Origin: Actinomycetes bacterium | GTDB lineage: Bacteria; Actinomycetota; Acidimicrobiia; Acidimicrobiales; Ilumatobacteraceae | Reading direction: 5' to 3' | DNA: 52,371 nt | NCBI GenBank assembly: GCA_031423915.1 | Contig: JANPGL010000268.1 | Coordinates: 1-52,371 of the forward strand | Program-made: the position numbers and the translations under genes | In this document: positions 1 to 52,371 of the stretch, piece after piece | How the letters are laid out: every line of letters starts with the position of its first letter | Numbering within the stretch: the first letter of the stretch is position 1 | The notes under the pieces: generated by a model | Databases searched by the model: none | Told to the model about the DNA's origin: nothing | What the model saw: only the letters and a program-made list of their open reading frames with translations

Positions 1-349
1 GGAGCGACCGCAGGCGATCGAACAGGCCCGAGTCGGCGTCTTCCGCCACGCCGACGGCGCCGCCCGAGAAGAGGCCGCTCACACTGGCCAGCGCCGGGAT
101 GAGGAAGTCGACGTAACGCACCGGGCCAGTGGCGATGGCGCCGCCGAACACGAAGCGGAAGATGAGCAGGAACATGATCGACGTGACCGAGCTGACCACC
201 AGGAGCTGGGGCGTGCGGACGAACTGCAGGATGGTGCGGGTGGCGTAGGCCGACGCGGTCGTCCACACGCCGGGCGGCGAGGTGGGCGCGGTGACGGTGG
301 CGAGGCGAGGGGCAGGGGTGGGCGTCGGGGTGATCGTGGTGGCGTTCAT
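1..349 (-). CDS. ABC-2 type transporter permease (DrrB-like), N-terminal part only; gene runs off the left edge
   Basis: My translation of the minus strand from ATG at 349: MNATTITPTPTPAPRLATVTAPTSPPGVWTTASAYATRTILQFVRTPQLLVVSSVTSIMFLLIFRFVFGG... Hydrophobic TM segments are present. ATGA overlap with the stop (346-348) of the upstream ATPase gene. Confidence 0.75.
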   Translation of the reverse strand, partial: MNATTITPTPTPAPRLATVTAPTSPPGVWTTASAYATRTILQFVRTPQLLVVSSVTSIMFLLIFRFVFGGAIATGPVRYVDFLIPALASVSGLFSGGAVGVAEDADSGLFDRLRSL

Positions 350-1308
350 GCGGGGGCTCCGGTGAGGGTGAGGAACACGTCGTCGAGGGTGGGGCGGCGC
401 AGGCCGATGTCGTCGAGGGCGATGGCGCGGTCGGCCAGCAGGCGCATGGCGTCACCCAGGCGGGCGGTACCGTCGGCCACCGGAACGGTGATGCGTCGCC
501 CGGGCGTGTCGACGTGGGGTGCGTCGTCGCCCAGTGCGGCGAGGAGCTCGGCCGCGGCCGCCACGTCGGCGGCATGGGCGACGCGTACGTCGACCACGTC
601 GCGCCCGGCCCGCGCCTTCAGCTCGTTGGGGGTGCCGGTGGCGATGGCGCGCCCGTGGTCGATGATCACCACGTGGTCGGCCAGCTGGTCGGCCTCCTCC
701 AGGTACTGGGTGGTGAGCAGCACGTCGGTGCCGCCCTGCACCAGCGAGCGGATCGAGGCCCACAGCTCCATGCGCGTGCGGGGGTCGAGCCCGGTGGTCG
801 GCTCGTCGAGCAGCAGCAGCCGCGGCGCGCCCACCAGGCTGGCCCCCAGGTCGAGGCGACGGCGCATGCCCCCCGAGTAGCCCTTCACGGGGCGATCGGC
901 GTCGTCGGTGAGGCTGATCTCGTGGAGCACGACGTCGGCGGCGGCTCGGGCGGCACGACGATCGTGGCCGAACAGCCGGGCCACCATGACCAGGTTCTCG
1001 CGCCCGGTGAGCGTCGGCTCCACCGCGGCGGTCTGGCCGGCGAGCCCGATCACGCGCCGCACGGCGGCGGGGTCGGCCAAGGCGTCGATGCCGGCCACGC
1101 GCAGGGTGCCGCCGTCGGGCCGCATCAGGGTGGCGACGGCCCTCACGAAGGTGGTCTTGCCGGCGCCGTTCGGACCGAGGACGGCGGTGACCTTGCCGCT
1201 GGGGGCGATCAGGTCGAGGCCGGCCAGGGCATGGACGTCGCCGTAGTGCTTGGTGACGCCGACGGCCTCGATGGCCGGGGCGTCGGAATGGTGGGGTACC
1301 GGGCTCAT
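346..1308 (-). CDS. ABC transporter ATP-binding protein, DrrA/daunorubicin-resistance-like
   Basis: 320-aa ORF with Walker A GPNGAGKTT, signature YSGGMRRRL and Walker B LLLLDEPTTGLD. C-terminal regulatory domain is typical of DrrA-type ATPases. Confidence 0.93.
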   Translation of the reverse strand: MSPVPHHSDAPAIEAVGVTKHYGDVHALAGLDLIAPSGKVTAVLGPNGAGKTTFVRAVATLMRPDGGTLRVAGIDALADPAAVRRVIGLAGQTAAVEPTLTGRENLVMVARLFGHDRRAARAAADVVLHEISLTDDADRPVKGYSGGMRRRLDLGASLVGAPRLLLLDEPTTGLDPRTRMELWASIRSLVQGGTDVLLTTQYLEEADQLADHVVIIDHGRAIATGTPNELKARAGRDVVDVRVAHAADVAAAAELLAALGDDAPHVDTPGRRITVPVADGTARLGDAMRLLADRAIALDDIGLRRPTLDDVFLTLTGAPA

Positions 1309-1328
1309 GACGACCAGTGTGCACCGTG

Positions 1329-1353
1329 AACCTGGTCATCTCCTGACCAGGTT
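1329..1353. promoter_or_regulatory. Perfect 10+10 inverted repeat AACCTGGTCA-tctcc-TGACCAGGTT in the divergent ABC/WYL intergenic region; candidate operator
   Basis: Read directly. The arms are exact reverse complements. The repeat is centred in the 63-nt gap between starts at 1308 (minus) and 1372 (plus). Confidence 0.5.
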
Positions 1354-1371
1354 TCGTGCCACGATCACGAG

Positions 1372-2325
1372 GTGAGCGCCGATCGGCTCGTGGCCGTCCT
1401 CCTCGTGCTGCAGGCCCGCGGACGCGTCACCGCGGCCCAGTTGGCCGCCGAGCTCGAGGTGTCGGAGAAGACCGCCCGGCGCGACCTCGACGCGCTGGCC
1501 CGCGCCGGTGTCCCCGTCTACCCCCAGGTCGGCCGCAACGGTGGTTGGCAACTGCTCGGCGGCGCCCGCACCGACCTGAGCGGGCTCACGGCCAGCGAGG
1601 CCCGAGCCCTGTTCCTGGCCGCCGGCACGGCCAGCCTGCGGGCGACCGACGTGACCAGCGCCCTGCGCAAGCTCACGCAGGCCCTCCCGGCACCGTTCCG
1701 CGCCGAGGCCGAGGCCGCGGCGACGGCGGTGGTCGTCGACCCGACCGCGTGGGGGACCGCGGCCGTGCCGGAGCCGCCCCACCTCGACGCGCTCCAGCGC
1801 GCCGTCATCCAACGCCGCCGGATCGTGCTCGGCTACGTCGACCGCATGCGCAACCCCACGGAGCGCACGGTCGACCCGCTCGGCCTGGTGGCCAAAGGGC
1901 AGGCCTGGTACCTGCTGGCCGACACCGAGGCCGGCCGCCGGACGTTCCGGGTGAACCGCGTGCGATCGGTCGAGCTGACCGACGAACCGGCGATCCGCCC
2001 GGTCGGGTTCGACCTGGCCGCGGCGTGGCAGGACGTGGTCGACACGGTCGGCGAGCACCGCCTGCGTGTCCGGGCCACGGTCACCGTCGACCGGGCGCAC
2101 GTCCACGGCCTGCGGGGCCAGTTCGGGGCCGACATGCTGTTCGCCGAGCTCGACGGGGCGACCGACGATGGCCGCGTGCGGGTGATCGTGGGCGGTCCGA
2201 CCACGGCGATCGTGGCCCAGCACCTCGCCGGCTGGGGGGCGCTGGTCGAGGTGGACGAGCCCGACGAGGTCCGAGTCGAGCTCCGGCGCATCGGCCGCGA
2301 GCTGTCGCACGTCTACGGCGACTGA
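1372..2325 (+). CDS. HTH + WYL domain transcriptional regulator (YafY family)
   Basis: N-terminus MSADRLVAVLLVLQARGRVTAAQLAAELEVSEKTARRDLDALARAGVPV is DeoR/YafY-type wHTH. Central WYLLAD motif (GQAWYLLADTEAGRRTFRVNRV). GTG start. Confidence 0.88.
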   Translation: MSADRLVAVLLVLQARGRVTAAQLAAELEVSEKTARRDLDALARAGVPVYPQVGRNGGWQLLGGARTDLSGLTASEARALFLAAGTASLRATDVTSALRKLTQALPAPFRAEAEAAATAVVVDPTAWGTAAVPEPPHLDALQRAVIQRRRIVLGYVDRMRNPTERTVDPLGLVAKGQAWYLLADTEAGRRTFRVNRVRSVELTDEPAIRPVGFDLAAAWQDVVDTVGEHRLRVRATVTVDRAHVHGLRGQFGADMLFAELDGATDDGRVRVIVGGPTTAIVAQHLAGWGALVEVDEPDEVRVELRRIGRELSHVYGD

Positions 2326-2335
2326 CTTCGATTCC

Positions 2336-2478
2336 GGGCCCGGCCCGTCTCGTCGGTGCGACGGACGGGGCCGAGAACCCGGGCGGGCGGTCGGGGCCCG
2401 ACTCACGACGGCCTTCCAGGCCCGACGCGTCTCGTCGGTGCGTCGGACGGGGCGGAGAACGCGGGGCAGGCGGTGGGC
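2336..2478. repeat. Two ~60-nt direct repeat copies (2336-2395 and 2419-2478, period 83 nt, roughly 85% identical) between convergent gene ends
   Basis: Shared core GTCTCGTCGGTGCG(A/T)CGGACGGGGC(C/G)GAGAAC(C/G)CGGG seen by eye in both copies. Confidence 0.6.
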
Positions 2479-2479
2479 G

Positions 2480-3334
2480 TCAGCCCGCAGCGGTGGCGGT
2501 GGTGGTGGGCGCAGCGGTGGTCGGCGCCGGCGTGGTCGGCGGGGCCGTGGTCGGCGGCACGGTCGTCGGTGCCGGCGTCGTCGGGGTCGTCGGCGGGGTT
2601 GTCGCGGGGGGCGGCGTCGTGGCGACCGTCGGCGGCACGGTGGGCGCCACCGTGCGGGTCGTGGTGGTGCTCGCCCGCCGCACCGTCGTCGGCGTACCGA
2701 TCGCCGGCGCCCGCGTCGTGGTCGTGACGCGCACCGAACCGGCCGCCGTGGTCGACGACGCGGCGCTGGCGATGTCGGCGGTCACCGGCACGGCCAGCGT
2801 CGTCGACGACGTCGAGGTCGAGGTCGAGGTCGAGGTCGAGGTCGTACCAGCGGCGGACGTCGACGGCGCGGTGCCGGCGCGGCTCGCGCCGAGCTGGGCG
2901 AGGGCGGCCGCCACCGCGGCACCGGCGGTGCGCGTGGCCCCGGCGATCCCGCGGGCCGACGGGGCGTCGCCGGCCCGGATCCCGGCATCGAGCACCGCCG
3001 GGGTGCTGGTGGCCGCCGGCGACTCGGACGTGTCCACGGGGGAGCCCAGCGCGCCGGTGGCGGCCATGACGGCGGCGGCCACCCCGATGACGATCATCAT
3101 CGTCTCGACGGCGACGGCCACGGTCGAACCGTCCGCCTGGTGGGTGTCGTGCCAGACGGCTCGGCCCACGGTGACGAGCATCAGGCCGAAAAGCGGCCAC
3201 ACCACGGCGTGCAGCAACGGGTAGCCCGACCGAGCCACCGCCCACGCCAACACCACCGCGGTGGTGGCCGACACGGTGGCGTACCCGGCGCGCACCGCGG
3301 CCCCGTGCAGCCAGGCTGGTCCGCCGACCTCCAT
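2480..3334 (-). CDS. Hypothetical membrane protein with long Ser/Thr/Pro/Ala-rich C-terminal tail
   Basis: ATG at 3334 is preceded by a strong SD (GAAGGAGGTG, plus coords 3341-3350). The N-terminal ~95 aa has about 3 hydrophobic helices. The rest is low-complexity ([32 protein letters not shown]). The upstream part of the 419-aa ORF overlaps clpC and is not credible. Confidence 0.6.
   Translation of the reverse strand: MEVGGPAWLHGAAVRAGYATVSATTAVVLAWAVARSGYPLLHAVVWPLFGLMLVTVGRAVWHDTHQADGSTVAVAVETMMIVIGVAAAVMAATGALGSPVDTSESPAATSTPAVLDAGIRAGDAPSARGIAGATRTAGAAVAAALAQLGASRAGTAPSTSAAGTTSTSTSTSTSTSSTTLAVPVTADIASAASSTTAAGSVRVTTTTRAPAIGTPTTVRRASTTTTRTVAPTVPPTVATTPPPATTPPTTPTTPAPTTVPPTTAPPTTPAPTTAAPTTTATAAG
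2811..2844. repeat. Hexanucleotide microsatellite (GTCGAG) x5.7 inside the CDS, encoding (Thr-Ser)n on the minus strand
   Basis: Counted directly: five full units at 2811-2840 plus GTCG. Confidence 0.9.
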
Positions 3335-3464
3335 GCCCGTCACCTCCTTCCGATGTCGCCCGCATGCTACGAGCACGGTTGCTGCTTGCCACCGGCGGCC
3401 GGGCAGACGCGGCAGGGGCGGCGCCGCAGCGCCGCCCCCGTTCGCTCGTCTCGTGCCGCCCCGA

Positions 3465-6020
3465 CTACTCGGCGGGCGGGGTGGTCGGGCCGCTGCCCGC
3501 CAGCTCCGGTGTGGGCGGGGGCAGGAAGCCCTCGACCGACCGGAAGCAGATGTGCTGCTGACCCGGCTTGTCCGGATCCGGTTCGACGTCGACCACGATG
3601 ATCTCGCCGGCTCGGAAGTGCTTCGTGAGGATGCGCTCGGAGAGCTGGTCCTCGACCATTCGCTGGATCGCCCGGCGCAAGGGACGGGCACCGAGCAGCG
3701 GGTCGTAGCCCTTGTCGGCCAGGAAGGCCTTGGCCGCACTGGTGAGCTCGAGCCCGAGACCCTGGCTCGAGAGCTGGCCCTCGAGACGGCGGGTCATCAG
3801 GTCGACCATCTGCTCGACCTCGGCCTTCGACAACTCGTGGAACACGATGATGTCGTCGATGCGGTTGAGGAACTCGGGCCGGAAGTGGGCCTTGAGCGCG
3901 TCGTTGACCTTCTCCTTCATGCGCTCGTAGCTGACGGCCTCGTCGACCTTGGTGAAGCCGACGTTGGCCTTGCGCAGCTCCTGGGTGCCCAGGTTCGAGG
4001 TCATGATCAGGACGGTGTTGCGGAAGTCGACCGTGCGGCCCTGCGAGTCGGTGAGGCGCCCTTCCTCCAGGATCTGGAGGAGCGTGTTGAACACGTCGGG
4101 GTGGGCCTTTTCGATCTCGTCGAACAGCACCACCGAGAACGGCTTGCGCCGCACGGCCTCGGTGAGCTGGCCGCCTTCCTCGTAGCCCACGTACCCGGGG
4201 GGCGAACCCACCAGGCGGCTGACCGTGTGCTTCTCCATGTACTCCGACATGTCGAGCGCGATCAGCGAGCTCTCGTCGCCGAAGAGGAACTGGGCGAGCG
4301 TCTTGGCCAGCTCGGTCTTGCCCACGCCGGTGGGGCCCAGGAAGATGAACGAGCCCGACGGGCGCTTGGGATCCTTCAGGCCGGCGCGGGTGCGGCGGAT
4401 CGCCTGCGAGACCGCCTTGATGGCGTCCTCCTGGCCGATGACCCGCTTGTGCAGCTCGTCCTCCATGCGGAGGAGCTTCTGGGTCTCCTCCTCGGTGAGC
4501 TTGTACACCGGGATGCCGGTCCAGATCGAGAGCACCTCGGCGATGGCCTCTTCGTCGACCTCGTCGAACAGGTCGACGCCCGACGCCTTGATCTCGGCCT
4601 CGCGGCGGGCCTTCTCCTCCCGGATCGACTTCTCCTGGTCGCGGAGGCGGCCGGCCTCTTCGAAGCGCTGCTCCTCGACGGCCTGCTTCTTGCGGTTCTG
4701 CACCTCGGCGAGGCGGTTCTCCATCTCGCGCAGGTCGGGCGGGGCCTGCATGCGCTTGATGCGCAGGCGGCTGCCGGCCTCATCGATGAGGTCGATGGCC
4801 TTGTCGGGGAGGTGGCGGTCGGAGATGTACCGGTCGGCCAGGTTCGCCGCGGCCACCAGGGCCTGATCGGTGATCGTGACCCGGTGGTGGCTCTCGTACC
4901 GGTCGCGCAGGCCCTTGAGGATCTCGATGGTGTGGGCCACGGTGGGCTCCTCCACCTTGACCGGCTGGAAGCGGCGCTCGAGCGCCGCGTCCGTCTCGAG
5001 GTGCTTGCGGGACTCGTCGATCGTGGTGGCGCCCACGGTCTGGTGCTCGCCGCGGGCGGGCCTCGGCTTCAGGCTCGAGGCGGCGTCGATGGCGCCCTCG
5101 GCCGCACCGGCACCGACGAGGGTGTGGATCTCGTCGATGAACAGGATGATGTCGCCGCGGGTCTTGATCTCCTTGAGCACCTTCTTCAGGCGCTCCTCGA
5201 AATCGCCGCGGTAGCGGCTGCCGGCGACGAGTGCGCCCAGGTCGAGCGTGTACAGCTGCTTGTTGCGCAGCGTGTCCGGCACGTCGTTGGCCACGATCTT
5301 CTGGGCCAGGCCCTCGACGATGGCCGTCTTGCCGACGCCGGGCTCGCCGATGAGCACCGGGTTGTTCTTCGTGCGGCGGCTGAGGACCTGCATGACCCGC
5401 TCGAGCTCGCGGACGCGGCCGATGACCGGGTCGAGCTTCTTCTCGCGGGCGAGTTGGGTGAGGTTGCGACCGAACTGGTCGAGCACCGCCGAGCCCTGGT
5501 TGGCGGGCTCGTTGGCGCCGGCGGCCTGCGCGGCGCCCGACGTCGGCTGGGCGCCGGCCGTGGGCTCCTTGCCCTGCTGCTGGCCGTAGCCCGACAGGAG
5601 CTGGATGACCTGCTGGCGCACCCGGCTGAGGTCGGCACCCAACTTCACCAGCACCTGGGCGGCTACGCCCTCGCCCTCACGGATGAGGCCGAGGAGGATG
5701 TGCTCGGTGCCGATGTAGTTGTGGCCGAGCTGCAGGGCCTCGCGCAGCGAGAGCTCGAGCACCTTCTTGGCGCGGGGGGTGAAGGGGATGTGCCCCGAGG
5801 GTGACGAGCCGCCCTGCCCGATGATCTCTTCGACCTGGCGACGCACCGCCTCGAGGCTGATGCCGAGCGACTCGAGGGCCTTGGCGGCCACTCCTTCGCC
5901 TTCATGGATGAGACCGAGGAGAATGTGCTCGGTGCCGATGTAGTTGTGGTTGAGCAGGCGCGCTTCTTCTTGCGCCAGGACAACGACACGGCGAGCACGA
6001 TCGGTGAAGCGTTCGAACAC
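3465..6020 (-). CDS. clpC: ATP-dependent Clp protease ATP-binding subunit ClpC1
   Basis: [37 protein letters not shown]-domain repeats. Two AAA+ modules (GEPGVGKTA and GPTGVGKTE Walker A). UVR-like linker. The ORF opens at GTG 6032. I prefer GTG 6020 (giving MFERFTDRA) because AAGGTGG lies 8 nt upstream. Confidence 0.97.
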
Positions 6021-6273
6021 AGGGAAAACCACCTTGTGAGGGACGGTGGGTGTGAAGGTCAGTGTATCGGGGCGCCTGGTCCACCAACGCGTCGGGAGAC
6101 CCGACCCTCACGGCCCGACCATACGGGCCGCCCGACCGGAACGGCCCACCGGGCGTCAGGACCGGGCGAGCGGCTCGATCCTGTGGTCAACGGCCCCGAA
6201 ACGACCGCCCGGCGTGACGAAGGGGTGACTTCCGTCCTCGGCGTTCTGTCCTACGCCCTTCTGTCGCGTAGCT

Positions 6274-7257
6274 TTGACGTCCGTGGCGACCTCTCCGCTG
6301 CTCGCCCTACCCACGATGGCGGCCGATCTCGAGCGGATCGAGGTGGCGCTCCGCCATGCCGTGCGGACGTCCGACGACTACTTGACCGAGATGGCCAGCC
6401 ATCTGATCGTCGCCGGAGGTAAGCGCCTGCGCCCGGTCATGGCGGTGAGCTCGGCGCTCACGGGCGGCGGCGAGGCCAGCGACGACGTGGTGCGGGGCGG
6501 CGTGTCGGTCGAGCTGGTCCACATCGGATCGCTCTACCACGACGACGTGATGGACGAGGCCGAGATGCGCCGCTCGGTGCCGAGCGTCAACGCCCGCTGG
6601 GGCAACCACCGGGCCATCTTGTCGGGTGACTTCCTGCTGGCCCGGGCGTCGGAGATCGCCGCCAGCCTGGGCGCCGAGGTGGCCGGCCTCCTCGGCGCCA
6701 CCATCGCCCGCCTGGTCGAAGGCCAGATCTCGGAGCTGCGCACCCAGTACGACCCCAGCCGTCCCGAGCTCGAGTACCTGTTCTCGATCGAAGGGAAGAC
6801 GGCGTCGCTGTTCTCGGCGGCGGCGCGCATCGGCGGCATCGTCGCCGGTCTACCGCGCCACCAGATCGATGCCCTCACCGAGTTCGGTCTGGCCTACGGC
6901 ATGGTGTTCCAGGTGGTCGACGACATCCTCGACCTGACCGCCACCGAGGCCCAGCTGGGCAAGCCGGCCGGCCACGACATGGTGGAGGGGGTGTACACGC
7001 TGCCCGTGCTCCACACGCTGGCCGCCGGTGGCGCCGCGGCCGGCGAGCTGCGCGACCTGCTCGGGTCGCCGCTGGCCGGCGTGGCCCTCGACAAGGCGCT
7101 GGCGCTCGTGCGCGCCGGCGACGGCATCGCCTCGGCGCGGGCGACGGCCCGCACCTACGCGGAGCGAGGCGCGGCGGCCGCCGCATCGCTGCCCGAGTCG
7201 GCCGCCAGCACGGCGCTGGCCCAGGCGGGGTACGCCCTCATCGAGTCGCTGGGCTGA
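6274..7257 (+). CDS. Polyprenyl diphosphate synthase (trans-IPPS family)
   Basis: First DDxxD motif is LYHDDVMDE; the second is FQVVDDILDL; GGKRLRP is also present. Start is uncertain (TTG 6274, GTG 6283 or ATG 6316). Confidence 0.9.
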   Translation: MTSVATSPLLALPTMAADLERIEVALRHAVRTSDDYLTEMASHLIVAGGKRLRPVMAVSSALTGGGEASDDVVRGGVSVELVHIGSLYHDDVMDEAEMRRSVPSVNARWGNHRAILSGDFLLARASEIAASLGAEVAGLLGATIARLVEGQISELRTQYDPSRPELEYLFSIEGKTASLFSAAARIGGIVAGLPRHQIDALTEFGLAYGMVFQVVDDILDLTATEAQLGKPAGHDMVEGVYTLPVLHTLAAGGAAAGELRDLLGSPLAGVALDKALALVRAGDGIASARATARTYAERGAAAAASLPESAASTALAQAGYALIESLG

Positions 7258-7262
7258 CCGTC

Positions 7263-8051
7263 GTGCCCGTCGCGTCGGTGCCCGGGGCGACGCTGAACTA
7301 CGAGCTGATGGGCGCCGGGCCGCGCGTGCTGGTCGTCAACGGCACGGGATCCGACCTGCGCAAGAAGCCGAACGTGCTCGACGGGCCGATCGTGACGCGG
7401 TGCGAGGTCCTGACGTACGAGCACCGCGGCCTCGGCCGTAGCCGCGCCACGGACCTCGACGCCCAACCGACGATGACCGACTTCGGCGTCGACGCGCTGG
7501 CGTTGGCCGACGCGCTCGGCTGGGACCGCTTCGCGCTGCTGGGCATCTCATTCGGCGGGATGGTGGCGCAGCACACGGCGCTGGCCGGCGGCGACCGCAT
7601 CACCCGGCTCGTGCTGGCCTGCACCTCGGCCGGCGGGGCCGGTGGCGCGTCGGCGCCCCTCCACGAGCTCTACCCGCTCACCGATCCGACGCGCATCGCC
7701 CGGATGGTGGCCTACAGCGACGTGCGCACCGAGAACGACGAGCGCCGCCGGGCCGGCCTGATCGAGTTCATGACCGGCGCCACGGCGGCCGACGATCCGG
7801 CCACCTATCCGGGCCTGGCCAAGCAGCTGGAGGCCCGCCGCCACCACGACACGTGGGACCGGCTGCCCGGCCTGCAGGTCCCCACCCTGGTGGCCGCCGG
7901 GCGGCACGACGGCATCGCCCCGCTGGCCAACGCCGTGGCGCTGGCCGCGCGCATCCCCGGCGCCGGGCTGCAGGTGTTCGAAGGCGGCCACGTGTTCTTC
8001 CTCGAGGACCGCACCGCCTGGCCCGCCATGATCGACTTCCTGGTGGCCTGA
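7263..8051 (+). CDS. Alpha/beta fold hydrolase
   Basis: 262-aa ORF with a nucleophile elbow GISFGG, a C-terminal GGH, and typical length and architecture. Confidence 0.8.
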   Translation: MPVASVPGATLNYELMGAGPRVLVVNGTGSDLRKKPNVLDGPIVTRCEVLTYEHRGLGRSRATDLDAQPTMTDFGVDALALADALGWDRFALLGISFGGMVAQHTALAGGDRITRLVLACTSAGGAGGASAPLHELYPLTDPTRIARMVAYSDVRTENDERRRAGLIEFMTGATAADDPATYPGLAKQLEARRHHDTWDRLPGLQVPTLVAAGRHDGIAPLANAVALAARIPGAGLQVFEGGHVFFLEDRTAWPAMIDFLVA

Positions 8052-8060
8052 CGGCCCGCG

Positions 8061-9032
8061 CTACTCGAGCGCCGCGGTGATGGCCGCGGCGGCGGCCCAG
8101 CCCGAGCGCAACGCGCCCTCGACGCGGGGGCCGGCGAACGCGTCGCCGGCGAGCACGAACGGGGCACCGGACGGGGCGATCCAGCACGGGTCGTCCCACG
8201 TGCGGACCGGGGTGGCGAAGCGCCAGCGCTTCAGCTGGCGCTCCACGATGCGGGCCGAGCCCAGCCACGGCGCGGCCGCAGCGACCAGTGCGTCGAGCGT
8301 CTCGTCGTGGGGCCGCTCCCACCACTCGAGCGACCAGGCCGCGTTGGCATGCATCGTCACGGCCGGCACGGGGCTCACACCCTTGGCCATGTTGTCGACG
8401 ATCATCGAGAAGACGGGGTCGCCGTGCTGCACCGCGCCGGGCGCCGGGATGGCCGGAGGTCCGTCGAGCACCGCCAGCAGTGCCAGGGTGCGCTCGTAGT
8501 CGATGCGGATCAGGTCGCGGGGCAGCTCGGCGCCGGTGGTGATGGCGATCGAGAACGACTGAGGTACGGGCGCGGTGGCGATGACCGCATCGGCCTCGAC
8601 TACGGACGCGTCGTCGAGCACCACGGCCCACCCCCGCTCCTCGCCCGGGCGCAGCGCGAACACCAGCGACGAGCAGCGCACGTCGAGCCCGGTCGCCAGC
8701 GACTTGGCCAGCGCGTTCATGCCGCCCCGCACGGCGTAGCGCGGGTAGCCGTCGGCCTCGGGGCCGAAGCCGCGCGACCACTCGAACACCAGGCCCTCGG
8801 CGAGCCAACGCTCGACCCGGGCCGCCAGCTCGGGGGTGCGCACCGTGAAGAACTGGGCGCCGTGATCGAACACGGCGTCGCCGATGCGGCGCGTCGCCAT
8901 GCGACCGCCAGGCGACCGGCCCTTGTCGAACAGCACCACCTCGTGCCCCACGTCGCGCAGCGCGCCGGCCGCGGCCAGGCCCGCCAGGCCGGCCCCCACG
9001 ACGGCCACCCGCGTCCCCGCGGCCGGGCTCAC
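8061..9032 (-). CDS. NAD(P)/FAD-dependent oxidoreductase (amine-oxidase/renalase-like)
   Basis: GTG 9032 gives VSPAAGTRVAVVGAGLAGLAAAGAL (GxGxxG), followed by FDKGRSPGGRM. GTGA overlap with the upstream gene stop. The remainder of the 564-aa ORF is read-through of the upstream gene region. Confidence 0.85.
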   Translation of the reverse strand: MSPAAGTRVAVVGAGLAGLAAAGALRDVGHEVVLFDKGRSPGGRMATRRIGDAVFDHGAQFFTVRTPELAARVERWLAEGLVFEWSRGFGPEADGYPRYAVRGGMNALAKSLATGLDVRCSSLVFALRPGEERGWAVVLDDASVVEADAVIATAPVPQSFSIAITTGAELPRDLIRIDYERTLALLAVLDGPPAIPAPGAVQHGDPVFSMIVDNMAKGVSPVPAVTMHANAAWSLEWWERPHDETLDALVAAAAPWLGSARIVERQLKRWRFATPVRTWDDPCWIAPSGAPFVLAGDAFAGPRVEGALRSGWAAAAAITAALE

Positions 9033-9880
9033 CGGAGTGCGTCCGCCGCGGTGCGGCCCGCCTCGACGCGGTGCACGAAGTCGGCCACGACGCGGTTGAA
9101 CGTGCTGCCGTGCTCGACCATCAGGCCGTGGGCGGCGCCGGCGATGACGGCCAGCTCGGCGCCGGGGATGCGTTCGGCGATCTCCTCGCTGTCGCCGCGC
9201 GGCGTCAGGATGTCCTGGTTGCCCACGACCACGAGCGTCGGCACCTCGATGCCGGCGAGCTGCTCGGGCATGTCGCTGTCGTCGAGCGCCAGGATGGCCT
9301 GCACCTGCGATACGAACCCGTGCGCCGGCGCCCCCAGCAGCAGCGGCGCCATGAGACCGAGCGCCGGCGCGAAGCGGCGCAGCGAGCGCGGCCCCACCAT
9401 CCAGCGCATGGCCTGCTGACCGAGGGCGCGCATGCCCTGCGTCGAGGCGATGTCGGCCCAACCGAGCAGCAGCTCGCGGCGCCACTCGTGGTTGCGGCAG
9501 GCGGTGCACGCCAGCGTCAGCGAGGCGACGCGGTGCGGGTGGCGCACGGCCAGGATCTGGGCGATGGCCCCACCCATGGACGCACCGACGATGTGGGCCG
9601 ACGTCACCTCGGCCTCGTCCATCACGGCCACGACGTCGTCGGCCATGTCGAGCAGCGAGTAGGGCCCGGCCGGCTTGTCGCTCGAACCGGCGCCACGGTT
9701 GTCGAACAGGACGGTGCGGTGGCGCGGCGAGAACGCCAGCCGCTGCATCATCCACCCGGTGCGGTCGGCCCCGAGTCCCTGCACGAGCACCACGGGGGTG
9801 CGGCCGCGCCCCACCAGGGGCAGGGAAGGGATCGACTCGAACGAGAGGCGGGTGCCGTCGACGGCACGTGCGGTACCCAT
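9029..9880 (-). CDS. Alpha/beta fold hydrolase
   Basis: MGTARAVDGTRLSFES...VVLVQGLGADRTGW, nucleophile elbow GASMGG, C-terminal AAHGLMVEH. The start overlaps the stop of the upstream epimerase gene (TGATG). Confidence 0.85.
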   Translation of the reverse strand: MGTARAVDGTRLSFESIPSLPLVGRGRTPVVLVQGLGADRTGWMMQRLAFSPRHRTVLFDNRGAGSSDKPAGPYSLLDMADDVVAVMDEAEVTSAHIVGASMGGAIAQILAVRHPHRVASLTLACTACRNHEWRRELLLGWADIASTQGMRALGQQAMRWMVGPRSLRRFAPALGLMAPLLLGAPAHGFVSQVQAILALDDSDMPEQLAGIEVPTLVVVGNQDILTPRGDSEEIAERIPGAELAVIAGAAHGLMVEHGSTFNRVVADFVHRVEAGRTAADALR

Positions 9881-10866
9881 CACACGGCCCCCAGGGCGCT
9901 CGGCACCGAGTGGGTGACGCTGGGCCACTCGAACAGGTCGACGAGCGTGTCGCGGCTGGTGCGCAGCGGCAGGCCCAACGACGCCGCTTGCGACGTGTCG
10001 CCCAGGCGACCCTGGCGCAGCAGTTCGACCACGTGGTCCGGCACCGGTGCGCCGAAGATGTTGGCCACCAGGCGGGCCGAGTACCACCCGGGGCCGAACG
10101 TGGGCACCGGGATGCGCCGGCCCAGGCGGATGGCGTCGAGGGGGTTCATGTCGTCGTGGCCGCTCACGTTGAGCGGGCCGTCGTACTGGCGGGCGGCGGC
10201 CCACGCCAGTGCGGCGACGGCGTCGTCGAGGTGGGTGACGCTGAACGCGCCGCGGCCGCCTGGCTGGAACGGCACGGCGGGCAGGCGGAGCAGGCGCCCG
10301 AGCGGGCTCGGGATGTGCGGCCCGACGATGGGACCGAGCCGAAGGAGGGCGACCGGCACGTGGACTTCGCGGCCGGCGGTCAGCGCGGCCGACTCGACGT
10401 CGTACAGGATGCGCCCGAAGTGGGTCGTGGGTCGGGGCTTGACCGTCTCGTCGGGCCGGTCGACGTGGGTGCGGCCGCGCCCGTAGACCTCGAGGCCTGA
10501 GCGGACCACGATGCCCCGCAGCGTGCGCAGGCCCGCGGCGGCGACGAACACCCCGGCGGCAGCGTCGGCCGACCGGGCCGCCGCCGTGGCGTCGTTGGAG
10601 CGCGAACCGGGCTCGTACACGCCCAGGTGCACGATGACCTCGGGCTCGAGCGACCGCACCAGCTCCTCGGTGCGGCGACGGTCGTGCGGCGACACGAGGT
10701 GGAACCGGGCGCGGCGCAGGCGTCGGCGCGGTGGGCTGAGGTCGAAACCGTCGAGCTGACCCACCCACGGCTCGGACTCGAGGCGTGCGGCCAGGAGCGA
10801 GCCGATCTCGCCGCCCATCCCCGTGACGAGGACCCGCAGCCCTCCGTCGTGTCCGGTCGTTTCCAC
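9880..10866 (-). CDS. NAD-dependent epimerase/dehydratase family protein
   Basis: LRVLVTGMGGEIGSLLAARL Rossmann motif in a 328-aa ORF. First gene of a three-gene coupled operon. Confidence 0.8.
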   Translation of the reverse strand: METTGHDGGLRVLVTGMGGEIGSLLAARLESEPWVGQLDGFDLSPPRRRLRRARFHLVSPHDRRRTEELVRSLEPEVIVHLGVYEPGSRSNDATAAARSADAAAGVFVAAAGLRTLRGIVVRSGLEVYGRGRTHVDRPDETVKPRPTTHFGRILYDVESAALTAGREVHVPVALLRLGPIVGPHIPSPLGRLLRLPAVPFQPGGRGAFSVTHLDDAVAALAWAAARQYDGPLNVSGHDDMNPLDAIRLGRRIPVPTFGPGWYSARLVANIFGAPVPDHVVELLRQGRLGDTSQAASLGLPLRTSRDTLVDLFEWPSVTHSVPSALGAV

Positions 10867-11065
10867 CGGTCGGAACGCTACCGGTCGGCGTTCAATGTTG
10901 TCTCAAACGTCGACGGCACCACTCGGGTGACGGCTGCCGCGGGCCGACTCTCAAGGCATGGCGGAGTTCGCGTGGAGCCGACGGTGTGATCACGGCCGCC
11001 CCCGGCGGTCGTGTCCCGAGCACGGCGCGCTGACGCAACGGACGCGCCGCCTGCAGCGCGGCGCG

Positions 11066-12868
11066 ATGGTGCGGCTCGGTCTGGGCGCCGTGCTGCTGGG
11101 CTTCGTCACCGGCCTCCCGGTGCTGTCGGGCGTGTTCTCCCCCGCGTCCGAGGCGGCCGCGCCGGTGGCGTTGCAGGCGTTCCCGACGGGCACCCCGTGC
11201 ACGTACGAGGACTCGTGGCAGGCGCCGCGCGGCACCGACGCCAACGGAAAGGCGCTCTACCACGAGGGCGTCGACATCATCGCCAAGTCGGGAACGCCGA
11301 TCCTCGCCGGCGCCGCGGGGACGATCACCCGCATGAACTCGTCGAACCGGGGCGGGACGCAGCTGTACATCACGCTGCCCGACAAGACCTACCTGTTCCA
11401 CGCCCACCTGTCCGCCTACGCCGCGGGCCTGAAGGTGGGCGACGCCGTGGCCGCCGGCCAGCTCGTGGCCTACGTGGGCCAGACGGGCGACGCCAAGTAC
11501 TCGGTGCCGCACCTCCACTACGAGGTGCACCCGGGCGGGGGTGGCCCCGTCAACCCGTACCCGATCGTGAAGGCGGTCGACGGCTGCTACGGCAAGAAGC
11601 CCCCGGTCGTGACCACACCGACCACACCGACGACACCGACGACGCCGGCCACCACGGCGCCGGGGCGGCGCGGCAGCACGACGGTCGGCACGATCGGCGG
11701 CTCCGTCGTGCGCGGCGGTTCCGGCGGAACCGCGCCGCCGCCGCCCGACACCTCGGCGCCGCCCACGCCCGAGCCGCCGACCACACCGGTCGTGATCGGC
11801 GAGCCCGGCGGCCTGGTGCCGTTGGCGCCGAGCCGGCTGGCCGACAGCCGCGGTCGCTTCTGGCTCCACCGCCAGGCGGGCGCCGAGATCCAGCCCCTCA
11901 CGGTCGCCGGCCGCGGCGGTGTCGCCACCGACGCCCGCTCGGCCTTCCTGACCTTCACCGTGGCCAACCCCACCTCGGCCGGCTTCCTGTCGGCGTTCCC
12001 GTGCGGCGGCACCGCGCCCGCCACGTCGACGGTGAACTTCGTGGCCGGTCAGACCGTCTCCAACTCGGCCCTCGTCGGTCTCGGGGTGTCGGGGTCGGGC
12101 CAGGGCAAGGTGTGCATCCGCACCAACGTGGCCACCGACGTCCTCGTCGACGTCGGCGCCTACGCCTCGACCGCCGGCCCGCTCGGCTTCGTGCCGCAGG
12201 AGCCGCGCCGCCTCGTCGACACCCGCGGGACAGGCGCCGTGGTGCCGGGGACGATCCTCCAGGTCGGGGTCAACGGGGGCGGCGCCGGCGCCGTGACCGT
12301 GAACGTCACGTCGGTCGACGCCGACGGCCCGGGCACCGTCACCGTGTGGCCGTGCTCGCAGGCGCAGCCGACCTCGCCGAGCCTCACGGTCGGTGGCGGC
12401 GACATCGTCCCGAACACGGCCACGGTCGGCCTCGGCGCCGAGGACGCCCTGTGCGTGGCCACGACGGTGGCCACCGACGTCGTCCTCGATCTCATGGGCA
12501 CCTGGCAGGCGGGCGGCATACGACCGGCCGCGGTCAGCCCGGTGCGCCTGCTCGACACGCGCTCGGGCGGCACGCGGGTGGCCGCCGGCACGGTCGTCAC
12601 CATCCCGGTGGCGGGCGCGGCGGGCCTGCCTGCCGACGCCACGGGCGCCCAGGTGAACATCACGTCGGTCGACACGACGGCCGACGGCTACATCACCGTG
12701 TGGCCGTGCGGACAGGCCCGGCCGACCGCGTCGAACCTGAACCCGGTGGCCGGGCGCATCCTGGCCAACGGCGCGTTGGTCGGCCTCGGCACGCAGGGAA
12801 CCGTGTGCGTCTACTCACACTCGTCGACCCACCTGGTGATCGACGTGACCGGCGTGCTCGTGCCCTGA
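11066..12868 (+). CDS. Secreted M23 (LytM-type) metallopeptidase with Pro/Thr linker and three C-terminal copies of an uncharacterised domain
   Basis: Signal-like [33 protein letters not shown]23 motifs HEGVD (HxxxD) and PHLHYEV (HxH). [15 protein letters not shown] linker. Three ~105-115 aa repeats each contain (W/F)PC...VC...D(V/L). The start could lie upstream in the same ORF (opens at 10958). Confidence 0.85.
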
Positions 12869-12957
12869 ACGTGACCTTCGCCCGGCCGGACGAACGTGCC
12901 CGGCGCCCCGGCGCACCCGTAGAGTCCGCTCCGCGCGACCGACGACAGGGGACCGGC

Positions 12958-13923
12958 ATGGCGATGGAGTATCGAAGGCTCGGACGATCGGGACTGCAGG
13001 TCAGCGTCCTCTCGTTCGGCTCGTGGGTCACGTTCGGCACCCAGCTCGACACGGGCCTGGCGCGCGACTGCATCGGCGCCGCCGTGGCCGCCGGCTGCAA
13101 CTTCTTCGACAACGCCGAGGCGTACGCCGGGGGCGAGTCGGAGCGGATCATGGGCGAGGCCATCGCCGAGCTCGGCCTCGAGCGCGAGTCGTACGTCATC
13201 TCCACGAAGTTCTACTGGGGCCTCGGATCCGGCCCGAACCGCAAGAACACGCTGAACCGCAAGTACCTGCTGTCGGCCATCGACGGCTCGCTCGAACGCA
13301 TGGGCCTCGACTACATCGACCTCGTCTTCTGCCATCGGGCCGACCCGAACACGCCGATCGAGGAGACGGTGTGGGCGATGCACGACATGATCGAGCGCGG
13401 CGCCGCCCTGTACTGGGGCACGTCGGAGTGGACGGCCGACGAGATCCGTGCCGCCATCGAGATCGCCGAGCGCCACCACCTGCGCAAGCCCGTGATGGAG
13501 CAGCCCCAGTACAACCTGCTGGAGCGCCGCCGGGTCGAGAAGGAGTACGCCCGCCTCTACGAGGACCACGGCCTCGGCACCACGATCTGGAGCCCCCTGG
13601 CGTCGGGCCTGCTCACCGGCAAGTACATCGACGGCGTGCCCGAGGGCTCGCGTGCCGACCTGCCCGGGTACGAGTGGTTGAGGCCGCGCCTCACCGACAC
13701 CAACAGCACCGCCAAGGTGACGGGCATCAAAGCGGTGGCCGACCGGCTCGGCGTGCCCATGGCGCAGCTCGCCATCGCCTGGTGCGCCAAGAACCCCAAC
13801 GTGTCGACGGTGATCACCGGCGCCAGCCGGCCCGAGCAGGTCGTGCAGAACTTCGGTGCGCTCGACGTCATGCCGCTGCTCACCCCCGAGGTGATGGCGG
13901 AGCTCGACCGGATCACCCGGTAA
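12958..13923 (+). CDS. Aldo/keto reductase (Kv-beta/Tas-like)
   Basis: [56 protein letters not shown]. Only the last third of the 970-aa ORF in this frame is credible. Confidence 0.92.
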
Positions 13924-13930
13924 ACCCGCC

Positions 13931-15424
13931 GTGACGAGCCCCATCGCCGCTTCGGCCGGTCGGCTGCCCGGCCGACTCACCTACAAGCACGTGGTCGCCG
14001 TGGCCTTCGTGCTCGGGCTGTTCATGGACATCCTCGACACGACGATCGTGAACGTGGCGCTCCCCGACCTCGCCCGCGAGTTCAACGCCTCCACGAACAC
14101 CATCGAATGGGTGGTCACCGGCTACCTGCTCAGCCTGGCGTTGTGGATCCCGGCCTCGGGCTGGCTGGGCGACCGGTTCGGCACGAAGAAGGTGTTCATC
14201 TTCGCGCTGGTCATGTTCACGCTCGCCTCGGCGTTGTGCGGGGCGGCCTGGAACATCGAGAGCCTGGTGGCCTTCCGCGTCCTGCAGGGTGTGGGCGGCG
14301 GCATGCTGACCCCGGTCGGCACGGCCATGCTCTACCGGGCCTACCCGCCCGAGGAGCGGGCCCGGGCGTCGTCGATCCTGTCGATGGTGACGGTGCTGGC
14401 ACCGGCCATCGGTCCGGTGCTCGGCGGTGTCCTCGTCGAGAAGGCGTCGTGGCGGTGGATCTTCTACGTGAACCTGCCCATCGGTGTCGTCGGTGTGGTG
14501 TTCTCGGCGCTCTACCTGCGTGAGCATCGGGAGCCTTCCGCTCTCGGCTTCGACGTCTACGGCTTCCTGCTGGCCGGCGGGGCGCTCGCCGCGCTCCTCT
14601 TCGGGTTGGCCGAGGGACCGTCGAAGGGCTGGGCGTCCACGATCGTCATCGGGTCGCTGGCGGCCGGCGCCGTGCTGGCGGTGGCGTTGGTGATGGTGGA
14701 GCTGCGGGTGCCCAACCCGATGCTCGACCTGCGCCTGCTGGCGGCCCGGTCGTTCCGGACGCCGAACCTGGTGTCGTTCGCGTCGTACGGCTCGCTCATC
14801 GGCGTGCTGTTCCTCCTGCCCCAGTACCTGCAGGGTCCCCGCGGCCTCAGCCCGATCGAATCGGGCCTGACGACGTTCCCGCAGGCGTTCGGCGTGCTGA
14901 TCATGGCCCGGTTGGTGGGCGCCAAGCTGTATCCGATCGTCGGCCCCCGGCGCCTGGCCATGCTCGGCACGGGTGGCGTGGCGGTCGTGACGTCGATGTT
15001 CCTGTTCGTCGGGCTCGAGACCAGCCCGTGGTGGATCCGCCTCCTCATGTTCTCGCGCGGCCTGTGCATCGGCTTCGTGTTCATCCCGGTTCAGGCCGCG
15101 GCGTTCGCCCGGGTGCCGTTGCCCTCCACCGGCCGGGCGTCGGCCCTGTTCCAGGTGCAGCGCCAGGTCGGTGCCGCCGTCGGCGTGGCCGTGCTGGCCA
15201 CGGTGTACGTCGAGCGGCTGAAGGCCTACGGCGTCTCGACGCGTGGCGGCGGTGCGGCGGCGGCCGGCGTGGCCACCGGCTGGACGAAGGCGTTCCACCA
15301 GTCCGTCGCGGTGGCCGCGGTGCTGGGTGTGGTCGCCATGGCTGCGGCGTTCTTCATCAACGACGACGACGCCGCGCCCACCATGAGGCGGACGCCCAAG
15401 AAGACCGTCGGCAACCCCGCCTGA
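13931..15424 (+). CDS. MFS transporter, DHA2 (EmrB/QacA, 14-TMS) drug-efflux family
   Basis: FMDILDTTIVNVALPDLAREF, GWLGDRFGTKKVF, VLQGVGGGMLTP motifs; 497 aa. Confidence 0.92.
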   Translation: MTSPIAASAGRLPGRLTYKHVVAVAFVLGLFMDILDTTIVNVALPDLAREFNASTNTIEWVVTGYLLSLALWIPASGWLGDRFGTKKVFIFALVMFTLASALCGAAWNIESLVAFRVLQGVGGGMLTPVGTAMLYRAYPPEERARASSILSMVTVLAPAIGPVLGGVLVEKASWRWIFYVNLPIGVVGVVFSALYLREHREPSALGFDVYGFLLAGGALAALLFGLAEGPSKGWASTIVIGSLAAGAVLAVALVMVELRVPNPMLDLRLLAARSFRTPNLVSFASYGSLIGVLFLLPQYLQGPRGLSPIESGLTTFPQAFGVLIMARLVGAKLYPIVGPRRLAMLGTGGVAVVTSMFLFVGLETSPWWIRLLMFSRGLCIGFVFIPVQAAAFARVPLPSTGRASALFQVQRQVGAAVGVAVLATVYVERLKAYGVSTRGGGAAAAGVATGWTKAFHQSVAVAAVLGVVAMAAAFFINDDDAAPTMRRTPKKTVGNPA

Positions 15425-15518
15425 CCCGCCCGGGCCGGCATCAGGCATCCGAGGGTGCGGCCGGAGGTGCCCCGCCCCTAGGCTCGCAGGAACGACGGAC
15501 GGTCCAGGAGGAATCGCC

Positions 15519-17279
15519 ATGCTCGACTACGTGATCCGCGGCGGCACGATCGTGGACGGCACCGGCTCAACGGGCGTCGTCGGCGACGTGAGCGTGCAGG
15601 ACGGCAAGCTCGTCCAGGTGGGCGGCACCGTCACCGACGCGACGCGCCAGACGATCGACGCCGCCGGCGCCATCGTCACGCCGGGCTGGGTCGACGTGCA
15701 CACCCACTACGACGGTCAGGTGTCGTGGGACGACGCCATGGACCCCTCCGCCGGCAACGGCGCCACCACGATCGTGATGGGCAACTGCGGCGTCGGCTTC
15801 GCCCCCGTGCGACCGGGCCAGGAGAAGACCCTCATCGAGCTGATGGAGGGTGTGGAGGACATCCCCGGAACCGCGCTCTACGAGGGCATCGAGTGGGGGC
15901 GGTGGGAGAGCTTCGCCGACTACATGGACTACATCTCGTCCCGGTCGTACGCCCTCGACATCGGCGCCCAGATCGCCCACGGAGCGGTGCGCTACTACGT
16001 GATGGGCGAGCGCGGCGCCGCCAACGAGGACGCCACGGCCCACGACATGGCCGAGATGGCCCGGCTGGTGGCCGAGGCCATCGATGCCGGCGCGCTCGGC
16101 TTCTCGACCTCGCGCACCATCGGCCACCGCTCGCTGTGGGGCGCGCCGGTGCCCGGCACGTTCGCAGCCGACGAGGAGCTGCTGGCCATCGCCCGCGCCA
16201 TGGGCGGCGTCGGCAAGGGCGTGTTCGAGATGATCCCGGCCGGCACGGTGGGCAAGCTCGAGGCGCTCGGCGGCGAACGGACGACCCCCGAGGACGAGCT
16301 CGATCTGATGGACCGGGTGTCGCGCGCCGGCGGTCGTCCGGTGACCTTCACCCTCGTCCAGTCGCCCGACTACGCGCCCGACACGTGGCGCAAGCTTCTC
16401 GCCGCCACGCTCGAAGCCAACGCGACGGGCGCCAGGCTGTACCCGCAGGTGTCGTCGCGCCCGATCGGGCTGGTCACCGGGCTCACCGGCTACCACGCGT
16501 TCCAGCGCCGCCCCACCTACATGGCCATGGCGCACCTGCCGCTGGCCGAGCGCGTGCGCGAGATGGCCAAGCCCGAGGTGAAGGCCGCCATCCTGGCCGA
16601 GCCCGACGTGCGCGTGGAAGAGCCGGGCTCGATGGCCAACGTGTACGGCCTCATGCAGCGCGCCGCGCTGATCGTGTACCCGCTGGCCGACCCGGTGAAC
16701 TACGAGCCGGAGTGGAGCGACAGCCTGGGTGCCCGTGCCGCGGCGCGGGGCGAGGACATCCTGTCGGTCCTCTACGACTTCCTGCTGGAGGACGAGGGCC
16801 GTGCCGTCGGGTCCCTGATGGGCGGCGGCGACGTCAACGCCGCGCAGGACGTGGTGCGCGAGATGCTGGCCCACCCGGCCACGGTGACGGGCCTGTCCGA
16901 CGCCGGCGCCCACGTGACGCTGATCTGCGACGCCTCGATGCCCACGACCCAGCTGGCGTTCTGGGCCCGCGACCGCCGGCGCGGCGAGCAGCTGCCGCTG
17001 GAGTTCCTGGTCCACAAGCAGACGGCGCGCAACGCCGCGCTCTACGGCCTGGCCGACCGCGGCACCTTGGCGCCCGGGCTGCGCGCCGACGTGAACGTCA
17101 TCGACCTCGATCGCCTGTCGGTGGCCCCGCCCAAAGCGCACCGCGACCTGCCGGCCGGCGGCACCCGCCTCATCCAGCCGGTCACGGGTTACGTGGCCAC
17201 GCTGGTCAACGGCGTGTGCACCCGGGCGAACGACGCCGACACGGGCGAGCGCCCGGGCCGCCTGGTCCGCAGCCGCTAG
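15519..17279 (+). CDS. N-acyl-D-amino-acid deacylase (D-aminoacylase) family amidohydrolase
   Basis: [16 protein letters not shown]...[12 protein letters not shown]...[10 protein letters not shown]. 586 aa, typical of this family. Confidence 0.88.
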
Positions 17280-17295
17280 GCAGCGACGCCGGGGC

Positions 17296-17808
17296 TCAGT
17301 GGGGCAGGTCGGGGGCCATCGACACGACGGCGCGGCCGAACGGCTCGAGCTGACGGCCGACGAGGCGCTCGATGACCGAGATGCACTGGGCGCCCTCGGT
17401 CACGAGGCCCGACCAGCGGATGAAGCCACCCATGACCCCGGCGATGCGGTCCCCCACCTCTTCGGTGTGGACGATCACCTTGGTGTCCTGGCCCATCAGC
17501 CCCTGCAGCTCGCGGTACAGCGGCGGCAGCACCTCGCGCGGGTCGTCCCACGGCGCGAAGGGGCGATGCAGGTACGGCACGCCCAGCTCGTCGTAGTTGT
17601 GGAGGTTGTGCGGCGACGGGATCATCGAGATCACGCAGCCGAACCCCTGCTCACGGATCCAGATGATCTCTTCTTGCCGACGGACGCGACGATGGTTGTT
17701 GCCGTAGCCGTCCGGACGTTCGCACACCGCGAGGCGGTCCTTGATGATCCAAGCGAAGCTGCGGGGCTGGATCCCCTGTGCCCATTTGCCCTTCAGCCGC
17801 GGTGCCAT
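17296..17808 (-). CDS. Dual-specificity/tyrosine phosphatase-like protein with the catalytic Cys replaced (HTEEVGDR instead of HCxxGxxR)
   Basis: The DSP-like layout is GFGCVISM..YDELGVPYLHRPFAPWDD..KVIVHTEEVGDRIAGVMGGFI. The gene lies 12 nt downstream of the tilS stop. Family assignment rests on motif layout only. Confidence 0.5.
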   Translation of the reverse strand: MAPRLKGKWAQGIQPRSFAWIIKDRLAVCERPDGYGNNHRRVRRQEEIIWIREQGFGCVISMIPSPHNLHNYDELGVPYLHRPFAPWDDPREVLPPLYRELQGLMGQDTKVIVHTEEVGDRIAGVMGGFIRWSGLVTEGAQCISVIERLVGRQLEPFGRAVVSMAPDLPH

Positions 17809-17820
17809 GTTGCGGCGATT

Positions 17821-18714
17821 CTACGCTAAGCCAGCCTTCAACACCGTAAGTCTCTGTTGGTGGCGCTCCACGCGCACACCGCCCGCGATCTCGCAGCTGC
17901 GCACGTCACCCGCGGCGACGGCGAGAACCCGCGTCACCGCGTCGGCGTCGGGTGGGTAACCGCCCAGGTGAGGGGCCAGCCAGGCACGCACGGCGCGCCG
18001 CGCCAACGCCACCGGGGCGACCGCCAGCACGGGCGCGTCGGTGACGTCGAGCGCACCCGCCAGCTCGTCGAGCAGCGAGGCGTCGTCGCGCAGGAGCGCG
18101 GCCTGGCGGGCGAGCACGGCCGCCACGTCGCGGTCCGCGAGGCGATCGAGGAGCGGCAGCAGCTCGTGGCGGACCCGGTTGCGGCGGTGGACCGGATCGA
18201 GGTTCGACGGATCGGCCACCGGCGCCAGGCCGAGGACGTCGCACAACGCCACGGTCTCGGCCCGACGCAGGCCGAGCAACGGATGACGGTCGGCGCGCAT
18301 GCCGGCCAGGCCGTCGAGCCCCGCGCCGCGCAGCAGGTTGAGGAGCACGGTCTCGGCCTGGTCGTCCGCGGTGTGCCCGGTGAGCGCGTCCGCCGGCAAC
18401 ACGGCGTAGCGGGCCGCCCGGGCCCGCGCCTCCAGGTTGGGCCCGCGAGCGACGGTCACCCGTTCGGCCCGGAAGCCCGCCCCGAGACGGGACGCCGCAT
18501 CGGCCACCACGTCGGCCTCGGCCGCCGATCCGGGCCGAAGCCCGTGGTCGACGTGGACCGCCGTGGCGGTGCAGCCGGCCCGCACGGCCAGCGCCAGCAA
18601 CGCCAGCGAGTCGGCGCCGCCCGACACCGCGCAGGCCACGACCGCGCCGGACGGCGGGAAGGTGCAGCGGGTCAGCAGGTCGTCGGCCAGGCGGCTGGCG
18701 TCAGACGACCACAC
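17821..18714 (-). CDS. tilS: tRNA(Ile)-lysidine synthetase
   Basis: PP-loop VVACAVSGGADSLALL, followed by HVDHGLRPGS. The start is one of GTG 18714, 18720 or 18723 and overlaps the upstream gene end at 18701. Confidence 0.9.
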   Translation of the reverse strand: MWSSDASRLADDLLTRCTFPPSGAVVACAVSGGADSLALLALAVRAGCTATAVHVDHGLRPGSAAEADVVADAASRLGAGFRAERVTVARGPNLEARARAARYAVLPADALTGHTADDQAETVLLNLLRGAGLDGLAGMRADRHPLLGLRRAETVALCDVLGLAPVADPSNLDPVHRRNRVRHELLPLLDRLADRDVAAVLARQAALLRDDASLLDELAGALDVTDAPVLAVAPVALARRAVRAWLAPHLGGYPPDADAVTRVLAVAAGDVRSCEIAGGVRVERHQQRLTVLKAGLA

Positions 18715-19792
18715 GCGCACCACCGACCCGGGCGAGCCACGCCTCGGGCCGACGGATCTCGTCGAGCGTCGGCAACCGGTCGACGCCCTCCCAGCACCGA
18801 TCGACGGCCCGCGGTCCCAACGCGTCCTCGATGGCGGCCAGGAACGCCTCACCCTGGGCGTACTGGTTGAGCTTGGCCTCGAGGCCGAGCAGCTTCTGCG
18901 CCAGCAGGACGAGCGGGGCCTGCTGCTTGCGCCGCTCGCGCAGCACCCGGGCGAAGCGTTCGGCCGACGGCACGTGGCCCTCGCCGGCGCGGTCCATGGT
19001 CACGTCGCCATGGCCTTCGAGCAGGGCCATCAGGCCCCCGATCTGGCCGAGCACCTCCCGCTGGGCCGGCGAGGCCAGCACGGCGGCGATGCCCCCCTCG
19101 TCGAACGCCTTCATGCCGTCGCGCCGGATCGTGCGCATGCCCTGCCCGAGCACCTCGGTGAGGCCTCGGGCGTCGGGCGCGGCGAGCTGCAGCGACTGCT
19201 CGATGAGCGACAGGTAGTGATCGCGCATGAAGGGCACGCCGGTGAACTGGGCCCGGTGGGTCACCTCGTGGAGGCAGAGCCACAGGCGGAACTCGCGAGG
19301 GGGGAAGCCGAACCGCTTCTCGAGCGAGAGCAGGTTGGGACCGACGACGAACACGGTGTCGCCGGCCGCCGCGCCCTCGGGATCGGCCACCAGCAGGTCG
19401 TACTGGCCGAGGACCCGCTTCGACATCCAGCCGAGCAGGGTCCCGATCTCGGCGCCGGCGGCGACGCGTGTGGCGTGGCGGGCGATCGACCCCCCGGGTC
19501 CTGCGGAACCGAGCTTCTCGGTCCAGCGGTCGAGGTGCGGCCCGAGCAGCCGTTGGAAGGCCGCGATGTTGGCCCGCACCCAGCCGGCCCGGTCGACGAC
19601 GACGGCGTTGGCCGGACCGTGCACCGAACGCAGGCCGGTCACGTCGGCGACGAGTGCCTCGGCCAACGGGACGAGCTCGGCGACGTCGGGGCCGAGGGAA
19701 TCGGCGTGGTACGAACGCGACAGCTCGTCGTGACCCGCGACCTTGATCGCCACCCGTTCGGCCAGGGCCCAGTCGACCGGTCCCGCGGCCAT
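18701..19792 (-). CDS. Zinc-dependent metalloprotease (DUF2342 family, commonly found upstream of tilS in actinobacteria)
   Basis: HExxH motif as LHEVTHRAQF. 363 aa. Synteny with tilS matches the Rv3626c/Rv3625c-type arrangement, recalled from memory. Confidence 0.8.
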   Translation of the reverse strand: MAAGPVDWALAERVAIKVAGHDELSRSYHADSLGPDVAELVPLAEALVADVTGLRSVHGPANAVVVDRAGWVRANIAAFQRLLGPHLDRWTEKLGSAGPGGSIARHATRVAAGAEIGTLLGWMSKRVLGQYDLLVADPEGAAAGDTVFVVGPNLLSLEKRFGFPPREFRLWLCLHEVTHRAQFTGVPFMRDHYLSLIEQSLQLAAPDARGLTEVLGQGMRTIRRDGMKAFDEGGIAAVLASPAQREVLGQIGGLMALLEGHGDVTMDRAGEGHVPSAERFARVLRERRKQQAPLVLLAQKLLGLEAKLNQYAQGEAFLAAIEDALGPRAVDRCWEGVDRLPTLDEIRRPEAWLARVGGARVVV

Positions 19793-19811
19793 GGCGGCGA
19801 GCGCCTCGGCC

Positions 19812-19961
19812 CTACGGCTCCGAGCGCTGGTTGCGCTTGGGGTACTGGGGGGACGTGACGTTCTTCAGGTAGCCGAGCACCAGGCCCACCACGGTGAGCA
19901 CCGCGCCACCGAAGAGCGTGACCCCGATCCAGTAGTGCCAGACCTTCGCGGCGAGAAGCAT
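19812..19961 (-). CDS. Hypothetical 49-aa single-pass membrane protein
   Basis: MLLAAKVWHYWIGVTLFGGAVLTVVGLVLGYLKNVTSPQYPKRNQRSEP has one clear TM helix and a basic tail. No convincing SD, so the call is tentative. Confidence 0.4.
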   Translation of the reverse strand: MLLAAKVWHYWIGVTLFGGAVLTVVGLVLGYLKNVTSPQYPKRNQRSEP

Positions 19962-20038
19962 GAACGGCACTCTATCGGGGCCTTCGCGACTGCACCCAGC
20001 TCGCCCCGGGCCGTCCGGGCGACCGGTTCGGAGCGGCG

Positions 20039-20296
20039 TCAGGCCGGGTCGTCGGCGCGGTCCGGCGCGGCGTCCTCGCCGAAGCAGGCGCGGATCTTGT
20101 CGAGCAGACCGGCGGGCACCTCGGTCTCGCGGGCCTTCACCCGGATGACCATGCGCAGCTCGGCATGGAAGTCGAAGGCCTGCAGGCAGTCCATGCACCC
20201 GTCGAGGTGATGGCTGATCAGGTGCTGTTGCTCCGCCGGCACCTCGCCGTCGAGGAAGCGGTACAGCTCCCGCAGGGTCTCTTCGCAGTCAGCCAT
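20039..20296 (-). CDS. rsrA: Zinc-binding anti-sigma factor (ZAS family, RsrA/RshA-like)
   Basis: HxxxCxxC motif as HHLDGCMDC, plus an N-terminal Cys (MADCEETL). 8-nt overlap with the sigma-factor gene upstream. Confidence 0.92.
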
Positions 20297-20894
20297 GGGA
20301 TCGGGTGGGCTCCGGTTCGGACACGTCGGCGGGCCTGTCGACCAGGCCCTGCTCGATGGCGAACTCGTACAACGCCTTCTGCATGGCCTTTCTTCCCCGG
20401 TGCAGTCGGGACATCACCGTCCCGATGGGGATCTCGAGGATCTCGGCGATCTCCTTGTACGAGAACCCGTCGACATCGGCCAGGTAGACGGGCATGCGGA
20501 ACGCATCCGGGAGCTGCTCGAGGGCCGAGCGCACCTCGCCCTCGGAGAACACGTCCATCAGCTGGTCCTCGGCCGAGCGGCTGGCCGCCACGTGCTCGAG
20601 AGCGCCGATCCGGCGATACAGGTAGAGGTCCTCGACGTCGTCCAGGTCGCTCTCGATGGGTCGACGCTGCTTGGCCCGGTACGAGTTGATGTACGTGTTC
20701 GTGAGGATGCGGTACAGCCACGCCTTCAGGTTCGTGCCCTCGGTGAAGCTGGCGAACGACCGGTAGGCCTTGAGGTACGTCTCCTGGACCAGATCCTCGG
20801 CGTCGGAGGGGTTCCGGGTCATGCGGAGCGCGGCCGAGTACAGCGCGGGCATGTGCTCCAGCGCGAGACCCTCGAACGCAGATCGGTCGGCCAT
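20289..20894 (-). CDS. sigH: ECF RNA polymerase sigma factor SigH/SigR
   Basis: Region 2 is [17 protein letters not shown]...[15 protein letters not shown]. Region 4 is [25 protein letters not shown]. Coupled to a ZAS anti-sigma gene. Confidence 0.93.
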
Positions 20895-20923
20895 GGTCCG
20901 CCCACCTTACGCAGGGCGGACGG

Positions 20924-21466
20924 TCACGTGCCGTCGTGGAGGGCGGCGACGAAGCCGTCGATCGAGCCGACCATCCGCTCGAGGTACTCGGCGAACTGGC
21001 GGCGCTCGTCGAGGTCGAACGCGCCGACGACGGCGCGCATGAGCTCGCGGCGGTGGCCGACGATGTCGTCGTGCAGCCGGCGACCCTCGGGGGTGGCCGA
21101 CACCAGCACGACACGGCCGTCGTCGACGCACGAGTGGCGCTCGGCGAGGCCGGTCTTCAGCAGGCGCTGCACGGCGCGCGTGGCGGTCGACGGGTCGACC
21201 CGCAGCCCGTCGGCCAGCTCGCTCATGCGCCACGTGGGCTGGCGCACCAGCAGGTCGAGCGTGTCCCACTGGCCGGGCTCAAGCAGGGTCTCGCGTCCGT
21301 CACCGAACATGTAGGCGCGCAGCGCCCCCATGGCGGCGCCCCGACGGAGCTCCTTCCAGGACCAGCCGATGCGGACCAGGAGCTCGTACTCCTCGTCGAC
21401 CGGTTCGCCGGAAGCCGTTGCGGCCGGAGCGGCCGGAGCGACGGCGGGCGTGGCGTTGGCGGTCAC
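20924..21466 (-). CDS. MarR family transcriptional regulator
   Basis: The wHTH region is WRMSELADGLRVDPSTATRAVQRLLKTGLAERH..DDGRVVLVSATPEG. GTG 21466 is the proposed start. The remainder of the 395-aa ORF is not credible. Confidence 0.8.
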   Translation of the reverse strand: MTANATPAVAPAAPAATASGEPVDEEYELLVRIGWSWKELRRGAAMGALRAYMFGDGRETLLEPGQWDTLDLLVRQPTWRMSELADGLRVDPSTATRAVQRLLKTGLAERHSCVDDGRVVLVSATPEGRRLHDDIVGHRRELMRAVVGAFDLDERRQFAEYLERMVGSIDGFVAALHDGT

Positions 21467-21468
21467 CT

Positions 21469-21481
21469 TTGTAGGGTACAA
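21469..21481. promoter_or_regulatory. Small palindrome TTGTA-ggg-TACAA in the MarR/hydrolase divergent region; possible MarR box
   Basis: Read directly. It sits in an AT-richer spot directly upstream of the MarR start. Confidence 0.3.
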
Positions 21482-21550
21482 GCTGTGGACACCCCCGGGG
21501 GCGAGAACGCCGGCAACCGACCGCAGACGCCGCTGGAGGCACTGGGGGTG

Positions 21551-22201
21551 ATGGCCTCCCAGGAGGTGGCGGTCACCGATCGCCTGCGCCACCTCGAGCT
21601 GTACACGATGCGCGGCTTGCTGACCGTGCTCTGGCACGGCACCGGCGACGAGGACGCCGCCGTGGTCGCCATGGGTGGGGCCATGGGCGGCCTGCTCGGG
21701 CCCGCCGAAGGCCTCTACCACCAGCTGGGCGAGGCGCTGTCGCGCGACCACGGGATCGCCACCCTGCGCATCAGCTACCGCAAGCCGAACGACCTCGACG
21801 CCTGCGTGCTCGACGCAGCGGCAGCCGTGCAGCTGGCCGTCGGGAACGGCGCCGAGAAGGTCGTGACGTTGGGTCACTCGTTCGGCGGCGCGGTGGCCGT
21901 GCGCACCGGGGTGCTGCTCGCCGAGATGGTGGCCGGCGTGTGCACGTTCGCCACCCAGTCGGCGGGGTGCGAGATCGCCGGCGGGTTGTCGGGCCGTCCC
22001 TTCCTGCTGTTCCACGGCGACCGCGACGAGATCCTGCCGGTCGACGCCAGCTTCATCGTGCGCGAGATCGCGGACTGGGGCGAGGTGGTGGTGCTGCCGG
22101 GCGACGGCCACCTGCTGGCGCGCTCGGGCGCCGTGATGGGCGAGCGGCTGCTGACGTGGATCCCCGAGACGTTGCGGGGCGCGAGCGGGTCGGCGACATG
22201 A
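21551..22201 (+). CDS. Alpha/beta hydrolase (dienelactone-hydrolase-like)
   Basis: MASQEVAV..., nucleophile elbow GHSFGG, and LFHGDRDEILP near the C-terminus. GGAGG lies about 11 nt upstream of ATG 21551. Confidence 0.75.
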   Translation: MASQEVAVTDRLRHLELYTMRGLLTVLWHGTGDEDAAVVAMGGAMGGLLGPAEGLYHQLGEALSRDHGIATLRISYRKPNDLDACVLDAAAAVQLAVGNGAEKVVTLGHSFGGAVAVRTGVLLAEMVAGVCTFATQSAGCEIAGGLSGRPFLLFHGDRDEILPVDASFIVREIADWGEVVVLPGDGHLLARSGAVMGERLLTWIPETLRGASGSAT

Positions 22202-22569
22202 TCACCGGGTTGGCCGGCGTGCTCGTGTGGACGGCGCCCGACCGGTGGCCGGCCATGGACCGCTTCTACGTCGACGTCCTCGGGCTGCGGCCCCGCACGC
22301 GGCGCGACGGGTTCGTGAACGTCGAGTTCGGCGCGCAGCGCCTGACGGTCACGACGCACGACGGCCTGCGCGGCCCCGCGCTCGACCCGCTGCGCATCAT
22401 GGTCAACCTCCAGGTCGACGACATCGGCGCGGAGCACGCGCGGTTGTCGGCCCTGGGCGTCGCGTTCACGCGCCCGCCCGAGCAGGAGCCGTGGGGCGGG
22501 TGGGTGGCGACGTTGGCCGATCCCGACGGCAACACCCTGCAGCTGTTCCAGCTACCGGCGCCGGCCTGA
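22198..22569 (+). CDS. VOC (glyoxalase/bleomycin-resistance) family protein
   Basis: MITGLAGVLVWT...DPDGNTLQLFQ C-terminal motif; 123 aa. ATGA overlap with the upstream gene. Confidence 0.75.
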   Translation: MITGLAGVLVWTAPDRWPAMDRFYVDVLGLRPRTRRDGFVNVEFGAQRLTVTTHDGLRGPALDPLRIMVNLQVDDIGAEHARLSALGVAFTRPPEQEPWGGWVATLADPDGNTLQLFQLPAPA

Positions 22570-23436
22570 CGACGGCGCCGACCGGGCCGCACCGAGCCCG
22601 GCGACGAGAGGTCGGAACGCGGCGGCGTTCGCCCGGCGCGTCACCGCCCAGATCGTGCGGTGGGCCCGCAGCGGTTGGTCGGCCACGGTGACGCCGGCTC
22701 GGCCCCGGGCGAGGACGAGCTCGGGGACGATGGTGGCACCGTGGCCTGCGGCCACCAGCGCCAGCAGGGCGTCGTTGTCGGCGACCGTGCCGGTGACCGT
22801 GGGCGTGATGCCGGCGCGCGCCAGGACGCGGGCCACCGCCTCGGCGCAGCGCGTCCGGTCGCCGTTCACGAGCCACGCCGTGCCGTCGAGATCGGCAAGT
22901 GTTGTCGTCCGGGCCCGGCGGCGGGGCAGCACGAGCCGCAGCGGGTCCTTCACGACGGCGGCGTAGACGAACCGGCGCTGGCGCGGCACGGGCGCCAGGT
23001 CGTACTCCTGCACCAGCGCCACGTCGACGTGGCCGAGGCCGAGCTCGCGCAGCGCGTCGTCGTCCTCCGCCTCCACGACGGTCACGACGAACCGGTCGGC
23101 CAGCGCGGCGAGGGCGGGGGCCAGCAGCTCGGTGAGCGCCGAGGCGAAGCCGGCCACGACGACCGGCCGCGGGCCGTGGTGGGGCACGACCGCGACGCAG
23201 CGCTCCTGGGCGTCGAGCAGCTCCAGCGCCAGCGGCAGCAGGCGCCGGCCGGCCTCGTTGGGCCGCAGACGCCCGGCGACCCGGTCGAACAGCGGGGCGC
23301 CGAGGCGCCGCTCGAGCTTGGCGACGTGCTGCGACACCGCCGGCGCCGTGTACCCGAGCGCCTCCGCGGCCGCCGCCGCCGTGCCGCGCTCCACCACCTC
23401 GACGAACGAGCGCAGGTGGGCGGGATCGAGGACCAT
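22552..23436 (-). CDS. LysR family transcriptional regulator
   Basis: HLRSFVEVVERGTAAAAAEALGYTAPAVSQHVAKLERRLGAPLFDR HTH region. The start is ATG 23436 or the adjacent GTG 23439. Confidence 0.9.
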   Translation of the reverse strand: MVLDPAHLRSFVEVVERGTAAAAAEALGYTAPAVSQHVAKLERRLGAPLFDRVAGRLRPNEAGRRLLPLALELLDAQERCVAVVPHHGPRPVVVAGFASALTELLAPALAALADRFVVTVVEAEDDDALRELGLGHVDVALVQEYDLAPVPRQRRFVYAAVVKDPLRLVLPRRRARTTTLADLDGTAWLVNGDRTRCAEAVARVLARAGITPTVTGTVADNDALLALVAAGHGATIVPELVLARGRAGVTVADQPLRAHRTIWAVTRRANAAAFRPLVAGLGAARSAPSSGRRR

Positions 23437-23466
23437 CACGACACGTTACTGCCGGGCATCCAGACC

Positions 23467-23481
23467 GGAACTGTTCGTTCC
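23467..23481. promoter_or_regulatory. Inverted repeat GGAAC-tgttc-GTTCC in the LysR/DapA-family divergent region; possible LysR box
   Basis: Read directly in the 70-nt intergenic region. Confidence 0.3.
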
Positions 23482-23506
23482 TGCGCGAGCTGCGCATCAT
23501 CGGACG

Positions 23507-24400
23507 ATGCGCAGCGCTCTCGATCTGCGGGGCCTGTGGGTCCCCCTCGTCACCCCGTTCACGCCCGACGACCGCGTCGACCACGACGCGTTGGCACGGC
23601 TGGCGCACCGCCTGCTCGCCGACGGCGCCGACGGCCTGGTCGCCCTCGGCACCACGGGCGAGCCGGCCACCCTGACCGCGGACGAGCGTCGGTCGGTCGT
23701 GGCCACGTGCGCCGCCGTGTGCGACGAGCACGGCAAGCCGATCATGGTGGGGTGCGGCACGAACGCCACGGCCACCACCCTGGCCGAGGTGGAGGCCTGG
23801 TCGGCCACCCCCGGCGTCGACGCACTGCTCGTGGTGACCCCGTACTACACCCGCCCGTCCGAGGCGGCGATCGTGGCGCACGTGCAGGCGGCCGCCGCAG
23901 CGAGCACGGTGCCCGTGGTCGTCTACAACATCCCGTACCGCACGGGCCGGGGGCTCGGCGCCGAGTCGCTGCTGACGCTGGCGGCAACGCCCAACGTGGC
24001 CGGGCTGAAGCAGGCGGTCGGCGCGCTCGACCACGACACCCTCGAGCAGCTCCGTCGTGCCCCCGAGGGGTTCGCCGTGCTCGCCGGCGACGACGCGTTC
24101 GCCGCGCCGATCGCGCTGATGGGCGGGGCGGGGGCCATCGCCGCGGCGGCCCACCTGGCCACGCCGGCGTGGGCGGCCCTCGTGCGCGCCGGCCTCGACG
24201 GCGATGCCGCCACGGCGAGCCGGCTGGCGGCCCGGCTGCTGCCGATCGTCGACGCCGGGTTCGCCGAGCCCAGCCCGGCCGGGTGGAAGGCGGCCCTCCA
24301 CGCTCTCGGCGAGATCGCCACGCCCGCGGTGCGGCGACCCCTCACCGAGGCCGACGACGACACGGTGACCCGGCTGCTCGCCGAGCTCGCGGCGGCCTGA
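23507..24400 (+). CDS. Dihydrodipicolinate synthase (DapA/NAL) family lyase
   Basis: WVPLVTPFT, ALGTTGEPATLT, VVTPYYTRPS, VYNIPYRTG motifs. Its divergent LysR partner suggests a catabolic paralogue rather than housekeeping dapA. Confidence 0.85.
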   Translation: MRSALDLRGLWVPLVTPFTPDDRVDHDALARLAHRLLADGADGLVALGTTGEPATLTADERRSVVATCAAVCDEHGKPIMVGCGTNATATTLAEVEAWSATPGVDALLVVTPYYTRPSEAAIVAHVQAAAAASTVPVVVYNIPYRTGRGLGAESLLTLAATPNVAGLKQAVGALDHDTLEQLRRAPEGFAVLAGDDAFAAPIALMGGAGAIAAAAHLATPAWAALVRAGLDGDAATASRLAARLLPIVDAGFAEPSPAGWKAALHALGEIATPAVRRPLTEADDDTVTRLLAELAAA

Positions 24401-24453
24401 CGCCGGGCGGCGCCGGTCCGAGTCGGCGACGACGGCGGCGACCCCGGGGCGCG

Positions 24454-25803
24454 GTGCGTACGATCGTCCCGGTGCCGCCGCCGTCCTTCGCCCTGTCGCG
24501 CCTGCGTGGCCGCGGCGTCGTGCGCACCGACGTCGACGGCCACCGGCCGTCGACGCCGTTGGAGCTGTTCTTCGACCTGACCGTGGTGGTCGGCGTGTCG
24601 CGGGCGGCCGATGCGCTGCACCACCAGCTCGTGGCGGGCGACCCGGTGCACGCCGTGGCCGGCTTCGCCGCCGCGTTCTTCGGCGTGTGGTGGGCGTGGA
24701 TGAACTACACCTGGTTCGCCTCGGCGCACGACTCCGACGACGTCGCCCATCGGCTGCTCACCTTGCTGCAGATGGCCGGGGCGCTCGTGTATGCGGCGGG
24801 CGTGGCCCGCGCCGTCGACGACGGTTCGTTCGCCGTGCTCACCGTGGGCTACGTCATCATGCGAGCCGGCCTGATCGCCGGTTGGTTCCGGGTGGGTCGC
24901 GACCAGCCCGACCACCGGGCCCGCGCCTACGGCTACGTCGGCGGCCTCGTGGTCCTCCAGGTGCTGTGGTTGGCCCGGCTGGCGCTCCCGCCGTCGCTCA
25001 CGGCCGTCAGCTTCGCCGTCCTCGGCCTGGGTGAGCTGACCCTGCCGTGGGTGGTGGAGTCCCGCAGCGGTCGGGTCGCCGTGTTCCACCCGGCCCACAT
25101 CGAGGAGCGCTACGGACTGTTCACGCTGATCGTGCTGGGCGAGTCGATCCTGTCGGCATCAGCCGGGTTCCAGGCGGCGCTCGACGAGCGCGGCCTCACG
25201 GCTCCGCTCCTGGCCGTCGGGCTAAGCGGCCTGGTGGTGGCGTTCGCGGCCTGGTGGATCTACTTCGACCACCCGGGCCACCTGACGCCGACACCGGCGC
25301 AGGCGTTCCGCTGGGGGTACGCCCACCTCGGCGTGTTCGCCTCGCTGGCGGCGTTCGGGGCGGGCGTCCGCGTCGCCGCCGACGCGCTGGGCGGGGCGGG
25401 CACGGCCCGCGCCGCGGCGGTGGCCCTGACCGTGCCGGTGGCGGCCTACCTGGCCGGACTGGCGCTGGTGATGGTGATCACCGGCACGCCGGTCACCAGC
25501 GCACGCGTCGTGCCGAAGCTCGCCGGCGCGGGCGTGCTGCTCGTGCTGGGCACCGTGCTCCCGCTGGCCGCCAGTGCCGTCGCCTGTGCGGCCACCATGG
25601 CGGCACTGGCGCTGTCGATGGCGATGAGTGCCGAGCCCGGGTCAGCGGTCGCCACACGCGACGTCGGGCGGCTGACCCTAAGGGCGGGCGTCGTCGCCGC
25701 TCAGTCCTCGGTCAGCTCGCACAGCAACCGGCGGGCCCGGGCCGCGTCGGCGTGGTGGACGAGGATCCGGCACGTCGGCACCACGGTCATGCGCTGCTCG
25801 TGA
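24454..25803 (+). CDS. Low temperature requirement protein A (LtrA) family membrane protein
   Basis: PLELFFDLTVVVGVS, FGVWWAWMNYTWFAS, ERYGLFTLIVLGESI motifs. The start is GTG 24454 or 24472. The last ~35 codons look non-native and overlap a convergent ORF. Confidence 0.8.
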   Translation: MRTIVPVPPPSFALSRLRGRGVVRTDVDGHRPSTPLELFFDLTVVVGVSRAADALHHQLVAGDPVHAVAGFAAAFFGVWWAWMNYTWFASAHDSDDVAHRLLTLLQMAGALVYAAGVARAVDDGSFAVLTVGYVIMRAGLIAGWFRVGRDQPDHRARAYGYVGGLVVLQVLWLARLALPPSLTAVSFAVLGLGELTLPWVVESRSGRVAVFHPAHIEERYGLFTLIVLGESILSASAGFQAALDERGLTAPLLAVGLSGLVVAFAAWWIYFDHPGHLTPTPAQAFRWGYAHLGVFASLAAFGAGVRVAADALGGAGTARAAAVALTVPVAAYLAGLALVMVITGTPVTSARVVPKLAGAGVLLVLGTVLPLAASAVACAATMAALALSMAMSAEPGSAVATRDVGRLTLRAGVVAAQSSVSSHSNRRARAASAWWTRIRHVGTTVMRCS

Positions 25804-25997
25804 CTCACGAGCTCGGCCGAGCACTCCCCCGACCAGCTGGCCCGGCGGCCGGGGGCGTCGACGGCGGCGGCCGCGATGGACTCGCCTCGCAGCACCTCGA
25901 GCGCACTGGCGCCGCGCCAGCGCTCGAGCACGGCGACCTCGACGAGATCGTCGAGCGCGTCGTCGGCTCGGTCGACGAGGCGCCGGAAGAGGCCCAT
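25701..25997 (-). CDS. Hypothetical small protein (possibly DUF2007-like)
   Basis: 98-aa ORF lying 9 nt downstream of the 26007 gene. MTVVPTCRILVHHADAARARRLLCELTED is reminiscent of DUF2007, a weak assignment from memory. Confidence 0.4.
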   Translation of the reverse strand: MGLFRRLVDRADDALDDLVEVAVLERWRGASALEVLRGESIAAAAVDAPGRRASWSGECSAELVSHEQRMTVVPTCRILVHHADAARARRLLCELTED

Positions 25998-26006
25998 GCC
26001 GGCACG

Positions 26007-26762
26007 CTAGCCGCGGGCCACCGCTCCCCGCGTCGCCACGGCGTGGCGCTGGCGGGCGGCCGCCGCCACCAGCACGTCGAGGTCGGCGTCGCGCTCGTCG
26101 ACGACGTGGTGGAACGCGCCGTCGTCGAGCGCGGTGCGATAGCCGTGGCGCACGGACCGCTCCGCGGCCCGATCGGCGGCCACCGTGGACGCCACGCCGA
26201 GCCGCGCGGCCCGGTGGTCCGCCGGTGCGCCGAGCCGCACGTGGAGCGCCGTCGGGTGCCCGGCCAGCACGAACGCGGCCGCCCGCCCGACGATCACGGC
26301 ACCGGCGTCGCCGGCCGCCGCGTCGCGGATGACCTCCTCGGTCTGGTGGAAGCACCGCGTGATCACGTCGGCCTCGCTGGCCGCGCCGAGGATCTCGGGG
26401 CACGGGCTCATGCAGCCGGACCACAGCACGGCCTGGAGCAGGGGCGACGGCGCGGTGCCGTCGAGGGTGCGGGCGTCGTCGTCCGGGATGCCGAGGGCGG
26501 CCGCCACCAGGGACGGGATCTGCTCGTCGAGCACCGGTACGCCGAGCTGGGCCGCGACCCGCTCGGCGAGACGCGCCGCGTCGCACCCGGCGTCGGCATG
26601 GATCGTCACCACGACGCCGTTCGTCGGGGCCACCGGAGCCGGCCGCCCTCCGCCGAACCGGGTGACCGTGCGGGGCAGGCGGATCGCTCGGCGCCACGAC
26701 AACGTGCGGGAGGGCAACGGCAGCGCCGGGATCGCAGTCATTGTCGCAGCGTGACGGCGCAC
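26007..26762 (-). CDS. Cytidylate kinase-like family protein (degenerate P-loop)
   Basis: VVTIHADAGCDAARLAERVAAQLGVPVLDEQI and AVIVGRAAAFVLAGHPTALHVRLGAP match the layout of the cytidylate-kinase-2 family. The true start may be GTG 26633, which has GGAGGG 11 nt upstream. Confidence 0.55.
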   Translation of the reverse strand: MRRHAATMTAIPALPLPSRTLSWRRAIRLPRTVTRFGGGRPAPVAPTNGVVVTIHADAGCDAARLAERVAAQLGVPVLDEQIPSLVAAALGIPDDDARTLDGTAPSPLLQAVLWSGCMSPCPEILGAASEADVITRCFHQTEEVIRDAAAGDAGAVIVGRAAAFVLAGHPTALHVRLGAPADHRAARLGVASTVAADRAAERSVRHGYRTALDDGAFHHVVDERDADLDVLVAAAARQRHAVATRGAVARG

Positions 26763-26838
26763 CGTGAACCGACCGGAGCGGTTCGGCCAACGCCGGGTGA
26801 ACGACGGGTGAAGTCGCCACGCCTTTGACGCCGCCTGC

Positions 26839-26856
26839 GGAATGAATGATCATTCC
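26839..26856. promoter_or_regulatory. Palindrome GGAATGA-atga-TCATTCC, candidate TetR operator overlapping the first in-frame ATG
   Basis: Read directly. It is the AT-richest spot of the region. TTGACG (26825-26830) lies upstream as a possible -35. Confidence 0.45.
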
Positions 26857-27436
26857 GACCATGGTCACCGCCACCGCCGGCAAGCGCGCCGCCATCCTCG
26901 ATGCCGCGCTGGCGCTGTTCGAGGAGCGCACCTTCCACGGCACGGCCATGCCGCTCGTGGCCGAGCGCGCCCAGGTGGGCGCCGGCACCATCTACCGCTA
27001 CTTCGCCTCGAAGGAGGCGCTGGTCAACGAGCTGTTCCGCACGTGGAAGACCGAGCTCGCCGGCGCGCTCGCACCGGCCGCCGGCCACGACGACGCCCGC
27101 GCCGGCTTCGACGCGTACTGGCGCGGGCTCACGGACTTCGCCCTCGCCCACCCGGCGGCGTTCGCGTTCCTCGAGACCCACCGCCACCAGCCCTACCTCG
27201 ATGCCGACAGCCGGGCCCTGGCGGCCGCCATCGACGCCGACATCGAGCGCTTCATCCGCGTCCACCAGCGCCAGGGCACCCTGCGGCGCGGCGATCCCAC
27301 CGAGATGATCGCCCTCACCCTCGGCGCGTTCGTCGGGCTCGTGCGGGCGGCGGCCGACGGCCGGGTCGAGCTCACCCGCCGCCGTCTGCTCGCCGCCGGC
27401 CCGACGGTGTGGCGACTCCTCGCCCCCGACGCCTGA
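26846..27436 (+). CDS. TetR/AcrR family transcriptional regulator
   Basis: KRAAILDAALALFEERTFHGTAMPLVAERAQVGAGTIYRYFASKEALV HTH region. The alternative start ATG 26861 would make the palindrome promoter-proximal. Confidence 0.9.
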   Translation: MIIPTMVTATAGKRAAILDAALALFEERTFHGTAMPLVAERAQVGAGTIYRYFASKEALVNELFRTWKTELAGALAPAAGHDDARAGFDAYWRGLTDFALAHPAAFAFLETHRHQPYLDADSRALAAAIDADIERFIRVHQRQGTLRRGDPTEMIALTLGAFVGLVRAAADGRVELTRRRLLAAGPTVWRLLAPDA

Positions 27437-27437
27437 C

Positions 27438-27465
27438 CGACCACCGACCACCGACCACCGACCAC
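27438..27465. repeat. Heptanucleotide tandem repeat (CGACCAC) x4 in the TetR-SDR spacer
   Basis: Counted directly. It ends 15 nt before ATG 27481. Confidence 0.9.
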
Positions 27466-27480
27466 GGACCGGAGCCCCTC

Positions 27481-28236
27481 ATGCCCATCGCCCTCGTCAC
27501 CGGTGCCTCCAGCGGCATCGGCCTGGAGCTCGCCCGCCTGCTCGCCGCCCAGGGCCACGAGCTCCACCTCGTCGCCCGCCGGGCCGACAAGCTCGACGCG
27601 CTGGCCGACGAGCTCGGCCGTGAGCGCGTCCACACCCACGTTGCCGACCTGGCGCGGGCCGGCGCGGTCGCCCCGATCGTGGCGGCCGTGCCGTCGGTCG
27701 ACATCCTCGTGAACAACGCCGGCGTGGGCGACTTCGGCGCGTTCGTCGACGCCGACGTCGACAAGACGCTCGACATGATCCAGCTCAACGTCGCCGCCCT
27801 CACGGAGCTGACCCGCGCCTACCTGCCCGGCATGGTCACCCGTGGCCAGGGTCGCGTGCTCAACGTGGCCTCGACCGCGGCGTTCCAGCCGGGCCCGCTC
27901 ATGGCCGTCTACTACGCCACCAAGGCCTACGTGCTCTCGTTCAGCGAGGCGATCGCCGAGGAGCTGCGCGGCTCGGGCGTCACGGTCACGGCGCTGTGCC
28001 CGGGCCCCACCGCGTCGGGCTTCCAGGCCGGCGCCGAGATGGAGGCCTCGAAGTTGGTGAAGGGCCGCAAGCTCCCTACCTCGGCCGCCGTCGCCCGCGC
28101 CGGGCTGCACGCCATGGACGCCGGCAAGGTGGTGTACGTGCCGGGCCTTCGCAACAAGGTCATGGCGTCGTCGATCCGCGTCAGCCCCCGGCCGGTCGTG
28201 CGCCGACTCGTCCACGCGCTCCAGCAGCCCGGCTGA
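27481..28236 (+). CDS. SDR family oxidoreductase
   Basis: ALVTGASSGIGLELA, LVNNAGVG, YYATKAY (YxxxK). Confidence 0.92.
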   Translation: MPIALVTGASSGIGLELARLLAAQGHELHLVARRADKLDALADELGRERVHTHVADLARAGAVAPIVAAVPSVDILVNNAGVGDFGAFVDADVDKTLDMIQLNVAALTELTRAYLPGMVTRGQGRVLNVASTAAFQPGPLMAVYYATKAYVLSFSEAIAEELRGSGVTVTALCPGPTASGFQAGAEMEASKLVKGRKLPTSAAVARAGLHAMDAGKVVYVPGLRNKVMASSIRVSPRPVVRRLVHALQQPG

Positions 28237-28283
28237 CGCCGCGCTCCCCCACCACGGGCCGGTCCCGGTGCGAGACTGCGCCG

Positions 28284-29033
28284 ATGGACCGGTTGCGTGG
28301 CAAGCAGGCAGTGGTGACGGCGGCGGGGCAGGGCATCGGGCGGGCCATCGCCGAGGCCCTGGCGGCCGAAGGGGCGAGCGTGCTCGCCACCGACGTGTCG
28401 GTCGACGCGCTGGCCACGCTGACCGGTCCCGGACTCCGCACGGCGCGGCTCGACGTGACCGACCGCGCCGCCATCGACGCGACGATCGGCGCCCTCGACC
28501 GTCTCGACGTGCTCGTGAACTGTGCCGGCGTCGTCCACCACGGCAGCGTGCTCGACTGCACCGACGACGAGTGGGCGAACGGTTTCGACCTGAACTGCCG
28601 CAGCATCTACTGGACGATGCGCGCCGCGCTGCCGGGCATGCGGGCGCGGCGCAGCGGCAGCATCGTGAACATCGCCAGCGTGGCCTCGAGCCTGAAGGGC
28701 GTGCCGAACCGCTTCGTCTACTCGGCGTCGAAGGCGGCCATCATCGGCATGACCAAGGCGACCGCGGCCGACTTCGTGGGCGATGGGATCCGCGTCAACG
28801 CCATCTGCCCCGGCACGGTCGACAGCCCGTCGTGGCGCCAGCGCGTCATCGACCAGGCGGCCGGCGCCGGCATCACCGAGGAGGAGAGCCGTGCCGCGTT
28901 CGTGGCCCGGCAACCCATGGGCCGCGTCGGCACCCCGACCGAGATCGCCGCGCTGGCGGTGTACCTGGCCAGCGACGAGTCGTCGTTCACGACGGGTCAG
29001 GCCCACGTGATCGACGGCGGCTGGAACATGTAG
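28284..29033 (+). CDS. SDR family oxidoreductase (DHRS6/BDH2-like)
   Basis: AVVTAAGQGIGRAIA, NCAGVV, YSASKAA (YxxxK), and a C-terminal IDGGWNM. Confidence 0.9.
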   Translation: MDRLRGKQAVVTAAGQGIGRAIAEALAAEGASVLATDVSVDALATLTGPGLRTARLDVTDRAAIDATIGALDRLDVLVNCAGVVHHGSVLDCTDDEWANGFDLNCRSIYWTMRAALPGMRARRSGSIVNIASVASSLKGVPNRFVYSASKAAIIGMTKATAADFVGDGIRVNAICPGTVDSPSWRQRVIDQAAGAGITEEESRAAFVARQPMGRVGTPTEIAALAVYLASDESSFTTGQAHVIDGGWNM

Positions 29034-29050
29034 GCGCGAGACTCGTAGCC

Positions 29051-29503
29051 ATGCGGTTCCGCACCACCATCGCCGCCGGCGGCAAGAACGCCACCGGCAT
29101 CCCGATCCCGCCCGACGTGCTCGACGCGCTCGCCGCCGGCAGGCGGCCGGCCGTTCGGCTCACGGTCGCGGGCTACACCTACCGCACGACGCTCGGCTCG
29201 ATGGGCGGCCAGGTGCTGGCACCGCTCAGCGCCGAGCACCGCACGGCGGCCGGCGTCGCGGCCGGCGACGAGGTCGACGTCGACATCGAGGTCGACGCCG
29301 CGCCGCGCACGGTGGAGGCGCCCGCCGACCTGGCGGCCGCGCTCGCCGGCGACCACGCCGCCCTGACCACCTTCGATGCGCTCGCCCCGAGCCACCGCAA
29401 GGAGTACGTGCGCTGGATCGAGGAGGCCAAGAAGGCCGAGACGCGCGCCGGCCGGGTGGCGAAAGCCGTCGAGGCGCTGCGGGCCGGCAAGAACCGCTAC
29501 TGA
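29051..29503 (+). CDS. DUF1905 + YdeI/OmpD-associated domain protein
   Basis: MRFRTTIAAGGKNATGIPIPPDV... followed by SHRKEYVRWIEEAKKAETRAGRVAKAVEAL. Confidence 0.7.
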   Translation: MRFRTTIAAGGKNATGIPIPPDVLDALAAGRRPAVRLTVAGYTYRTTLGSMGGQVLAPLSAEHRTAAGVAAGDEVDVDIEVDAAPRTVEAPADLAAALAGDHAALTTFDALAPSHRKEYVRWIEEAKKAETRAGRVAKAVEALRAGKNRY

Positions 29504-30060
29504 CCAGCCGTCGAGCGGCGACGAGCCGGGGCCGCTCGTGCTCCGACGACCGCCTCGGCATCGTCCGTCCCCTCGTCCGTCGAAGTATCCCGAGCTGGGA
29601 CGGCGACGGCCTTCGACGGCAGCCGGAACAGCGTCAGCGCGAGGAGGAGCACCGCCACTGCTCCCGAGCTCGCCAGGGCGTCCACCGGATCGTCGATGGC
29701 CACGAGCCGCTCGACACTCTTGATCGCCACGAACACCACGAGGGAGTCCACGAGCCGGCTCTTCAGGTCGTCGAACGAGCGGGCAACGAGCCACTGGGGC
29801 ACGTCGAGATCGCCGACGAACAACTCGTACAACCCGATGGCGATGATCACCTGGACGACGGCGAGCAGGTAGCCCTCGATGACCACGAGCAACTGAACGA
29901 TCGACCCGTCGTCCTCCCACCCGCCGCCGAGGAGATCGGCCACGAGCTTCACCGTCTTCGCCACCGCCCAGCCGGAGGTGACCACCGACGTGAAGGCCAG
30001 GCCGATCACGCCGACGACGGCGAGAAGCGGTGCTCGGTCGAGAATGCGCTTGACGGCCAC
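29497..30060 (-). CDS. YqhA (UPF0114)-like membrane protein
   Basis: GTG 30060 gives VAVKRILDRAPLLAVVGVIGLAF... with about 4 TM segments and an acidic tail. It lies 7 nt downstream of the zinc-ribbon gene stop. Family call is from memory. Confidence 0.5.
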   Translation of the reverse strand: MAVKRILDRAPLLAVVGVIGLAFTSVVTSGWAVAKTVKLVADLLGGGWEDDGSIVQLLVVIEGYLLAVVQVIIAIGLYELFVGDLDVPQWLVARSFDDLKSRLVDSLVVFVAIKSVERLVAIDDPVDALASSGAVAVLLLALTLFRLPSKAVAVPARDTSTDEGTDDAEAVVGARAAPARRRSTAGQ

Positions 30061-30067
30061 GGCGCGC

Positions 30068-30382
30068 TCAGAAGTCGAACAGCTCGCCGAGGAGCGACTT
30101 GCGCTTCTTCGGTTTGCCGTACCGGTCGCCGCCGTAGCGGCGATCGTCGTCATCGTCGTCATCGTCGTCATCGCGGAACGCCGGCGCCGGCGCCGGGTAC
30201 GACGACGGCCCGGGCCGGGCCGGCGCGGCGACGGAGCGGTCGGCGACGGCCATGCGGTCGATGATCTTGTCGAGCTCACCGCGGTCGAGCCACACGCCAC
30301 GGCACGTGGGGCAGTAGTCGATCTCGACTCCCGTGCGGTCCGCCATGACGAGCGTGGCATCGGGGCAGGCGGGGCACTTCAT
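30068..30382 (-). CDS. TFIIB-type zinc-ribbon protein with a poly-Asp tract
   Basis: MKCPACPDATLVMADRTGVEIDYCPTCRGVWLDRGELDKII has CxxC...CxxC. It is followed by DDDDDDDDD, encoded by (ATCGTCGTC)x3 at 30143-30169, and a KPKKRKSLLGELFDF tail. ATGA overlap with the ATPase stop. Confidence 0.75.
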   Translation of the reverse strand: MKCPACPDATLVMADRTGVEIDYCPTCRGVWLDRGELDKIIDRMAVADRSVAAPARPGPSSYPAPAPAFRDDDDDDDDDDRRYGGDRYGKPKKRKSLLGELFDF

Positions 30383-33159
30383 CGGGAAACCTCCGGGGTA
30401 CGGGCACGTAGGACGAGCTTGCGCAGCTCCTCGATCCACAGCACGCTCGACGCCACCAGGGCGCACACCGCCCACTGCGCCGGCGTGATCGAGGTCGTGG
30501 CGAACAGCCGCTGGAGCGGGCCCACGTGGGTGACGGCGACCTGCAGCACGAGCACCGAGCCGAGCGACACCCACAACCACCGGTTGCGGAGGCTGTCGCG
30601 GTGGAACACGCTCGTGCGGTCGCTGCGCACGTTCAGCAGGTTGAAGAACTGGAACAGGACGAACGTGGTGAACGCCATCGTCCCGGCCACCGTGGGGGTG
30701 CCACCCGGAAGTGCCTCGCCGGGGGCCCACGCCAACACGGCGAGCGTTCCGGCCGCCATGGTCACGGCGGCGACGCCGATGGCGGCCCGGCGCCGTCCGG
30801 TGACGATCTTCTCTTCGACCGGCCGAGGAGCGCGGCTCATCACGTCCGACGACGACGGGTCGAGACCGAGCGCCATCGCCGGAGGACCGTCCATCACGAG
30901 GTTGACCCACAGGATGGCGATGGCGGCGAAGGGCTTGCCATCGGCGAGCCCGAACAGCGCCGCCAGCAGGAACACGACGGCGAACCCGATCGTCGTCGAG
31001 AGCTGGAAGCGCACGAACTTCACGACGTTGTCGTAGATGGTGCGCCCGCGACGCACGGCGCCGACGATCGTGGCGAAGTTGTCGTCGGCGAGGACCATCG
31101 ACGCCGCCTGTTTCGTCACTTCGGTACCGGTGATGCCCATGGCCACGCCGATGTCGGCGCGCTTGAGTGCCGGGGCGTCGTTCACGCCGTCGCCGGTCAT
31201 GGCCACGACGTTGCCTCGATGCTGCAGGGCGGCGACGAGCCGCAGCTTGTGCTCCGGCGAGACGCGGGCGAACACGCCCACGTCATCCAGGCGACCGCCG
31301 AGTGCGTCGTCGTCGAGCGCGTCGAGCTCGGCCCCGGTCATCGCCGCGCCGGGCAGGCCGAGCGACCGGGCGATCGACGTCGCGGTCGTCACGTGGTCGC
31401 CGGTGATCATCTTCACCGAGAGTCCCGCGGCGTGCGCCTCGGCGATCGCCTGGCGCACCTCCGCCCGGGGAGGGTCGAGCAGGCCCACGAGACCGAGCAC
31501 CGTGAGGCCCCCGGTCAGCGCCGCCAGCTCCAGCTCCCCCCGCTCGAGGCGGGCGATCTCGTCGGCGTCGAGGTCACGCGAGGCCACCGCCAGCACCCGC
31601 AACCCACGCCCCGCCATCTCCTCCATCGCCGTGTCGATGCGCTGGCGCCCGGCCGCGACCGGGACGGTGCCTCCTCCCACCAGCACGCTGTCGGCCCGGG
31701 CGAGCAGCACGTCGGGTGCACCCTTCACATAGGCCCGTACGACGTCGACGCCACCGCCGGTGACGCGGTGAGCCGTGGCCATCAGCTTCGTGGCCGACTC
31801 GAACGGCGCCTCGGCAAGCCGCGGGTGACGGGCCCGGAGCGAGCCGAGGTCGACGCCACCCTTGGCGGCGAGCACGAGGAGCGCCGTCTCGGTGGGATCG
31901 CCGGTGTGGTGCCAGCGCTCGCCATCGTGGCGCAGTGCGGCGTCGTTGCAGAGGACGACGGCCGCGAGCACCTCCTCGACCGCGGGATCCGCATGACCGG
32001 CGGACTCGCCGCACACCGCCTCGATCACCCCGCGCGGCTCGTAGCCCGTGCCGCTCACCCGGTGGAGGCGGCCGCCGGCGACGAGCTCGACGGCGGTCAT
32101 CTCGTTCATCGTGAGCGTGCCGGTCTTGTCGGAGCAGATCACGGTGGTCGATCCGAGCGTCTCGACCGAGGCCAGGCGCTTCACGATGGCGTTGGACTCG
32201 GCCATCCTGGCGACACCGATGGCGAGCGTGACCACGGTGACGGCGGGGAGGCCCTCGGGGATGGCGGCCACGGCGAGGGCCACGCCGGTGAGCAGCATGT
32301 CGCTCAGACTCGAACCGCGGACCAGACCGATCACGACCACGGCGGCGACGATGACGGCGGCGAGCTTGGCCAGGCCGTGGGCGAGCTCGTCGAGCTGGCG
32401 TTGCAGCGGCGTGCGCTCCGTCGTGGTGGTGGCGAGCAGCCCGGCGATGCGGCCGATCTCGGTGCGCATGCCCGTGGCGGTCACGACGAGCTCACCGCGC
32501 CCCCGGGTGACGCTCGTGTGCATGTGGGCCATGCAGGCGCGATCGCCGATGCCGACCGTGGCGTCCGGCGAGGCGACGACCAGCCCGGTGGCCTTGGCCG
32601 TCGGCACGCTCTCGCCGGTGAGGACCGACTCGTCGACCTCGAGGCTGCTGGCGACGACCAGCCGGCCATCTGCAGGGATGCGGTCGCCCGCCTCGACGAG
32701 CACGACGTCGCCGGGCACCAGGTCGTCGGCCGCCACCACGTGCACGTCGCCGCCACGGCGGACGCGGGCCTGATGGACGGCCATCTGCTGGAGCGCCTCC
32801 AGGGACCGTTCCGCCCGCTGCTCCTGCACGAACCCGATGACCGCATTGAGCAGCACGACGGTGAGGACCACGATCGGCGTCTTGAGCTCGCCCGACACGA
32901 AGAAGGCGACCGTGGCGGCCGCGAGCAGCACCAGGATCAGCCGGTCGGTGAACTGGGCGGCGAGCCGCCGCCAGGCGGGAACGGGCGGCGTGCCGTCGAG
33001 CGCGTTGGCGCCGAACGAGGCGAGTCGGCCCGCCGCCTCTGCGTGGCCAAGGCCGGAGGCGGGGTCGACGTCGAGCGCGGCGGAGACGTCGTCGACGTCG
33101 AGCCGGTGCGGCGCGTCTACGGCCAGGGCGACGGCGCGGCGTGGGTGGTGAGCGAGCAT
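30379..33159 (-). CDS. P2-type cation-transporting P-type ATPase (Ca2+/Mn2+-ATPase-like)
   Basis: TGES (LTGESVP), PEGLP in TM4 (AIPEGLPAV), DKTGTLT, MITGDH, and GDGVNDAPALK. ATG 33159 has GAAGGA 8 nt upstream. The 29 extra codons of the ORF upstream overlap the regulatory leader. Confidence 0.93.
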   Translation of the reverse strand: MLAHHPRRAVALAVDAPHRLDVDDVSAALDVDPASGLGHAEAAGRLASFGANALDGTPPVPAWRRLAAQFTDRLILVLLAAATVAFFVSGELKTPIVVLTVVLLNAVIGFVQEQRAERSLEALQQMAVHQARVRRGGDVHVVAADDLVPGDVVLVEAGDRIPADGRLVVASSLEVDESVLTGESVPTAKATGLVVASPDATVGIGDRACMAHMHTSVTRGRGELVVTATGMRTEIGRIAGLLATTTTERTPLQRQLDELAHGLAKLAAVIVAAVVVIGLVRGSSLSDMLLTGVALAVAAIPEGLPAVTVVTLAIGVARMAESNAIVKRLASVETLGSTTVICSDKTGTLTMNEMTAVELVAGGRLHRVSGTGYEPRGVIEAVCGESAGHADPAVEEVLAAVVLCNDAALRHDGERWHHTGDPTETALLVLAAKGGVDLGSLRARHPRLAEAPFESATKLMATAHRVTGGGVDVVRAYVKGAPDVLLARADSVLVGGGTVPVAAGRQRIDTAMEEMAGRGLRVLAVASRDLDADEIARLERGELELAALTGGLTVLGLVGLLDPPRAEVRQAIAEAHAAGLSVKMITGDHVTTATSIARSLGLPGAAMTGAELDALDDDALGGRLDDVGVFARVSPEHKLRLVAALQHRGNVVAMTGDGVNDAPALKRADIGVAMGITGTEVTKQAASMVLADDNFATIVGAVRRGRTIYDNVVKFVRFQLSTTIGFAVVFLLAALFGLADGKPFAAIAILWVNLVMDGPPAMALGLDPSSSDVMSRAPRPVEEKIVTGRRRAAIGVAAVTMAAGTLAVLAWAPGEALPGGTPTVAGTMAFTTFVLFQFFNLLNVRSDRTSVFHRDSLRNRWLWVSLGSVLVLQVAVTHVGPLQRLFATTSITPAQWAVCALVASSVLWIEELRKLVLRARTPEVSR

Positions 33160-33165
33160 GGGGAC

Positions 33166-33280
33166 GTTCCTTCGATGACGGTGGGTCGATCGAAGGTCTC
33201 TCCCAGCCCCGGAGGGCCTCGCACACCGGACCCCGAGGGTCGTCATGACGGCGGTGCGACGCAGGGATACTCCCCTTCGC
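33166..33280 (-). promoter_or_regulatory. Riboswitch-like leader, copy A (yybP-ykoY/Mn2+-type signature) with SD-sequestering hairpin, upstream of the P-type ATPase
   Basis: Sense (minus) reads GCGAAGGGGAGUAUCCC, then 59 nt, then GGGAGAGACCUUCGAUcgacccaccgucAUCGAAGGAAC, then 6 nt, then AUG. CGAAGG/CCUUCG can close a P1 helix. CCUUCGAU can alternatively pair with AUCGAAGG, which contains the SD. Confidence 0.6.
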
Positions 33281-33365
33281 TGACCACCTTACGGAACGGC
33301 GGCTCCGATGACAACCTTTACTAGATTTGCCTTGCAGGTGATTGTCTGTCGTCGTACCGTGACGG

Positions 33366-33479
33366 GCGAAGGGGAGTATCCCGACACGGTGCTATCGCCA
33401 GCACGGACCTCACGGTCCCGGTAGCCCGGCTCCACGGAGCGGGAGAGACCTTCGATCGACCCACCGTCATCGAAGGAAC
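33366..33479 (+). promoter_or_regulatory. Riboswitch-like leader, copy B (same signature) upstream of the eRF1-like gene
   Basis: GCGAAGGGGAGUAUCCC (33366-33382), then 58 nt, then GGGAGAGACCUUCGAUcgacccaccgucAUCGAAGGAAC (33441-33479), then 5 nt, then GUG 33485. The boxes are 17/17 and 39/39 identical to copy A. Confidence 0.6.
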
Positions 33480-33484
33480 CCACC

Positions 33485-34504
33485 GTGAACCGTGCCCTGC
33501 TCGCCGACCTCCAGCAGCGTCGCTGCTACCCGAGCGTCACCATCCTGCTCAACACCACGCCCGCGCCCGCGATGGCGGCCGACGACCGTCTCACGGCACT
33601 GCGGTTGGTGGAGAAGGCCGATCGGCGTCTTGCCGACGACGTGGACGGTGCGATCCGCACCGCGCTCGTCCTGAAGCTGACCGAGCTCGTGGCGGAGCAG
33701 GCGTCTCGCCGGACGACGATCGCCCTCGCCGTGTGCGTGTCGCCGGAGCACTCGGCCGTCGTCCCGCTCGGTCGGCCCGTCGACGCTCGCGTCGTCATCG
33801 ACGACACGTTCGCCACGCGGGACCTGGTCGCCGACCTCAATCGCACGGCGCTCTACCGCGTGGTCACGATCAGCGACCGTCGGGTACGCCTGTTCGTGGG
33901 CGACCGTCAGCGGCTGGTGGAGGAGCGCACGCCGTCGTGGCCGCTCGAGCGGACGGAGGACCAGAACCACGGCGCGTGGATGCGCCACGTGATCGCCCGC
34001 CTCGCCGCCGAGGAGGTGACCCATCCCCTGCCGACCGTGTTCGCTGGGGTCGATCGCACGGTGCGCCACCTCCTCACCGCCGACAGCGCGGGCACCGTCG
34101 GTGTCATCGGAGGCAACCACGACCGCACGTCCCACGTGCAGCTCCACCACGCCGCATGGCCACTCGTGACCGACTGGCTCCGCGGCGACCGGGACCGGGC
34201 GCTCGCCCGGCTCGACGAGGCCCGCTCGGCCCGACGGTACGCCAGCGGCATCGACGAGATGTGGGCGCTGGCCAACGACGGCCGCGTCGAGCTCGTCGTC
34301 GCCGAGGAGGGCTACCGCGTGGCGGCGCGGCTGGGCGACCACCACCAGCTCGTTCCCGCGGACGACGCCGAGGCCCCCGACGTCGTCGACGACGTGGTCG
34401 ACGACACCATCGAGCACGTGCTGCGCTGCGGTGGCGAAGCGGTGCTCGTGCCCGACGGCGACCTGTCCGCCCACGGGCGGATCGCCGGCATCCTGCGGTA
34501 CTGA
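33485..34504 (+). CDS. Conserved hypothetical protein, eRF1-like (bacterial baeRF-type release-factor-like family)
   Basis: The N-terminus LLADLQQRRCYPSVTILLNTTP and the C-terminus DDVVDDTIEHVLRCGGEAVLVPDGDLSAHGRIAGILRY resemble the baeRF families as I recall them. No GGQ motif is seen. Needs HMM confirmation. Confidence 0.45.
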   Translation: MNRALLADLQQRRCYPSVTILLNTTPAPAMAADDRLTALRLVEKADRRLADDVDGAIRTALVLKLTELVAEQASRRTTIALAVCVSPEHSAVVPLGRPVDARVVIDDTFATRDLVADLNRTALYRVVTISDRRVRLFVGDRQRLVEERTPSWPLERTEDQNHGAWMRHVIARLAAEEVTHPLPTVFAGVDRTVRHLLTADSAGTVGVIGGNHDRTSHVQLHHAAWPLVTDWLRGDRDRALARLDEARSARRYASGIDEMWALANDGRVELVVAEEGYRVAARLGDHHQLVPADDAEAPDVVDDVVDDTIEHVLRCGGEAVLVPDGDLSAHGRIAGILRY

Positions 34505-34505
34505 C

Positions 34506-34904
34506 CTACCCAGCCCCGGCGTCGATCTCGGCGAAGACGGATTCGGCCACCTCGACCGACGACAGGCACACCGGGAACCCGGCGTACGGGATCATGTGCA
34601 CGAAGACCTCGAGCACCTCCCGGCGGGTGAAGCCCTGGTCGAGTGCCCCCTTGATGTGCACCTTGAGCAGCGTCGGCCGGCCCAGCGCAGCGATGGTGGT
34701 CATCGTGATGATGCGCCGGGTCTTGTAGTCGAGCGCGTCGCGCGCCCACACGTCGCCGAAGCAGAACTCGCCGAGCATGCGGTCGAGGTCGGGACCGACG
34801 ACCGGGTCGACGCGCTGCCAGCGCTGGAGGCCGGCACCGCTGCCGCCGGTCTCCTCCAGCACGCGCACGCCGGCTTCGTACCGGTCGGAATCGAACTCGA
34901 TCAT
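34506..34904 (-). CDS. Carboxymuconolactone decarboxylase (CMD/AhpD-like) family protein
   Basis: FCFGDVWARDALDYKTRRIITMTTIAALGR...EVFVHMIPYAGFP is typical of the CMD domain. ATGA overlap with the aminotransferase stop. Confidence 0.8.
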   Translation of the reverse strand: MIEFDSDRYEAGVRVLEETGGSGAGLQRWQRVDPVVGPDLDRMLGEFCFGDVWARDALDYKTRRIITMTTIAALGRPTLLKVHIKGALDQGFTRREVLEVFVHMIPYAGFPVCLSSVEVAESVFAEIDAGAG

Positions 34905-36301
34905 CGGGCTCCCCAGGGTCGGACGGCCGTGGCCGGACGCGTCAGGTGCGGCGGTGCGGGCGCACCGGCCGACGACGTGGCGGCATCGACGATCGACAGC
35001 CCCTCGTCGAGCACGCCGAGCGCCCAGTCGAGCTGATCGGTGGTGACGACCAGCGGTGGGTTGGCGAACAGGTAGCTGCCGCGCAGGTTGGCCAGCAGCC
35101 CCTTCGATGTCAGGAACGCTCGCAGCTCGCCCGCAGCGGGCCCGGTGGGGCCGACGATGGGGAACAGCTCGGCGCGCGTCTCGCGGTCGTGGACCAGCTC
35201 CATCACGGAGAACAGGCCGACGCCGCGCACGTCACCCACGCACGGGTGGCGCTCCTGCAGGGACCGCAGACCGGCGACCAGGTAGTCGCCCATCTTGGCC
35301 GAGTTCTCGATCAGCCCGTCGCTCTCGTAGATGCCCATCACGCACTTGGCGGCCGCCAGGCCGACCGCATGCGCCTGGTACGTGAGGCCGGAGCCGAACG
35401 GAACCTCGTCGATGGCCGCGGCCACGGCGTCGGACAGCACGCAGGCGCCCACCGGCAGGTAGCCGCTCGTGATGCCCTTGGCCACGGTCATGATGTCGGG
35501 GCTGACGCCCTCGTGGTCGACGGCGAACCACCGACCGGTGCGGCCGAAGCCGCTCATCACCTCGTCGCAGATCAACAGGATGCCGTGGTGGTCGCACAGC
35601 GCCCGCAGGCCGGCGAGCCAGCCGGCAGGCGGCACGATGAGCCCGTTCGAGCCGGTGACCGGCTCGACCATGATCGCCGCGATGGTGTGCGGCCCCTCCA
35701 GCTCGATGATCTGGTCCAGCTGGGCCAGATGGAAGTCACGGAACTCGGCGGCGTCCTCGATCCACGGGAACCGGTAGTGGTACGGATCGGGGATGCGCAC
35801 GATGTCGCCGACGCCACCTTCCACCGGATAGCGGCGCGGGTCGCCCGACGCGGCCAGCACCCCGGTGGTGGACCCGTGGTACGAGCGGTAGCGGGTCAGG
35901 ATCTTGCGCCGCCCCGTCACCAGCCGTGCCGTGCGGATGGCGGCCTCGTTGGCGTCGGCGCCGGCGAGCGTGAAGAACGCCTTGGTCATGCCCGCCGGGG
36001 TGAGGCGGGCGAGCATCTCGCCCACCTCCGCCCGGATCTCGGTGACCATGAACGGCGACACGAACGCCACCTTGGCCATCTGCTCGGCCACGGCGGCCGT
36101 CACGCGCTGGTCGCCGTGGCCGATGTTCACGCACATGGCGATGGAGTTGAAGTCCATGTACCGCGTGCCGTCACGCCCGTAGAGGTAGACGCCCTCGCCA
36201 CGTTCGATGCAGAGCGGGTCGACGTGCTGGTTGCCCCACTCGAACACCGTGTACGTCTTGGCCCGATCGACGATGGTCGCCGCGTCGGTGGTCACGCTCA
36301 T
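34901..36301 (-). CDS. Class-III (omega) aminotransferase, beta-alanine/taurine-pyruvate type
   Basis: MSVTTDAATIV...; AGADANEAAIR; LICDEVMSGFGRTGRWFA; PLP-lysine context DIMTVAKGITSGY. ATGA overlap on both sides. Confidence 0.9.
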   Translation of the reverse strand: MSVTTDAATIVDRAKTYTVFEWGNQHVDPLCIERGEGVYLYGRDGTRYMDFNSIAMCVNIGHGDQRVTAAVAEQMAKVAFVSPFMVTEIRAEVGEMLARLTPAGMTKAFFTLAGADANEAAIRTARLVTGRRKILTRYRSYHGSTTGVLAASGDPRRYPVEGGVGDIVRIPDPYHYRFPWIEDAAEFRDFHLAQLDQIIELEGPHTIAAIMVEPVTGSNGLIVPPAGWLAGLRALCDHHGILLICDEVMSGFGRTGRWFAVDHEGVSPDIMTVAKGITSGYLPVGACVLSDAVAAAIDEVPFGSGLTYQAHAVGLAAAKCVMGIYESDGLIENSAKMGDYLVAGLRSLQERHPCVGDVRGVGLFSVMELVHDRETRAELFPIVGPTGPAAGELRAFLTSKGLLANLRGSYLFANPPLVVTTDQLDWALGVLDEGLSIVDAATSSAGAPAPPHLTRPATAVRPWGAR

Positions 36302-37128
36302 GGCGCTCCCAACGCGGCGTACGTCTCGGGCCGCCGATCGCGCCACACCGGCAGCTGCAACCGGGCAGCCCGCAAGGCATCCAGGTCGAGGTCGGCCATC
36401 ACCACCTCCTCGGTGTTGCCGCCCTCGGACAGGATCTCGCCGTCGTAGTCGCAGAAGTAGCTGTGGCCGTAGAAGTCGTTCGGCCCCAGCGCCTCGAGGC
36501 CCACGCGGTTGTTGGTCCCCACGTAGTACCGGTTGGCGATGGCGTGCGCCCGCTGCTCCACGTGCCACGTCCGGTACGAGTGCCCGGACGTGGCCGACGG
36601 GATGAACACGATCTCGGCCCCGGCGAGCCCGAGGGCGCGTGCGCCCTCGGGGAAGCGCCGGTCGTAGCAGATGTACACGCCGATCCGGGCGAACCGCGTC
36701 TGGAACACAGGGAAGCCCAGGTTTCCCGGCTTGAAGTAGAACTTCTCGAAGAAGAACTCGCTCTGCGGGATGTGGGTCTTGCGGTACTTGCCCAGGTAGC
36801 TGCCGTCGGCGTCGATGACCGCGGCGGTGTTGTAGTAGGTGCCCATGTCGTCCTCGAACAGCGGGACCACGAGCACCACACCGAGCTCGGCTGCGAGGTC
36901 CGACATCGCCTTCACCGACGGTCCGTCGGGGATCGGCTCGGCGAGGTCGAACCACTCGGACGTCTCCACCTGGCAGAAGTACGGGCCGCTGGCCAGCTCC
37001 TGCAGACAGATGATCTGGGCACCACCGGCGGCCGCCTGACGCACGAGCGTGGCCTGGTGGTCGAGCATCGCCTCGCGGGGCGAGATGCCGTTGGTCTGGA
37101 TGAGCGCACAACGCACGTTGGCCGTCAT
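36298..37128 (-). CDS. Carbon-nitrogen hydrolase (beta-ureidopropionase / N-carbamoyl-amide amidohydrolase-like)
   Basis: Glu-Lys-Cys triad contexts are ICLQELA, YRKTHIP and VYICYDRRFPE. EKFYFKPGNLGFPVF is also present. Confidence 0.88.
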   Translation of the reverse strand: MTANVRCALIQTNGISPREAMLDHQATLVRQAAAGGAQIICLQELASGPYFCQVETSEWFDLAEPIPDGPSVKAMSDLAAELGVVLVVPLFEDDMGTYYNTAAVIDADGSYLGKYRKTHIPQSEFFFEKFYFKPGNLGFPVFQTRFARIGVYICYDRRFPEGARALGLAGAEIVFIPSATSGHSYRTWHVEQRAHAIANRYYVGTNNRVGLEALGPNDFYGHSYFCDYDGEILSEGGNTEEVVMADLDLDALRAARLQLPVWRDRRPETYAALGAP

Positions 37129-37141
37129 GGTGTCGGCCGCC

Positions 37142-38272
37142 TCACTTCTTGAACAGCACGGCGGGATCGAGGACGTCGGCCTTGAACGAGGCGCCCTTCT
37201 GGTCGGCGTCGGTGATGCCCTCCATGGCCTTCGTGCGGAAGCTCATGTCGACGGCGGCCGGGTCGGCGGCCTTCTTGAGCACCTTGAAGTTCAGCAGGAT
37301 GTCGGCCGTGTTCTTGAACATGGAGTCGGTCAGGTTCAGCACGCCGTTGGTCGAGGGCCACAGCAGCTTGTTGACCTCGTTCATCTGCCACGTCTGGAAG
37401 TTCTCGGGCAGCGCCGTGCCGTTCTTCAGCACCAGGCTCACGCAGTCCTTGGCGTTGTCCCGGCAGTAGATCCAGCCCTTGGCCGTCGCCCGCAGGAACT
37501 TCACGGCCGCCTCCGGGTTGGCGGTCAGCCACTTCTTGGACGTGGCGATCGTGTCCTCGAGGGTGGCCGTGCCCTCCTTGTTGAAGTCGAACACGGAGAT
37601 CTCGCGGCCGTTGGCGCCCGCCAACGCCTGGGCGTACTCGTTGTACGTCATGGCGCTGGCCAGGTCGATCTGACCGTCGAGGAAGGCGACCATGTCGAAG
37701 CCCTGGTTGAAGATCTTCACGTCCTTGTCGGTGTCGAGCGAGTTCTTGCCGGCGGTCGCCGCGAACGCCGGCTGGAAGCCGCCCCACAGTCCGACCGTCT
37801 TGCCCTTGAAGCTGGCGGCGGTGTCGAGGCCCTTGTCCTTGAACGACACGAGCCGGTAGGCGCCCCGCTCGAACGTCTGACCGATCGACACGATGTCCAC
37901 GCCGGTCTCCCGGGCGGTGAGCACGGCGCCGAACTGCTGGATGGCCAGGTCGGTGTCGCCGGTGGCGATCAGCTGGATCGGGTTGATGTCGGGACCACCC
38001 GGCTGGATGGTCACGTCGAGGCCCTCTGCTGCGTAGTAGCCCTTCTCCAACGCCGCGTAGTAGCCGGCGAACTGAGCCTGTGTCACCCACTGCAGGGTGA
38101 GCTTCACCTTGGTCTTGGCGCCGCCGGCGGTGGTGGCCTTGGCTCCGGCCGCGGTGGTGGCGGAACCGGCCGCGGTCGTGCCGCTGGAGCTGCCGGAACT
38201 CGAGCTGCCGCAGGAGGCGAGCAAGAGCCCGAGCACGGGCGCGGCGGTCAGGGACAAGCGCAATCTCTTCAT
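37142..38272 (-). CDS. ABC transporter substrate-binding lipoprotein (NMT1/THI5-like, NitT/TauT family)
   Basis: MKRLRLSLTAAPVLGLLLASCGSS lipobox, a Ser/Thr/Ala linker, then LQWVTQAQFAGYYAALEKGYY. GAGGGAAC SD lies before ATG 38272. Confidence 0.88.
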   Translation of the reverse strand: MKRLRLSLTAAPVLGLLLASCGSSSSGSSSGTTAAGSATTAAGAKATTAGGAKTKVKLTLQWVTQAQFAGYYAALEKGYYAAEGLDVTIQPGGPDINPIQLIATGDTDLAIQQFGAVLTARETGVDIVSIGQTFERGAYRLVSFKDKGLDTAASFKGKTVGLWGGFQPAFAATAGKNSLDTDKDVKIFNQGFDMVAFLDGQIDLASAMTYNEYAQALAGANGREISVFDFNKEGTATLEDTIATSKKWLTANPEAAVKFLRATAKGWIYCRDNAKDCVSLVLKNGTALPENFQTWQMNEVNKLLWPSTNGVLNLTDSMFKNTADILLNFKVLKKAADPAAVDMSFRTKAMEGITDADQKGASFKADVLDPAVLFKK

Positions 38273-38334
38273 CGTTCCCTCGTGGGTTGTGGTGTGGGAT
38301 GGGTGGGGTTCGGGGACTCGTCGGCGCGGCCGGA

Positions 38335-39129
38335 CTAGGGCCGGCGCCAGCGCAGGAGGTAGCGGTCGGCGAGCGACACCGCGCCGAAGCAGGCCAGGCC
38401 GAGCAGGCAGGACATGAGGATCGCCGACCACATCTCGAGGGTGTGCAGGTTGGTGCTCTCCCGCCGGATGTACGAGCCGAGCGTGGTGACCCGGCCGCCG
38501 AAGTACTGGGCGATCACGGCGATGATGATCGACGTCGGCACCGCGGTCTTCATGGCCGCCATGAGGTACGGCACCGAGCGGGGCAGCACCAGCAAGCGGA
38601 AGCGGATGCCGAACCCGGCCGAGATCGAGCGCATGAGCTCGTCCTGCTCGGAGCTGCCCGAGAAGCCGCGCACGGCGTAGGCGAACACGATGGGGGCCAC
38701 ACCGATGGCCACGATGGCGGTCACGGCCTTCGAGGTGATGCCGAAGAAGACGGTGCAGATCGGGTAGAGCGCCACGACCGGGAGCGCCTTGATGGTGGCG
38801 GCGTAGCTCTGGAGCGCCCGCGCCAGCCAGGCCACGCGGTAGGTGACCGCGGCCACGACCAGGGCGCCGAGCGAACCGACGAGCACGCCCTTGAACGCCT
38901 CCATGAAGGTGTTGCGAGCGAACTCGAACAGCTTCGAGAAGTCGTCGAAGAACTGGCCGACGATGGCGTGCGGCGACGGCAGGAGCAGCTGCTTCACGTC
39001 CCCGATCGACACCCAGGCTTCCCAGGCGCCGACGAACAGCCCGAACAGCACGGCGGGCGCCAGGTAACGGGACAGGTCCACCTTGCGTCGGGCGGCCGGC
39101 GGAGCGGCGGCGACGGTGGCGGCGCTCAC
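38335..39129 (-). CDS. ABC transporter permease (NitT/TauT family)
   Basis: 264-aa polytopic ORF. GTGA overlap with the ATPase gene stop. Confidence 0.85.
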   Translation of the reverse strand: MSAATVAAAPPAARRKVDLSRYLAPAVLFGLFVGAWEAWVSIGDVKQLLLPSPHAIVGQFFDDFSKLFEFARNTFMEAFKGVLVGSLGALVVAAVTYRVAWLARALQSYAATIKALPVVALYPICTVFFGITSKAVTAIVAIGVAPIVFAYAVRGFSGSSEQDELMRSISAGFGIRFRLLVLPRSVPYLMAAMKTAVPTSIIIAVIAQYFGGRVTTLGSYIRRESTNLHTLEMWSAILMSCLLGLACFGAVSLADRYLLRWRRP

Positions 39130-39962
39130 ACCGGACCACCCGACACGCTGGTCAGCTCGTGACGGACCCGGCTGACGAGCTCGTAGTACCGGGGATCGTC
39201 GCGCGTCTCGGCGGTGCGCGGCATCGGAAGGTCGATGTCGATCGTGGTCGTGATGCGACCCGGCCGCGGCGACATGACCACGACCTGGGTCGACAGGAAG
39301 ACGGCCTCGGCGATCGAGTGGGTGATGAACAGCACCGTCGGCGACAGCTGACGCCAGATGCTCATGAGCTCGAGGTTCAACCGGTCACGGGTGATCTCGT
39401 CGAGCGCACCGAACGGCTCGTCCATGAACAGCACGGACGGGCGCATCGAGAGCGCGCGGGCGATGGCCACGCGCTGCTGCATGCCACCCGACAGCTGGGC
39501 CGGGTAGCGGCTCTCGAAGCCGGTGAGCCCCACCAGGTCGAGCATGGCCCGGGCGGTGGCCTCGCGCTCGGGTCGGGCGACGCCCATGACCTGCAACGGC
39601 AGCATGGCGTTCTTGAGCACCGACTTCCACGGCAGCAGGTTGGGCGACTGGAAGACCATGCCGAACTCCCGACCGACCCGCGCCTCGTGCGGGTTCTTGC
39701 CGTTGACGCGCGCCGCTCCCGCCGTGGGCGTGAGGAGGTCGGCGAAGATGCGCAGCATCGTCGACTTCCCGCAACCCGACGGGCCGATGATCGAGACGAA
39801 GCCGCCCTGCACCACCGAGAGGTCCACGTCGTCGAGGGCCACGGTCTCCTCGCCGCGCGAGACGAACGTGTGGCAGAGCGCCGTGGCGGCGAGGCCGAGC
39901 GGGCGGCCGAGGGACGACGTCGGGGTGTCGACCGTGGTCGGGGTGGTGTCGACGTCGGGCAC
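39126..39962 (-). CDS. ABC transporter ATP-binding protein (NitT/TauT family)
   Basis: GPSGCGKST Walker [16 protein letters not shown] signature, [11 protein letters not shown] Walker B. GTG 39962 shares one nucleotide with the upstream TAG. Confidence 0.9.
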
Positions 39963-40834
39963 TAGAGCACCTCTCCTTGGGGACGGGACCCGGCCAGCAG
40001 GAAGCCGAGGAGGCGGATGCCGAGCACGAGCGAGCCACCCAGCACGCACGCACCGAGCGCCACGCAGTACAGGGCTCTCGGTTGGATCGTGTAGAACTGC
40101 CACGACGTGAGGATCATCACGCCGAGACCCTCCTTCGAGCCGAACGGCAGCTCGCCGACGATGGTGCCGACCACCGAGAACGCCGCGGCGGTCTCGAGAC
40201 CGACCATGATGAGCGGGAGCGCGTAGGGCAGCTCCACCTGGGTGAGCACGGTCCAGCGCGACGCGGCGTAGCTGTGCAGCAGATCGAGCGAGTCGCGTGG
40301 GACCGCCTGCATGCCGCGGGCCGTGGCCACCGTGACCGGGAAGTACGTGAGGTAGGTGGCGATGGCCACCTTCGTCGTCCACCCCGTGCCGAGCCACAGC
40401 ACCAACGCCGGGGACACCGCGACGATCGGCACCGTCTGGGCCGCCACGATGAGTGGGAGCAACCCGTTGCCGATCAGCTTGCTGCGGGCGATGAGCACCC
40501 CGGACGCGATGCCGAGCAGCGTGCCGCTGGCCAGGCCGAGCAGTGCGCCCCGGGCGGTCACGAGCATGTTCTTCAGCAGCAGCGGCCCGTAGGTCTCCTT
40601 CTTCGAGGTCTTCGAGCCGAGGTAGGAGACGATGTCCCAGAGGTGCGGCATCGTGCGGTCGCCGGTGTTCGTGACGAGCTTGATGCCCTCCCACAGGGCC
40701 ACCGCGATGGCCAGCAGCCCGACGGCCACCACGACCTGTCGGGCGATCCGCACCGCCAGGGAGGGCACGCCGGGGACCGGCGCGCCCGCCGTCACCTCGA
40801 CCACTCCCGGCCCCGCCACGGTCGCCGCCGTCAC
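39962..40834 (-). CDS. ABC transporter permease (NitT/TauT family), second copy
   Basis: GTG 40834 gives VTAATVAG...IARQVVVAVGLLAIAVALWEG... Polytopic. Only the C-terminal 290 aa of the 1207-aa composite ORF is credible. GTGA overlap with the LLM gene stop. Confidence 0.85.
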   Translation of the reverse strand: MTAATVAGPGVVEVTAGAPVPGVPSLAVRIARQVVVAVGLLAIAVALWEGIKLVTNTGDRTMPHLWDIVSYLGSKTSKKETYGPLLLKNMLVTARGALLGLASGTLLGIASGVLIARSKLIGNGLLPLIVAAQTVPIVAVSPALVLWLGTGWTTKVAIATYLTYFPVTVATARGMQAVPRDSLDLLHSYAASRWTVLTQVELPYALPLIMVGLETAAAFSVVGTIVGELPFGSKEGLGVMILTSWQFYTIQPRALYCVALGACVLGGSLVLGIRLLGFLLAGSRPQGEVL

Positions 40835-41892
40835 GCAGTGACCCCCGAAAGGTTGGCGGCCTTGGCCAGGGCCTCGAGCGTGGTGATCGGGTTCGGGCTG
40901 AGCGACGTGATGGCCGGCTCGGTGCAGCCGGCGTCGACCCACTCGCCGATCTTGTCGAGCGCCTGCGTCGACGTGCCGGCCGCACACACGGAGTGCACGA
41001 GCGAGTCGGGCACGAGCCGCATGGTGTGGCGCACCTGCGCCTTCGTCGCCGGCCAGGCCAGCTCGGCCTTGATGGCGTCGATCAACTCGGGATCGGCGCC
41101 GCACGTCTCGGTGATGTGGGGTTGCTGGGCGATGTACTGGGTGAGGAAGGCACGGCAGTCGTCGATGGCGCTCGCCGGATCGTGGTCGTCGGCCGACGCC
41201 GCCACCAGCTGGGGCACCTCGAAGCCGTCGAGCGATCGACCCGAGATGGCTGCGCCCTTGCGGACGGCGTCCATGGCCTCCCGGTTGTACGAGGGCGGCA
41301 CCAGGAAGTCGAGCAGCACGCCGTCGGCGATCTCGCCCGACAGCTGCACCATGCCCATGCGCACCGCACCGATGTAGATCGGCACCGGGTACGAGCGGCC
41401 GTCGTCGTCGTCCGGTCCGTCGAAACGGATGTCCTCCACGTTCACGAACTCGCCGGCGAAGCTCACGAGGTTGCCGCCGAGGAGCTCCTTGCAGACCGTG
41501 ATGACCTCGCGCATGGCCTTCAGCGGCTTGTGGTTCGGCAGACCAGTGCGGGTCGCCAGCGGCTCCCACCACGGGCCGAGACCGAGGCGGATGCGGCCGG
41601 GCGCCAGATCGTCGAGCGTCTTGAAGGTGACGGCCAGCAGCGCGGCGTTGCGGGTGCGGTACGGAAGGATGCCGCTGCCGATCTTGATGCGGCTCGTGCT
41701 GGCGGCGATGAGCGTCATGGGGATGACCGCGCTCTGGGCCAGGCGCCCCTCGCCCACCCACACCCCGGCGAAGCCGTGCTCCTCGGCCCACTGGGCCTGG
41801 GCCACCACCTCGGAGTAGGCCTTGGCGGGCTGACCCGACTCGGTCACCTTGCGCTGGCTGCCCGAGTTGATCATCAGTCCGAAGTTGAACAT
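40831..41892 (-). CDS. LLM-class (luciferase-like) flavin/F420-dependent oxidoreductase
   Basis: MFNFGLMINSG...AQWAEEHGFAGVWVGEGRL...IRLGLGPWW is typical of an LLM TIM barrel. GAGGGAG SD lies before ATG 41892. Confidence 0.85.
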   Translation of the reverse strand: MFNFGLMINSGSQRKVTESGQPAKAYSEVVAQAQWAEEHGFAGVWVGEGRLAQSAVIPMTLIAASTSRIKIGSGILPYRTRNAALLAVTFKTLDDLAPGRIRLGLGPWWEPLATRTGLPNHKPLKAMREVITVCKELLGGNLVSFAGEFVNVEDIRFDGPDDDDGRSYPVPIYIGAVRMGMVQLSGEIADGVLLDFLVPPSYNREAMDAVRKGAAISGRSLDGFEVPQLVAASADDHDPASAIDDCRAFLTQYIAQQPHITETCGADPELIDAIKAELAWPATKAQVRHTMRLVPDSLVHSVCAAGTSTQALDKIGEWVDAGCTEPAITSLSPNPITTLEALAKAANLSGVTA

Positions 41893-41983
41893 CGCTCCCT
41901 CTTCTCTTCGTTGGGAAGGTACGGGTCGGGTGTTTCGCCACCCGCGCCGTTCGGTGACGTCGATGGGAACACCGTCTGCACGA

Positions 41984-41999
41984 TGCGACACCGAACAAA
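41984..41999 (-). promoter_or_regulatory. 16-nt box TGCGACACCGAACAAA (sense TTTGTTCGGTGTCGCA), copy 1, about 92-107 nt upstream of the LLM gene
   Basis: Identical 16-mer recurs at 43535-43550. A companion box CCGTTCGGTGACG lies at 41946-41958. Confidence 0.5.
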
Positions 42000-42009
42000 C
42001 AGCGGGCGG

Positions 42010-43416
42010 TCAATGCAGGTACTGGCAGAGGTCGCGCTTCAGGAAGGAGCCGTCGCCGACGGTGCCGAGGTAGGACTCGCCGTCGACGATGACCTTGCCG
42101 CGCAACAGCACCTTGTCGACACGCCCGGCCACCTCGACGCCCTCGTACACCGAGTAGTCGACGTTCATGTGGTGCGTGGCCGCCGAGATCGTGCGCGATC
42201 GGGTCGGGTCGAAGATCACGAGGTCGGCATCGGATCCGGGCGCGATGGCGCCCTTGCGCGGGTACAGCCCGAACATCTTGGCGGGCGTGGTCGAACAGAT
42301 CTCGACCCACCGGTTGAGCGACGTGCGGCCCTTGGCCACGGCACCGTCGTACATGAGCTCCATGCGGTGCTCCACCCCCGGCACACCGTTGGGGATGTTG
42401 CGGAAGTCGTTGCGTCCCAGCGCCTTCTGCTCCCAGCAGAACGGACAGTGGTCCGTGGCCACCACCTGCAGGTCGTTCGTGCGCAGGCCGCGCCACAGGT
42501 CGTCCTGGTGCGAGCGTGGCCGCAACGGCGGCGAGCACACGTACTTGGAACCGTCGAAGTCGGGCCGTTCGAGGTCGCTCAGGTCGAGGAACAGGTACTG
42601 GGGGCACGTTTCGGCGAACACGTTCCAGCCCTTGTCGCGCGCCAACGCCACCTGCTCGAGCGCAGGCCCCGACGACAGGTGCACGATGTACACGGGCACG
42701 CCGGCCACGTGCGCCAGCGCAGCGGCGCGGTGCACGGCCTCGGCCTCGAGCACCGTCGGGCGCGTGAGCGAGTGGTACACGGGGTCGGTGTTGCCCCGTT
42801 CGACGGCCTGCTGGCGCAGCAGGTCCATGGCGATGCCGTTCTCGGCGTGCATCATGATGAGGCCACCGTTGTGGGCGGACTGCTGCATCATCCGCAGGAT
42901 CTGGGCGTCGTCCGAGTAGAGCGTTCCCGGGTAGGCCATGAACATCTTGAAGCTGGTGACGCCGTCGTCGACCAGGATGTCCATCTCCTTGGGTGACAGC
43001 TCGTCGACGCCGGTCGTCATCACGTGGAAGCCGTAGTCGACCGCGCACTCGCCCGCCGCGTTGCCGTGGTGGCGTTCGACGGCCTCGGTGATGCGCTCGC
43101 CCAGCCGTGGCACCGCGAAGTCGAGGACCGTCGTGGTGCCCCCGAAGGCCGAGGCGACCGTGCCGGTGCGGAACGTGTCGAGCACCGGGGCGATCTGGCC
43201 CTCCGAGCCGAAGTGGGTGTGGGCGTCGATGCCGCCGGGCACCACGAGGCGACCGGTGGCGTCGATGACGACGTCGGCCGACGCGGTGAACTGGCGGGAC
43301 AGCTCGCAGCCCTGGCGCACGACCGCGAGGATCTGCTCGCCCTCGACGAGGACGTCGGCGGCGACCGTGTCGGTGGCGGTCACCACGGTGCCGCCACGCA
43401 CGACGGTTCTGTTCAC
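42010..43416 (-). CDS. Dihydropyrimidinase / D-hydantoinase
   Basis: GGIDAHTHF (HxH), SFKMFMAY (carbamylated Lys), MHAENG, YIVHLSS, ATDHCPF. GTG 43416 is preceded by GAAGGAGGG. Confidence 0.93.
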   Translation of the reverse strand: MNRTVVRGGTVVTATDTVAADVLVEGEQILAVVRQGCELSRQFTASADVVIDATGRLVVPGGIDAHTHFGSEGQIAPVLDTFRTGTVASAFGGTTTVLDFAVPRLGERITEAVERHHGNAAGECAVDYGFHVMTTGVDELSPKEMDILVDDGVTSFKMFMAYPGTLYSDDAQILRMMQQSAHNGGLIMMHAENGIAMDLLRQQAVERGNTDPVYHSLTRPTVLEAEAVHRAAALAHVAGVPVYIVHLSSGPALEQVALARDKGWNVFAETCPQYLFLDLSDLERPDFDGSKYVCSPPLRPRSHQDDLWRGLRTNDLQVVATDHCPFCWEQKALGRNDFRNIPNGVPGVEHRMELMYDGAVAKGRTSLNRWVEICSTTPAKMFGLYPRKGAIAPGSDADLVIFDPTRSRTISAATHHMNVDYSVYEGVEVAGRVDKVLLRGKVIVDGESYLGTVGDGSFLKRDLCQYLH

Positions 43417-43534
43417 GGTCCCTCCTTCGCCGGGCCGTGCGGCCGGACGGAGCGGACCGTACGGAGCCGCCGTGTCCCGTCGATGCCACGGCCGTGAACG
43501 GCCGTCGACGGAGCACCGCCCGTTCTCTGACGCG

Positions 43535-43550
43535 TGCGACACCGAACAAA
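43535..43550 (-). promoter_or_regulatory. 16-nt box TGCGACACCGAACAAA, copy 2, about 119-134 nt upstream of the hydantoinase gene and about 100 nt upstream of the divergent MocR gene
   Basis: Identical to 41984-41999. A companion box CCGTTCTCTGACG lies at 43520-43532. Confidence 0.5.
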
Positions 43551-43647
43551 ACGGCTGCGTGAACAGCATCGCCGGGCCTTGCCAACCGACCGGTGGCCGT
43601 GGCCTACTCTCCGGCGAACGGACGACGGCGAGAGAGGCTCGACACTG

Positions 43648-45021
43648 GTGGACGTGGTGCAGGCGCTGCTCGCAGCCCCGGAGCCGCACACGGCCGAGGG
43701 TCTGACCAACGCGGTCGCCCGCCTGGTGCGCGCCGGCGCGCTGCCGACCGGCACGAAGCTCCCCACGGTGCGCGAGGTGGCTGCTGCGCTGCACATGAGC
43801 CCCACAGCGGTGTCCGGCGCCTGGACCACGCTCAGCCGGCGTGGCGTGCTGCGCACGGAAGGTCGGCGGGGCACCTTCGTCATCGACCAGCAGACCGAGC
43901 CGGCGCCGCCCCGCTTCTGGCGGGCCGGCCTGGACGTGGGCGGCTACGCCCACGACCTCGGCACCGGGGTGCCCGACACCGACCTGCTCCCCGATCTCGG
44001 CGCGGTGCTCGCCCACCTGTCGACCACGGCCACGGTGAGCAACTACCTCGAACCCTCCGTCCTACCCCGCCTGCAACGCGTGTTGGCCGAGCGGTGGGCG
44101 CCGGTGTTCCCCGTCACGGCGGTGGGCATCGTCGACGGTGCGCTCGACGCGCTCGACCGGACGTGTCGCGAGCTCGTCGGTCACGGTGACCGGGTCCTCG
44201 TGGAGGACCCGAGCCTGCCCACCATCTTCGACGTCGTCGAGGACCACGGCGGCGTGCCCGTCGGCGTGCCGCTCGACGCCCAGGGCATGCGGCCCGACGC
44301 GTTCGCCGCCGCGCTGCGCGAGCACCGGCCGCGGCTGGTGATCGTCCAACCGCGGGCCCACAACCCGACGGGCATCAGCATGACGGCCGAGCGCGCCGCC
44401 GAGCTGGCCGCGCTGCTCGACGGCACCGACGCCTTCGTGTTCGAGGACGACCACGGTGCCGACGTGTCGTGGGCGCCGCTCGTGAGCCTGGCCCGGTGGC
44501 GACCGACCCACACCATCGTCGCCCAGAGCTTCTCGAAGTCCCACGGGCCCGACCTCCGGCTGGCCGCCATGGCCGGGCCCGTCCCGGTGCTGCACAAGCT
44601 CTCGGTCCGGCGCAGGCTGGGCCCGAGCTGGTCGAGCCGCCTGCTCCAGGCCGTGCTCCTCCAGCTGCTCGAGGACCCCGGCGCCGTCGCCGCCGTGGCC
44701 CATGCCCGCGTCACCTACCACGAGCGCCGTCAGCGCCTGGTCGACGCGCTCGAGCGCCGCGGCGTGGTCACCACCGGCACCGACGGCATCAACGTGTGGC
44801 TCTGCGTCGCCGACGAGGACGCGGCGCGCCGCCGCCTGGCCAAAGCGGGCATCGGCGTCAGCCTCGGGTCGCCCTTCGAGCTGACGCCGTCCGGGCGTCA
44901 CCACATCCGCATCACGTGCGCCGGCCTCGACGGCGACGTCGACACGCTCGCCGACCACCTGGCGGCGGCCGCGTCCGCAGGCCGCAGCGCCACCCCGACG
45001 TGGCACGACGGCGCGGCGTGA
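43648..45021 (+). CDS. MocR-type regulator (GntR wHTH fused to PLP-dependent aminotransferase-like domain)
   Basis: LPTVREVAAALHMSPTAVSGAWTTLSRRGVLRTEGRRGTFV is followed by a fold-type-I domain (SFSKSHGPDLRLA). GTG 43648 is preferred, but nearby GTG/CTG codons are possible. Confidence 0.88.
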   Translation: MDVVQALLAAPEPHTAEGLTNAVARLVRAGALPTGTKLPTVREVAAALHMSPTAVSGAWTTLSRRGVLRTEGRRGTFVIDQQTEPAPPRFWRAGLDVGGYAHDLGTGVPDTDLLPDLGAVLAHLSTTATVSNYLEPSVLPRLQRVLAERWAPVFPVTAVGIVDGALDALDRTCRELVGHGDRVLVEDPSLPTIFDVVEDHGGVPVGVPLDAQGMRPDAFAAALREHRPRLVIVQPRAHNPTGISMTAERAAELAALLDGTDAFVFEDDHGADVSWAPLVSLARWRPTHTIVAQSFSKSHGPDLRLAAMAGPVPVLHKLSVRRRLGPSWSSRLLQAVLLQLLEDPGAVAAVAHARVTYHERRQRLVDALERRGVVTTGTDGINVWLCVADEDAARRRLAKAGIGVSLGSPFELTPSGRHHIRITCAGLDGDVDTLADHLAAAASAGRSATPTWHDGAA

Positions 45022-45072
45022 CGTGACAGCCTGGTCCGACCACCGCACCGACCACCCGGAGCATCGCTGGCC

Positions 45073-46569
45073 ATGAAGATCGTCGTCGCCCAGATGGAGC
45101 ACGAGACCAACACGTTCTCACCGCTGCCCACCCCGTGGGAGTCGTTCGGGGCGCACGGCCCACTGCTGGGCGCCGAGGCGTTGGCGGGCATGCGAGGCAC
45201 CGGCACGGCCATGGGCGGCTTCCTCGCCGTGGCGGAGGCGGCCGGCGCCGAGATCGTCACGCCGATCGCCGCCTACGCCTCGCCGAGCGGACCGGTGGAC
45301 GGCGATGCCTACGACCGCATCTGCGACCTCATCTGCGCGGCCGTGGCCGAGGGCTGTGACGCGGTCTTCCTCGACCTCCACGGCGCCATGGTCGTGGCCG
45401 ACCGCACCGACGACGGCGAGGGCACGCTGCTCGAGCGGATGCGAGCCCTGGCGCCCGACACGATGATCGCCGTGGCACTCGACCTGCACGCCAACGTGAC
45501 CGAACGGATCGTGGCCAACTGCGACGTGCTCGCGGGGTACAAGACGTATCCGCACGTCGACATGGCGCGAGCCGGTGAGCTGGCCGGCTCGATCGCCCTG
45601 CGCGCGCTCGCCGGCGAGGTGCGCCCCGTGATGGCGTGGGGGAACGTGCCGATCCTGGCCCAGACCCTGAAGATGAACACGGCCGAAGGGGCCATGAAGG
45701 CGTTCGTCGACGAGGCCCGCGCCGCCGAACTGCGCGGTGCGTTGGCCGCCAGCCCGTTCGGCGGGTTCCCGATGGCCGACATCGCCGAGGCCGGCATGTC
45801 GACCGTGGTCGTCACCGATGGCGACCCCACCTCGGCCGCAGCCGCCCGCGACCGCATCCTGCGCGCCGCGTGGGCCGACAAGGACGACTTCGTGTGGCGC
45901 GACGAGCCCCTCACCGACGCCGTCGCCCGTGCCGCATCGCTGGCCGCCGCATCGTCGGCCCACGGGCCGGTCCTGCTCATCGACCACGCCGACAACTGCG
46001 CGTCGGGCGGCACCCAGGACACCATGCACGTGCTGGCCGAAGCGCTGCGTCAGGGCCTCACCGGCATCGCCGTCGGACCGGTGCGCGATCCCGGCGCGGT
46101 CGACGTGCTCGTGCGAGCGGGGCCCGGTGCCACGGTCACGCTCCCGGTGGGCGGCGTGTTCGACCTGCCGGCCATCGGGCGGCTCGCCGAGCCGCTCGAG
46201 CTCACCGGCGTGGTGCGGGCGATGACCGACGGCGAGTACACCATCACCGGCCCGCAGCTCACCGGTGTGCGTGCCCACATGGGCCGCACGGTCGTGCTCG
46301 ACACCGGGCCGGCGCAGGTGGTGATCACCGAGCGTCAGCAGGAGCCGTGGGATACCGGCGTGTTCACGAGCGTGGGCATCGACCCGACGCGGCAGCGGTT
46401 CCTGCTGTTGAAGAGCCGCATGTACTTCCGGCCCGTGTTCCTGCCGTTCGCTGCCGCCACGGTCTACTGCGACGGCGTGGGCGTCACCTCGTCGGACTGG
46501 ACCCGGTTCCGCTACACCAAGGTGCGCCGGCCGATCTTCCCGCTGGACGACACCGCCGCGTTCGCCTGA
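45073..46569 (+). CDS. M81 family metallopeptidase (MlrC-like)
   Basis: MKIVVAQMEHETNTFSP N-terminus and 498-aa length are typical of MlrC/DUF1485 proteins. Confidence 0.85.
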   Translation: MKIVVAQMEHETNTFSPLPTPWESFGAHGPLLGAEALAGMRGTGTAMGGFLAVAEAAGAEIVTPIAAYASPSGPVDGDAYDRICDLICAAVAEGCDAVFLDLHGAMVVADRTDDGEGTLLERMRALAPDTMIAVALDLHANVTERIVANCDVLAGYKTYPHVDMARAGELAGSIALRALAGEVRPVMAWGNVPILAQTLKMNTAEGAMKAFVDEARAAELRGALAASPFGGFPMADIAEAGMSTVVVTDGDPTSAAAARDRILRAAWADKDDFVWRDEPLTDAVARAASLAAASSAHGPVLLIDHADNCASGGTQDTMHVLAEALRQGLTGIAVGPVRDPGAVDVLVRAGPGATVTLPVGGVFDLPAIGRLAEPLELTGVVRAMTDGEYTITGPQLTGVRAHMGRTVVLDTGPAQVVITERQQEPWDTGVFTSVGIDPTRQRFLLLKSRMYFRPVFLPFAAATVYCDGVGVTSSDWTRFRYTKVRRPIFPLDDTAAFA

Positions 46570-46575
46570 ACGCGG

Positions 46576-47352
46576 TCAGCTGTAGCGGTCGACGATCCAG
46601 TGCTCCTTGCCGATCCACATCGTGGAGCGAGCGAAGTCGATGAAGTTGCGTTCGTCGGCGACGAAGAGCGCGCTGGCGGCGCGCGCCTCGGGGTTCGTGC
46701 GCACGATCGACCGGTCGATCCACGCTTCTGCGTGACCGGTGTAGGCCTCGGCCGTCGTCCCCCGCGCCGAGCGGAGCGCGGCCTCCACCGGCGACTCGAA
46801 CCGGTGGACCTGCATGTAACGAAGGTTGCCCGAGGCCGGCGTGTGGCGACGCACCTTCGGCCCGTGCTGCACGCGCCAGTAGCGCTGGGCCTCGTCGAAG
46901 CTGAGCGTCGGCAGGTGGCGGAGCGGGTAGTACAGCTTCACGACGCTGCTGCGCTCCCTGGCCACCACCTCGGGCGACGGGTTGATCTGCGGGTACTCGT
47001 GGGCCAGCCACAACGGCGACGCCGGCAGGTCGATGAACCGGCCTTCGTCCTCGAGCAGCTCCGCCCCGGCGCGACGACCTTCGGGCGTGGCGCTCGCCGC
47101 CGCCAGGTCCTCCTCGGACTCCCACCACAGCTCGGCGACGCCGTCGTAGCGCGGCTCCATCACCCCGTCGCGCCGGGCGTTCATGCGCTCGTTCATCTCC
47201 TCGTCGAGTGCATGGACCTGCACGTAGCGCTGCACGCCGAGCACCGTGGCGTTCTTGGCCACCAGCGGTGCGTGCACGTCGCGCCAGTAGGCCTGGAACT
47301 CCGCCAGCGAAAGGTGCGGCTGGCGCCGCAACAGGAAAACGAGCCGGATCAT
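46576..47352 (-). CDS. Tandem EthD-domain protein
   Basis: MIRLVFLLRRQPHLSLAEFQAYWRDVHAPLV, and a second copy VKLYYPLRHLPTLSFDEAQRYWRVQHGPKV. Confidence 0.8.
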   Translation of the reverse strand: MIRLVFLLRRQPHLSLAEFQAYWRDVHAPLVAKNATVLGVQRYVQVHALDEEMNERMNARRDGVMEPRYDGVAELWWESEEDLAAASATPEGRRAGAELLEDEGRFIDLPASPLWLAHEYPQINPSPEVVARERSSVVKLYYPLRHLPTLSFDEAQRYWRVQHGPKVRRHTPASGNLRYMQVHRFESPVEAALRSARGTTAEAYTGHAEAWIDRSIVRTNPEARAASALFVADERNFIDFARSTMWIGKEHWIVDRYS

Positions 47353-47380
47353 GTCGACCTCCCCCGACGCGGGACTGTAC

Positions 47381-48295
47381 TCAGCCGACGTGGGTGTGCA
47401 CGAAGGCGCACATCTCGTCGATGGCGGTGACGGCCTCGGGTGCCTCGGCACCGCTGTCGACCCAGCTGACGCCCCCAGCCGGGTAGTCGGCGGCGTACTG
47501 CAACCGCCACGGGCCGTTGAGGATCCAGATGTGCTCGGCCTCGGGATACTCGGTGATGGTCACCGGCACGCCGGCGGCGCGGGCCGAGGCGGCCAGCCGG
47601 ATGGAGTCGTCGTGGCACACGTCGCGCCCGGCGGCCTGGACGAGCAGCGGTGGCAGGCCGGTCAGGTCGCGGTACACGGGTGAGTGCCGACCGTCGTACG
47701 GGTCGATGCCGCCGGGCGACAGGAAGGTGGCCGACAGGCCCTCCACCAGCTCGCGGCGGATGTCGTTGCGGTTGCGCACCGGGTCGTCGAGCGAGGGTGT
47801 GTTGAGCGCGATGTCGGCCCACAACGAGTTGAGCATCCCGCACGCCGCCATCGGCAGGCCGAGGTCGCGGCAGTCGGCCAGCAGCGACACGGTGAGCGCG
47901 CCGCCGGCCGAGTCGCCGGCGACCGCGATGCGCCCGGGCGCGACGCCGCCCGGACCGATGAGGTGCCGGTACACGGCGAGCACGTCCTCGTGGGCGGCCG
48001 GGAACGGGAACCGGGGCGACAGCCGGTAGTCCGGCGCCACCACGCGCCCACCCGTGCCGAGGGCCAGCCGGGCCGCGCCACGGCGCGCCCACGCGGCAAG
48101 ACCGCTCGAGTAGCCGCCGCCATGCAGGTACAGGATCACCAGCCCGGGGTCGGTGGCACCGCCACCCGGCGCCGTCCACTCGACGGGCACGCCGCCGAGC
48201 TCGTCACGTTCGTGCGTCACGCCCTCGGGCTCGCACAGGAGAGGCGCGAAGAACCCCTCCATCGCCGCGATCTGGTCGGCCACTTCGGGCGTCAT
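47381..48295 (-). CDS. Alpha/beta hydrolase, HSL-family esterase/lipase
   Basis: HGGGY oxyanion motif (LYLHGGGYSSG) and GDSAGG nucleophile elbow. ATG 48295 (GAGGGGA SD) is preferred over 48328. Confidence 0.88.
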   Translation of the reverse strand: MTPEVADQIAAMEGFFAPLLCEPEGVTHERDELGGVPVEWTAPGGGATDPGLVILYLHGGGYSSGLAAWARRGAARLALGTGGRVVAPDYRLSPRFPFPAAHEDVLAVYRHLIGPGGVAPGRIAVAGDSAGGALTVSLLADCRDLGLPMAACGMLNSLWADIALNTPSLDDPVRNRNDIRRELVEGLSATFLSPGGIDPYDGRHSPVYRDLTGLPPLLVQAAGRDVCHDDSIRLAASARAAGVPVTITEYPEAEHIWILNGPWRLQYAADYPAGGVSWVDSGAEAPEAVTAIDEMCAFVHTHVG

Positions 48296-48362
48296 GGTGC
48301 GTCCCCTCGTCCGGGCGGCCGTCCCCACGGCGGCCGTCGCGACGACGATGGTACCGGTGCGG

Positions 48363-50231
48363 TCAGAGCGCGGCCGCCGCCGCCCACACGGCGGCCACGT
48401 GGCGGGCCACGTCGCCCACCCCGGTGGCGGGGAACTCCATCGTGAACGCCCACTTCCCGGTGTCGGCCTGCATGTAGGCGTTCGTCATGGTCCCCGAGAT
48501 GTCGATGTAGCCGCCGTCGTCCGGGTTGTTCAGCGGGATGCCCGAGACGGTGGCGTAGGCCTGGCACACGGCGAGCAGCTTCGGGCCGCGCAGCGGTGAG
48601 CAGTCGACCGTGTCCAGCGGCTGGTGGTACGAGATGACGAGGTCGAACCGCTCACGTCGCAGGAACGCCCACAACGCCTGCGTCTCCGGCTCCGACAAGG
48701 GGCCGGTTCCGGTGTCGGCCGGGGCGGCACCGGTGCCGCAGCCGGGCGACGGGCACCACGGGAAGGAGCCACCGTCGAAGTTGCGGTTCAGGTCGACCCC
48801 GCGGCCGTTGCCGCGCTGGCCCGTGGCACCGCCGTCGGGGTTCACGGTGTCGATCAGCCACAGGTCGACGTCGGCCGGCACGGCGGCCGTGCGCAGCGCG
48901 GTCACGACCTGCACGCCGCCCGGCTCCTCGCCGTGCATGGAGCCGAGGACGAGCACCTTGTGGGCGGCGCCCACGTGGTCGCGGCGATGGGTGGCCACGA
49001 TCGGGCGGCCGCCGAACGAACGGCCGATCGTCTCGTCGACGGGCGCCGGTGCCGTGCCGACCGGCGGACCGAGGAACACCCCCGCGACGTCGATGACCAC
49101 GTGGCCACCTGGATGGGCGAAGACCGACAGGCCCCGGTCGGAGAGCGGGGCGATGGTGGCGTTGGCCACGACCTGGCGGGCGGCCGACGCGTTCACGGTG
49201 GACGTCGACGGTCGCGGCGTACCGGCGGCCCACACGGTGAAGAAGCCGGGCGCCGGCGCGTCCACCGCGGTCACCGTGGCCCACACCGCGGCGCCCGCCG
49301 CCGGCGTCGGCACGTCGAGCGACGCGCCGGCGGCCAACGGCGGCCCGACCGAGCGCGTGTCGAGGACGCGCACCGGATCCTGGGGCACGAGCAGCCCGTC
49401 GGACGTGTCTTCGGCCGACGGCCCGGTCACGTACCCGACGAGATCGACGACGACGTGCGCGCCCGACTGCGAGAACACCTGCACGGCGACGGCCGTCGGC
49501 ACGAGCGTGAAGATGGCCCGCGTCTGGCCGGCGGCGTCGGCGTTGCCGGTCGAGGCGAGCGGCCGAGGGCCGGGCCCGTGCACGGTGAAGAACCCCGGCG
49601 CGGTCGTCTCGGTGAAGGTGAGGTTGATCGCGACGGCCACGGCGTCGGCGGGCACGCCGCTGACCGGGGCGACCGCCGTGCCTCCCGGGGGCACCTTGGT
49701 GGTCGTGCGCGTGTCGAGCAGGCGCACCGGTGGCGTGGCGACGTACCGGCCGGCGCGCGCCGTGACCGCCGGGGCGAAGTAGCCGACGACGTCGACGACC
49801 TCGTGCACCGCCACGTTCGAGTCGAGCGTGAACGCGCCGCCCGACAGGCGCACCAGCGCCGTGTTGGCGACGGTGGCACCGGCCACGACGTTGAGGTTCG
49901 ACGCCAGCGGCCTGGCGCTGCCGGCCGGGTGCGCGGTCACGTAGCCCGCCGCGCCCGCACTCGGGACGGTCAGCGTCACGACGACGGCCGACGCGGTGAC
50001 GGGCACGCCGCACGCCCCGGCGGCCGTCACCGTCACCGACGTGCCCGGCCGACCGCCTTGGCGTGTGTCGAGCAGCCGGCACGGCGCGAGGGGCACGAAC
50101 GCCGACGAGTCGGGTACGGGCGGCGTCGCCGCTGCCGCAGGCGCGGCCGGGGCGACCGCGGCGACGGCACTGGCAATCACGACGGCGGACGCCACCGCCC
50201 GCCCCGTCGTCCACCTCCGACGCCCGTTCAC
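48363..50231 (-). CDS. Secreted M14 metallocarboxypeptidase (MpaA/gamma-D-Glu-DAP peptidase-like) with three N-terminal copies of the same uncharacterised domain found in the M23 protein
   Basis: Signal-like RRRWTTGRAVASAVVIASAVAAVAPAAPAAAA. Three repeats of (F/Y)VP..P.R(L/V)LDTR...N...VD(V/L).G(Y/V)(F/V). The catalytic part has GSMHGEE (HxxE), NPDG, DLNRNF and SYHQPL. The start is GTG 50231 or ATG 50324. Confidence 0.85.
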   Translation of the reverse strand: MNGRRRWTTGRAVASAVVIASAVAAVAPAAPAAAATPPVPDSSAFVPLAPCRLLDTRQGGRPGTSVTVTAAGACGVPVTASAVVVTLTVPSAGAAGYVTAHPAGSARPLASNLNVVAGATVANTALVRLSGGAFTLDSNVAVHEVVDVVGYFAPAVTARAGRYVATPPVRLLDTRTTTKVPPGGTAVAPVSGVPADAVAVAINLTFTETTAPGFFTVHGPGPRPLASTGNADAAGQTRAIFTLVPTAVAVQVFSQSGAHVVVDLVGYVTGPSAEDTSDGLLVPQDPVRVLDTRSVGPPLAAGASLDVPTPAAGAAVWATVTAVDAPAPGFFTVWAAGTPRPSTSTVNASAARQVVANATIAPLSDRGLSVFAHPGGHVVIDVAGVFLGPPVGTAPAPVDETIGRSFGGRPIVATHRRDHVGAAHKVLVLGSMHGEEPGGVQVVTALRTAAVPADVDLWLIDTVNPDGGATGQRGNGRGVDLNRNFDGGSFPWCPSPGCGTGAAPADTGTGPLSEPETQALWAFLRRERFDLVISYHQPLDTVDCSPLRGPKLLAVCQAYATVSGIPLNNPDDGGYIDISGTMTNAYMQADTGKWAFTMEFPATGVGDVARHVAAVWAAAAAL

Positions 50232-50341
50232 CCCACCAGTGTGGTGGTCCGGGGCCGATCGGCGCGGCTGGCAGCCATCGGCGCCCGGGGCCAGACGGGC
50301 TCCGCGCGGCGTGACAACCGTCACGCACTAGCGTTCAAGGG

Positions 50342-50500
50342 GTGACCGACCCGCTCGCCATCCCGACCTCGCCGCGGCACATCACCCCCGAGTGGCTCAC
50401 CGCGGCGCTCCGCCGCGGCGGCCATTTCGACGCCGGCGCCGACAAGCTGACCGACGGCTACGTCGCCGCCGCCTTCGACCACGGCGCCGCGCTGCTCTGA
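50342..50500 (+). pseudogene. Possible remnant of a phosphotransferase (APH/kinase-like) N-terminus, 52 codons
   Basis: My translation: VTDPLAIPTSPRHITPEWLTAALRRGGHFDAGADKLTDGYVAAAFDHGAALL*. The ITPEWLTAAL motif is typical of actinobacterial phosphotransferase N-termini, but the ORF stops after 52 aa. Confidence 0.3.
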
Positions 50501-50567
50501 CGAGCCCCGCCGGCGGGCTCTCGGCGCGGGCCTACAGTGGGCCGACATCGCGCGATCGGGGGATCCG

Positions 50568-51896
50568 GTGATGATCGAGACCGACTGGCACCACGAGCCG
50601 GCGCCTGCCTGGGCGCAGCCCGACGTGCGGCCGCACACGGTCGACGGGGCGCGCTACACCGACGCCGGGTTCTTCGCCGCCGAGTGGGACGCCATGTGGC
50701 CGAAGGTGTGGCTCCTGCTCGGGCGCGCCGGCGACATCCCGTCGCCCGGCGACGTGCAGATGGAAGAGGTCGGGCCCGAGTCGTTCCTCATGGTCCGCCA
50801 GGACGACGGCACCATCCGCGCGTTCTACAACGTGTGTCAGCACCGCGGCTCCCGGCTGCTGTTCTCGCCGAAGGCGTCGGTGCGCGAGATCGTGTGCCCG
50901 TATCACTCCTGGACCTACGGACGCGACGGGTCGCTGGTGAAGGTGCAGGACCCCGAGGACTTCTCGGGCGGCGACCCGTGCGACACCACCCGTCTCGTCG
51001 AGGTGGCGTGCGAGACGTTCGCCGGATGGGTGTGGGTGAACATGGACCCGGCGTGCCGGTCGTTGCGCGAGTACCTCGGCCCGGTGTGGGACGACTGGCA
51101 GACGTGGGCGCCCGACGACTGGCGGCGCGTCGGGGCCGTGTCGGCGTGGGTGCCCTGCAACTGGAAGGTGATCCAGGACAACTTCTGCGAGTCGTACCAC
51201 TTGCTGAGCGTCCACCCGCAGCTGACGGCGAACATCGAGGAGGGCGTGCCGTGGACGCGCTTCGACCTGTCCGACGAGGGCCACAACCGGATGATCATGC
51301 AGGCGGGAGCGCCGTCACGCCGGCAGCGCAACGGGCCGCGCATCGGCGAGCCGCTGCTGACCCAGCTCCAGATGTGGGGACTCGACCCGGCGACGTTCGC
51401 CGGCCGCGAGTACGACACGCGGGCCGAGTTGCAGCGCACCCTGCGCACCGTGGGCCCGGAGCGCGGCTACGCCCACTACGACCGGCTGCGCGACGAGCAG
51501 CTCACCGACCCGCACCACTACAACATCTTCCCGAACTGCTCGGTCACGTTCGGGGTCGACTCGGTGCTGCTGCAGCGCATGCGACCCCATCCGACCGACC
51601 CGCAGCGCTGCCGTTTCGACCACTGGACGTACGCGTCGCCGGCGTCGATCCGGTACGGGCTGTTCCGCAACAACGGCGGCCGCGTGGAGATCACCGGCGA
51701 CGCCGAGGTGGAGCTCATCGAGTCCGGCGACCGGAGCATGGGCCCCGTCGCCGATCAGGACATCGGCATCACGAGCGGACAGCAGCTCGGGTTGCGATCG
51801 CGCGGCTACCGAGGTGCCCGACTTGCCGACCAGGAGGCGCGCATCGCCCGCTTCCACTCGGTGATCGACGAGTACCTGTCGGGCCAGCGACCGTGA
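50568..51896 (+). CDS. Rieske [2Fe-2S] aromatic ring-hydroxylating oxygenase alpha subunit
   Basis: Rieske motif CQHRGSRLL...CPYHSWTY. Mononuclear iron motif ESYHLLSVH. The start is GTG 50568 or ATG 50571. Confidence 0.92.
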   Translation: MMIETDWHHEPAPAWAQPDVRPHTVDGARYTDAGFFAAEWDAMWPKVWLLLGRAGDIPSPGDVQMEEVGPESFLMVRQDDGTIRAFYNVCQHRGSRLLFSPKASVREIVCPYHSWTYGRDGSLVKVQDPEDFSGGDPCDTTRLVEVACETFAGWVWVNMDPACRSLREYLGPVWDDWQTWAPDDWRRVGAVSAWVPCNWKVIQDNFCESYHLLSVHPQLTANIEEGVPWTRFDLSDEGHNRMIMQAGAPSRRQRNGPRIGEPLLTQLQMWGLDPATFAGREYDTRAELQRTLRTVGPERGYAHYDRLRDEQLTDPHHYNIFPNCSVTFGVDSVLLQRMRPHPTDPQRCRFDHWTYASPASIRYGLFRNNGGRVEITGDAEVELIESGDRSMGPVADQDIGITSGQQLGLRSRGYRGARLADQEARIARFHSVIDEYLSGQRP

Positions 51897-52201
51897 GCCG
51901 CGTGCGCCACATCGTGCTCGTGAAGTTTCGCGAGGACGCCTCGCTCGAGGAGCGGGGCGAGTTCGTGGCCCGCTCCCAGTGGAGCCGCCGGGCCGACTAC
52001 GTGTCGGGCTACACGTGCGGGTCGGGCGTGCAGCCCAGCCCGTACGCGGCCGCGACCGACGAGTGGGACTGGGCGATGACGCTCGACCTCGACGAGGCGG
52101 ACGTGACTCGCTACCGCGACGACCCGGTGCACCGCGCCGTCGGCGCCGACGTCGGCCGGTACGCCGAGCGCTACGCCATCATCGACGTCGTCATCGACTG
52201 A
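51893..52201 (+). CDS. Dabb (stress-responsive alpha/beta barrel) family protein
   Basis: VRHIVLVKFREDASLEERGEFV..., 102 aa. GTGA overlap with the Rieske gene stop. Confidence 0.8.
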   Translation: MSRVRHIVLVKFREDASLEERGEFVARSQWSRRADYVSGYTCGSGVQPSPYAAATDEWDWAMTLDLDEADVTRYRDDPVHRAVGADVGRYAERYAIIDVVID

Positions 52202-52231
52202 AGGAACGTGCCTGCGGCGTAGTCTCCGACC

Positions 52232-52371
52232 GTGCGGCTCGGTGTGGTGCTCCCCCTCGGTCCCGGTTCCGTCGTCGACGCGGCGACGGCCAGCGAGGCG
52301 AACGGGTTCGACTCGGTGTGGCTGGTCGACGCCCACAATCGCGGGTTCCTGCTGCAGGATCCGTTCGTGTC
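52232..52371 (+). CDS. LLM-class oxidoreductase, N-terminal fragment (runs off the right edge)
   Basis: My translation: VRLGVVLPLGPGSVVDAATASEANGFDSVWLVDAHNRGF... matches the LLM N-terminal signature (GFDSVW..D). Confidence 0.6.
   Translation, partial: MRLGVVLPLGPGSVVDAATASEANGFDSVWLVDAHNRGFLLQDPFV

Follow-up and report, generated by a model that had tools for sequence, protein, structure and literature searches.

What is the function of the 325 nt that separate a P-type ATPase gene from a divergently oriented eRF1-like gene in the 52,371-nt stretch of DNA analysed here (hereafter, the window)? A reading of the sequence alone had described this gap as a large inverted repeat holding two divergent leaders of the yybP-ykoY (Mn2+) type, and all of its coordinates hold. 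The two arms of a 39-nt 3' box (33166-33204 and 33441-33479) are 100% complementary, and a 17-nt 5' box occurs exactly at 33264-33280 on the minus strand and 33366-33382 on the plus strand, with similarity continuing to 30 nt at 80%. Neither box has another copy in the 52-kb window, save for a chance match with two mismatches to a 14-nt 3' box probe at 21706-21719; the chance expectation for the 17-nt box in the window is 0.1 occurrences. As set out below, we consider it likely that the gap encodes two divergent members of the yybP-ykoY (Mn2+) riboswitch class, which would act as alx-type translational ON switches for a metal pump operon on one side and for a Balon-family homologue on the other.

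The variable cores between the boxes are 59 and 58 nt long, as had been noted, and are only 63% identical to each other. We considered a recent tandem-inverted duplication of the whole leader and rejected it: in both cases the core resembles leaders of other genomes more closely than it does its partner. The paired arrangement is not unique to the present genome, since we found back-to-back pairs at no fewer than 11 other loci. A comparison of 3' boxes took in 10 of these pairs (the eleventh, L095, could not be scored), and the only sequence common to the two copies of those pairs is GAGACCUUCG; the identity over 39 nt of expression platforms A and B is peculiar to the present genome.

We folded both leaders without constraints. 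Each forms P1-L1-P1.2, P3.1-L3-P3.2 and P4, with a 4-nt junction and without P2 (Table 1). The aptamer-only fold of copy B is a three-way junction of -39.9 kcal/mol, and copy A adopts the same architecture (-41.7 kcal/mol) despite the divergence of the cores. P1 is the closing CGAAGG/CCUUCG helix that the sequence-only reading had described. Both copies carry the L1 box GGGGAGUA...GAGA, which is also found in E. coli alx and mntP when these are aligned with a covariance model described below (model R1). In both copies L3 fits YCA-NN-AC and has an A where the Mn2+-binding adenosine would lie, and the conserved C-G/G-C pairs adjoining L3 are present. The predicted folds thus place both aptamers in the P2-less, three-way-junction form typified by alx.

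Table 1. Features of the divergent leaders and of the genes that flank them, with positions in the window.
Feature	Position	Strand	Details or basis
UPF0114 membrane protein, last operon gene	29497..30050	-	start approximate; Pfam PF03350, E=4e-16; frame analysis
Zn-ribbon protein, 104 aa, COG3809/PF13453-like	30068..30382	-	MKCPACP...CPTCRGVWLDRGELDKI; tblastn match to Zn_ribbon_TFIIB cluster
P2A-type cation ATPase, 926 aa, SPCA/PMR1-like, first gene under aptamer A	30379..33159	-	Pfam N-terminal, E1-E2 and C-terminal domains
Expression platform A	33157..33196	-	predicted hairpin CCUUCGAU (33196-33189) / AUCGAAGG (33176-33169)
Ribosome-binding site A, covered by hairpin	33173-33168	-	GAAGGA; then start codon ATG 33159-33157
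Aptamer A, leader of P-type ATPase operon	33191..33279	-	model R1; unconstrained fold
Aptamer A, P1	33279-33274/33196-33191	-	
Aptamer A, L1	33273-33268 and 33200-33197	-	
Aptamer A, P1.2	33267-33264/33204-33201	-	
Aptamer A, junction	33263-33260	-	
Aptamer A, P3.1	33259-33249/33228-33219	-	
Aptamer A, L3 bulge	33248-33242	-	UCAUGAC; candidate metal-binding A at 33246
Aptamer A, P3.2 hairpin	33241-33229	-	
Aptamer A, P4 hairpin	33218-33205	-	
Shared divergent promoter core, putative	33281..33365	.	
Putative promoter A	33314-33309; 33291-33286	-	-35 TTGTCA; -10 TAAGGT; predicted start near 33280
Putative promoter B	33332-33337; 33355-33360	+	-35 TTGCAG; -10 TACCGT; predicted start near 33366
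Aptamer B, leader of Balon-like/baeRF3 gene	33367..33454	+	model R1; unconstrained fold; covariation in 127 relatives
Aptamer B, P1	33367-33372/33449-33454	+	
Aptamer B, L1	33373-33378 and 33445-33448	+	
Aptamer B, P1.2	33379-33382/33441-33444	+	
Aptamer B, junction	33383-33386	+	
Aptamer B, P3.1	33387-33397/33419-33428	+	
Aptamer B, L3 bulge	33398-33404	+	CCAGCAC; candidate metal-binding A at 33400
Aptamer B, P3.2 hairpin	33405-33418	+	
Aptamer B, P4 hairpin	33429-33440	+	
Expression platform B	33449..33487	+	predicted hairpin CCUUCGAU (33449-33456) / AUCGAAGG (33469-33476)
Ribosome-binding site B, covered by hairpin	33472-33477	+	GAAGGA; then start codon GTG 33485
baeRF family 3 protein, 339 aa, gene under aptamer B	33485..34504	+	GTG start; Pfam PF18845

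We collected 127 distinct relatives of the window element using a search pattern that fixed the L1 boxes and the inner P1/P1.2 pairs but did not impose L3; hence, the invariance of L1 and of these inner pairs is no independent evidence. RNAalifold run on the raw MAFFT alignment returned uninformative local pairing of the invariant boxes (GGGG/CCCC, GGAG/CUUC), and an explicit long-range structure was used instead. P4 was left out of the column-wise analysis of covariation because its length is too variable for MAFFT alignment. Across the 127 relatives, the P1, P1.2, P3.1 and P3.2 pairs form in 92.4% of cells, as compared to 36-56% when the partners are slid, and the covariation score is 0.299 versus at most 0.10; none of 500 shuffles attains the observed score. 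At the P1.2 pair 19-164, for example, 100 sequences have U-A and 17 have C-G. Covariation in the helices follows RNA pairing, G-U included, and is strong in P3.1 and P3.2. Within L3, where the relatives read CGUCA-NYAC, the columns are U/C-C-A-N-Y-A-C and the family consensus is UCANYAC, as in the alx type; the third position is A in all but one of the 127, and pairs 72-120 (C-G) and 73-119 (G-C), which flank L3 and would suit a receptor in P3.1 for the A-minor contact of L1, are kept at the sequence level in 125. The first L3 position is U in 115 relatives, C in 7 and A in 5, and copy B shares its C, rather than U or A, with only those 7.

These data bear on whether the palindrome is instead a DNA-level feature, such as an operator bound by a dimeric regulator, or the two ends of a small mobile element, with the RNA structures incidental. 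The gap is a large inverted repeat, and other paired loci have a conserved near-palindrome, AACATGGCAAC-NN-GTTGCATGTT, at the centre of the spacer. However, the window lacks this central palindrome; its repeat arms match the aptamer and the ribosome-binding site rather than the promoter centre, and its two cores are nearer to leaders of other genomes than to each other. Moreover, most relatives occur singly, in every case in the orientation of the gene downstream, and G-U pairs contribute to the covariation. Orientation, covariation and single-copy relatives led us to reject both the operator and the mobile-element readings, and we regard a DNA-level explanation as exceedingly improbable.

The sequence-only reading had proposed Rfam model RF00080 (yybP-ykoY) as a check on class membership. 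We found no match in the window at the gathering score (45 bits) or at E<=10, nor any match at the gathering score among 18 relatives; a single relative gave a sub-threshold match, of 24.9 bits. Formally, this is the outcome that the sequence-only reading had named as refuting. We do not regard it as a refutation, since the same model misses the validated alx riboswitch entirely and scores mntP at 41.6 bits, below the gathering score; the negative result was therefore largely discounted as evidence against the yybP-ykoY reading. We built a covariance model, R1, solely from the 127 relatives. R1 scores aptamer B at 84.6 bits (E=2e-22) and aptamer A at 78.8 bits (E=9e-21). In a search of 35 kb of E. 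coli DNA, its two best matches were alx (27.5 bits, E=4e-6) and mntP (25.4 bits, E=2e-5), and the match ranked third had E>5. Together with L1, L3, the P1 switch helix and the Mn2+-type gene contexts described below, this recognition of alx and mntP supports the original assignment of both leaders as homologues of the yybP-ykoY/Mn2+ class, with Mn2+ as the predicted ligand.

The closest studied counterpart is E. coli alx, a three-way-junction aptamer with L3 UCAUUAC (PMC12153347). Both alx and the window aptamers lack P2 and have the L1 box GGGGAGUA, and the alx L3 compares with UCAUGAC and CCAGCAC in the window (PMC12153347). Control by alx is translational, via a P1.1 switch helix; alx differs, however, in that its P4 is long and contains an internal termination site, its expression platform is large and its target is a TerC-family exporter (PMC12153347), whereas the window type has a compact platform with an 8-bp hairpin in which the 3' strand of P1 would itself be the anti-ribosome-binding-site sequence. 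Aptamers of the alx type have been called exclusive to Enterobacterales (PMC12153347). In contrast, our relatives span several phyla, and the window type is abundant in Actinomycetota and also present in Chloroflexi. Since the current Rfam model is blind to the alx-type aptamer, surveys of Mn2+ riboswitches in Actinomycetota and Chloroflexi are likely to be undercounts.

The L. lactis yoaB, X. oryzae and E. coli mntP riboswitches have an L1 loop resembling the sarcin-ricin loop and a P1.1 switch helix (PMC6754395), features for which the window leaders have probable homologues as judged by sequence. These canonical four-way-junction riboswitches contain a P2 helix, and their L3 is of the ACAUACU type; a P2 hairpin, which covaries, is found in only 14 of the 127 window relatives and is absent from 111. 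The P2-bearing relatives appear to bridge the three-way- and four-way-junction forms. In the four-way-junction riboswitches, L1 docks with L3 and an adenosine N7 in L3 serves as a ligand (PMC6754395), for which we infer a counterpart in the window. By X. oryzae numbering, the N7 donor is A48, two residues after A46 (PMC6754395). Our own alignment, which goes beyond that study, equates A46 with the first L3 nucleotide, so the donor would be the third L3 position, which is A in 126 of the 127 relatives.

We propose the following mechanism for the two leaders. It builds on observed sequence features, covariation, homology to validated Mn2+ riboswitches, gene associations and the conserved alternative pairing; what it adds by inference is the identity of the ligand (Mn2+), where transcription starts, in which direction regulation runs and what the proteins do. 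Each mRNA would probably open with its aptamer. In the metal-free state, CCUUCGAU (the 3' strand of P1) would pair with AUCGAAGG and bury the GAAGGA ribosome-binding site; Mn2+ bridging the docked L1 and L3 would stabilize P1 (CGAAGG:CCUUCG), leaving the ribosome-binding site free for translation. Copy A would turn on an operon encoding an SPCA/PMR1-like Mn2+/Ca2+ P-type ATPase, a COG3809 Zn-ribbon protein and a UPF0114 protein, and copy B would turn on a homologue of the Balon-family (eRF1-like) ribosome hibernation factors. Of 121 relatives, 105 have an equivalent anti-ribosome-binding-site pairing, as compared to 19% of shuffles, and it ends 5-12 nt before the start codon. A terminator scan found none at the locus. 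Control appears to be translational, by sequestration of the ribosome-binding site. Such a compact leader, with the anti-ribosome-binding site inside P1, may serve as a simple model of how metal binding is converted into translation in this class.

The platform B hairpin is present in the minimum-energy fold of the full leader, which is 9.6 kcal/mol more stable than the ON state, with P1 formed; for platform A, the ON state is 15.4 kcal/mol above OFF. These energies come from a nearest-neighbour model and count against the proposal; tertiary and metal contacts, or else co-transcriptional folding, would need to close the gap. P1 is likewise missing from the minimum-energy fold of 46 of the 127 relatives' aptamers. 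The leaders might, then, be yybP-ykoY-related structures that have lost ligand sensing and act constitutively or via a protein partner: energy models strongly favour the OFF state, and metal binding here is predicted from homology. We nonetheless think this improbable, since L1, L3 and the L3-flanking pairs are near-invariant across several phyla, indicating selection on the metal-binding core, and conservation extends to the competing pairing with the ribosome-binding site.

The region between the two leaders is AT-richer than its surroundings, as had been stated (54% G+C versus 72% for the window), and is the putative shared promoter core. In 74 of 121 relatives a TANNNT hexamer (-10 box) begins 14-17 nt before AAGG, and both window copies have it at -14. 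A strict scan for E. coli-type sigma-70 promoters found none at the locus; such a scan is ill-suited to actinobacterial TANNNT promoters.

The proposed two-output node is as first described, with a P2-type cation ATPase on the minus strand and a baeRF_family3 gene on the plus strand. The best NCBIfam match of the ATPase is TIGR01522 (PMR1-type; 726 bits, under its cutoff of 798), and its best solved structure is human SPCA1 (E=2e-176), making it a candidate Mn2+/Ca2+ exporter. The ATG of the Zn-ribbon gene overlaps the ATPase stop codon (ATGA), and COG3809 has been reported as a Mn2+-riboswitch-associated gene (PMC5737381). The synteny of ATPase and UPF0114 genes also occurs in L008-L010, and Actinotalea ferrariae has an ATPase/baeRF3 pair like that of the window. 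Among the 127 relatives, the first downstream gene most often encodes a TerC protein (50), a family to which the E. coli Mn2+ exporter Alx belongs, followed by P-type ATPases (26), Zn-ribbon/COG3809 proteins (10) and baeRF3/PGPGW (10). These contexts match targets of Mn2+ riboswitches known from the literature (PMC5737381; S. pneumoniae mgtA, PMC6649816). The mgtA element, as is proposed for copy A, is a Mn2+-class ON switch for an SPCA1-like P2A Mn2+/Ca2+ ATPase (PMC6649816); it acts on transcription (read-through assayed in vitro, PMC11672702), whereas the window element appears translational and has a second copy head to head with it.

The same fold and switch could respond to a signal that is not, or not only, Mn2+, such as Ca2+, another divalent ion or cytoplasmic alkalinity, and so serve a broader stress regulon rather than Mn2+ detoxification. 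The alx-type L3 and the three-way junction might tune the aptamer to such a signal. In vitro, Ca2+ too elicits a response from the mgtA riboswitch (PMC11672702, PMC6649816), and in alx, whose L3 starts with U as in the window element's family, Mn2+ sensing is coupled to alkaline pH (PMC12153347). The ATPase belongs with the Ca2+/Mn2+ pumps of the SPCA/PMR1 type, and the associated genes include general-stress functions (Balon-like factor, USP, HtpX, DksA-type proteins and sigma factors). On the other hand, alx itself still needs Mn2+ (PMC12153347), the candidate N7-donor adenosine and the entire L1/L3 core are conserved, and TerC prevails among the contexts. We therefore consider a broader signal rather unlikely and retain Mn2+ as the preferred ligand.

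The product of the gene downstream of aptamer B matches NCBIfam NF052287 ('AOC03_06830 family ribosome hibernation factor') with 194.6 bits (E=3e-57), below the 330-bit cutoff. It also matches chain B of PDB 8RD8 (E=3.5e-19) over residues 3-147 and 236-339, at both termini; we take the 8RD8 entries to be Balon complexes, although the depositors named the chain 'methyl-accepting chemotaxis protein'. These matches point to a Balon-family homologue of a related but distinct subfamily, baeRF_family3. Relative to Balon, Rv2629 and Msmeg1130 (PMC10901736), the window protein is thus homologous to the Balon chain but falls in baeRF family 3 and below the NCBIfam cutoff, and is known here from its sequence. 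Balon genes are typically found in stress operons (PMC10901736). Control by a riboswitch or by metal goes unmentioned in both the Balon paper (PMC10901736) and the baeRF paper (PMC6514570), and the link between baeRF3 and a riboswitch is not described in the papers that we searched.

The RNA class is already known, and the value of the present instance lies in what it reveals. The recurrence of back-to-back pairs, the abundance of the alx type in Actinomycetota and the link to the Balon family appear to be new. We tentatively suggest, as a possibility about which we hold some doubt, that in Actinomycetota and their relatives an alx-type Mn2+ riboswitch switches on a dedicated Balon paralogue, baeRF family 3, such that excess Mn2+, or alkaline or other stress reported by the riboswitch, would be a direct trigger of ribosome hibernation or protection; the twin node would then co-induce metal export and translational shutdown from one promoter core. 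For one subfamily of the Balon-type hibernation factors, which were discovered recently, this would provide a concrete, testable inducing signal, and would link metal stress to ribosome hibernation. Among close baeRF3 homologues with enough upstream sequence, 31 of 35 have the riboswitch upstream, and often the gene behind it either diverges from that of an SPCA-like metal pump or shares an operon with it.

The gap between the divergent genes for a P2-type cation ATPase and an eRF1-like protein (baeRF_family3; baeRF3) contains an inverted repeat of 39 nt with fully (100%) complementary arms and a second repeat of 30 nt (80%), built around an exact 17-mer, GCGAAGGGGAGTATCCC. Both boxes are unique to the gap within the 52-kb window, except for one chance match, with two mismatches, to a 14-nt 3′ box probe. 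The variable cores between the boxes are 59 and 58 nt long, and the central 85 nt of the gap have 54% G+C, compared to 72% for the window. Thus, the two divergent leaders with shared 5′ and 3′ boxes that had been proposed from the sequence alone were borne out as described, in coordinates, repeat identity, core lengths and G+C content. We refer to the ATPase leader as copy A and the baeRF3 leader as copy B.

Positions of features in the window and at other loci (L-numbers) with related leaders
Locus	Feature	Position	Strand
Window	Gap	33160-33484	
Window	ATPase start codon (ATG)	33159	-
Window	baeRF3 start codon (GTG)	33485	+
Window	39-nt inverted repeat	33166-33204 / 33441-33479	
Window	17-mer, copy A	33264-33280	-
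Window	17-mer, copy B	33366-33382	+
Window	Chance match to 3′ box probe	21706-21719	
Window	Zn-ribbon gene	30068-30382	-
Window	Long ORF	29497-30360	
Window	Class-III aminotransferase ORF	34901-37111	-
L113	Spacer with near-palindrome	7596-7658	
L136, L137, L141, L177	Spacer with near-palindrome	~1802-1864	
L157, L158	Spacer with near-palindrome	~2311-2373	
L109	Three riboswitch copies	4245-4345, 6597-6696, 7610-7710	-, -, +
L020	Two riboswitch copies	5185-5285, 6557-6658	-, -
L081	Two riboswitch copies	3749-3855, 5822-5927	+, +
L004	FUR-family regulator and ZnuA/ABC-3 metal-uptake operon	6403-9020	

Homologues of the eRF1-like protein were found mainly in Acidimicrobiia metagenome-assembled genomes, with the same leader upstream of baeRF3 or a PGPGW-baeRF3 operon. 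A pattern scan of one genome per species, in which only the L1 boxes were fixed, identified at least 120 loci, mostly from Actinomycetota (Acidimicrobiia, Thermoleophilia, Cellulomonas, Bifidobacterium, Dietzia, Micromonospora and Streptomyces), with some from Chloroflexi and Alcanivorax. We aligned 127 distinct instances. A yybP-ykoY-type structure (P1, P1.2, P3.1, P3.2) pairs in 92.4% of cells of this alignment; shifting the 3′ partners by 1-3 columns lowers this to 36-56%. Its covariation score is 0.299, compared to at most 0.10 in the controls, and none of 500 shuffles scored as high. P3.1 and P3.2 covary heavily (pair 68-124 is G-C in 34 sequences, C-G in 27, U-A in 20, U-G in 12 and A-U in 6), and P1.2 pair 19-164 is U-A in 100 sequences and C-G in 17. 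Conservation of the inner P1/P1.2 pairs and the L1 boxes is uninformative, since these were preset by the search pattern. By contrast, the CGUCA-NYAC segment between P3.1 and P3.2 is nearly invariant though absent from the pattern; it corresponds to the L3 loop. The third L3 nucleotide is A in 126 of 127 sequences (A33246 in copy A, A33400 in copy B). In the X. oryzae Mn2+ riboswitch, the N7 donor is A48, two residues past A46 (PMC6754395); with A46 taken as the first L3 nucleotide, the third position is equated with the donor, making A33400 and A33246 candidate counterparts of A48. Consistent with the reported A-minor receptor of the class, 125 of 127 sequences keep the C-G and G-C pairs on either side of L3. 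Although their cores are only 63% identical, both window aptamers adopt the same architecture in unconstrained folding: P1 has 6 bp and P1.2 has 4 bp, with L1 between them (6 nt in the 5′ strand, 4 nt in the 3′ strand); after a 4-nt junction come P3.1 (10 bp, one bulged nucleotide), the 7-nt L3 bulge, and hairpins P3.2 and P4.

A covariance model built from the 127 sequences (R1) scored the two copies at 84.6 and 78.8 bits, with no other match in the window. Applied with filters off to 35 kb of E. coli DNA, R1 found the alx leader as its best match (27.5 bits, E=4e-6) and the mntP leader second (25.4 bits, E=2e-5); the next match had E>5. L3 of our family reads U-C-A-N-Y-A-C, and in the R1 alignment that of alx has equal length and nearly the same sequence (CGUCAUUAC). 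The alx aptamer is described as a three-way junction without P2, with the L3 consensus UCAUUAC rather than ACAUACU as in the class at large, and alx-like aptamers are stated to occur only in Enterobacterales (Stephen et al. 2025, PMC12153347). P2 is missing in 111 of the 127 members, and 14 have a stable, covarying P2 hairpin; hence, the family covers both architectures and is alx-type in the metal-binding loop. The class itself is not new to Actinobacteria: in C. glutamicum, a yybP-ykoY element ahead of terC was annotated in older Rfam releases (PMC3890552). That alx-type aptamers are abundant outside Enterobacterales appears to be undescribed in the sources searched.

We classed the first downstream gene for all 127 instances: TerC (50), P-type ATPase (26), TFIIB-type Zn-ribbon (COG3809; 10), baeRF3 or PGPGW-baeRF3 (10), DksA/TraR-type (5), HtpX (3), AMP-binding (3), USP (2), sigma factor (2), and other or none (16). 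TerC and COG3809 have been described as typical Mn2+-riboswitch genes (PMC5737381), and in S. pneumoniae, the target validated for the class is a P2A ATPase most similar to SPCA1 (PMC6649816, PMC11672702). The window ATPase has a PMR1-type family as its best family match (726 bits, below the 798-bit cutoff) and human SPCA1 as its best match among solved structures (E=2e-176). The yybP-ykoY assignment made in the sequence-only reading thus stands, given the recovery of alx and mntP by R1, the covariation, L3 and the Mn2+-type gene contexts; from its sequence, we assign the window RNA to this known class, in its alx-type form.

Rfam 15 at gathering score detected no family anywhere in the window, and RF00080, the Rfam yybP-ykoY model, gave no match on 33050-33600 even at E≤10. 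The sequence-only reading had expected an RF00080 match and would have taken its absence as evidence against the class, which on its face is what we observed. RF00080 likewise had no match at gathering score in 18 taxonomically diverse relatives; the sole sub-threshold match was upstream of a TerC gene, at L039 (24.9 bits; gathering score 45). As positive controls, the validated E. coli alx and mntP aptamers both went unreported at gathering score: alx was undetected at E≤10, and the mntP leader alone, from a crystallised member, reached 41.6 bits, yet this is below the model's own gathering score. The model used, the 177-position 'Manganese' model, leaves GGGGAGUA unpaired and lacks P1 and the 3′ L1 strand. 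RF00080 is therefore blind to the P2-less alx type, and its negative result in the window carries almost no weight. We conclude that alx-type aptamers are overlooked by the current Rfam model.

In both leaders, CCUUCG(AU), the 3′ strand of P1, has AUCGAAGG as an alternative partner. This segment includes GAAGGA, the ribosome-binding site, 7-8 nt upstream of the start codon, and CGAAGG, the 5′ strand of P1, is thus a mimic of this site. The minimum-energy fold of each full leader is the sequestered state. Equivalent competition was found in 105 of 121 relatives, compared to 19% of shuffled controls; 5-12 nt usually separate the end of the sequestering helix from the start codon. Of the 121 relatives, 74 have a TANNNT -10 box whose first nucleotide lies 14-17 nt ahead of AAGG; the window copies each have it at -14. 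This predicts transcription starts just before P1. A terminator scan found none in the window leaders. Mn2+ stabilises P1.1 in the class (PMC6754395). By analogy, we infer that both leaders are translational ON switches: without P1, CCUUCG(AU) would bury GAAGGA, and stabilisation of P1 by Mn2+ would free the ribosome-binding site. By nearest-neighbour energies, the ON state lies 9.6 and 15.4 kcal/mol above OFF in the two leaders, a gap that would have to be bridged by metal-mediated tertiary contacts or co-transcriptional folding.

Besides the pair in the window, divergent riboswitch pairs lie in at least 11 loci (L013, L095, L113, L136, L137, L138, L140, L141, L157, L158, L177), although close relationships may exist among some of the metagenomic ones. 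The divergent gene, where identifiable, encodes an ATPase, a Zn-ribbon protein or UPF0114; L095, from Actinotalea ferrariae, again pairs ATPase with baeRF3. The head-to-head arrangement seen in the window is not unique to it; as a recurrent node of twin riboswitches, it appears undescribed in the sources searched. The spacer of the other pairs is a constant 61-63 nt, except in L095 (138 nt), and the 61-63-nt spacers hold two abutting divergent -35 boxes inside a near-palindrome; the window spacer is 12 nt longer than these and lacks the palindrome. The conserved near-palindrome at the spacer centre is AACATGGCAAC-NN-GTTGCATGTT; being longer than the -35 hexamers, it might double as an operator bound by a dimeric regulator.

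Only the window pair has a long identical 3′ box; copies in ten other pairs, a count that leaves out L095 as not scorable, share just GAGACCUUCG. The copy B core is closest to baeRF3-type leaders of other genomes (83%, 79% and 76%) and the copy A core is 70-73% identical to foreign leaders, whereas the two cores are 63% identical to each other. Since each core is nearer to foreign leaders than to its neighbour, sequence identity marks the copies as paralogs of old standing. In the window's lineage, the ends of both copies, with the expression platform in full, were presumably homogenised, most simply by gene conversion between inverted repeats.

The eRF1-like protein matched the NCBIfam 'AOC03_06830 family ribosome hibernation factor' (E=3e-57, below cutoff) and, over both termini, a chain of PDB 8RD8, 8RDV and 8RDW (E=3.5e-19). 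We take these entries to be P. urativorans ribosome-Balon complexes, and the depositors' molecule name to be an old misannotation. Among metagenomic baeRF3 loci chosen by protein similarity alone, with no RNA pattern, a riboswitch lies upstream on the gene's strand in 31 of 35 close homologues with enough upstream sequence. In two of the four exceptions (L142, L166), baeRF3 is downstream of a same-strand ATPase, as in L114 (riboswitch, ATPase, Zn-ribbon, baeRF3). Riboswitches and manganese go unmentioned in both the baeRF paper (PMC6514570) and the Balon paper (PMC10901736), and no paper in the literature searched brings riboswitches together with Balon and ribosome hibernation; the tight coupling between this riboswitch and a Balon-family paralog appears undescribed in these sources.

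In many relatives (L004, L006, L008, L096, L134, L136 and others), a PGPGW (PF09656) small membrane-protein gene lies between riboswitch and baeRF3 and overlaps baeRF3 at the stop and start codons; it is missing from the window, L001, L025 and L032. At L004, FUR and ZnuA genes lie ~1.4 kb downstream of the riboswitch-controlled PGPGW-baeRF3 operon. Two or three riboswitch copies within a few kb at L109, L020 and L081, together with the DksA/TraR-type zinc-finger genes that follow two of the three L109 copies, suggest a larger riboswitch-controlled stress gene cluster.

The window ATPase operon continues with a 104-aa COG3809-like Zn-ribbon gene, followed by UPF0114. The Zn-ribbon gene and the long ORF use different frames, and the Zn-ribbon ATG and the ATPase stop codon overlap in ATGA; UPF0114 therefore probably starts near 30050, not 30360. 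In the 736-aa product of the class-III aminotransferase ORF, the Pfam domain begins only at residue 297; either a long, unassigned N-terminal region precedes the domain, or the start codon was called too early.

Follow-up and report, generated by a model that had tools for sequence, protein, structure and literature searches.

A yybP-ykoY-like leader RNA upstream of a Balon-family gene suggests a link between metal overload and protein synthesis in Actinomycetota

Introduction

Why should a soluble, ribosome-factor-like protein be encoded behind the same type of metal-riboswitch-like leader that also precedes a cation ATPase gene? This arrangement was proposed in a first-pass annotation, made from the sequence alone, of DNA from a member of the Ilumatobacteraceae (Acidimicrobiia; assembly GCA_031423915.1, contig JANPGL010000268.1, positions 1–52,371, forward strand). 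We refer to this whole stretch of 52,371 nucleotides as the window. Known cases of the yybP-ykoY riboswitch, to which the leader was likened, are E. coli mntP and alx, L. lactis yoaB, S. pneumoniae mgtA and C. glutamicum terC. Our main reading, which we consider fairly probable, is that two divergent copies of an ON-riboswitch for Mn2+ (possibly also Ca2+) render a PMR1/SERCA-like efflux ATPase and a gene of the Balon family metal-induced.

Architecture of the locus

The layout is as the first-pass annotation described it. One leader copy (leader B) ends 5 nt upstream of a GTG start codon, and the 339-aa gene that follows is monocistronic in the window, since the next gene, which we identified as a CMD-family gene, is convergent and ends at 34506 (Table 1). 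GTG 33485 can be taken as the right start codon because the N-terminus VNRALLADLQ corresponds to the MNRALLAELQ start found in more than 100 homologues. A perfect inverted repeat of 39 nt (33166–33204 and 33441–33479; 100% complementary), which likewise ends 5 nt before this codon, is the common 3' part of the two divergent leader copies; over its length (33166–33204 in leader A) the two expression platforms do not differ. Together with the scores of both copies against R1, a covariance model that we built from the leader, the repeat places the 339-aa gene under a copy of the same leader as the divergent ATPase gene. This ATPase matches the Pfam domains Cation_ATPase_N, Cation_ATPase_C and E1-E2_ATPase, and in NCBIfam it scores highest against TIGR01522 (PMR1-type Ca ATPase), with 726 bits, below the cut-off of 798.

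Table 1. Positions of the two leader copies and their neighbouring genes in the window (SD, Shine-Dalgarno sequence)
Feature	Position	Strand	Remarks
P2A-type (PMR1/SERCA-like) cation P-type ATPase, 926 aa, cargo of leader A	30379..33159	-	Pfam, NCBIfam
Leader A expression platform	33160..33204	-	SD 33168-33173 (TCCTTC on plus strand), ATG 33159-33157
Leader A aptamer, paralogous 'ATPase type', GUCAUGAC in L3	33190..33281	-	R1 78.1 bits, E 1e-17
Leader B aptamer, putative yybP-ykoY-like variant without P2	33365..33455	+	R1 94.9 bits, E 3e-22
Leader B expression platform	33449..33484	+	anti-SD hairpin in MFE fold
baeRF_family3 gene, predicted Balon-family homologue	33485..34504	+	GTG start, 339 aa
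CMD-family gene, convergent to the baeRF gene	34506..34904	-	

A predicted homologue of the hibernation factor Balon

The first-pass annotation had called the protein eRF1-like and related to the baeRF families, and two of the checks that it proposed, a Pfam profile search and structure prediction followed by Foldseek, bear this out. The protein matches PF18845 (baeRF_family3) with 73.9 bits (gathering cut-off 31.5, E 2.5e-20), a domain present in all of at least 120 homologues among the matches listed. It also matches NCBIfam NF052287 ('AOC03_06830 family ribosome hibernation factor') with 194.6 bits (E 3e-57), below the equivalog cut-off of 330. This is the NCBIfam family of Balon, a hibernation factor whose complexes with the ribosome have been solved (Helena-Bueno et al., Nature 2024; PMC10901736). 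Balon proteins are P. urativorans AOC03_06830, M. smegmatis Msmeg1130 and M. tuberculosis Rv2629. P. urativorans Balon is itself assigned to baeRF_family3, and our family profile finds its sequence at E 2.2e-32, spanning both halves.

The AlphaFold2 (AF2) model (pLDDT 85.5) points the same way. The best five Foldseek matches are ribosome-bound Balon and Msmeg1130 (TM 0.64–0.71), among them the Balon chains 8rdw_B, 8rdv_B and 8rd8_B (E 1e-24 to 7e-26, TM 0.70–0.71; 8rdw_B alone E 7e-26, TM 0.70) and Msmeg1130 (8v9j_z, TM 0.67), while Rv2629 (8v9k_z) reaches TM 0.59. Similarity extends to aRF1 (4af1, E 6e-16) and to eRF1 and Pelota (E 1e-14 to 1e-9), indicating an aeRF1-like three-domain fold. 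On this profile and model evidence, the 339-aa protein is a predicted full-length homologue of Balon. The earlier suggestion of an undescribed system does not hold at the protein level, as the family is that of Balon (PMC10901736).

Neither GGQ nor NIKS is present in the sequence. The first-pass annotation had placed the GGQ-equivalent region around an EDQN motif, which is about right, because the position of the GGQ loop in the AF2 model is occupied by the loop at about 147–161 (ERTPSWPLERTEDQNHG), which precedes a helix at 162–179. No Gln in this loop is conserved across 32 homologues, and that of EDQN is not kept. In the C-domain, the modelled β-hairpin strands 281–283 and 289–291 align with the Balon insert YIQAAKVDEDAQTLTMADA, so that the hairpin would correspond to the EF-Tu-binding insertion of Balon. 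The protein is acidic overall and has an acidic C-domain. With Balon it thus shares the baeRF_family3 domain, the predicted three-domain fold, the lack of GGQ and NIKS, the C-domain hairpin insert and the acidic character. Identity to Balon is only 22–23%, however, and the equivalog cut-off is missed. The HP motif of Balon, for which the text of the Balon paper gives no residue numbers, is not recognisable, the aligned loop reading NTTPG versus THREHP in Balon. Moreover, the motifs GNHDR and WPxxR, which are invariant in the subfamily, are missing from P. urativorans Balon. The missed cut-off, the unrecognisable HP motif and these motifs count against our main reading.

The first-pass annotation had also considered ribosome rescue. 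An active peptidyl-tRNA hydrolase or rescue factor of the eRF1/Dom34 type, induced by metal stress, would have the aeRF1-superfamily fold found here, with aRF1, eRF1 and Pelota matching at E 1e-16 to 1e-9, and Burroughs and Aravind (2019) proposed rescue roles for baeRF-1 proteins (PMC6514570). The 339-aa protein falls into the same clade and resembles these proteins in its divergent, Gln-less catalytic loop and in a two-strand insert in the Pelota-like domain; for baeRF-1, a non-catalytic ribosome-blocking role was predicted as well (PMC6514570). Catalysis is very improbable in our view, given the missing GGQ and NIKS motifs, the lack of a conserved Gln in loop 147–161 among the 32 homologues and the behaviour of the closest solved relatives, since Balon, Msmeg1130 and Rv2629 all leave the peptidyl-transferase centre inert (PMC10901736). 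Rescue or release is less likely than hibernation because the family is that of Balon, with its solved ribosome complexes.

Structure and switching of the leader RNA

R1 detects 51 leader copies at E<1e-3 in the window and 80 protein-anchored loci. In leader B, stem P1.1 is formed by G33368–G33372 pairing with C33449–C33453; the L1 sequence GGGGAGUA lies at 33371–33378, the signature GAGAGACC at 33443–33450, and the L3 loop CCAGCAC holds the invariant A 33400. The RNA structure is conserved: in alignment A2, compensatory changes occur in 19 of 27 base pairs, a value reached by none of 500 shuffles, and 92.9% of cells are paired, compared with 33–55% when the partners are slid. Across the 38-copy alignment the columns G7–G12, A14, G81–C86 and C35–A36 are invariant, as is the adenine of the 'YCA' in L3. 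Covariation in P1.1 from GAAGG/CCUUC to GGAGG/CCUCC is accompanied by a change of the Shine-Dalgarno sequence. An alternative RNAalifold pairing of columns 9–10 with 16–17 and 72–73 with 95–96 was rejected; P1.2 (UCCC/GGGA) is preferred because of a U-A to C-G covariation and its agreement with GCC/GGC of E. coli.

The 3' strand of P1.1 has a second possible partner. In leader B it forms, with the Shine-Dalgarno sequence GAAGGA (33472–33477, 7–8 nt before the GTG), the hairpin CCUUCGAU...AUCGAAGG (33449–33476), and this OFF hairpin is contained in the unliganded minimum free energy (MFE) fold of 33365–33495. The same alternative pairing is available in 48 of 48 leaders, in which the Shine-Dalgarno sequence lies 2–13 nt upstream of the start codon (5–13 nt in all but one). 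Since the P1 3' strand can alternatively pair with the Shine-Dalgarno sequence in every one of these copies, the leader is, judged by its architecture, a putative translational ON switch that works by Shine-Dalgarno sequestration. A search of the leader for an intrinsic terminator found none, and transcription-termination control was rejected, as there is no terminator-like site. Because hypoxia induces the mycobacterial Balon Rv2629, we also weighed whether the palindrome might be a DNA operator, of the DosR type or another; this was rejected, as the leaders are mostly single and covary as RNA.

Relation to the yybP-ykoY riboswitch

The class assignment made in the first-pass annotation, a metal riboswitch of the yybP-ykoY type, stands in part. 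The Rfam 15 model RF00080 gave no match to the leaders of the window and of one further locus, L021 (106–171 nt), either at its gathering threshold or with the limit relaxed to E<=10, and Rfam scans of the whole window, of 11 loci and of short leader segments returned no yybP-ykoY call. We do not take this as proof of absence, because the control, E. coli mntP, itself scored only 44.9 bits against a threshold of 45, and because R1 links both RNAs. Within 6 kb around E. coli mntP, the best match of R1 coincides exactly with the yybP-ykoY aptamer (17.1 bits, E 0.002), aligned in register over L1, P1.2, P3.1, L3 (GUCA), P3.2, P4 and GAGACC.

In this alignment, stem P2 of E. coli is accommodated as an insertion. 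In its place, 38 copies have only a linker of 5–10 nt, while six others (L021, L025–L027, L053 and L061) carry a hairpin insertion. As most copies lack P2, their junction would be three-way, where the Mn2+ aptamers of solved structure have a four-way one, and metal selectivity could differ for this reason. The leader thus shares with RF00080 the L1 sequence GGGGAGUA opposite GAGACC, the stems P1.1/P1.2, the P3.1-L3 (GUCA...AC)-P3.2 arrangement and the P4 hairpin, together with the ON-switch logic and a regulon of TerC and P2-type ATPases. It differs in that the RF00080 model misses it, in the usual lack of P2 and in control that here appears purely translational.

Cargo genes were assessed from the leader side in metagenomes. 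Automatic ORF calling was dropped, as many high-GC genes were mis-framed, and the first gene downstream of 122 leaders was classed by tblastn instead: 53 were TerC, 13 P-type ATPase, 4 HtpX and 3 Na_Ca_ex. This regulon, dominated by TerC and P-type ATPases, fits the yybP-ykoY reading: C. glutamicum terC is a classical member of the yybP-ykoY regulon (PMC3890552), and the S. pneumoniae P2A ATPase mgtA is controlled by a yybP-ykoY element that also responds to Ca2+ (PMC11672702). It also bears out that, for this leader, a soluble homologue of a ribosome factor is an uncommon cargo. Compared with the known yybP-ykoY regulon, that of the leader adds the Balon homologue, DksA/TraR zinc-finger proteins and M48 and M50 proteases.

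The L1 and L3 signatures, the R1 match to mntP and the regulon suggest that the leader behaves as a variant of the yybP-ykoY (Mn2+) riboswitch, usually without P2, with Mn2+ as the presumed ligand. The same data leave room for an aptamer that is related but differs in function, sensing not Mn2+ but, for example, Ca2+, a further cation or pH, with a specificity altered by the P2-less junction. Besides the failing RF00080 model and the mostly missing P2, the PMR1/SERCA-like Ca2+-type ATPases and Na_Ca_ex antiporters among the cargo and the Ca2+ response of the S. pneumoniae element (PMC11672702) would suit such an aptamer. We nevertheless regard it as a minor, if serious, possibility: L1 GGGGAGUA and GAGACC are identical to those of the Mn2+ class, the invariant adenine of L3 aligns with GUCA of E. 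coli, and TerC dominates the regulon, as with known Mn2+ riboswitches.

Conservation of the pairing and its neighbours

The survey covered 80 protein-anchored loci and the window, with 56 actinobacterial loci assessable for the leader. In 44 of these 56, at 39–68% protein identity, a leader lies upstream of the baeRF gene on the same strand, and at least two aptamer subtypes occur among these leaders. The first-pass annotation had counted a lack of conservation of the leader or the ATPase neighbourhood among homologues as evidence against its reading; instead, the pairing of leader and gene is conserved among actinobacterial homologues, as the 44 of 56 loci attest, although an ATPase is present in a minority of loci only. 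No leader was found for the remaining 12 of the 56 actinobacterial loci, nor for any of the 13 distant homologues that could be assessed, which speaks against our main reading. Distant family-3 homologues from other phyla have neither leader nor PGPGW gene nearby and are flanked by varied genes (for histidine kinases, a Na+/H+ exchanger, NfeD and a different P-type ATPase).

These data also bear on the idea that leader B merely duplicates the ATPase leader and has no function of its own, or is a DNA palindrome or operator, with the gene behind it by accident. The perfect 39-nt inverted repeat in the window invites such a view. Among the 44 baeRF3 loci, however, the leader is mostly single, with no second copy; compensatory base changes support an RNA structure, Shine-Dalgarno sequestration is kept in 48 of 48 copies, and the aptamer middles of A and B differ, each resembling its own orthologous lineage. 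Orthologous divergent copies corresponding to leader A were found in five loci (L009, L013, L018, L019 and L035). An accidental duplicate is therefore extremely improbable.

The gene had been described as the sole cargo of its leader. This is true of the window, whereas in 25 of the 44 leader-bearing related loci the baeRF gene is preceded in the leader's operon by PGPGW (a membrane protein, intact or decayed), by HtpX, TerC or the ATPase, or by a combination of these. In about 20 loci the PGPGW gene lies between leader and baeRF gene, with an overlapping stop/start ATGA, and in one locus, L022, the ATPase carries PGPGW as a C-terminal fusion. A P-type ATPase near the baeRF gene was found in only about 10 of 80 loci; a conserved adjacency was thus rejected, and the link, while real, is facultative. 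Membrane proteases (HtpX and M50) accompany these genes in the same operons and are also part of the regulon.

Such neighbours raise the question of whether this baeRF3 subfamily, under unchanged riboswitch control, has taken on a task at the membrane alongside PGPGW and the ATPase and is not a general hibernation factor. It might act as a transporter regulator, chaperone or tether, or take part, with HtpX, in the quality control of membrane-protein synthesis. The intervening PGPGW genes with their ATGA overlap, the L022 fusion, the accompanying membrane proteases, the invariant GNHDR and WPxxR absent from Balon and the lack of conservation of the Balon HP motif would all be in line with this. 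We consider it unlikely in view of the full-length homology to ribosome-bound Balon in sequence and fold. Moreover, in 19 loci and the window the leader directly precedes the baeRF gene, with no PGPGW gene, and the baeRF protein can therefore work without a PGPGW partner. Both roles could also be combined, for instance as membrane-tethered hibernation.

Proposed mechanism and relation to known systems

Returning to our main reading, the switch and its two cargoes could work as follows. Without ligand, CCUUCGAU would pair with AUCGAAGG and hide the Shine-Dalgarno sequence. Once a cation stabilises the aptamer, the same CCUUC would enter P1.1, the Shine-Dalgarno sequence would be freed and translation would start. 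Metal overload would in this way induce the efflux pump and the Balon-like protein in parallel. Given its homology to Balon, the latter may enter the ribosomal A site with EF-Tu-GDP, where it would park and protect ribosomes with no release of peptide. We infer the ligand, the binding of ribosomes by this subfamily and the purpose, which would be to limit translation under excess Mn2+ or Ca2+. This suggests that metal overload is wired to the shutdown of protein synthesis, in a pairing that recurs in many related bacteria.

A broader hypothesis, which we put forward only tentatively, is that a P2-less Mn2+/Ca2+ riboswitch gates hibernation in Acidimicrobiia and related Actinomycetota. It would combine efflux (TerC, PMR1-like ATPase) with a Balon-family A-site blocker and, through other operons, with DksA/TraR-like proteins and membrane proteases, giving a coordinated brake on translation and transcription, with PGPGW as membrane partner or tether.

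To our knowledge, the signal that switches on Balon-type factors, known as such only since 2024, is largely unknown. A riboswitch in front of such a factor would supply a defined and testable input for hibernation, a metal ion. The parts are known, while their combination is apparently undescribed: our literature search found no paper linking yybP-ykoY with Balon, eRF1 or PGPGW. The context here, with a metal-riboswitch leader, a PGPGW membrane protein and a P-type ATPase, is unlike the reported operons of Balon, which contain RaiA, Hsp20, OsmC, HdeD, EmrB or RtcB, and the supplements of the Balon paper make no mention of P-type, TerC, PGPGW or riboswitch. The baeRF-1 study stressed an association with HPF/YfiA, its main text being without a riboswitch, P-type ATPase or PGPGW linkage (PMC6514570).

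If correct, this would be the first riboswitch-controlled hibernation factor in the literature searched, and a soluble translation factor would join the membrane exporters in the Mn2+ riboswitch regulon. The data also indicate a P2-less aptamer variant in high-GC Actinomycetota that is missed by current Rfam searches, and they make the uncharacterised PGPGW family of membrane proteins a candidate partner for both a P2-type ATPase and a Balon homologue.

Gene layout around the second leader

The first-pass annotation had placed the end of leader B 5 nt before the GTG start codon of a monocistronic 339-aa gene with a convergent neighbour, and these coordinates were borne out (see table). The 39-nt stretch that forms the 3′ end common to both divergent leaders is a perfect inverted repeat, ending 5 nt ahead of the GTG. 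The conserved start MNRALLAELQ of more than 100 homologues (337–340 aa) agrees with the N-terminus of the window protein and, as the neighbouring gene is convergent, the 339-aa gene is monocistronic here. For the ATPase behind leader A, the nearest NCBIfam families are PMR1-type and SERCA-type Ca2+(/Mn2+) pumps. A UPF0114 (YqhA-like) membrane-protein gene begins 18 nt past the ATPase stop and is a possible second cargo of leader A. Downstream, the longest ORF (736 aa) overlaps the stop of the CMD gene region and carries a class-III aminotransferase domain only at residues 297–702; its N-terminal extension of ~290 aa may reflect a start called too far upstream, or may be a domain not yet recognised.

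Features of the window and of the compared loci
Feature	Position	Strand	Remark
UPF0114 gene	29497-30360	-	same strand as ATPase
926-aa P-type ATPase	ATG at 33159	-	downstream of leader A
Leader A		-	upstream of ATPase
Leader B		+	upstream of 339-aa gene
Inverted repeat	33166-33204 / 33441-33479		39 nt
Invariant L3 adenine	33400		leader B
Hairpin of unconstrained fold	33449-33476		leader B
GAAGGA	33472-33477		Shine-Dalgarno-like
339-aa baeRF3 ORF	33485-34504	+	start GTG; within region 33100-34800
Carboxymuconolactone-decarboxylase (CMD)-family gene	34506-34904	-	convergent to 339-aa gene
736-aa ORF	34901-37111	-
E. coli mntP aptamer	L081:2464-2573		K-12 mntP 5′ UTR
PGPGW gene	L002:5516-6004		coupled to baeRF3
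PGPGW-ATPase fusion	L022:2705-6004		PGPGW at ATPase C-terminus
Apparent platform remnants	L016:3100-3300; L017:5300-5470		aptamer lost

The 339-aa protein is a homologue of Balon

The protein belongs to Pfam baeRF_family3 (PF18845; 73.9 bits, cut-off 31.5), to which the Balon sequence, rebuilt from the profile alignment, is likewise assigned. AlphaFold2, given 32 homologues, modelled the protein with confidence (pLDDT 85.5). The model's best PDB matches in Foldseek were ribosome-bound Balon of Psychrobacter urativorans (8rdw_B, 8rdv_B and 8rd8_B; E to 7e-26, TM 0.70–0.71) and two mycobacterial homologues of Balon, Msmeg1130 and Rv2629; aRF1, eRF1 and Pelota ranked next with much lower TM. This similarity agrees with the initial description of an eRF1-like (baeRF-like) protein. 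The profile of its family matches Balon across both halves (E 2.2e-32), and the NCBIfam model 'AOC03_06830 family ribosome hibernation factor' scores 194.6 bits (E 3e-57), below the equivalog cut-off of 330. As had been noted from the sequence, there is no visible GGQ loop: neither GGQ nor NIKS was found in the protein, and the loop at the GGQ position (~residues 147–161, ahead of helix 162–179) has no conserved glutamine among homologues.

In the model, a two-strand C-domain insert aligns with the EF-Tu-binding hairpin of Balon, and the charge distribution is similar. However, the 'HP' motif of Balon is not recognisable, the aligned loop reading NTTPG, whereas GNHDR and WPxxR are invariant in our subfamily but absent from Balon. 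Balon, a ribosome hibernation factor, sits with EF-Tu-GDP in the A site, whether the ribosome is vacant or translating, and holds the peptidyl-transferase centre in an inert state (PMC10901736). For baeRF-1 proteins, an earlier comparative study had predicted that they block ribosomes without catalysis (PMC6514570).

The leader is a probable variant of the Mn2+-type aptamer

An Rfam 15 scan of the leader gave no match at the gathering threshold, nor at E≤10 on 106–171-nt pieces. This test is weak, because our control, the textbook Mn2+ riboswitch of E. coli mntP, reaches 44.9 bits against RF00080 (yybP-ykoY), just under its gathering score of 45, and is therefore itself missed by a default scan. 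The RF00080 alignment of E. coli mntP leaves the 5′ strand of P1 without a partner and includes a long insertion in P4.

We fetched 80 loci encoding relatives of the 339-aa protein, mostly Acidimicrobiia MAGs; together with the window, they hold 48 leader copies by a simple pattern. Alignment A2, of 38 copies, supports the stems P1.1, P1.2, P3.1 (extended), P3.2 and P4, with 92.9% of cells paired and compensatory changes in 19 of 27 pairs. None of 500 shuffles attained this, and sliding the partners reduced the pairing to 33–55%. A search of 863 kb with the covariance model R1 gave 51 leader copies below E 1e-3. Run with filters off on 6 kb around E. coli mntP, R1 gave one significant match (17.1 bits, E 0.002), exactly the yybP-ykoY aptamer, with GGGGAGUA, P1.2, P3.1, L3 GUCA, P3.2, P4 and GAGACC in register. 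The E. coli P2 hairpin is an insertion in this alignment, and most leader copies thus have a three-way junction without P2; six carry a hairpin insertion at the P2 site. The L3 adenine is invariant in A2 and aligns with the Mn2+-coordinating adenine of solved aptamers, A41 (PMC11672702). The original yybP-ykoY assignment is supported by R1, with the qualification that RF00080 finds no match and P2 is mostly absent.

The P1.1 3′ strand reads CCUUC or, in a covarying subtype, CCUCC. In all 48 analysed copies this strand has a predicted alternative partner, a Shine-Dalgarno-like sequence (GAAGG, GAAAGG or CAGGAG) located 2–13 nt before the start codon (5–13 nt in all but one copy). Three copies outside this count show the same pairing by eye. 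The unconstrained fold of leader B contains a hairpin that hides GAAGGA, and no intrinsic terminator was found in the window leader. By these predicted pairings the architecture is that of a translational ON switch, in which ligand-stabilised P1.1 would free the ribosome-binding site.

Conservation of the pairing and the PGPGW partner

The leader-gene pairing, whose absence among homologues the first-pass annotation had taken as counter-evidence, is conserved: 44 of the 80 protein-anchored loci have a same-strand upstream leader. Twelve actinobacterial-type orthologues with enough upstream DNA lack one, as do 13 assessable distant homologues (30–39% identity, other phyla); 11 loci were not assessable. 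Among the 44, the leader lies directly before baeRF3, as in the window, in 19; a PGPGW membrane-protein gene (PF09656, ~160 aa) intervenes in 17, usually with an overlapping ATGA, and a decayed remnant of it in three. The other five are larger operons (TerC-HtpX-PGPGW, HtpX-ATPase-PGPGW, HtpX alone at two loci, and an ATPase-PGPGW fusion). Its spread over 39–68% protein identity and two or more aptamer subtypes marks the pairing as old and maintained rather than an accident of the window genome.

The distant homologues have mixed neighbours (histidine kinases, a Na+/H+ exchanger, NfeD, another P-type ATPase). Two leaderless ones, L070 and L073 (Anaerolineaceae, Ignavibacteriales), adjoin ion transporters, namely a different P-type ATPase and a Na+/H+ exchanger with TrkA_C, and a histidine kinase lies directly upstream of two others (L072, L076); this sample is too small for a trend.

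PGPGW is translationally coupled to baeRF3 at L002 and about 17 other loci and, at L022, is fused to the C-terminus of a P-type ATPase. For its C-terminal half, Pfam gives a weak match, below threshold, to the Rv2743c family. The main rival explanation builds on this association: the 339-aa protein's subfamily would act at the membrane in concert with PGPGW and the ATPase, a reading compatible with hibernation. No PGPGW gene was found in the window.

In five MAG loci (L009, L011, L018, L019, L027), the PGPGW frame between leader and baeRF3 is frameshifted or truncated, which could be decay toward the direct order or assembly errors. L016 and L017 keep PGPGW-baeRF3 and an apparent expression-platform remnant (…CGATCTACGAGTCCATCGAAAGG) but have lost the aptamer, which suggests that another promoter or regulator replaced riboswitch control.

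At five loci (L009, L013, L018, L019, L035), a divergent ATPase is again preceded by a leader of its own, and there the two platforms differ. Leaders A and B are 100% identical over 39 nt (P1 3′ strand and whole expression platform), with differing aptamer cores. This contrast suggests that, in the window genome, the two inverted copies recently underwent gene conversion.

Proposed function and wider regulon

The analysis shows a conserved RNA structure, a predicted alternative pairing, homology to Balon and a conserved linkage; beyond these, we infer that excess Mn2+ (possibly Ca2+) would stabilise both aptamers and thereby make the ribosome-binding sites accessible for both cargoes, the efflux ATPase and the Balon-family protein. 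The latter, by homology, would block the A site and park ribosomes. Mn2+ degrades decoding fidelity in vitro, a plausible rationale for such control, and riboswitches respond faster than transcriptional control. Although the first-pass annotation saw a candidate for an undescribed system, Balon/baeRF-1 proteins and the yybP-ykoY riboswitch are known kinds; three things appear to be new, namely control of a hibernation-factor homologue by a riboswitch, an aptamer variant that has no P2 and escapes Rfam, and the PGPGW link. Our literature search found no published work linking the yybP-ykoY riboswitch with Balon-type factors or PGPGW.

An unbiased scan of metagenome contigs with the signature GGGGAGTA N55-85 GRGAGACCTYC returned at least 122 leaders on at least 120 contigs (L082–L201). 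The first gene encodes TerC in 53 of 122, a P-type ATPase in 13, an M50-CBS peptidase or a DksA/TraR zinc-finger protein in five each, HtpX (M48) in four, a Na_Ca_ex antiporter or a Zn-ribbon protein (Zn_ribbon_TFIIB) in three each, baeRF3 in two and PGPGW in one; 28 are unclassified and five too short to classify. baeRF3 is present in six operons of this sample. This distribution fits the class assignment: TerC and P2-type ATPases are classical yybP-ykoY cargo, as in C. glutamicum terC (PMC3890552) and S. pneumoniae mgtA, which responds to Ca2+ too (PMC11672702). DksA/TraR, M50-CBS, HtpX and Zn_ribbon_TFIIB are non-transporter cargo, unusual under a metal riboswitch.

Follow-up and report, generated by a model that had tools for sequence, protein, structure and literature searches.

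A MocR-linked dihydropyrimidinase operon with a Mer-like luciferase-family oxidoreductase may serve the reductive breakdown of modified pyrimidines

How might a reductive pyrimidine pathway operate without PydA, and on which substrate? This is the question raised by a nine-gene array on contig JANPGL010000268.1 from a sediment bacterium (Actinomycetota, Ilumatobacteraceae; genome 6.1 Mb, 95.7% complete), analysed here over a whole stretch of 52,371 nucleotides (the window). A first-pass annotation had read the array as a dihydropyrimidinase cluster with an importer and a luciferase-like (LLM) oxidoreductase as its only redox enzyme. Nine intact minus-strand reading frames indeed run from 43416 to 34506 in the order and extent proposed there, and HMM and Pfam profile searches agree with its family assignments. 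The array and its flank comprise:

42010..43416, minus strand: dihydropyrimidinase/hydantoinase, 468 aa (TIGR02033), here called the variant HydA
40831..41892, minus strand: LLM hydride transferase, GEGRL clade, 353 aa (Mer-like HMMs, fold, tree)
39962..40834, minus strand: ABC permease 1 (PF00528; GTGA junction with the LLM)
39126..39962, minus strand: ABC ATPase, TauB/NrtD type (profile matches)
38335..39129, minus strand: ABC permease 2 (PF00528)
37142..38272, minus strand: NMT1/THI5-like solute-binding protein, probable lipoprotein (PF09084, E 8e-45)
36298..37128, minus strand: nitrilase-family N-carbamoylase, a beta-ureidopropionase-like CN-hydrolase (PF00795; PDB matches; tree)
34901..36301, minus strand: class III omega-aminotransferase (6JIX, E 1e-91)
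34506..34904, minus strand: CMD-family protein (PF02627)
43648..45021, plus strand: divergent MocR/GabR-family PLP-binding regulator, PtsJ-like (PF00392 and PF00155)
45073..46569, plus strand: MlrC/M81 metallo-amidohydrolase, probable accessory gene (PF07364 and PF07171)
43535..43550, minus strand: operator/promoter-like 16-mer before hydA, TTTGTTCGGTGTCGCA (direct comparison)
41984..41999, minus strand: the same 16-mer again, ahead of the LLM gene; probable ancestral operon start (direct comparison)

Five of the eight junctions overlap, as expected of an array described as mostly overlapping (the others are gaps of 117, 62 and 13 nt), and the LLM gene is GTGA-coupled to the transporter through its overlap (-4) with permease 1. 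Homologues of PydB, PydC and PydD stand together, a statement of homology only, as those of PydC and PydD pass no specific family cut-off; PydA and a semialdehyde reductase are missing from the array, as had been noted, and so is a semialdehyde dehydrogenase. Contigs from a public sequencing run, which may derive from the source sample, span the LLM-hydA and hydA-MocR-MlrC joins. A longer LLM frame with a GTG start at 41991 was rejected because that start falls inside the operator; the start at 41892 comes with a ribosome-binding site and agrees with homologues.

The genome of 6.1 Mb contains the 16-mer in just two identical copies, one ahead of hydA and one ahead of the LLM gene, so that the array probably has two transcription starts, judging from sequence; the 16-mer emerged from direct comparison, a general repeat search having returned GC-rich noise only. 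It resembles a TTGTYCRGTWACAA-like box found before related MocR-linked operons, and the region before the LLM gene resembles the leader of a related locus (L016) in which the LLM gene comes first and hydA last. A MocR gene is also adjacent in L015-L017, L020, L022, L170 and L245. The MlrC/M81 gene, which follows MocR, is the sole copy in the genome, and orthologues (56-63%) directly precede the LLM gene in L013, L014, L021 and L174.

What, then, is the LLM? Its best HMM matches were to Mer, every one below cut-off, and its structure model (pLDDT 93.9) found Mer as top fold match (TM 0.80-0.84), a predicted TIM barrel which, like the sequence profile, is that of F420-dependent LLM hydride transferases. 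In the tree it forms a small clade of its own, marked by the motif GEGRL, whose large sister clade (42-47% identity) comprises the putative F420 isoxanthine reductase linked to SsnA; support for GEGRL, AEGRL and QAESRL enzymes against outgroups is weak (55-80), and the relation rests also on identity (44% versus 26%). The window LLM is not a member of TIGR03842 (72.7 bits, cut-off 295), and monophyly with that family was rejected by the AU test (p 0.019). Of the placement that the first-pass annotation had called for, profile, fold and tree give a Mer-type F420 hydride-transferase fold and a GEGRL clade; profile and tree speak against TIGR03842, and profile, BLAST and fold searches against a RutA-like enzyme.

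Its suggestion that an F420-type enzyme substitutes for PydA gains support from the host. A search for PreT, PreA or PydA elsewhere in the 95.7%-complete genome found none: the best PreA score was 93.6 against a cut-off of 335, and the sub-threshold PreA-type matches were PyrD, a PFOR-linked DHOD-like gene and GltD. PreA was likewise absent from all 22 carrier genomes examined. The window genome holds homologues of cofC, cofD, cofE, fbiC and Fno, and so has candidates for both F420 synthesis and F420H2 regeneration; cofD is over cut-off in 17 of the 22 carriers, while in Actinotalea fermentans the module is present and cofD was not found. Genomic context adds to this, with a gene for a glucose 6-phosphate dehydrogenase that depends on F420 (FGD) directly 3' of hydA in three loci (L015, L017, L020) and Fno, cofC and fbiC lying within the sister AEGRL operon. 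Together, the Mer fold, the cof genes and the lack of PreA make an F420-dependent ring reductase standing in PydA's place the most likely role of this LLM, and we regard the GEGRL enzymes as uncharacterised candidates for an F420H2-dependent pyrimidine C5=C6 reductase.

The GEGRL module recurs across Actinomycetota and Chloroflexota, in some 38 distinct loci. Partners of the GEGRL LLM are the CN-hydrolase in 39/43 loci, HydA in 38/43, NMT1 protein and aminotransferase in 36/43 each and CMD in 31/43, counts which include MAGs, close kin and some five duplicated loci and are therefore not independent. Several copies from marine Acidimicrobiales lack CMD. In 60 relatives of the window bacterium the operon was not found. 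On contig C365 of the same genome lies another module, of more standard make-up, whose LLM is a true TIGR03842 member (602 bits) and which is near-core in the family (29/36); the window operon thus appears as an accessory duplicate and probably does not provide the routine uracil route. Both modules coexist in four further carriers and are adjacent in L016 and L017, whereas TIGR03842 was not found in 18 of the 22 carriers, mostly incomplete MAGs. Neither this second module nor the purine-linked nearest large LLM group had figured in the first-pass annotation. Our literature search, in which subscription journals were thinly covered, found no paper on TIGR03842 or on F420 with dihydropyrimidinase or uracil.

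The hydrolases hint at a different substrate. The variant HydA scores well over the TIGR02033 cut-off (565.6 versus 393.25 bits) and, aligned to solved enzymes, keeps its binuclear metal ligands and catalytic Tyr, Ser, Asn and Asp, and it forms its own clade (support 100/96), sister to standard actinobacterial HydA. Its substrate gate loop SGL1, which governs specificity (PMC7175128), is remodelled: the standard hydrophobic gate (Met63, Leu/Phe65) is lacking, with Met63 replaced by Ser and Phe65 by Gly (Geobacillus numbering). The standard MxxPF gate is lost in every variant HydA read, and since SGL1 differs among members no single substituent is indicated. In the alignment the carbamoylase, too, appears to have exchanged large for small residues relative to its standard paralogue (W14G, F46A, Y47S/T, W163A), so both hydrolases seem to have lost bulky pocket residues. 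Closest to the aminotransferase among solved relatives is taurine:2-oxoglutarate aminotransferase (6JIX), and it forms its own clade (support 99). Solved relatives of the NMT1 protein include an aminopyrimidine binder, and it is 44% identical to its paralogue in the TIGR03842 module of this genome. The CMD protein belongs to the Pfam CMD fold, has no AhpD CxxC motif, falls below the PcaC cut-off (TIGR02425, 73.4 versus 155.7) and retrieved only generic CMD clusters from the ESM Atlas. Among its orthologues of at least 50% identity, 22 of 28 loci adjoin a GEGRL LLM, and below 50% none do, which points to a subfamily specific to this module; the protein is a candidate decarboxylase.

From gene content, families, fold and co-occurrence we infer cofactor, reaction, substrate and CMD chemistry as follows. 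The NMT1-type ABC system would import the pyrimidine, and the LLM would pass a hydride from F420H2 to C6, reducing C5=C6. The variant HydA would then open the dihydro ring, the CN-hydrolase take off the carbamoyl group and the aminotransferase remove the beta-amino nitrogen. CMD may act as decarboxylase of a beta-carbonyl acid, which could be the semialdehyde that transamination leaves behind or, straight after the LLM, a 5-carboxy-dihydrouracil. Plain uracil and thymine would be handled by the TIGR03842 module. Coexistence with that module, loss of the MxxPF gate and the smaller carbamoylase pocket residues all point to a different substrate, so a modified base is probably preferred, with plain uracil or thymine a lesser candidate. 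We therefore put at about 50% the reading of an accessory MocR-controlled reductive pyrimidine-catabolic module that prefers a derivative of uracil or cytosine carrying a substituent, probably at C5.

Its most serious competitor, in our view unlikely but deserving of attention, sees the LLM as a second, independently recruited F420-dependent uracil/thymine reductase in an ordinary Pyd pathway where CMD takes the place of malonate-semialdehyde dehydrogenase. In some carriers (G068, G075, G079) the variant HydA is the only full dihydropyrimidinase, and in several the module is the only reductive one found, which fits a general uracil/thymine role. The sister position of the variant HydA to the standard enzyme, the MocR-type box common to both module types and a cytosine-deaminase-family gene adjacent in five loci (which fits the main reading as well) point the same way, as does MmsA, which usually follows hydA in standard modules and is missing here. 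Against this, the genome retains the operon although it has a complete TIGR03842 module as well, Aeromicrobium even having two tandem GEGRL LLMs plus TIGR03842, and two hydrolases agree in showing pocket changes.

A reductive purine branch seems improbable to us. Here the LLM would reduce isoxanthine or 5-amino/5-ureido-uracil, HydA would open ureidomethylhydantoin or 5-ureido-dihydrouracil, and the carbamoylase with an MlrC or M20 hydrolase would strip two ureido groups. An enlarged HydA pocket would suit a ureido substituent, an M81 or M20 amidohydrolase often precedes the LLM gene, two marine copies (L005, L007) sit among purine genes, and the nearest large LLM clade is SsnA/Xdh-linked. Yet SsnA occurs in none of the 43 GEGRL loci, as opposed to 87 of 143 sister-clade loci, and the invariant YLQD, His and Gln positions and QA(E/D)SRL signature of the purine-type LLM are lost. 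Moreover, an isoxanthine-type LLM is a separate gene in 13 of 22 carriers and the window genome (it is lacking in Aeromicrobium, Actinotalea and two Dehalococcoidia), and the variant HydA groups apart from E. coli HyuA.

Still more doubtful is the reading as a hyu-like cluster, in which a hydantoin or cyclic ureide would be imported in reduced form and the LLM would either act elsewhere (e.g. in side-chain oxidation) or be a passenger. Enlarged pockets would favour 5-substituted hydantoins (PMC7175128), and L002, L004 and L005 keep LLM, CN-hydrolase and HydA without the transporter; but no partner is as constant as the LLM, whose gene is also translationally coupled, the aminotransferase belongs to the omega/beta-amino type, the carbamoylase is far nearer beta-ureidopropionase-type paralogues than D-carbamoylase, and no racemase is present. 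As for the hybrid route with a RutA-like flavin monooxygenase, also LLM-class, we find it hardly credible: the AU test did not reject that grouping (p 0.21) because RutA sits on a long, uninformative branch which the tree cannot place, whereas the window LLM was absent from the TIGR03612 matches listed (E 1e-15), had no RutA model among the profile hits listed for it, found no match in BLAST against E. coli RutA, ranked RutA only 40th by fold (TM 0.66, 16% identity), lies in loci that lack flavin reductase, RutB and RutD, and has a dihydropyrimidinase partner for which a ring-opened RutA product has no need. A thiamine-pyrimidine (HMP) route, considered on account of NMT1, M20 and TenA-like genes in L007, L008 and L011, was set aside as the carbamoylase implies a 2-oxo ring; the TenA-like frame is truncated and without Pfam match.

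More broadly, and with somewhat less assurance, F420-using bacteria may have evolved several LLM ring reductases, each at the head of a hydrolase module of its own: the isoxanthine-type, AEGRL and GEGRL enzymes and, unrelated to these, TIGR03842. The GEGRL module would then be an undescribed catabolic route for modified nucleobases (e.g. 5-carboxy-, 5-hydroxymethyl-, 5-hydroxy- or 5-amino-uracil/cytosine) with a new CMD-fold decarboxylase. If true, this would provide a small enzyme that dearomatises pyrimidines without iron-sulfur clusters, a way to recycle modified bases, about whose fate in bacteria of soil, sediment, sponges and the sea little is known, and a role for an orphan CMD subfamily. 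Since the culturable Aeromicrobium flavum NBRC 107625 carries GEGRL and TIGR03842 modules, FGD and cof genes within ~25 kb, the question is directly testable.

Compared with known systems, the module resembles the Pyd pathway (PydA or PreT/PreA, PydB-PydE) in that one operon encodes an importer along with dihydropyrimidinase, carbamoylase and omega-aminotransferase, but has an F420-type LLM instead of the flavin/Fe-S dehydrogenase, CMD instead of a semialdehyde dehydrogenase/reductase, and remodelled pockets. With the putative F420-dependent isoxanthine (2,8-dioxopurine) reductase, a luciferase-family enzyme of Chloroflexota SsnA clusters proposed by Li et al. 2025 (PMC12507026), the GEGRL LLM has in common Glu48, Arg50, WW-P and QQPH motifs and a predicted pyrimidine-ring reduction before a hydrolase opens the ring; it differs in GEGRL for QA(E/D)SRL and in its partners (HydA, carbamoylase, aminotransferase and CMD, never SsnA). 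The TIGR03842 (CPS_4043) module of Actinomycetota likewise combines MocR, CN-hydrolase, HydA, aminotransferase, NMT1-ABC and an F420-type LLM without PydA, though the LLMs are only ~26% identical and that module usually has MmsA and a standard HydA gate. Mer, the F420-dependent methylene-tetrahydromethanopterin reductase, is the best structural and HMM match and offers the hydride-transfer fold, yet identity is ~25% in the fold alignment, the score is far under the Mer family threshold, the His of its DH motif is not kept and there is no methanopterin context. A parallel in the described reaction is SSGG-03002/NpsU, which we take to be LLM-class. From mureidomycin/napsamycin biosynthesis, where it tailors a nucleoside peptide, this putative F420/FMN oxidoreductase reduces uracil C5=C6 according to genetic and NMR evidence (PMC10714638).

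Our data favour, at roughly even odds (about 0.5), a module that would import a substituted pyrimidine, reduce its C5=C6 bond in an F420H2-dependent step and open the reduced ring, with decarbamoylation, transamination and decarboxylation of the product to follow; each of these functions is predicted from sequence and gene content. The gene order of the first-pass annotation, namely dihydropyrimidinase/hydantoinase (HydA), luciferase-like oxidoreductase (LLM), permease, ATPase, permease, NMT1-type binding protein, carbamoylase (CN-hydrolase), class III aminotransferase and CMD-family protein, was borne out by ORF inspection, with all nine genes intact:

34506-43416, minus strand: the nine-gene array
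33485-34504, convergent with the CMD gene: a baeRF3-family gene, the two stop codons 1 base apart, leaving no room for a terminator

Five array junctions are overlaps and the remaining gaps measure 117, 62 and 13 nt. In family scans the dihydropyrimidinase scores above its family cut-off; the remaining enzymes fall into the LLM, nitrilase (hydrolase), class III aminotransferase and CMD families, and the transporter is TauABC-like, served by an NMT1 binding protein. Divergent from the array lies a MocR regulator gene, followed by the sole MlrC/M81 hydrolase gene of the genome (a 6.1 Mb bin, 95.7% complete). Public contigs span the key junctions, with the reservation that the best run is perhaps the source sample; the runs best matching the DNA are from freshwater sediment. 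The nearest homologues that carry a name belong to Acidimicrobiia, making this the probable host class.

PydA, noted in the first-pass annotation as lacking from the array, was not found elsewhere in the genome either: in a genome-wide profile search the only PF01180 and PF14691 matches were PyrD (by a CarB-like gene), a DHOD-like gene (by PFOR) and GltD (by GltB), the best PreA score was 93.6 against a cut-off of 335, and PreA exceeded that cut-off in none of the 22 genomes carrying the same LLM (carriers). Homologues of cofC, cofD, cofE, fbiC and Fno in its genome speak for F420 use by the window LLM, as do cofD in 17/22 carriers, FGD immediately 3' of hydA in three loci and a Streptomyces operon of the related AEGRL type that contains Fno, cofC and fbiC. 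Reduction of uracil at C5=C6 has been ascribed before to a putative F420/FMN enzyme, SSGG-03002/NpsU (PMC10714638). In the Actinotalea fermentans isolate genome (L015/G075) no cofD was detected, though module and FGD are present; F420 scavenging or a newly acquired, idle module are possible there.

The array is an extra module beside a more standard one in the same genome (contigs C36 and C365), which comprises aminotransferase, CN-hydrolase, HydA, NMT1 transporter and a true TIGR03842 LLM (602 bits). C36 and C365 are probably adjacent, since this second hydA is divided between their ends; some 50 of its residues are missing, most likely through an assembly gap. The TIGR03842 module occurs in 29/36 genomes of the family, in most cases together with MmsA. 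The window-type LLM was found in 0/60 relatives, a complete same-genus genome included, where the matches were to a purine-type paralogue. In trees the window-type HydA branches separately, as the sister group of the standard enzyme and away from E. coli HyuA; the carbamoylase and aminotransferase likewise stand apart from standard paralogues. Every window-type HydA examined has lost the MxxPF gate loop, the element shaping substrate preference in Geobacillus hydantoinase (PMC7175128); alignment of the carbamoylase reveals W14G, F46A, Y47T and W163A-type changes at residues invariant in the standard enzyme, and the aminotransferase carries an invariant Glu21 in place of Ser. These changes would suggest a bulkier substrate. 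Plain uracil or thymine as the substrate is a tentative alternative, which we regard as rather unlikely given these pockets. Against a bulkier substrate, TIGR03842 was not detected in 18/22 carriers and the window-type HydA is the sole dihydropyrimidinase in some, so the module may accept uracil or thymine as well.

A 16-mer, TTTGTTCGGTGTCGCA, has exactly two genomic copies, before hydA and before the LLM gene; in other genomes, similar boxes precede both module types. In the closest homologous locus (L016) the LLM gene comes first behind a similar leader and hydA last, from which we infer that hydA was relocated to the operon front and the operator duplicated.

In the LLM tree the window protein falls within a GEGRL-motif clade (support 98) beside an AEGRL clade, both near a large QA(E/D)SRL group; about 67 clusters among the candidates scored exceed 52% identity to it, and more distant relatives number thousands. 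Among 43 GEGRL loci at least 9 kb long, of which some 38 are distinct, the partners are CN-hydrolase (39), HydA (38), NMT1 (36), aminotransferase (36) and CMD (31), in varying order, the hosts being Acidimicrobiia, Aeromicrobium, Actinotalea, Cellulomonas, Nanopelagicales and Dehalococcoidia. CMD is tied to the GEGRL LLM: searching in reverse from CMD, LLM adjoins it in 22/28 loci at >=50% identity and in none below 50%, two loci keep CMD and LLM alone, and two have CMD without this aminotransferase. Hence, CMD may act directly after the LLM or after transamination. A purine-derived substrate, suggested by the tree neighbours, appears improbable: SsnA is found at 0/43 GEGRL loci. The QA(E/D)SRL LLM neighbours SsnA at 87/143 loci, Xdh at 74/143, cof genes at 59/143 and Fno at 46/143.

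L017 (Aeromicrobium flavum, 6829-21053) and L020 have two tandem GEGRL paralogues, about 56% to the window LLM, with FGD, fbiC, cofD and a gene of the cytosine-deaminase family close by. Immediately next in L017 comes a TIGR03842 module. This region offers a ready test system. Marine Acidimicrobiales (L002, L004, L005, L007-L010) have a HisC-like aminotransferase and an MmgE/PrpD-family gene upstream of LLM, in the position of the MlrC or M20 hydrolase of other copies. In L169 and L172 CMD and LLM are separated by a RidA-family gene, and GntR, aldehyde dehydrogenase and polysaccharide-deacetylase-family genes come next. The AEGRL LLM marks a third module type (L171 of Streptomyces sp. AD55, 6292-20222; L014, 1-4391; L174, 10814-15459) with PF06684 protein, aminotransferase, HydA, LLM, Fno, CN-hydrolase, cofC, fbiC and NMT1-ABC genes; it brings its own F420 supply genes.

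The array might also be read as a hyu-type cluster, to which we give little credence. Of the two placements first considered for the LLM, the F420-linked one is favoured, close to QA(E/D)SRL, and a RutA-like enzyme is very improbable: Mer provides the best profiles, the best solved relatives and the preferred fold (structure model pLDDT 93.9; TM 0.80-0.84), RutA ranks 40 (TM 0.66) and BLAST against E. coli RutA gave no match. Membership in TIGR03842 was rejected as well (72.7 against a cut-off of 295; grouping p 0.019). Elsewhere in the genome (C232, 10844-11902) a RutA-like LLM, which scores 222 bits, below the cut-off of 498, and is 35% identical to the E. coli enzyme, neighbours creatininase-like and glutamine-synthetase-like genes.

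Our literature search found no paper describing the GEGRL module; the present analysis contributes a second LLM lineage, its isoxanthine reductase link, a dedicated CMD and two coexisting modules. Li et al. proposed a putative isoxanthine reductase, F420-dependent and belonging to the luciferase family, for Chloroflexota (PMC12507026), and the QA(E/D)SRL group matches it. Such isoxanthine-type LLMs (L090, L099-L107, L024, L032) are near-core in this Acidimicrobiia family (29/36), often ordered Xdh-SsnA-LLM, the copy of the window genome being at C43 10461-11468 (L090). Together with SsnA (C546), YgeW and YgeY (C203) homologues and the absence of YgfK from the window genome, this suggests that the 2,8-dioxopurine pathway exists in Actinomycetota in an F420-based form. 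The putative reductase of Li et al. would reduce the pyrimidine ring ahead of hydrolysis, which is the chemistry required of the window LLM.
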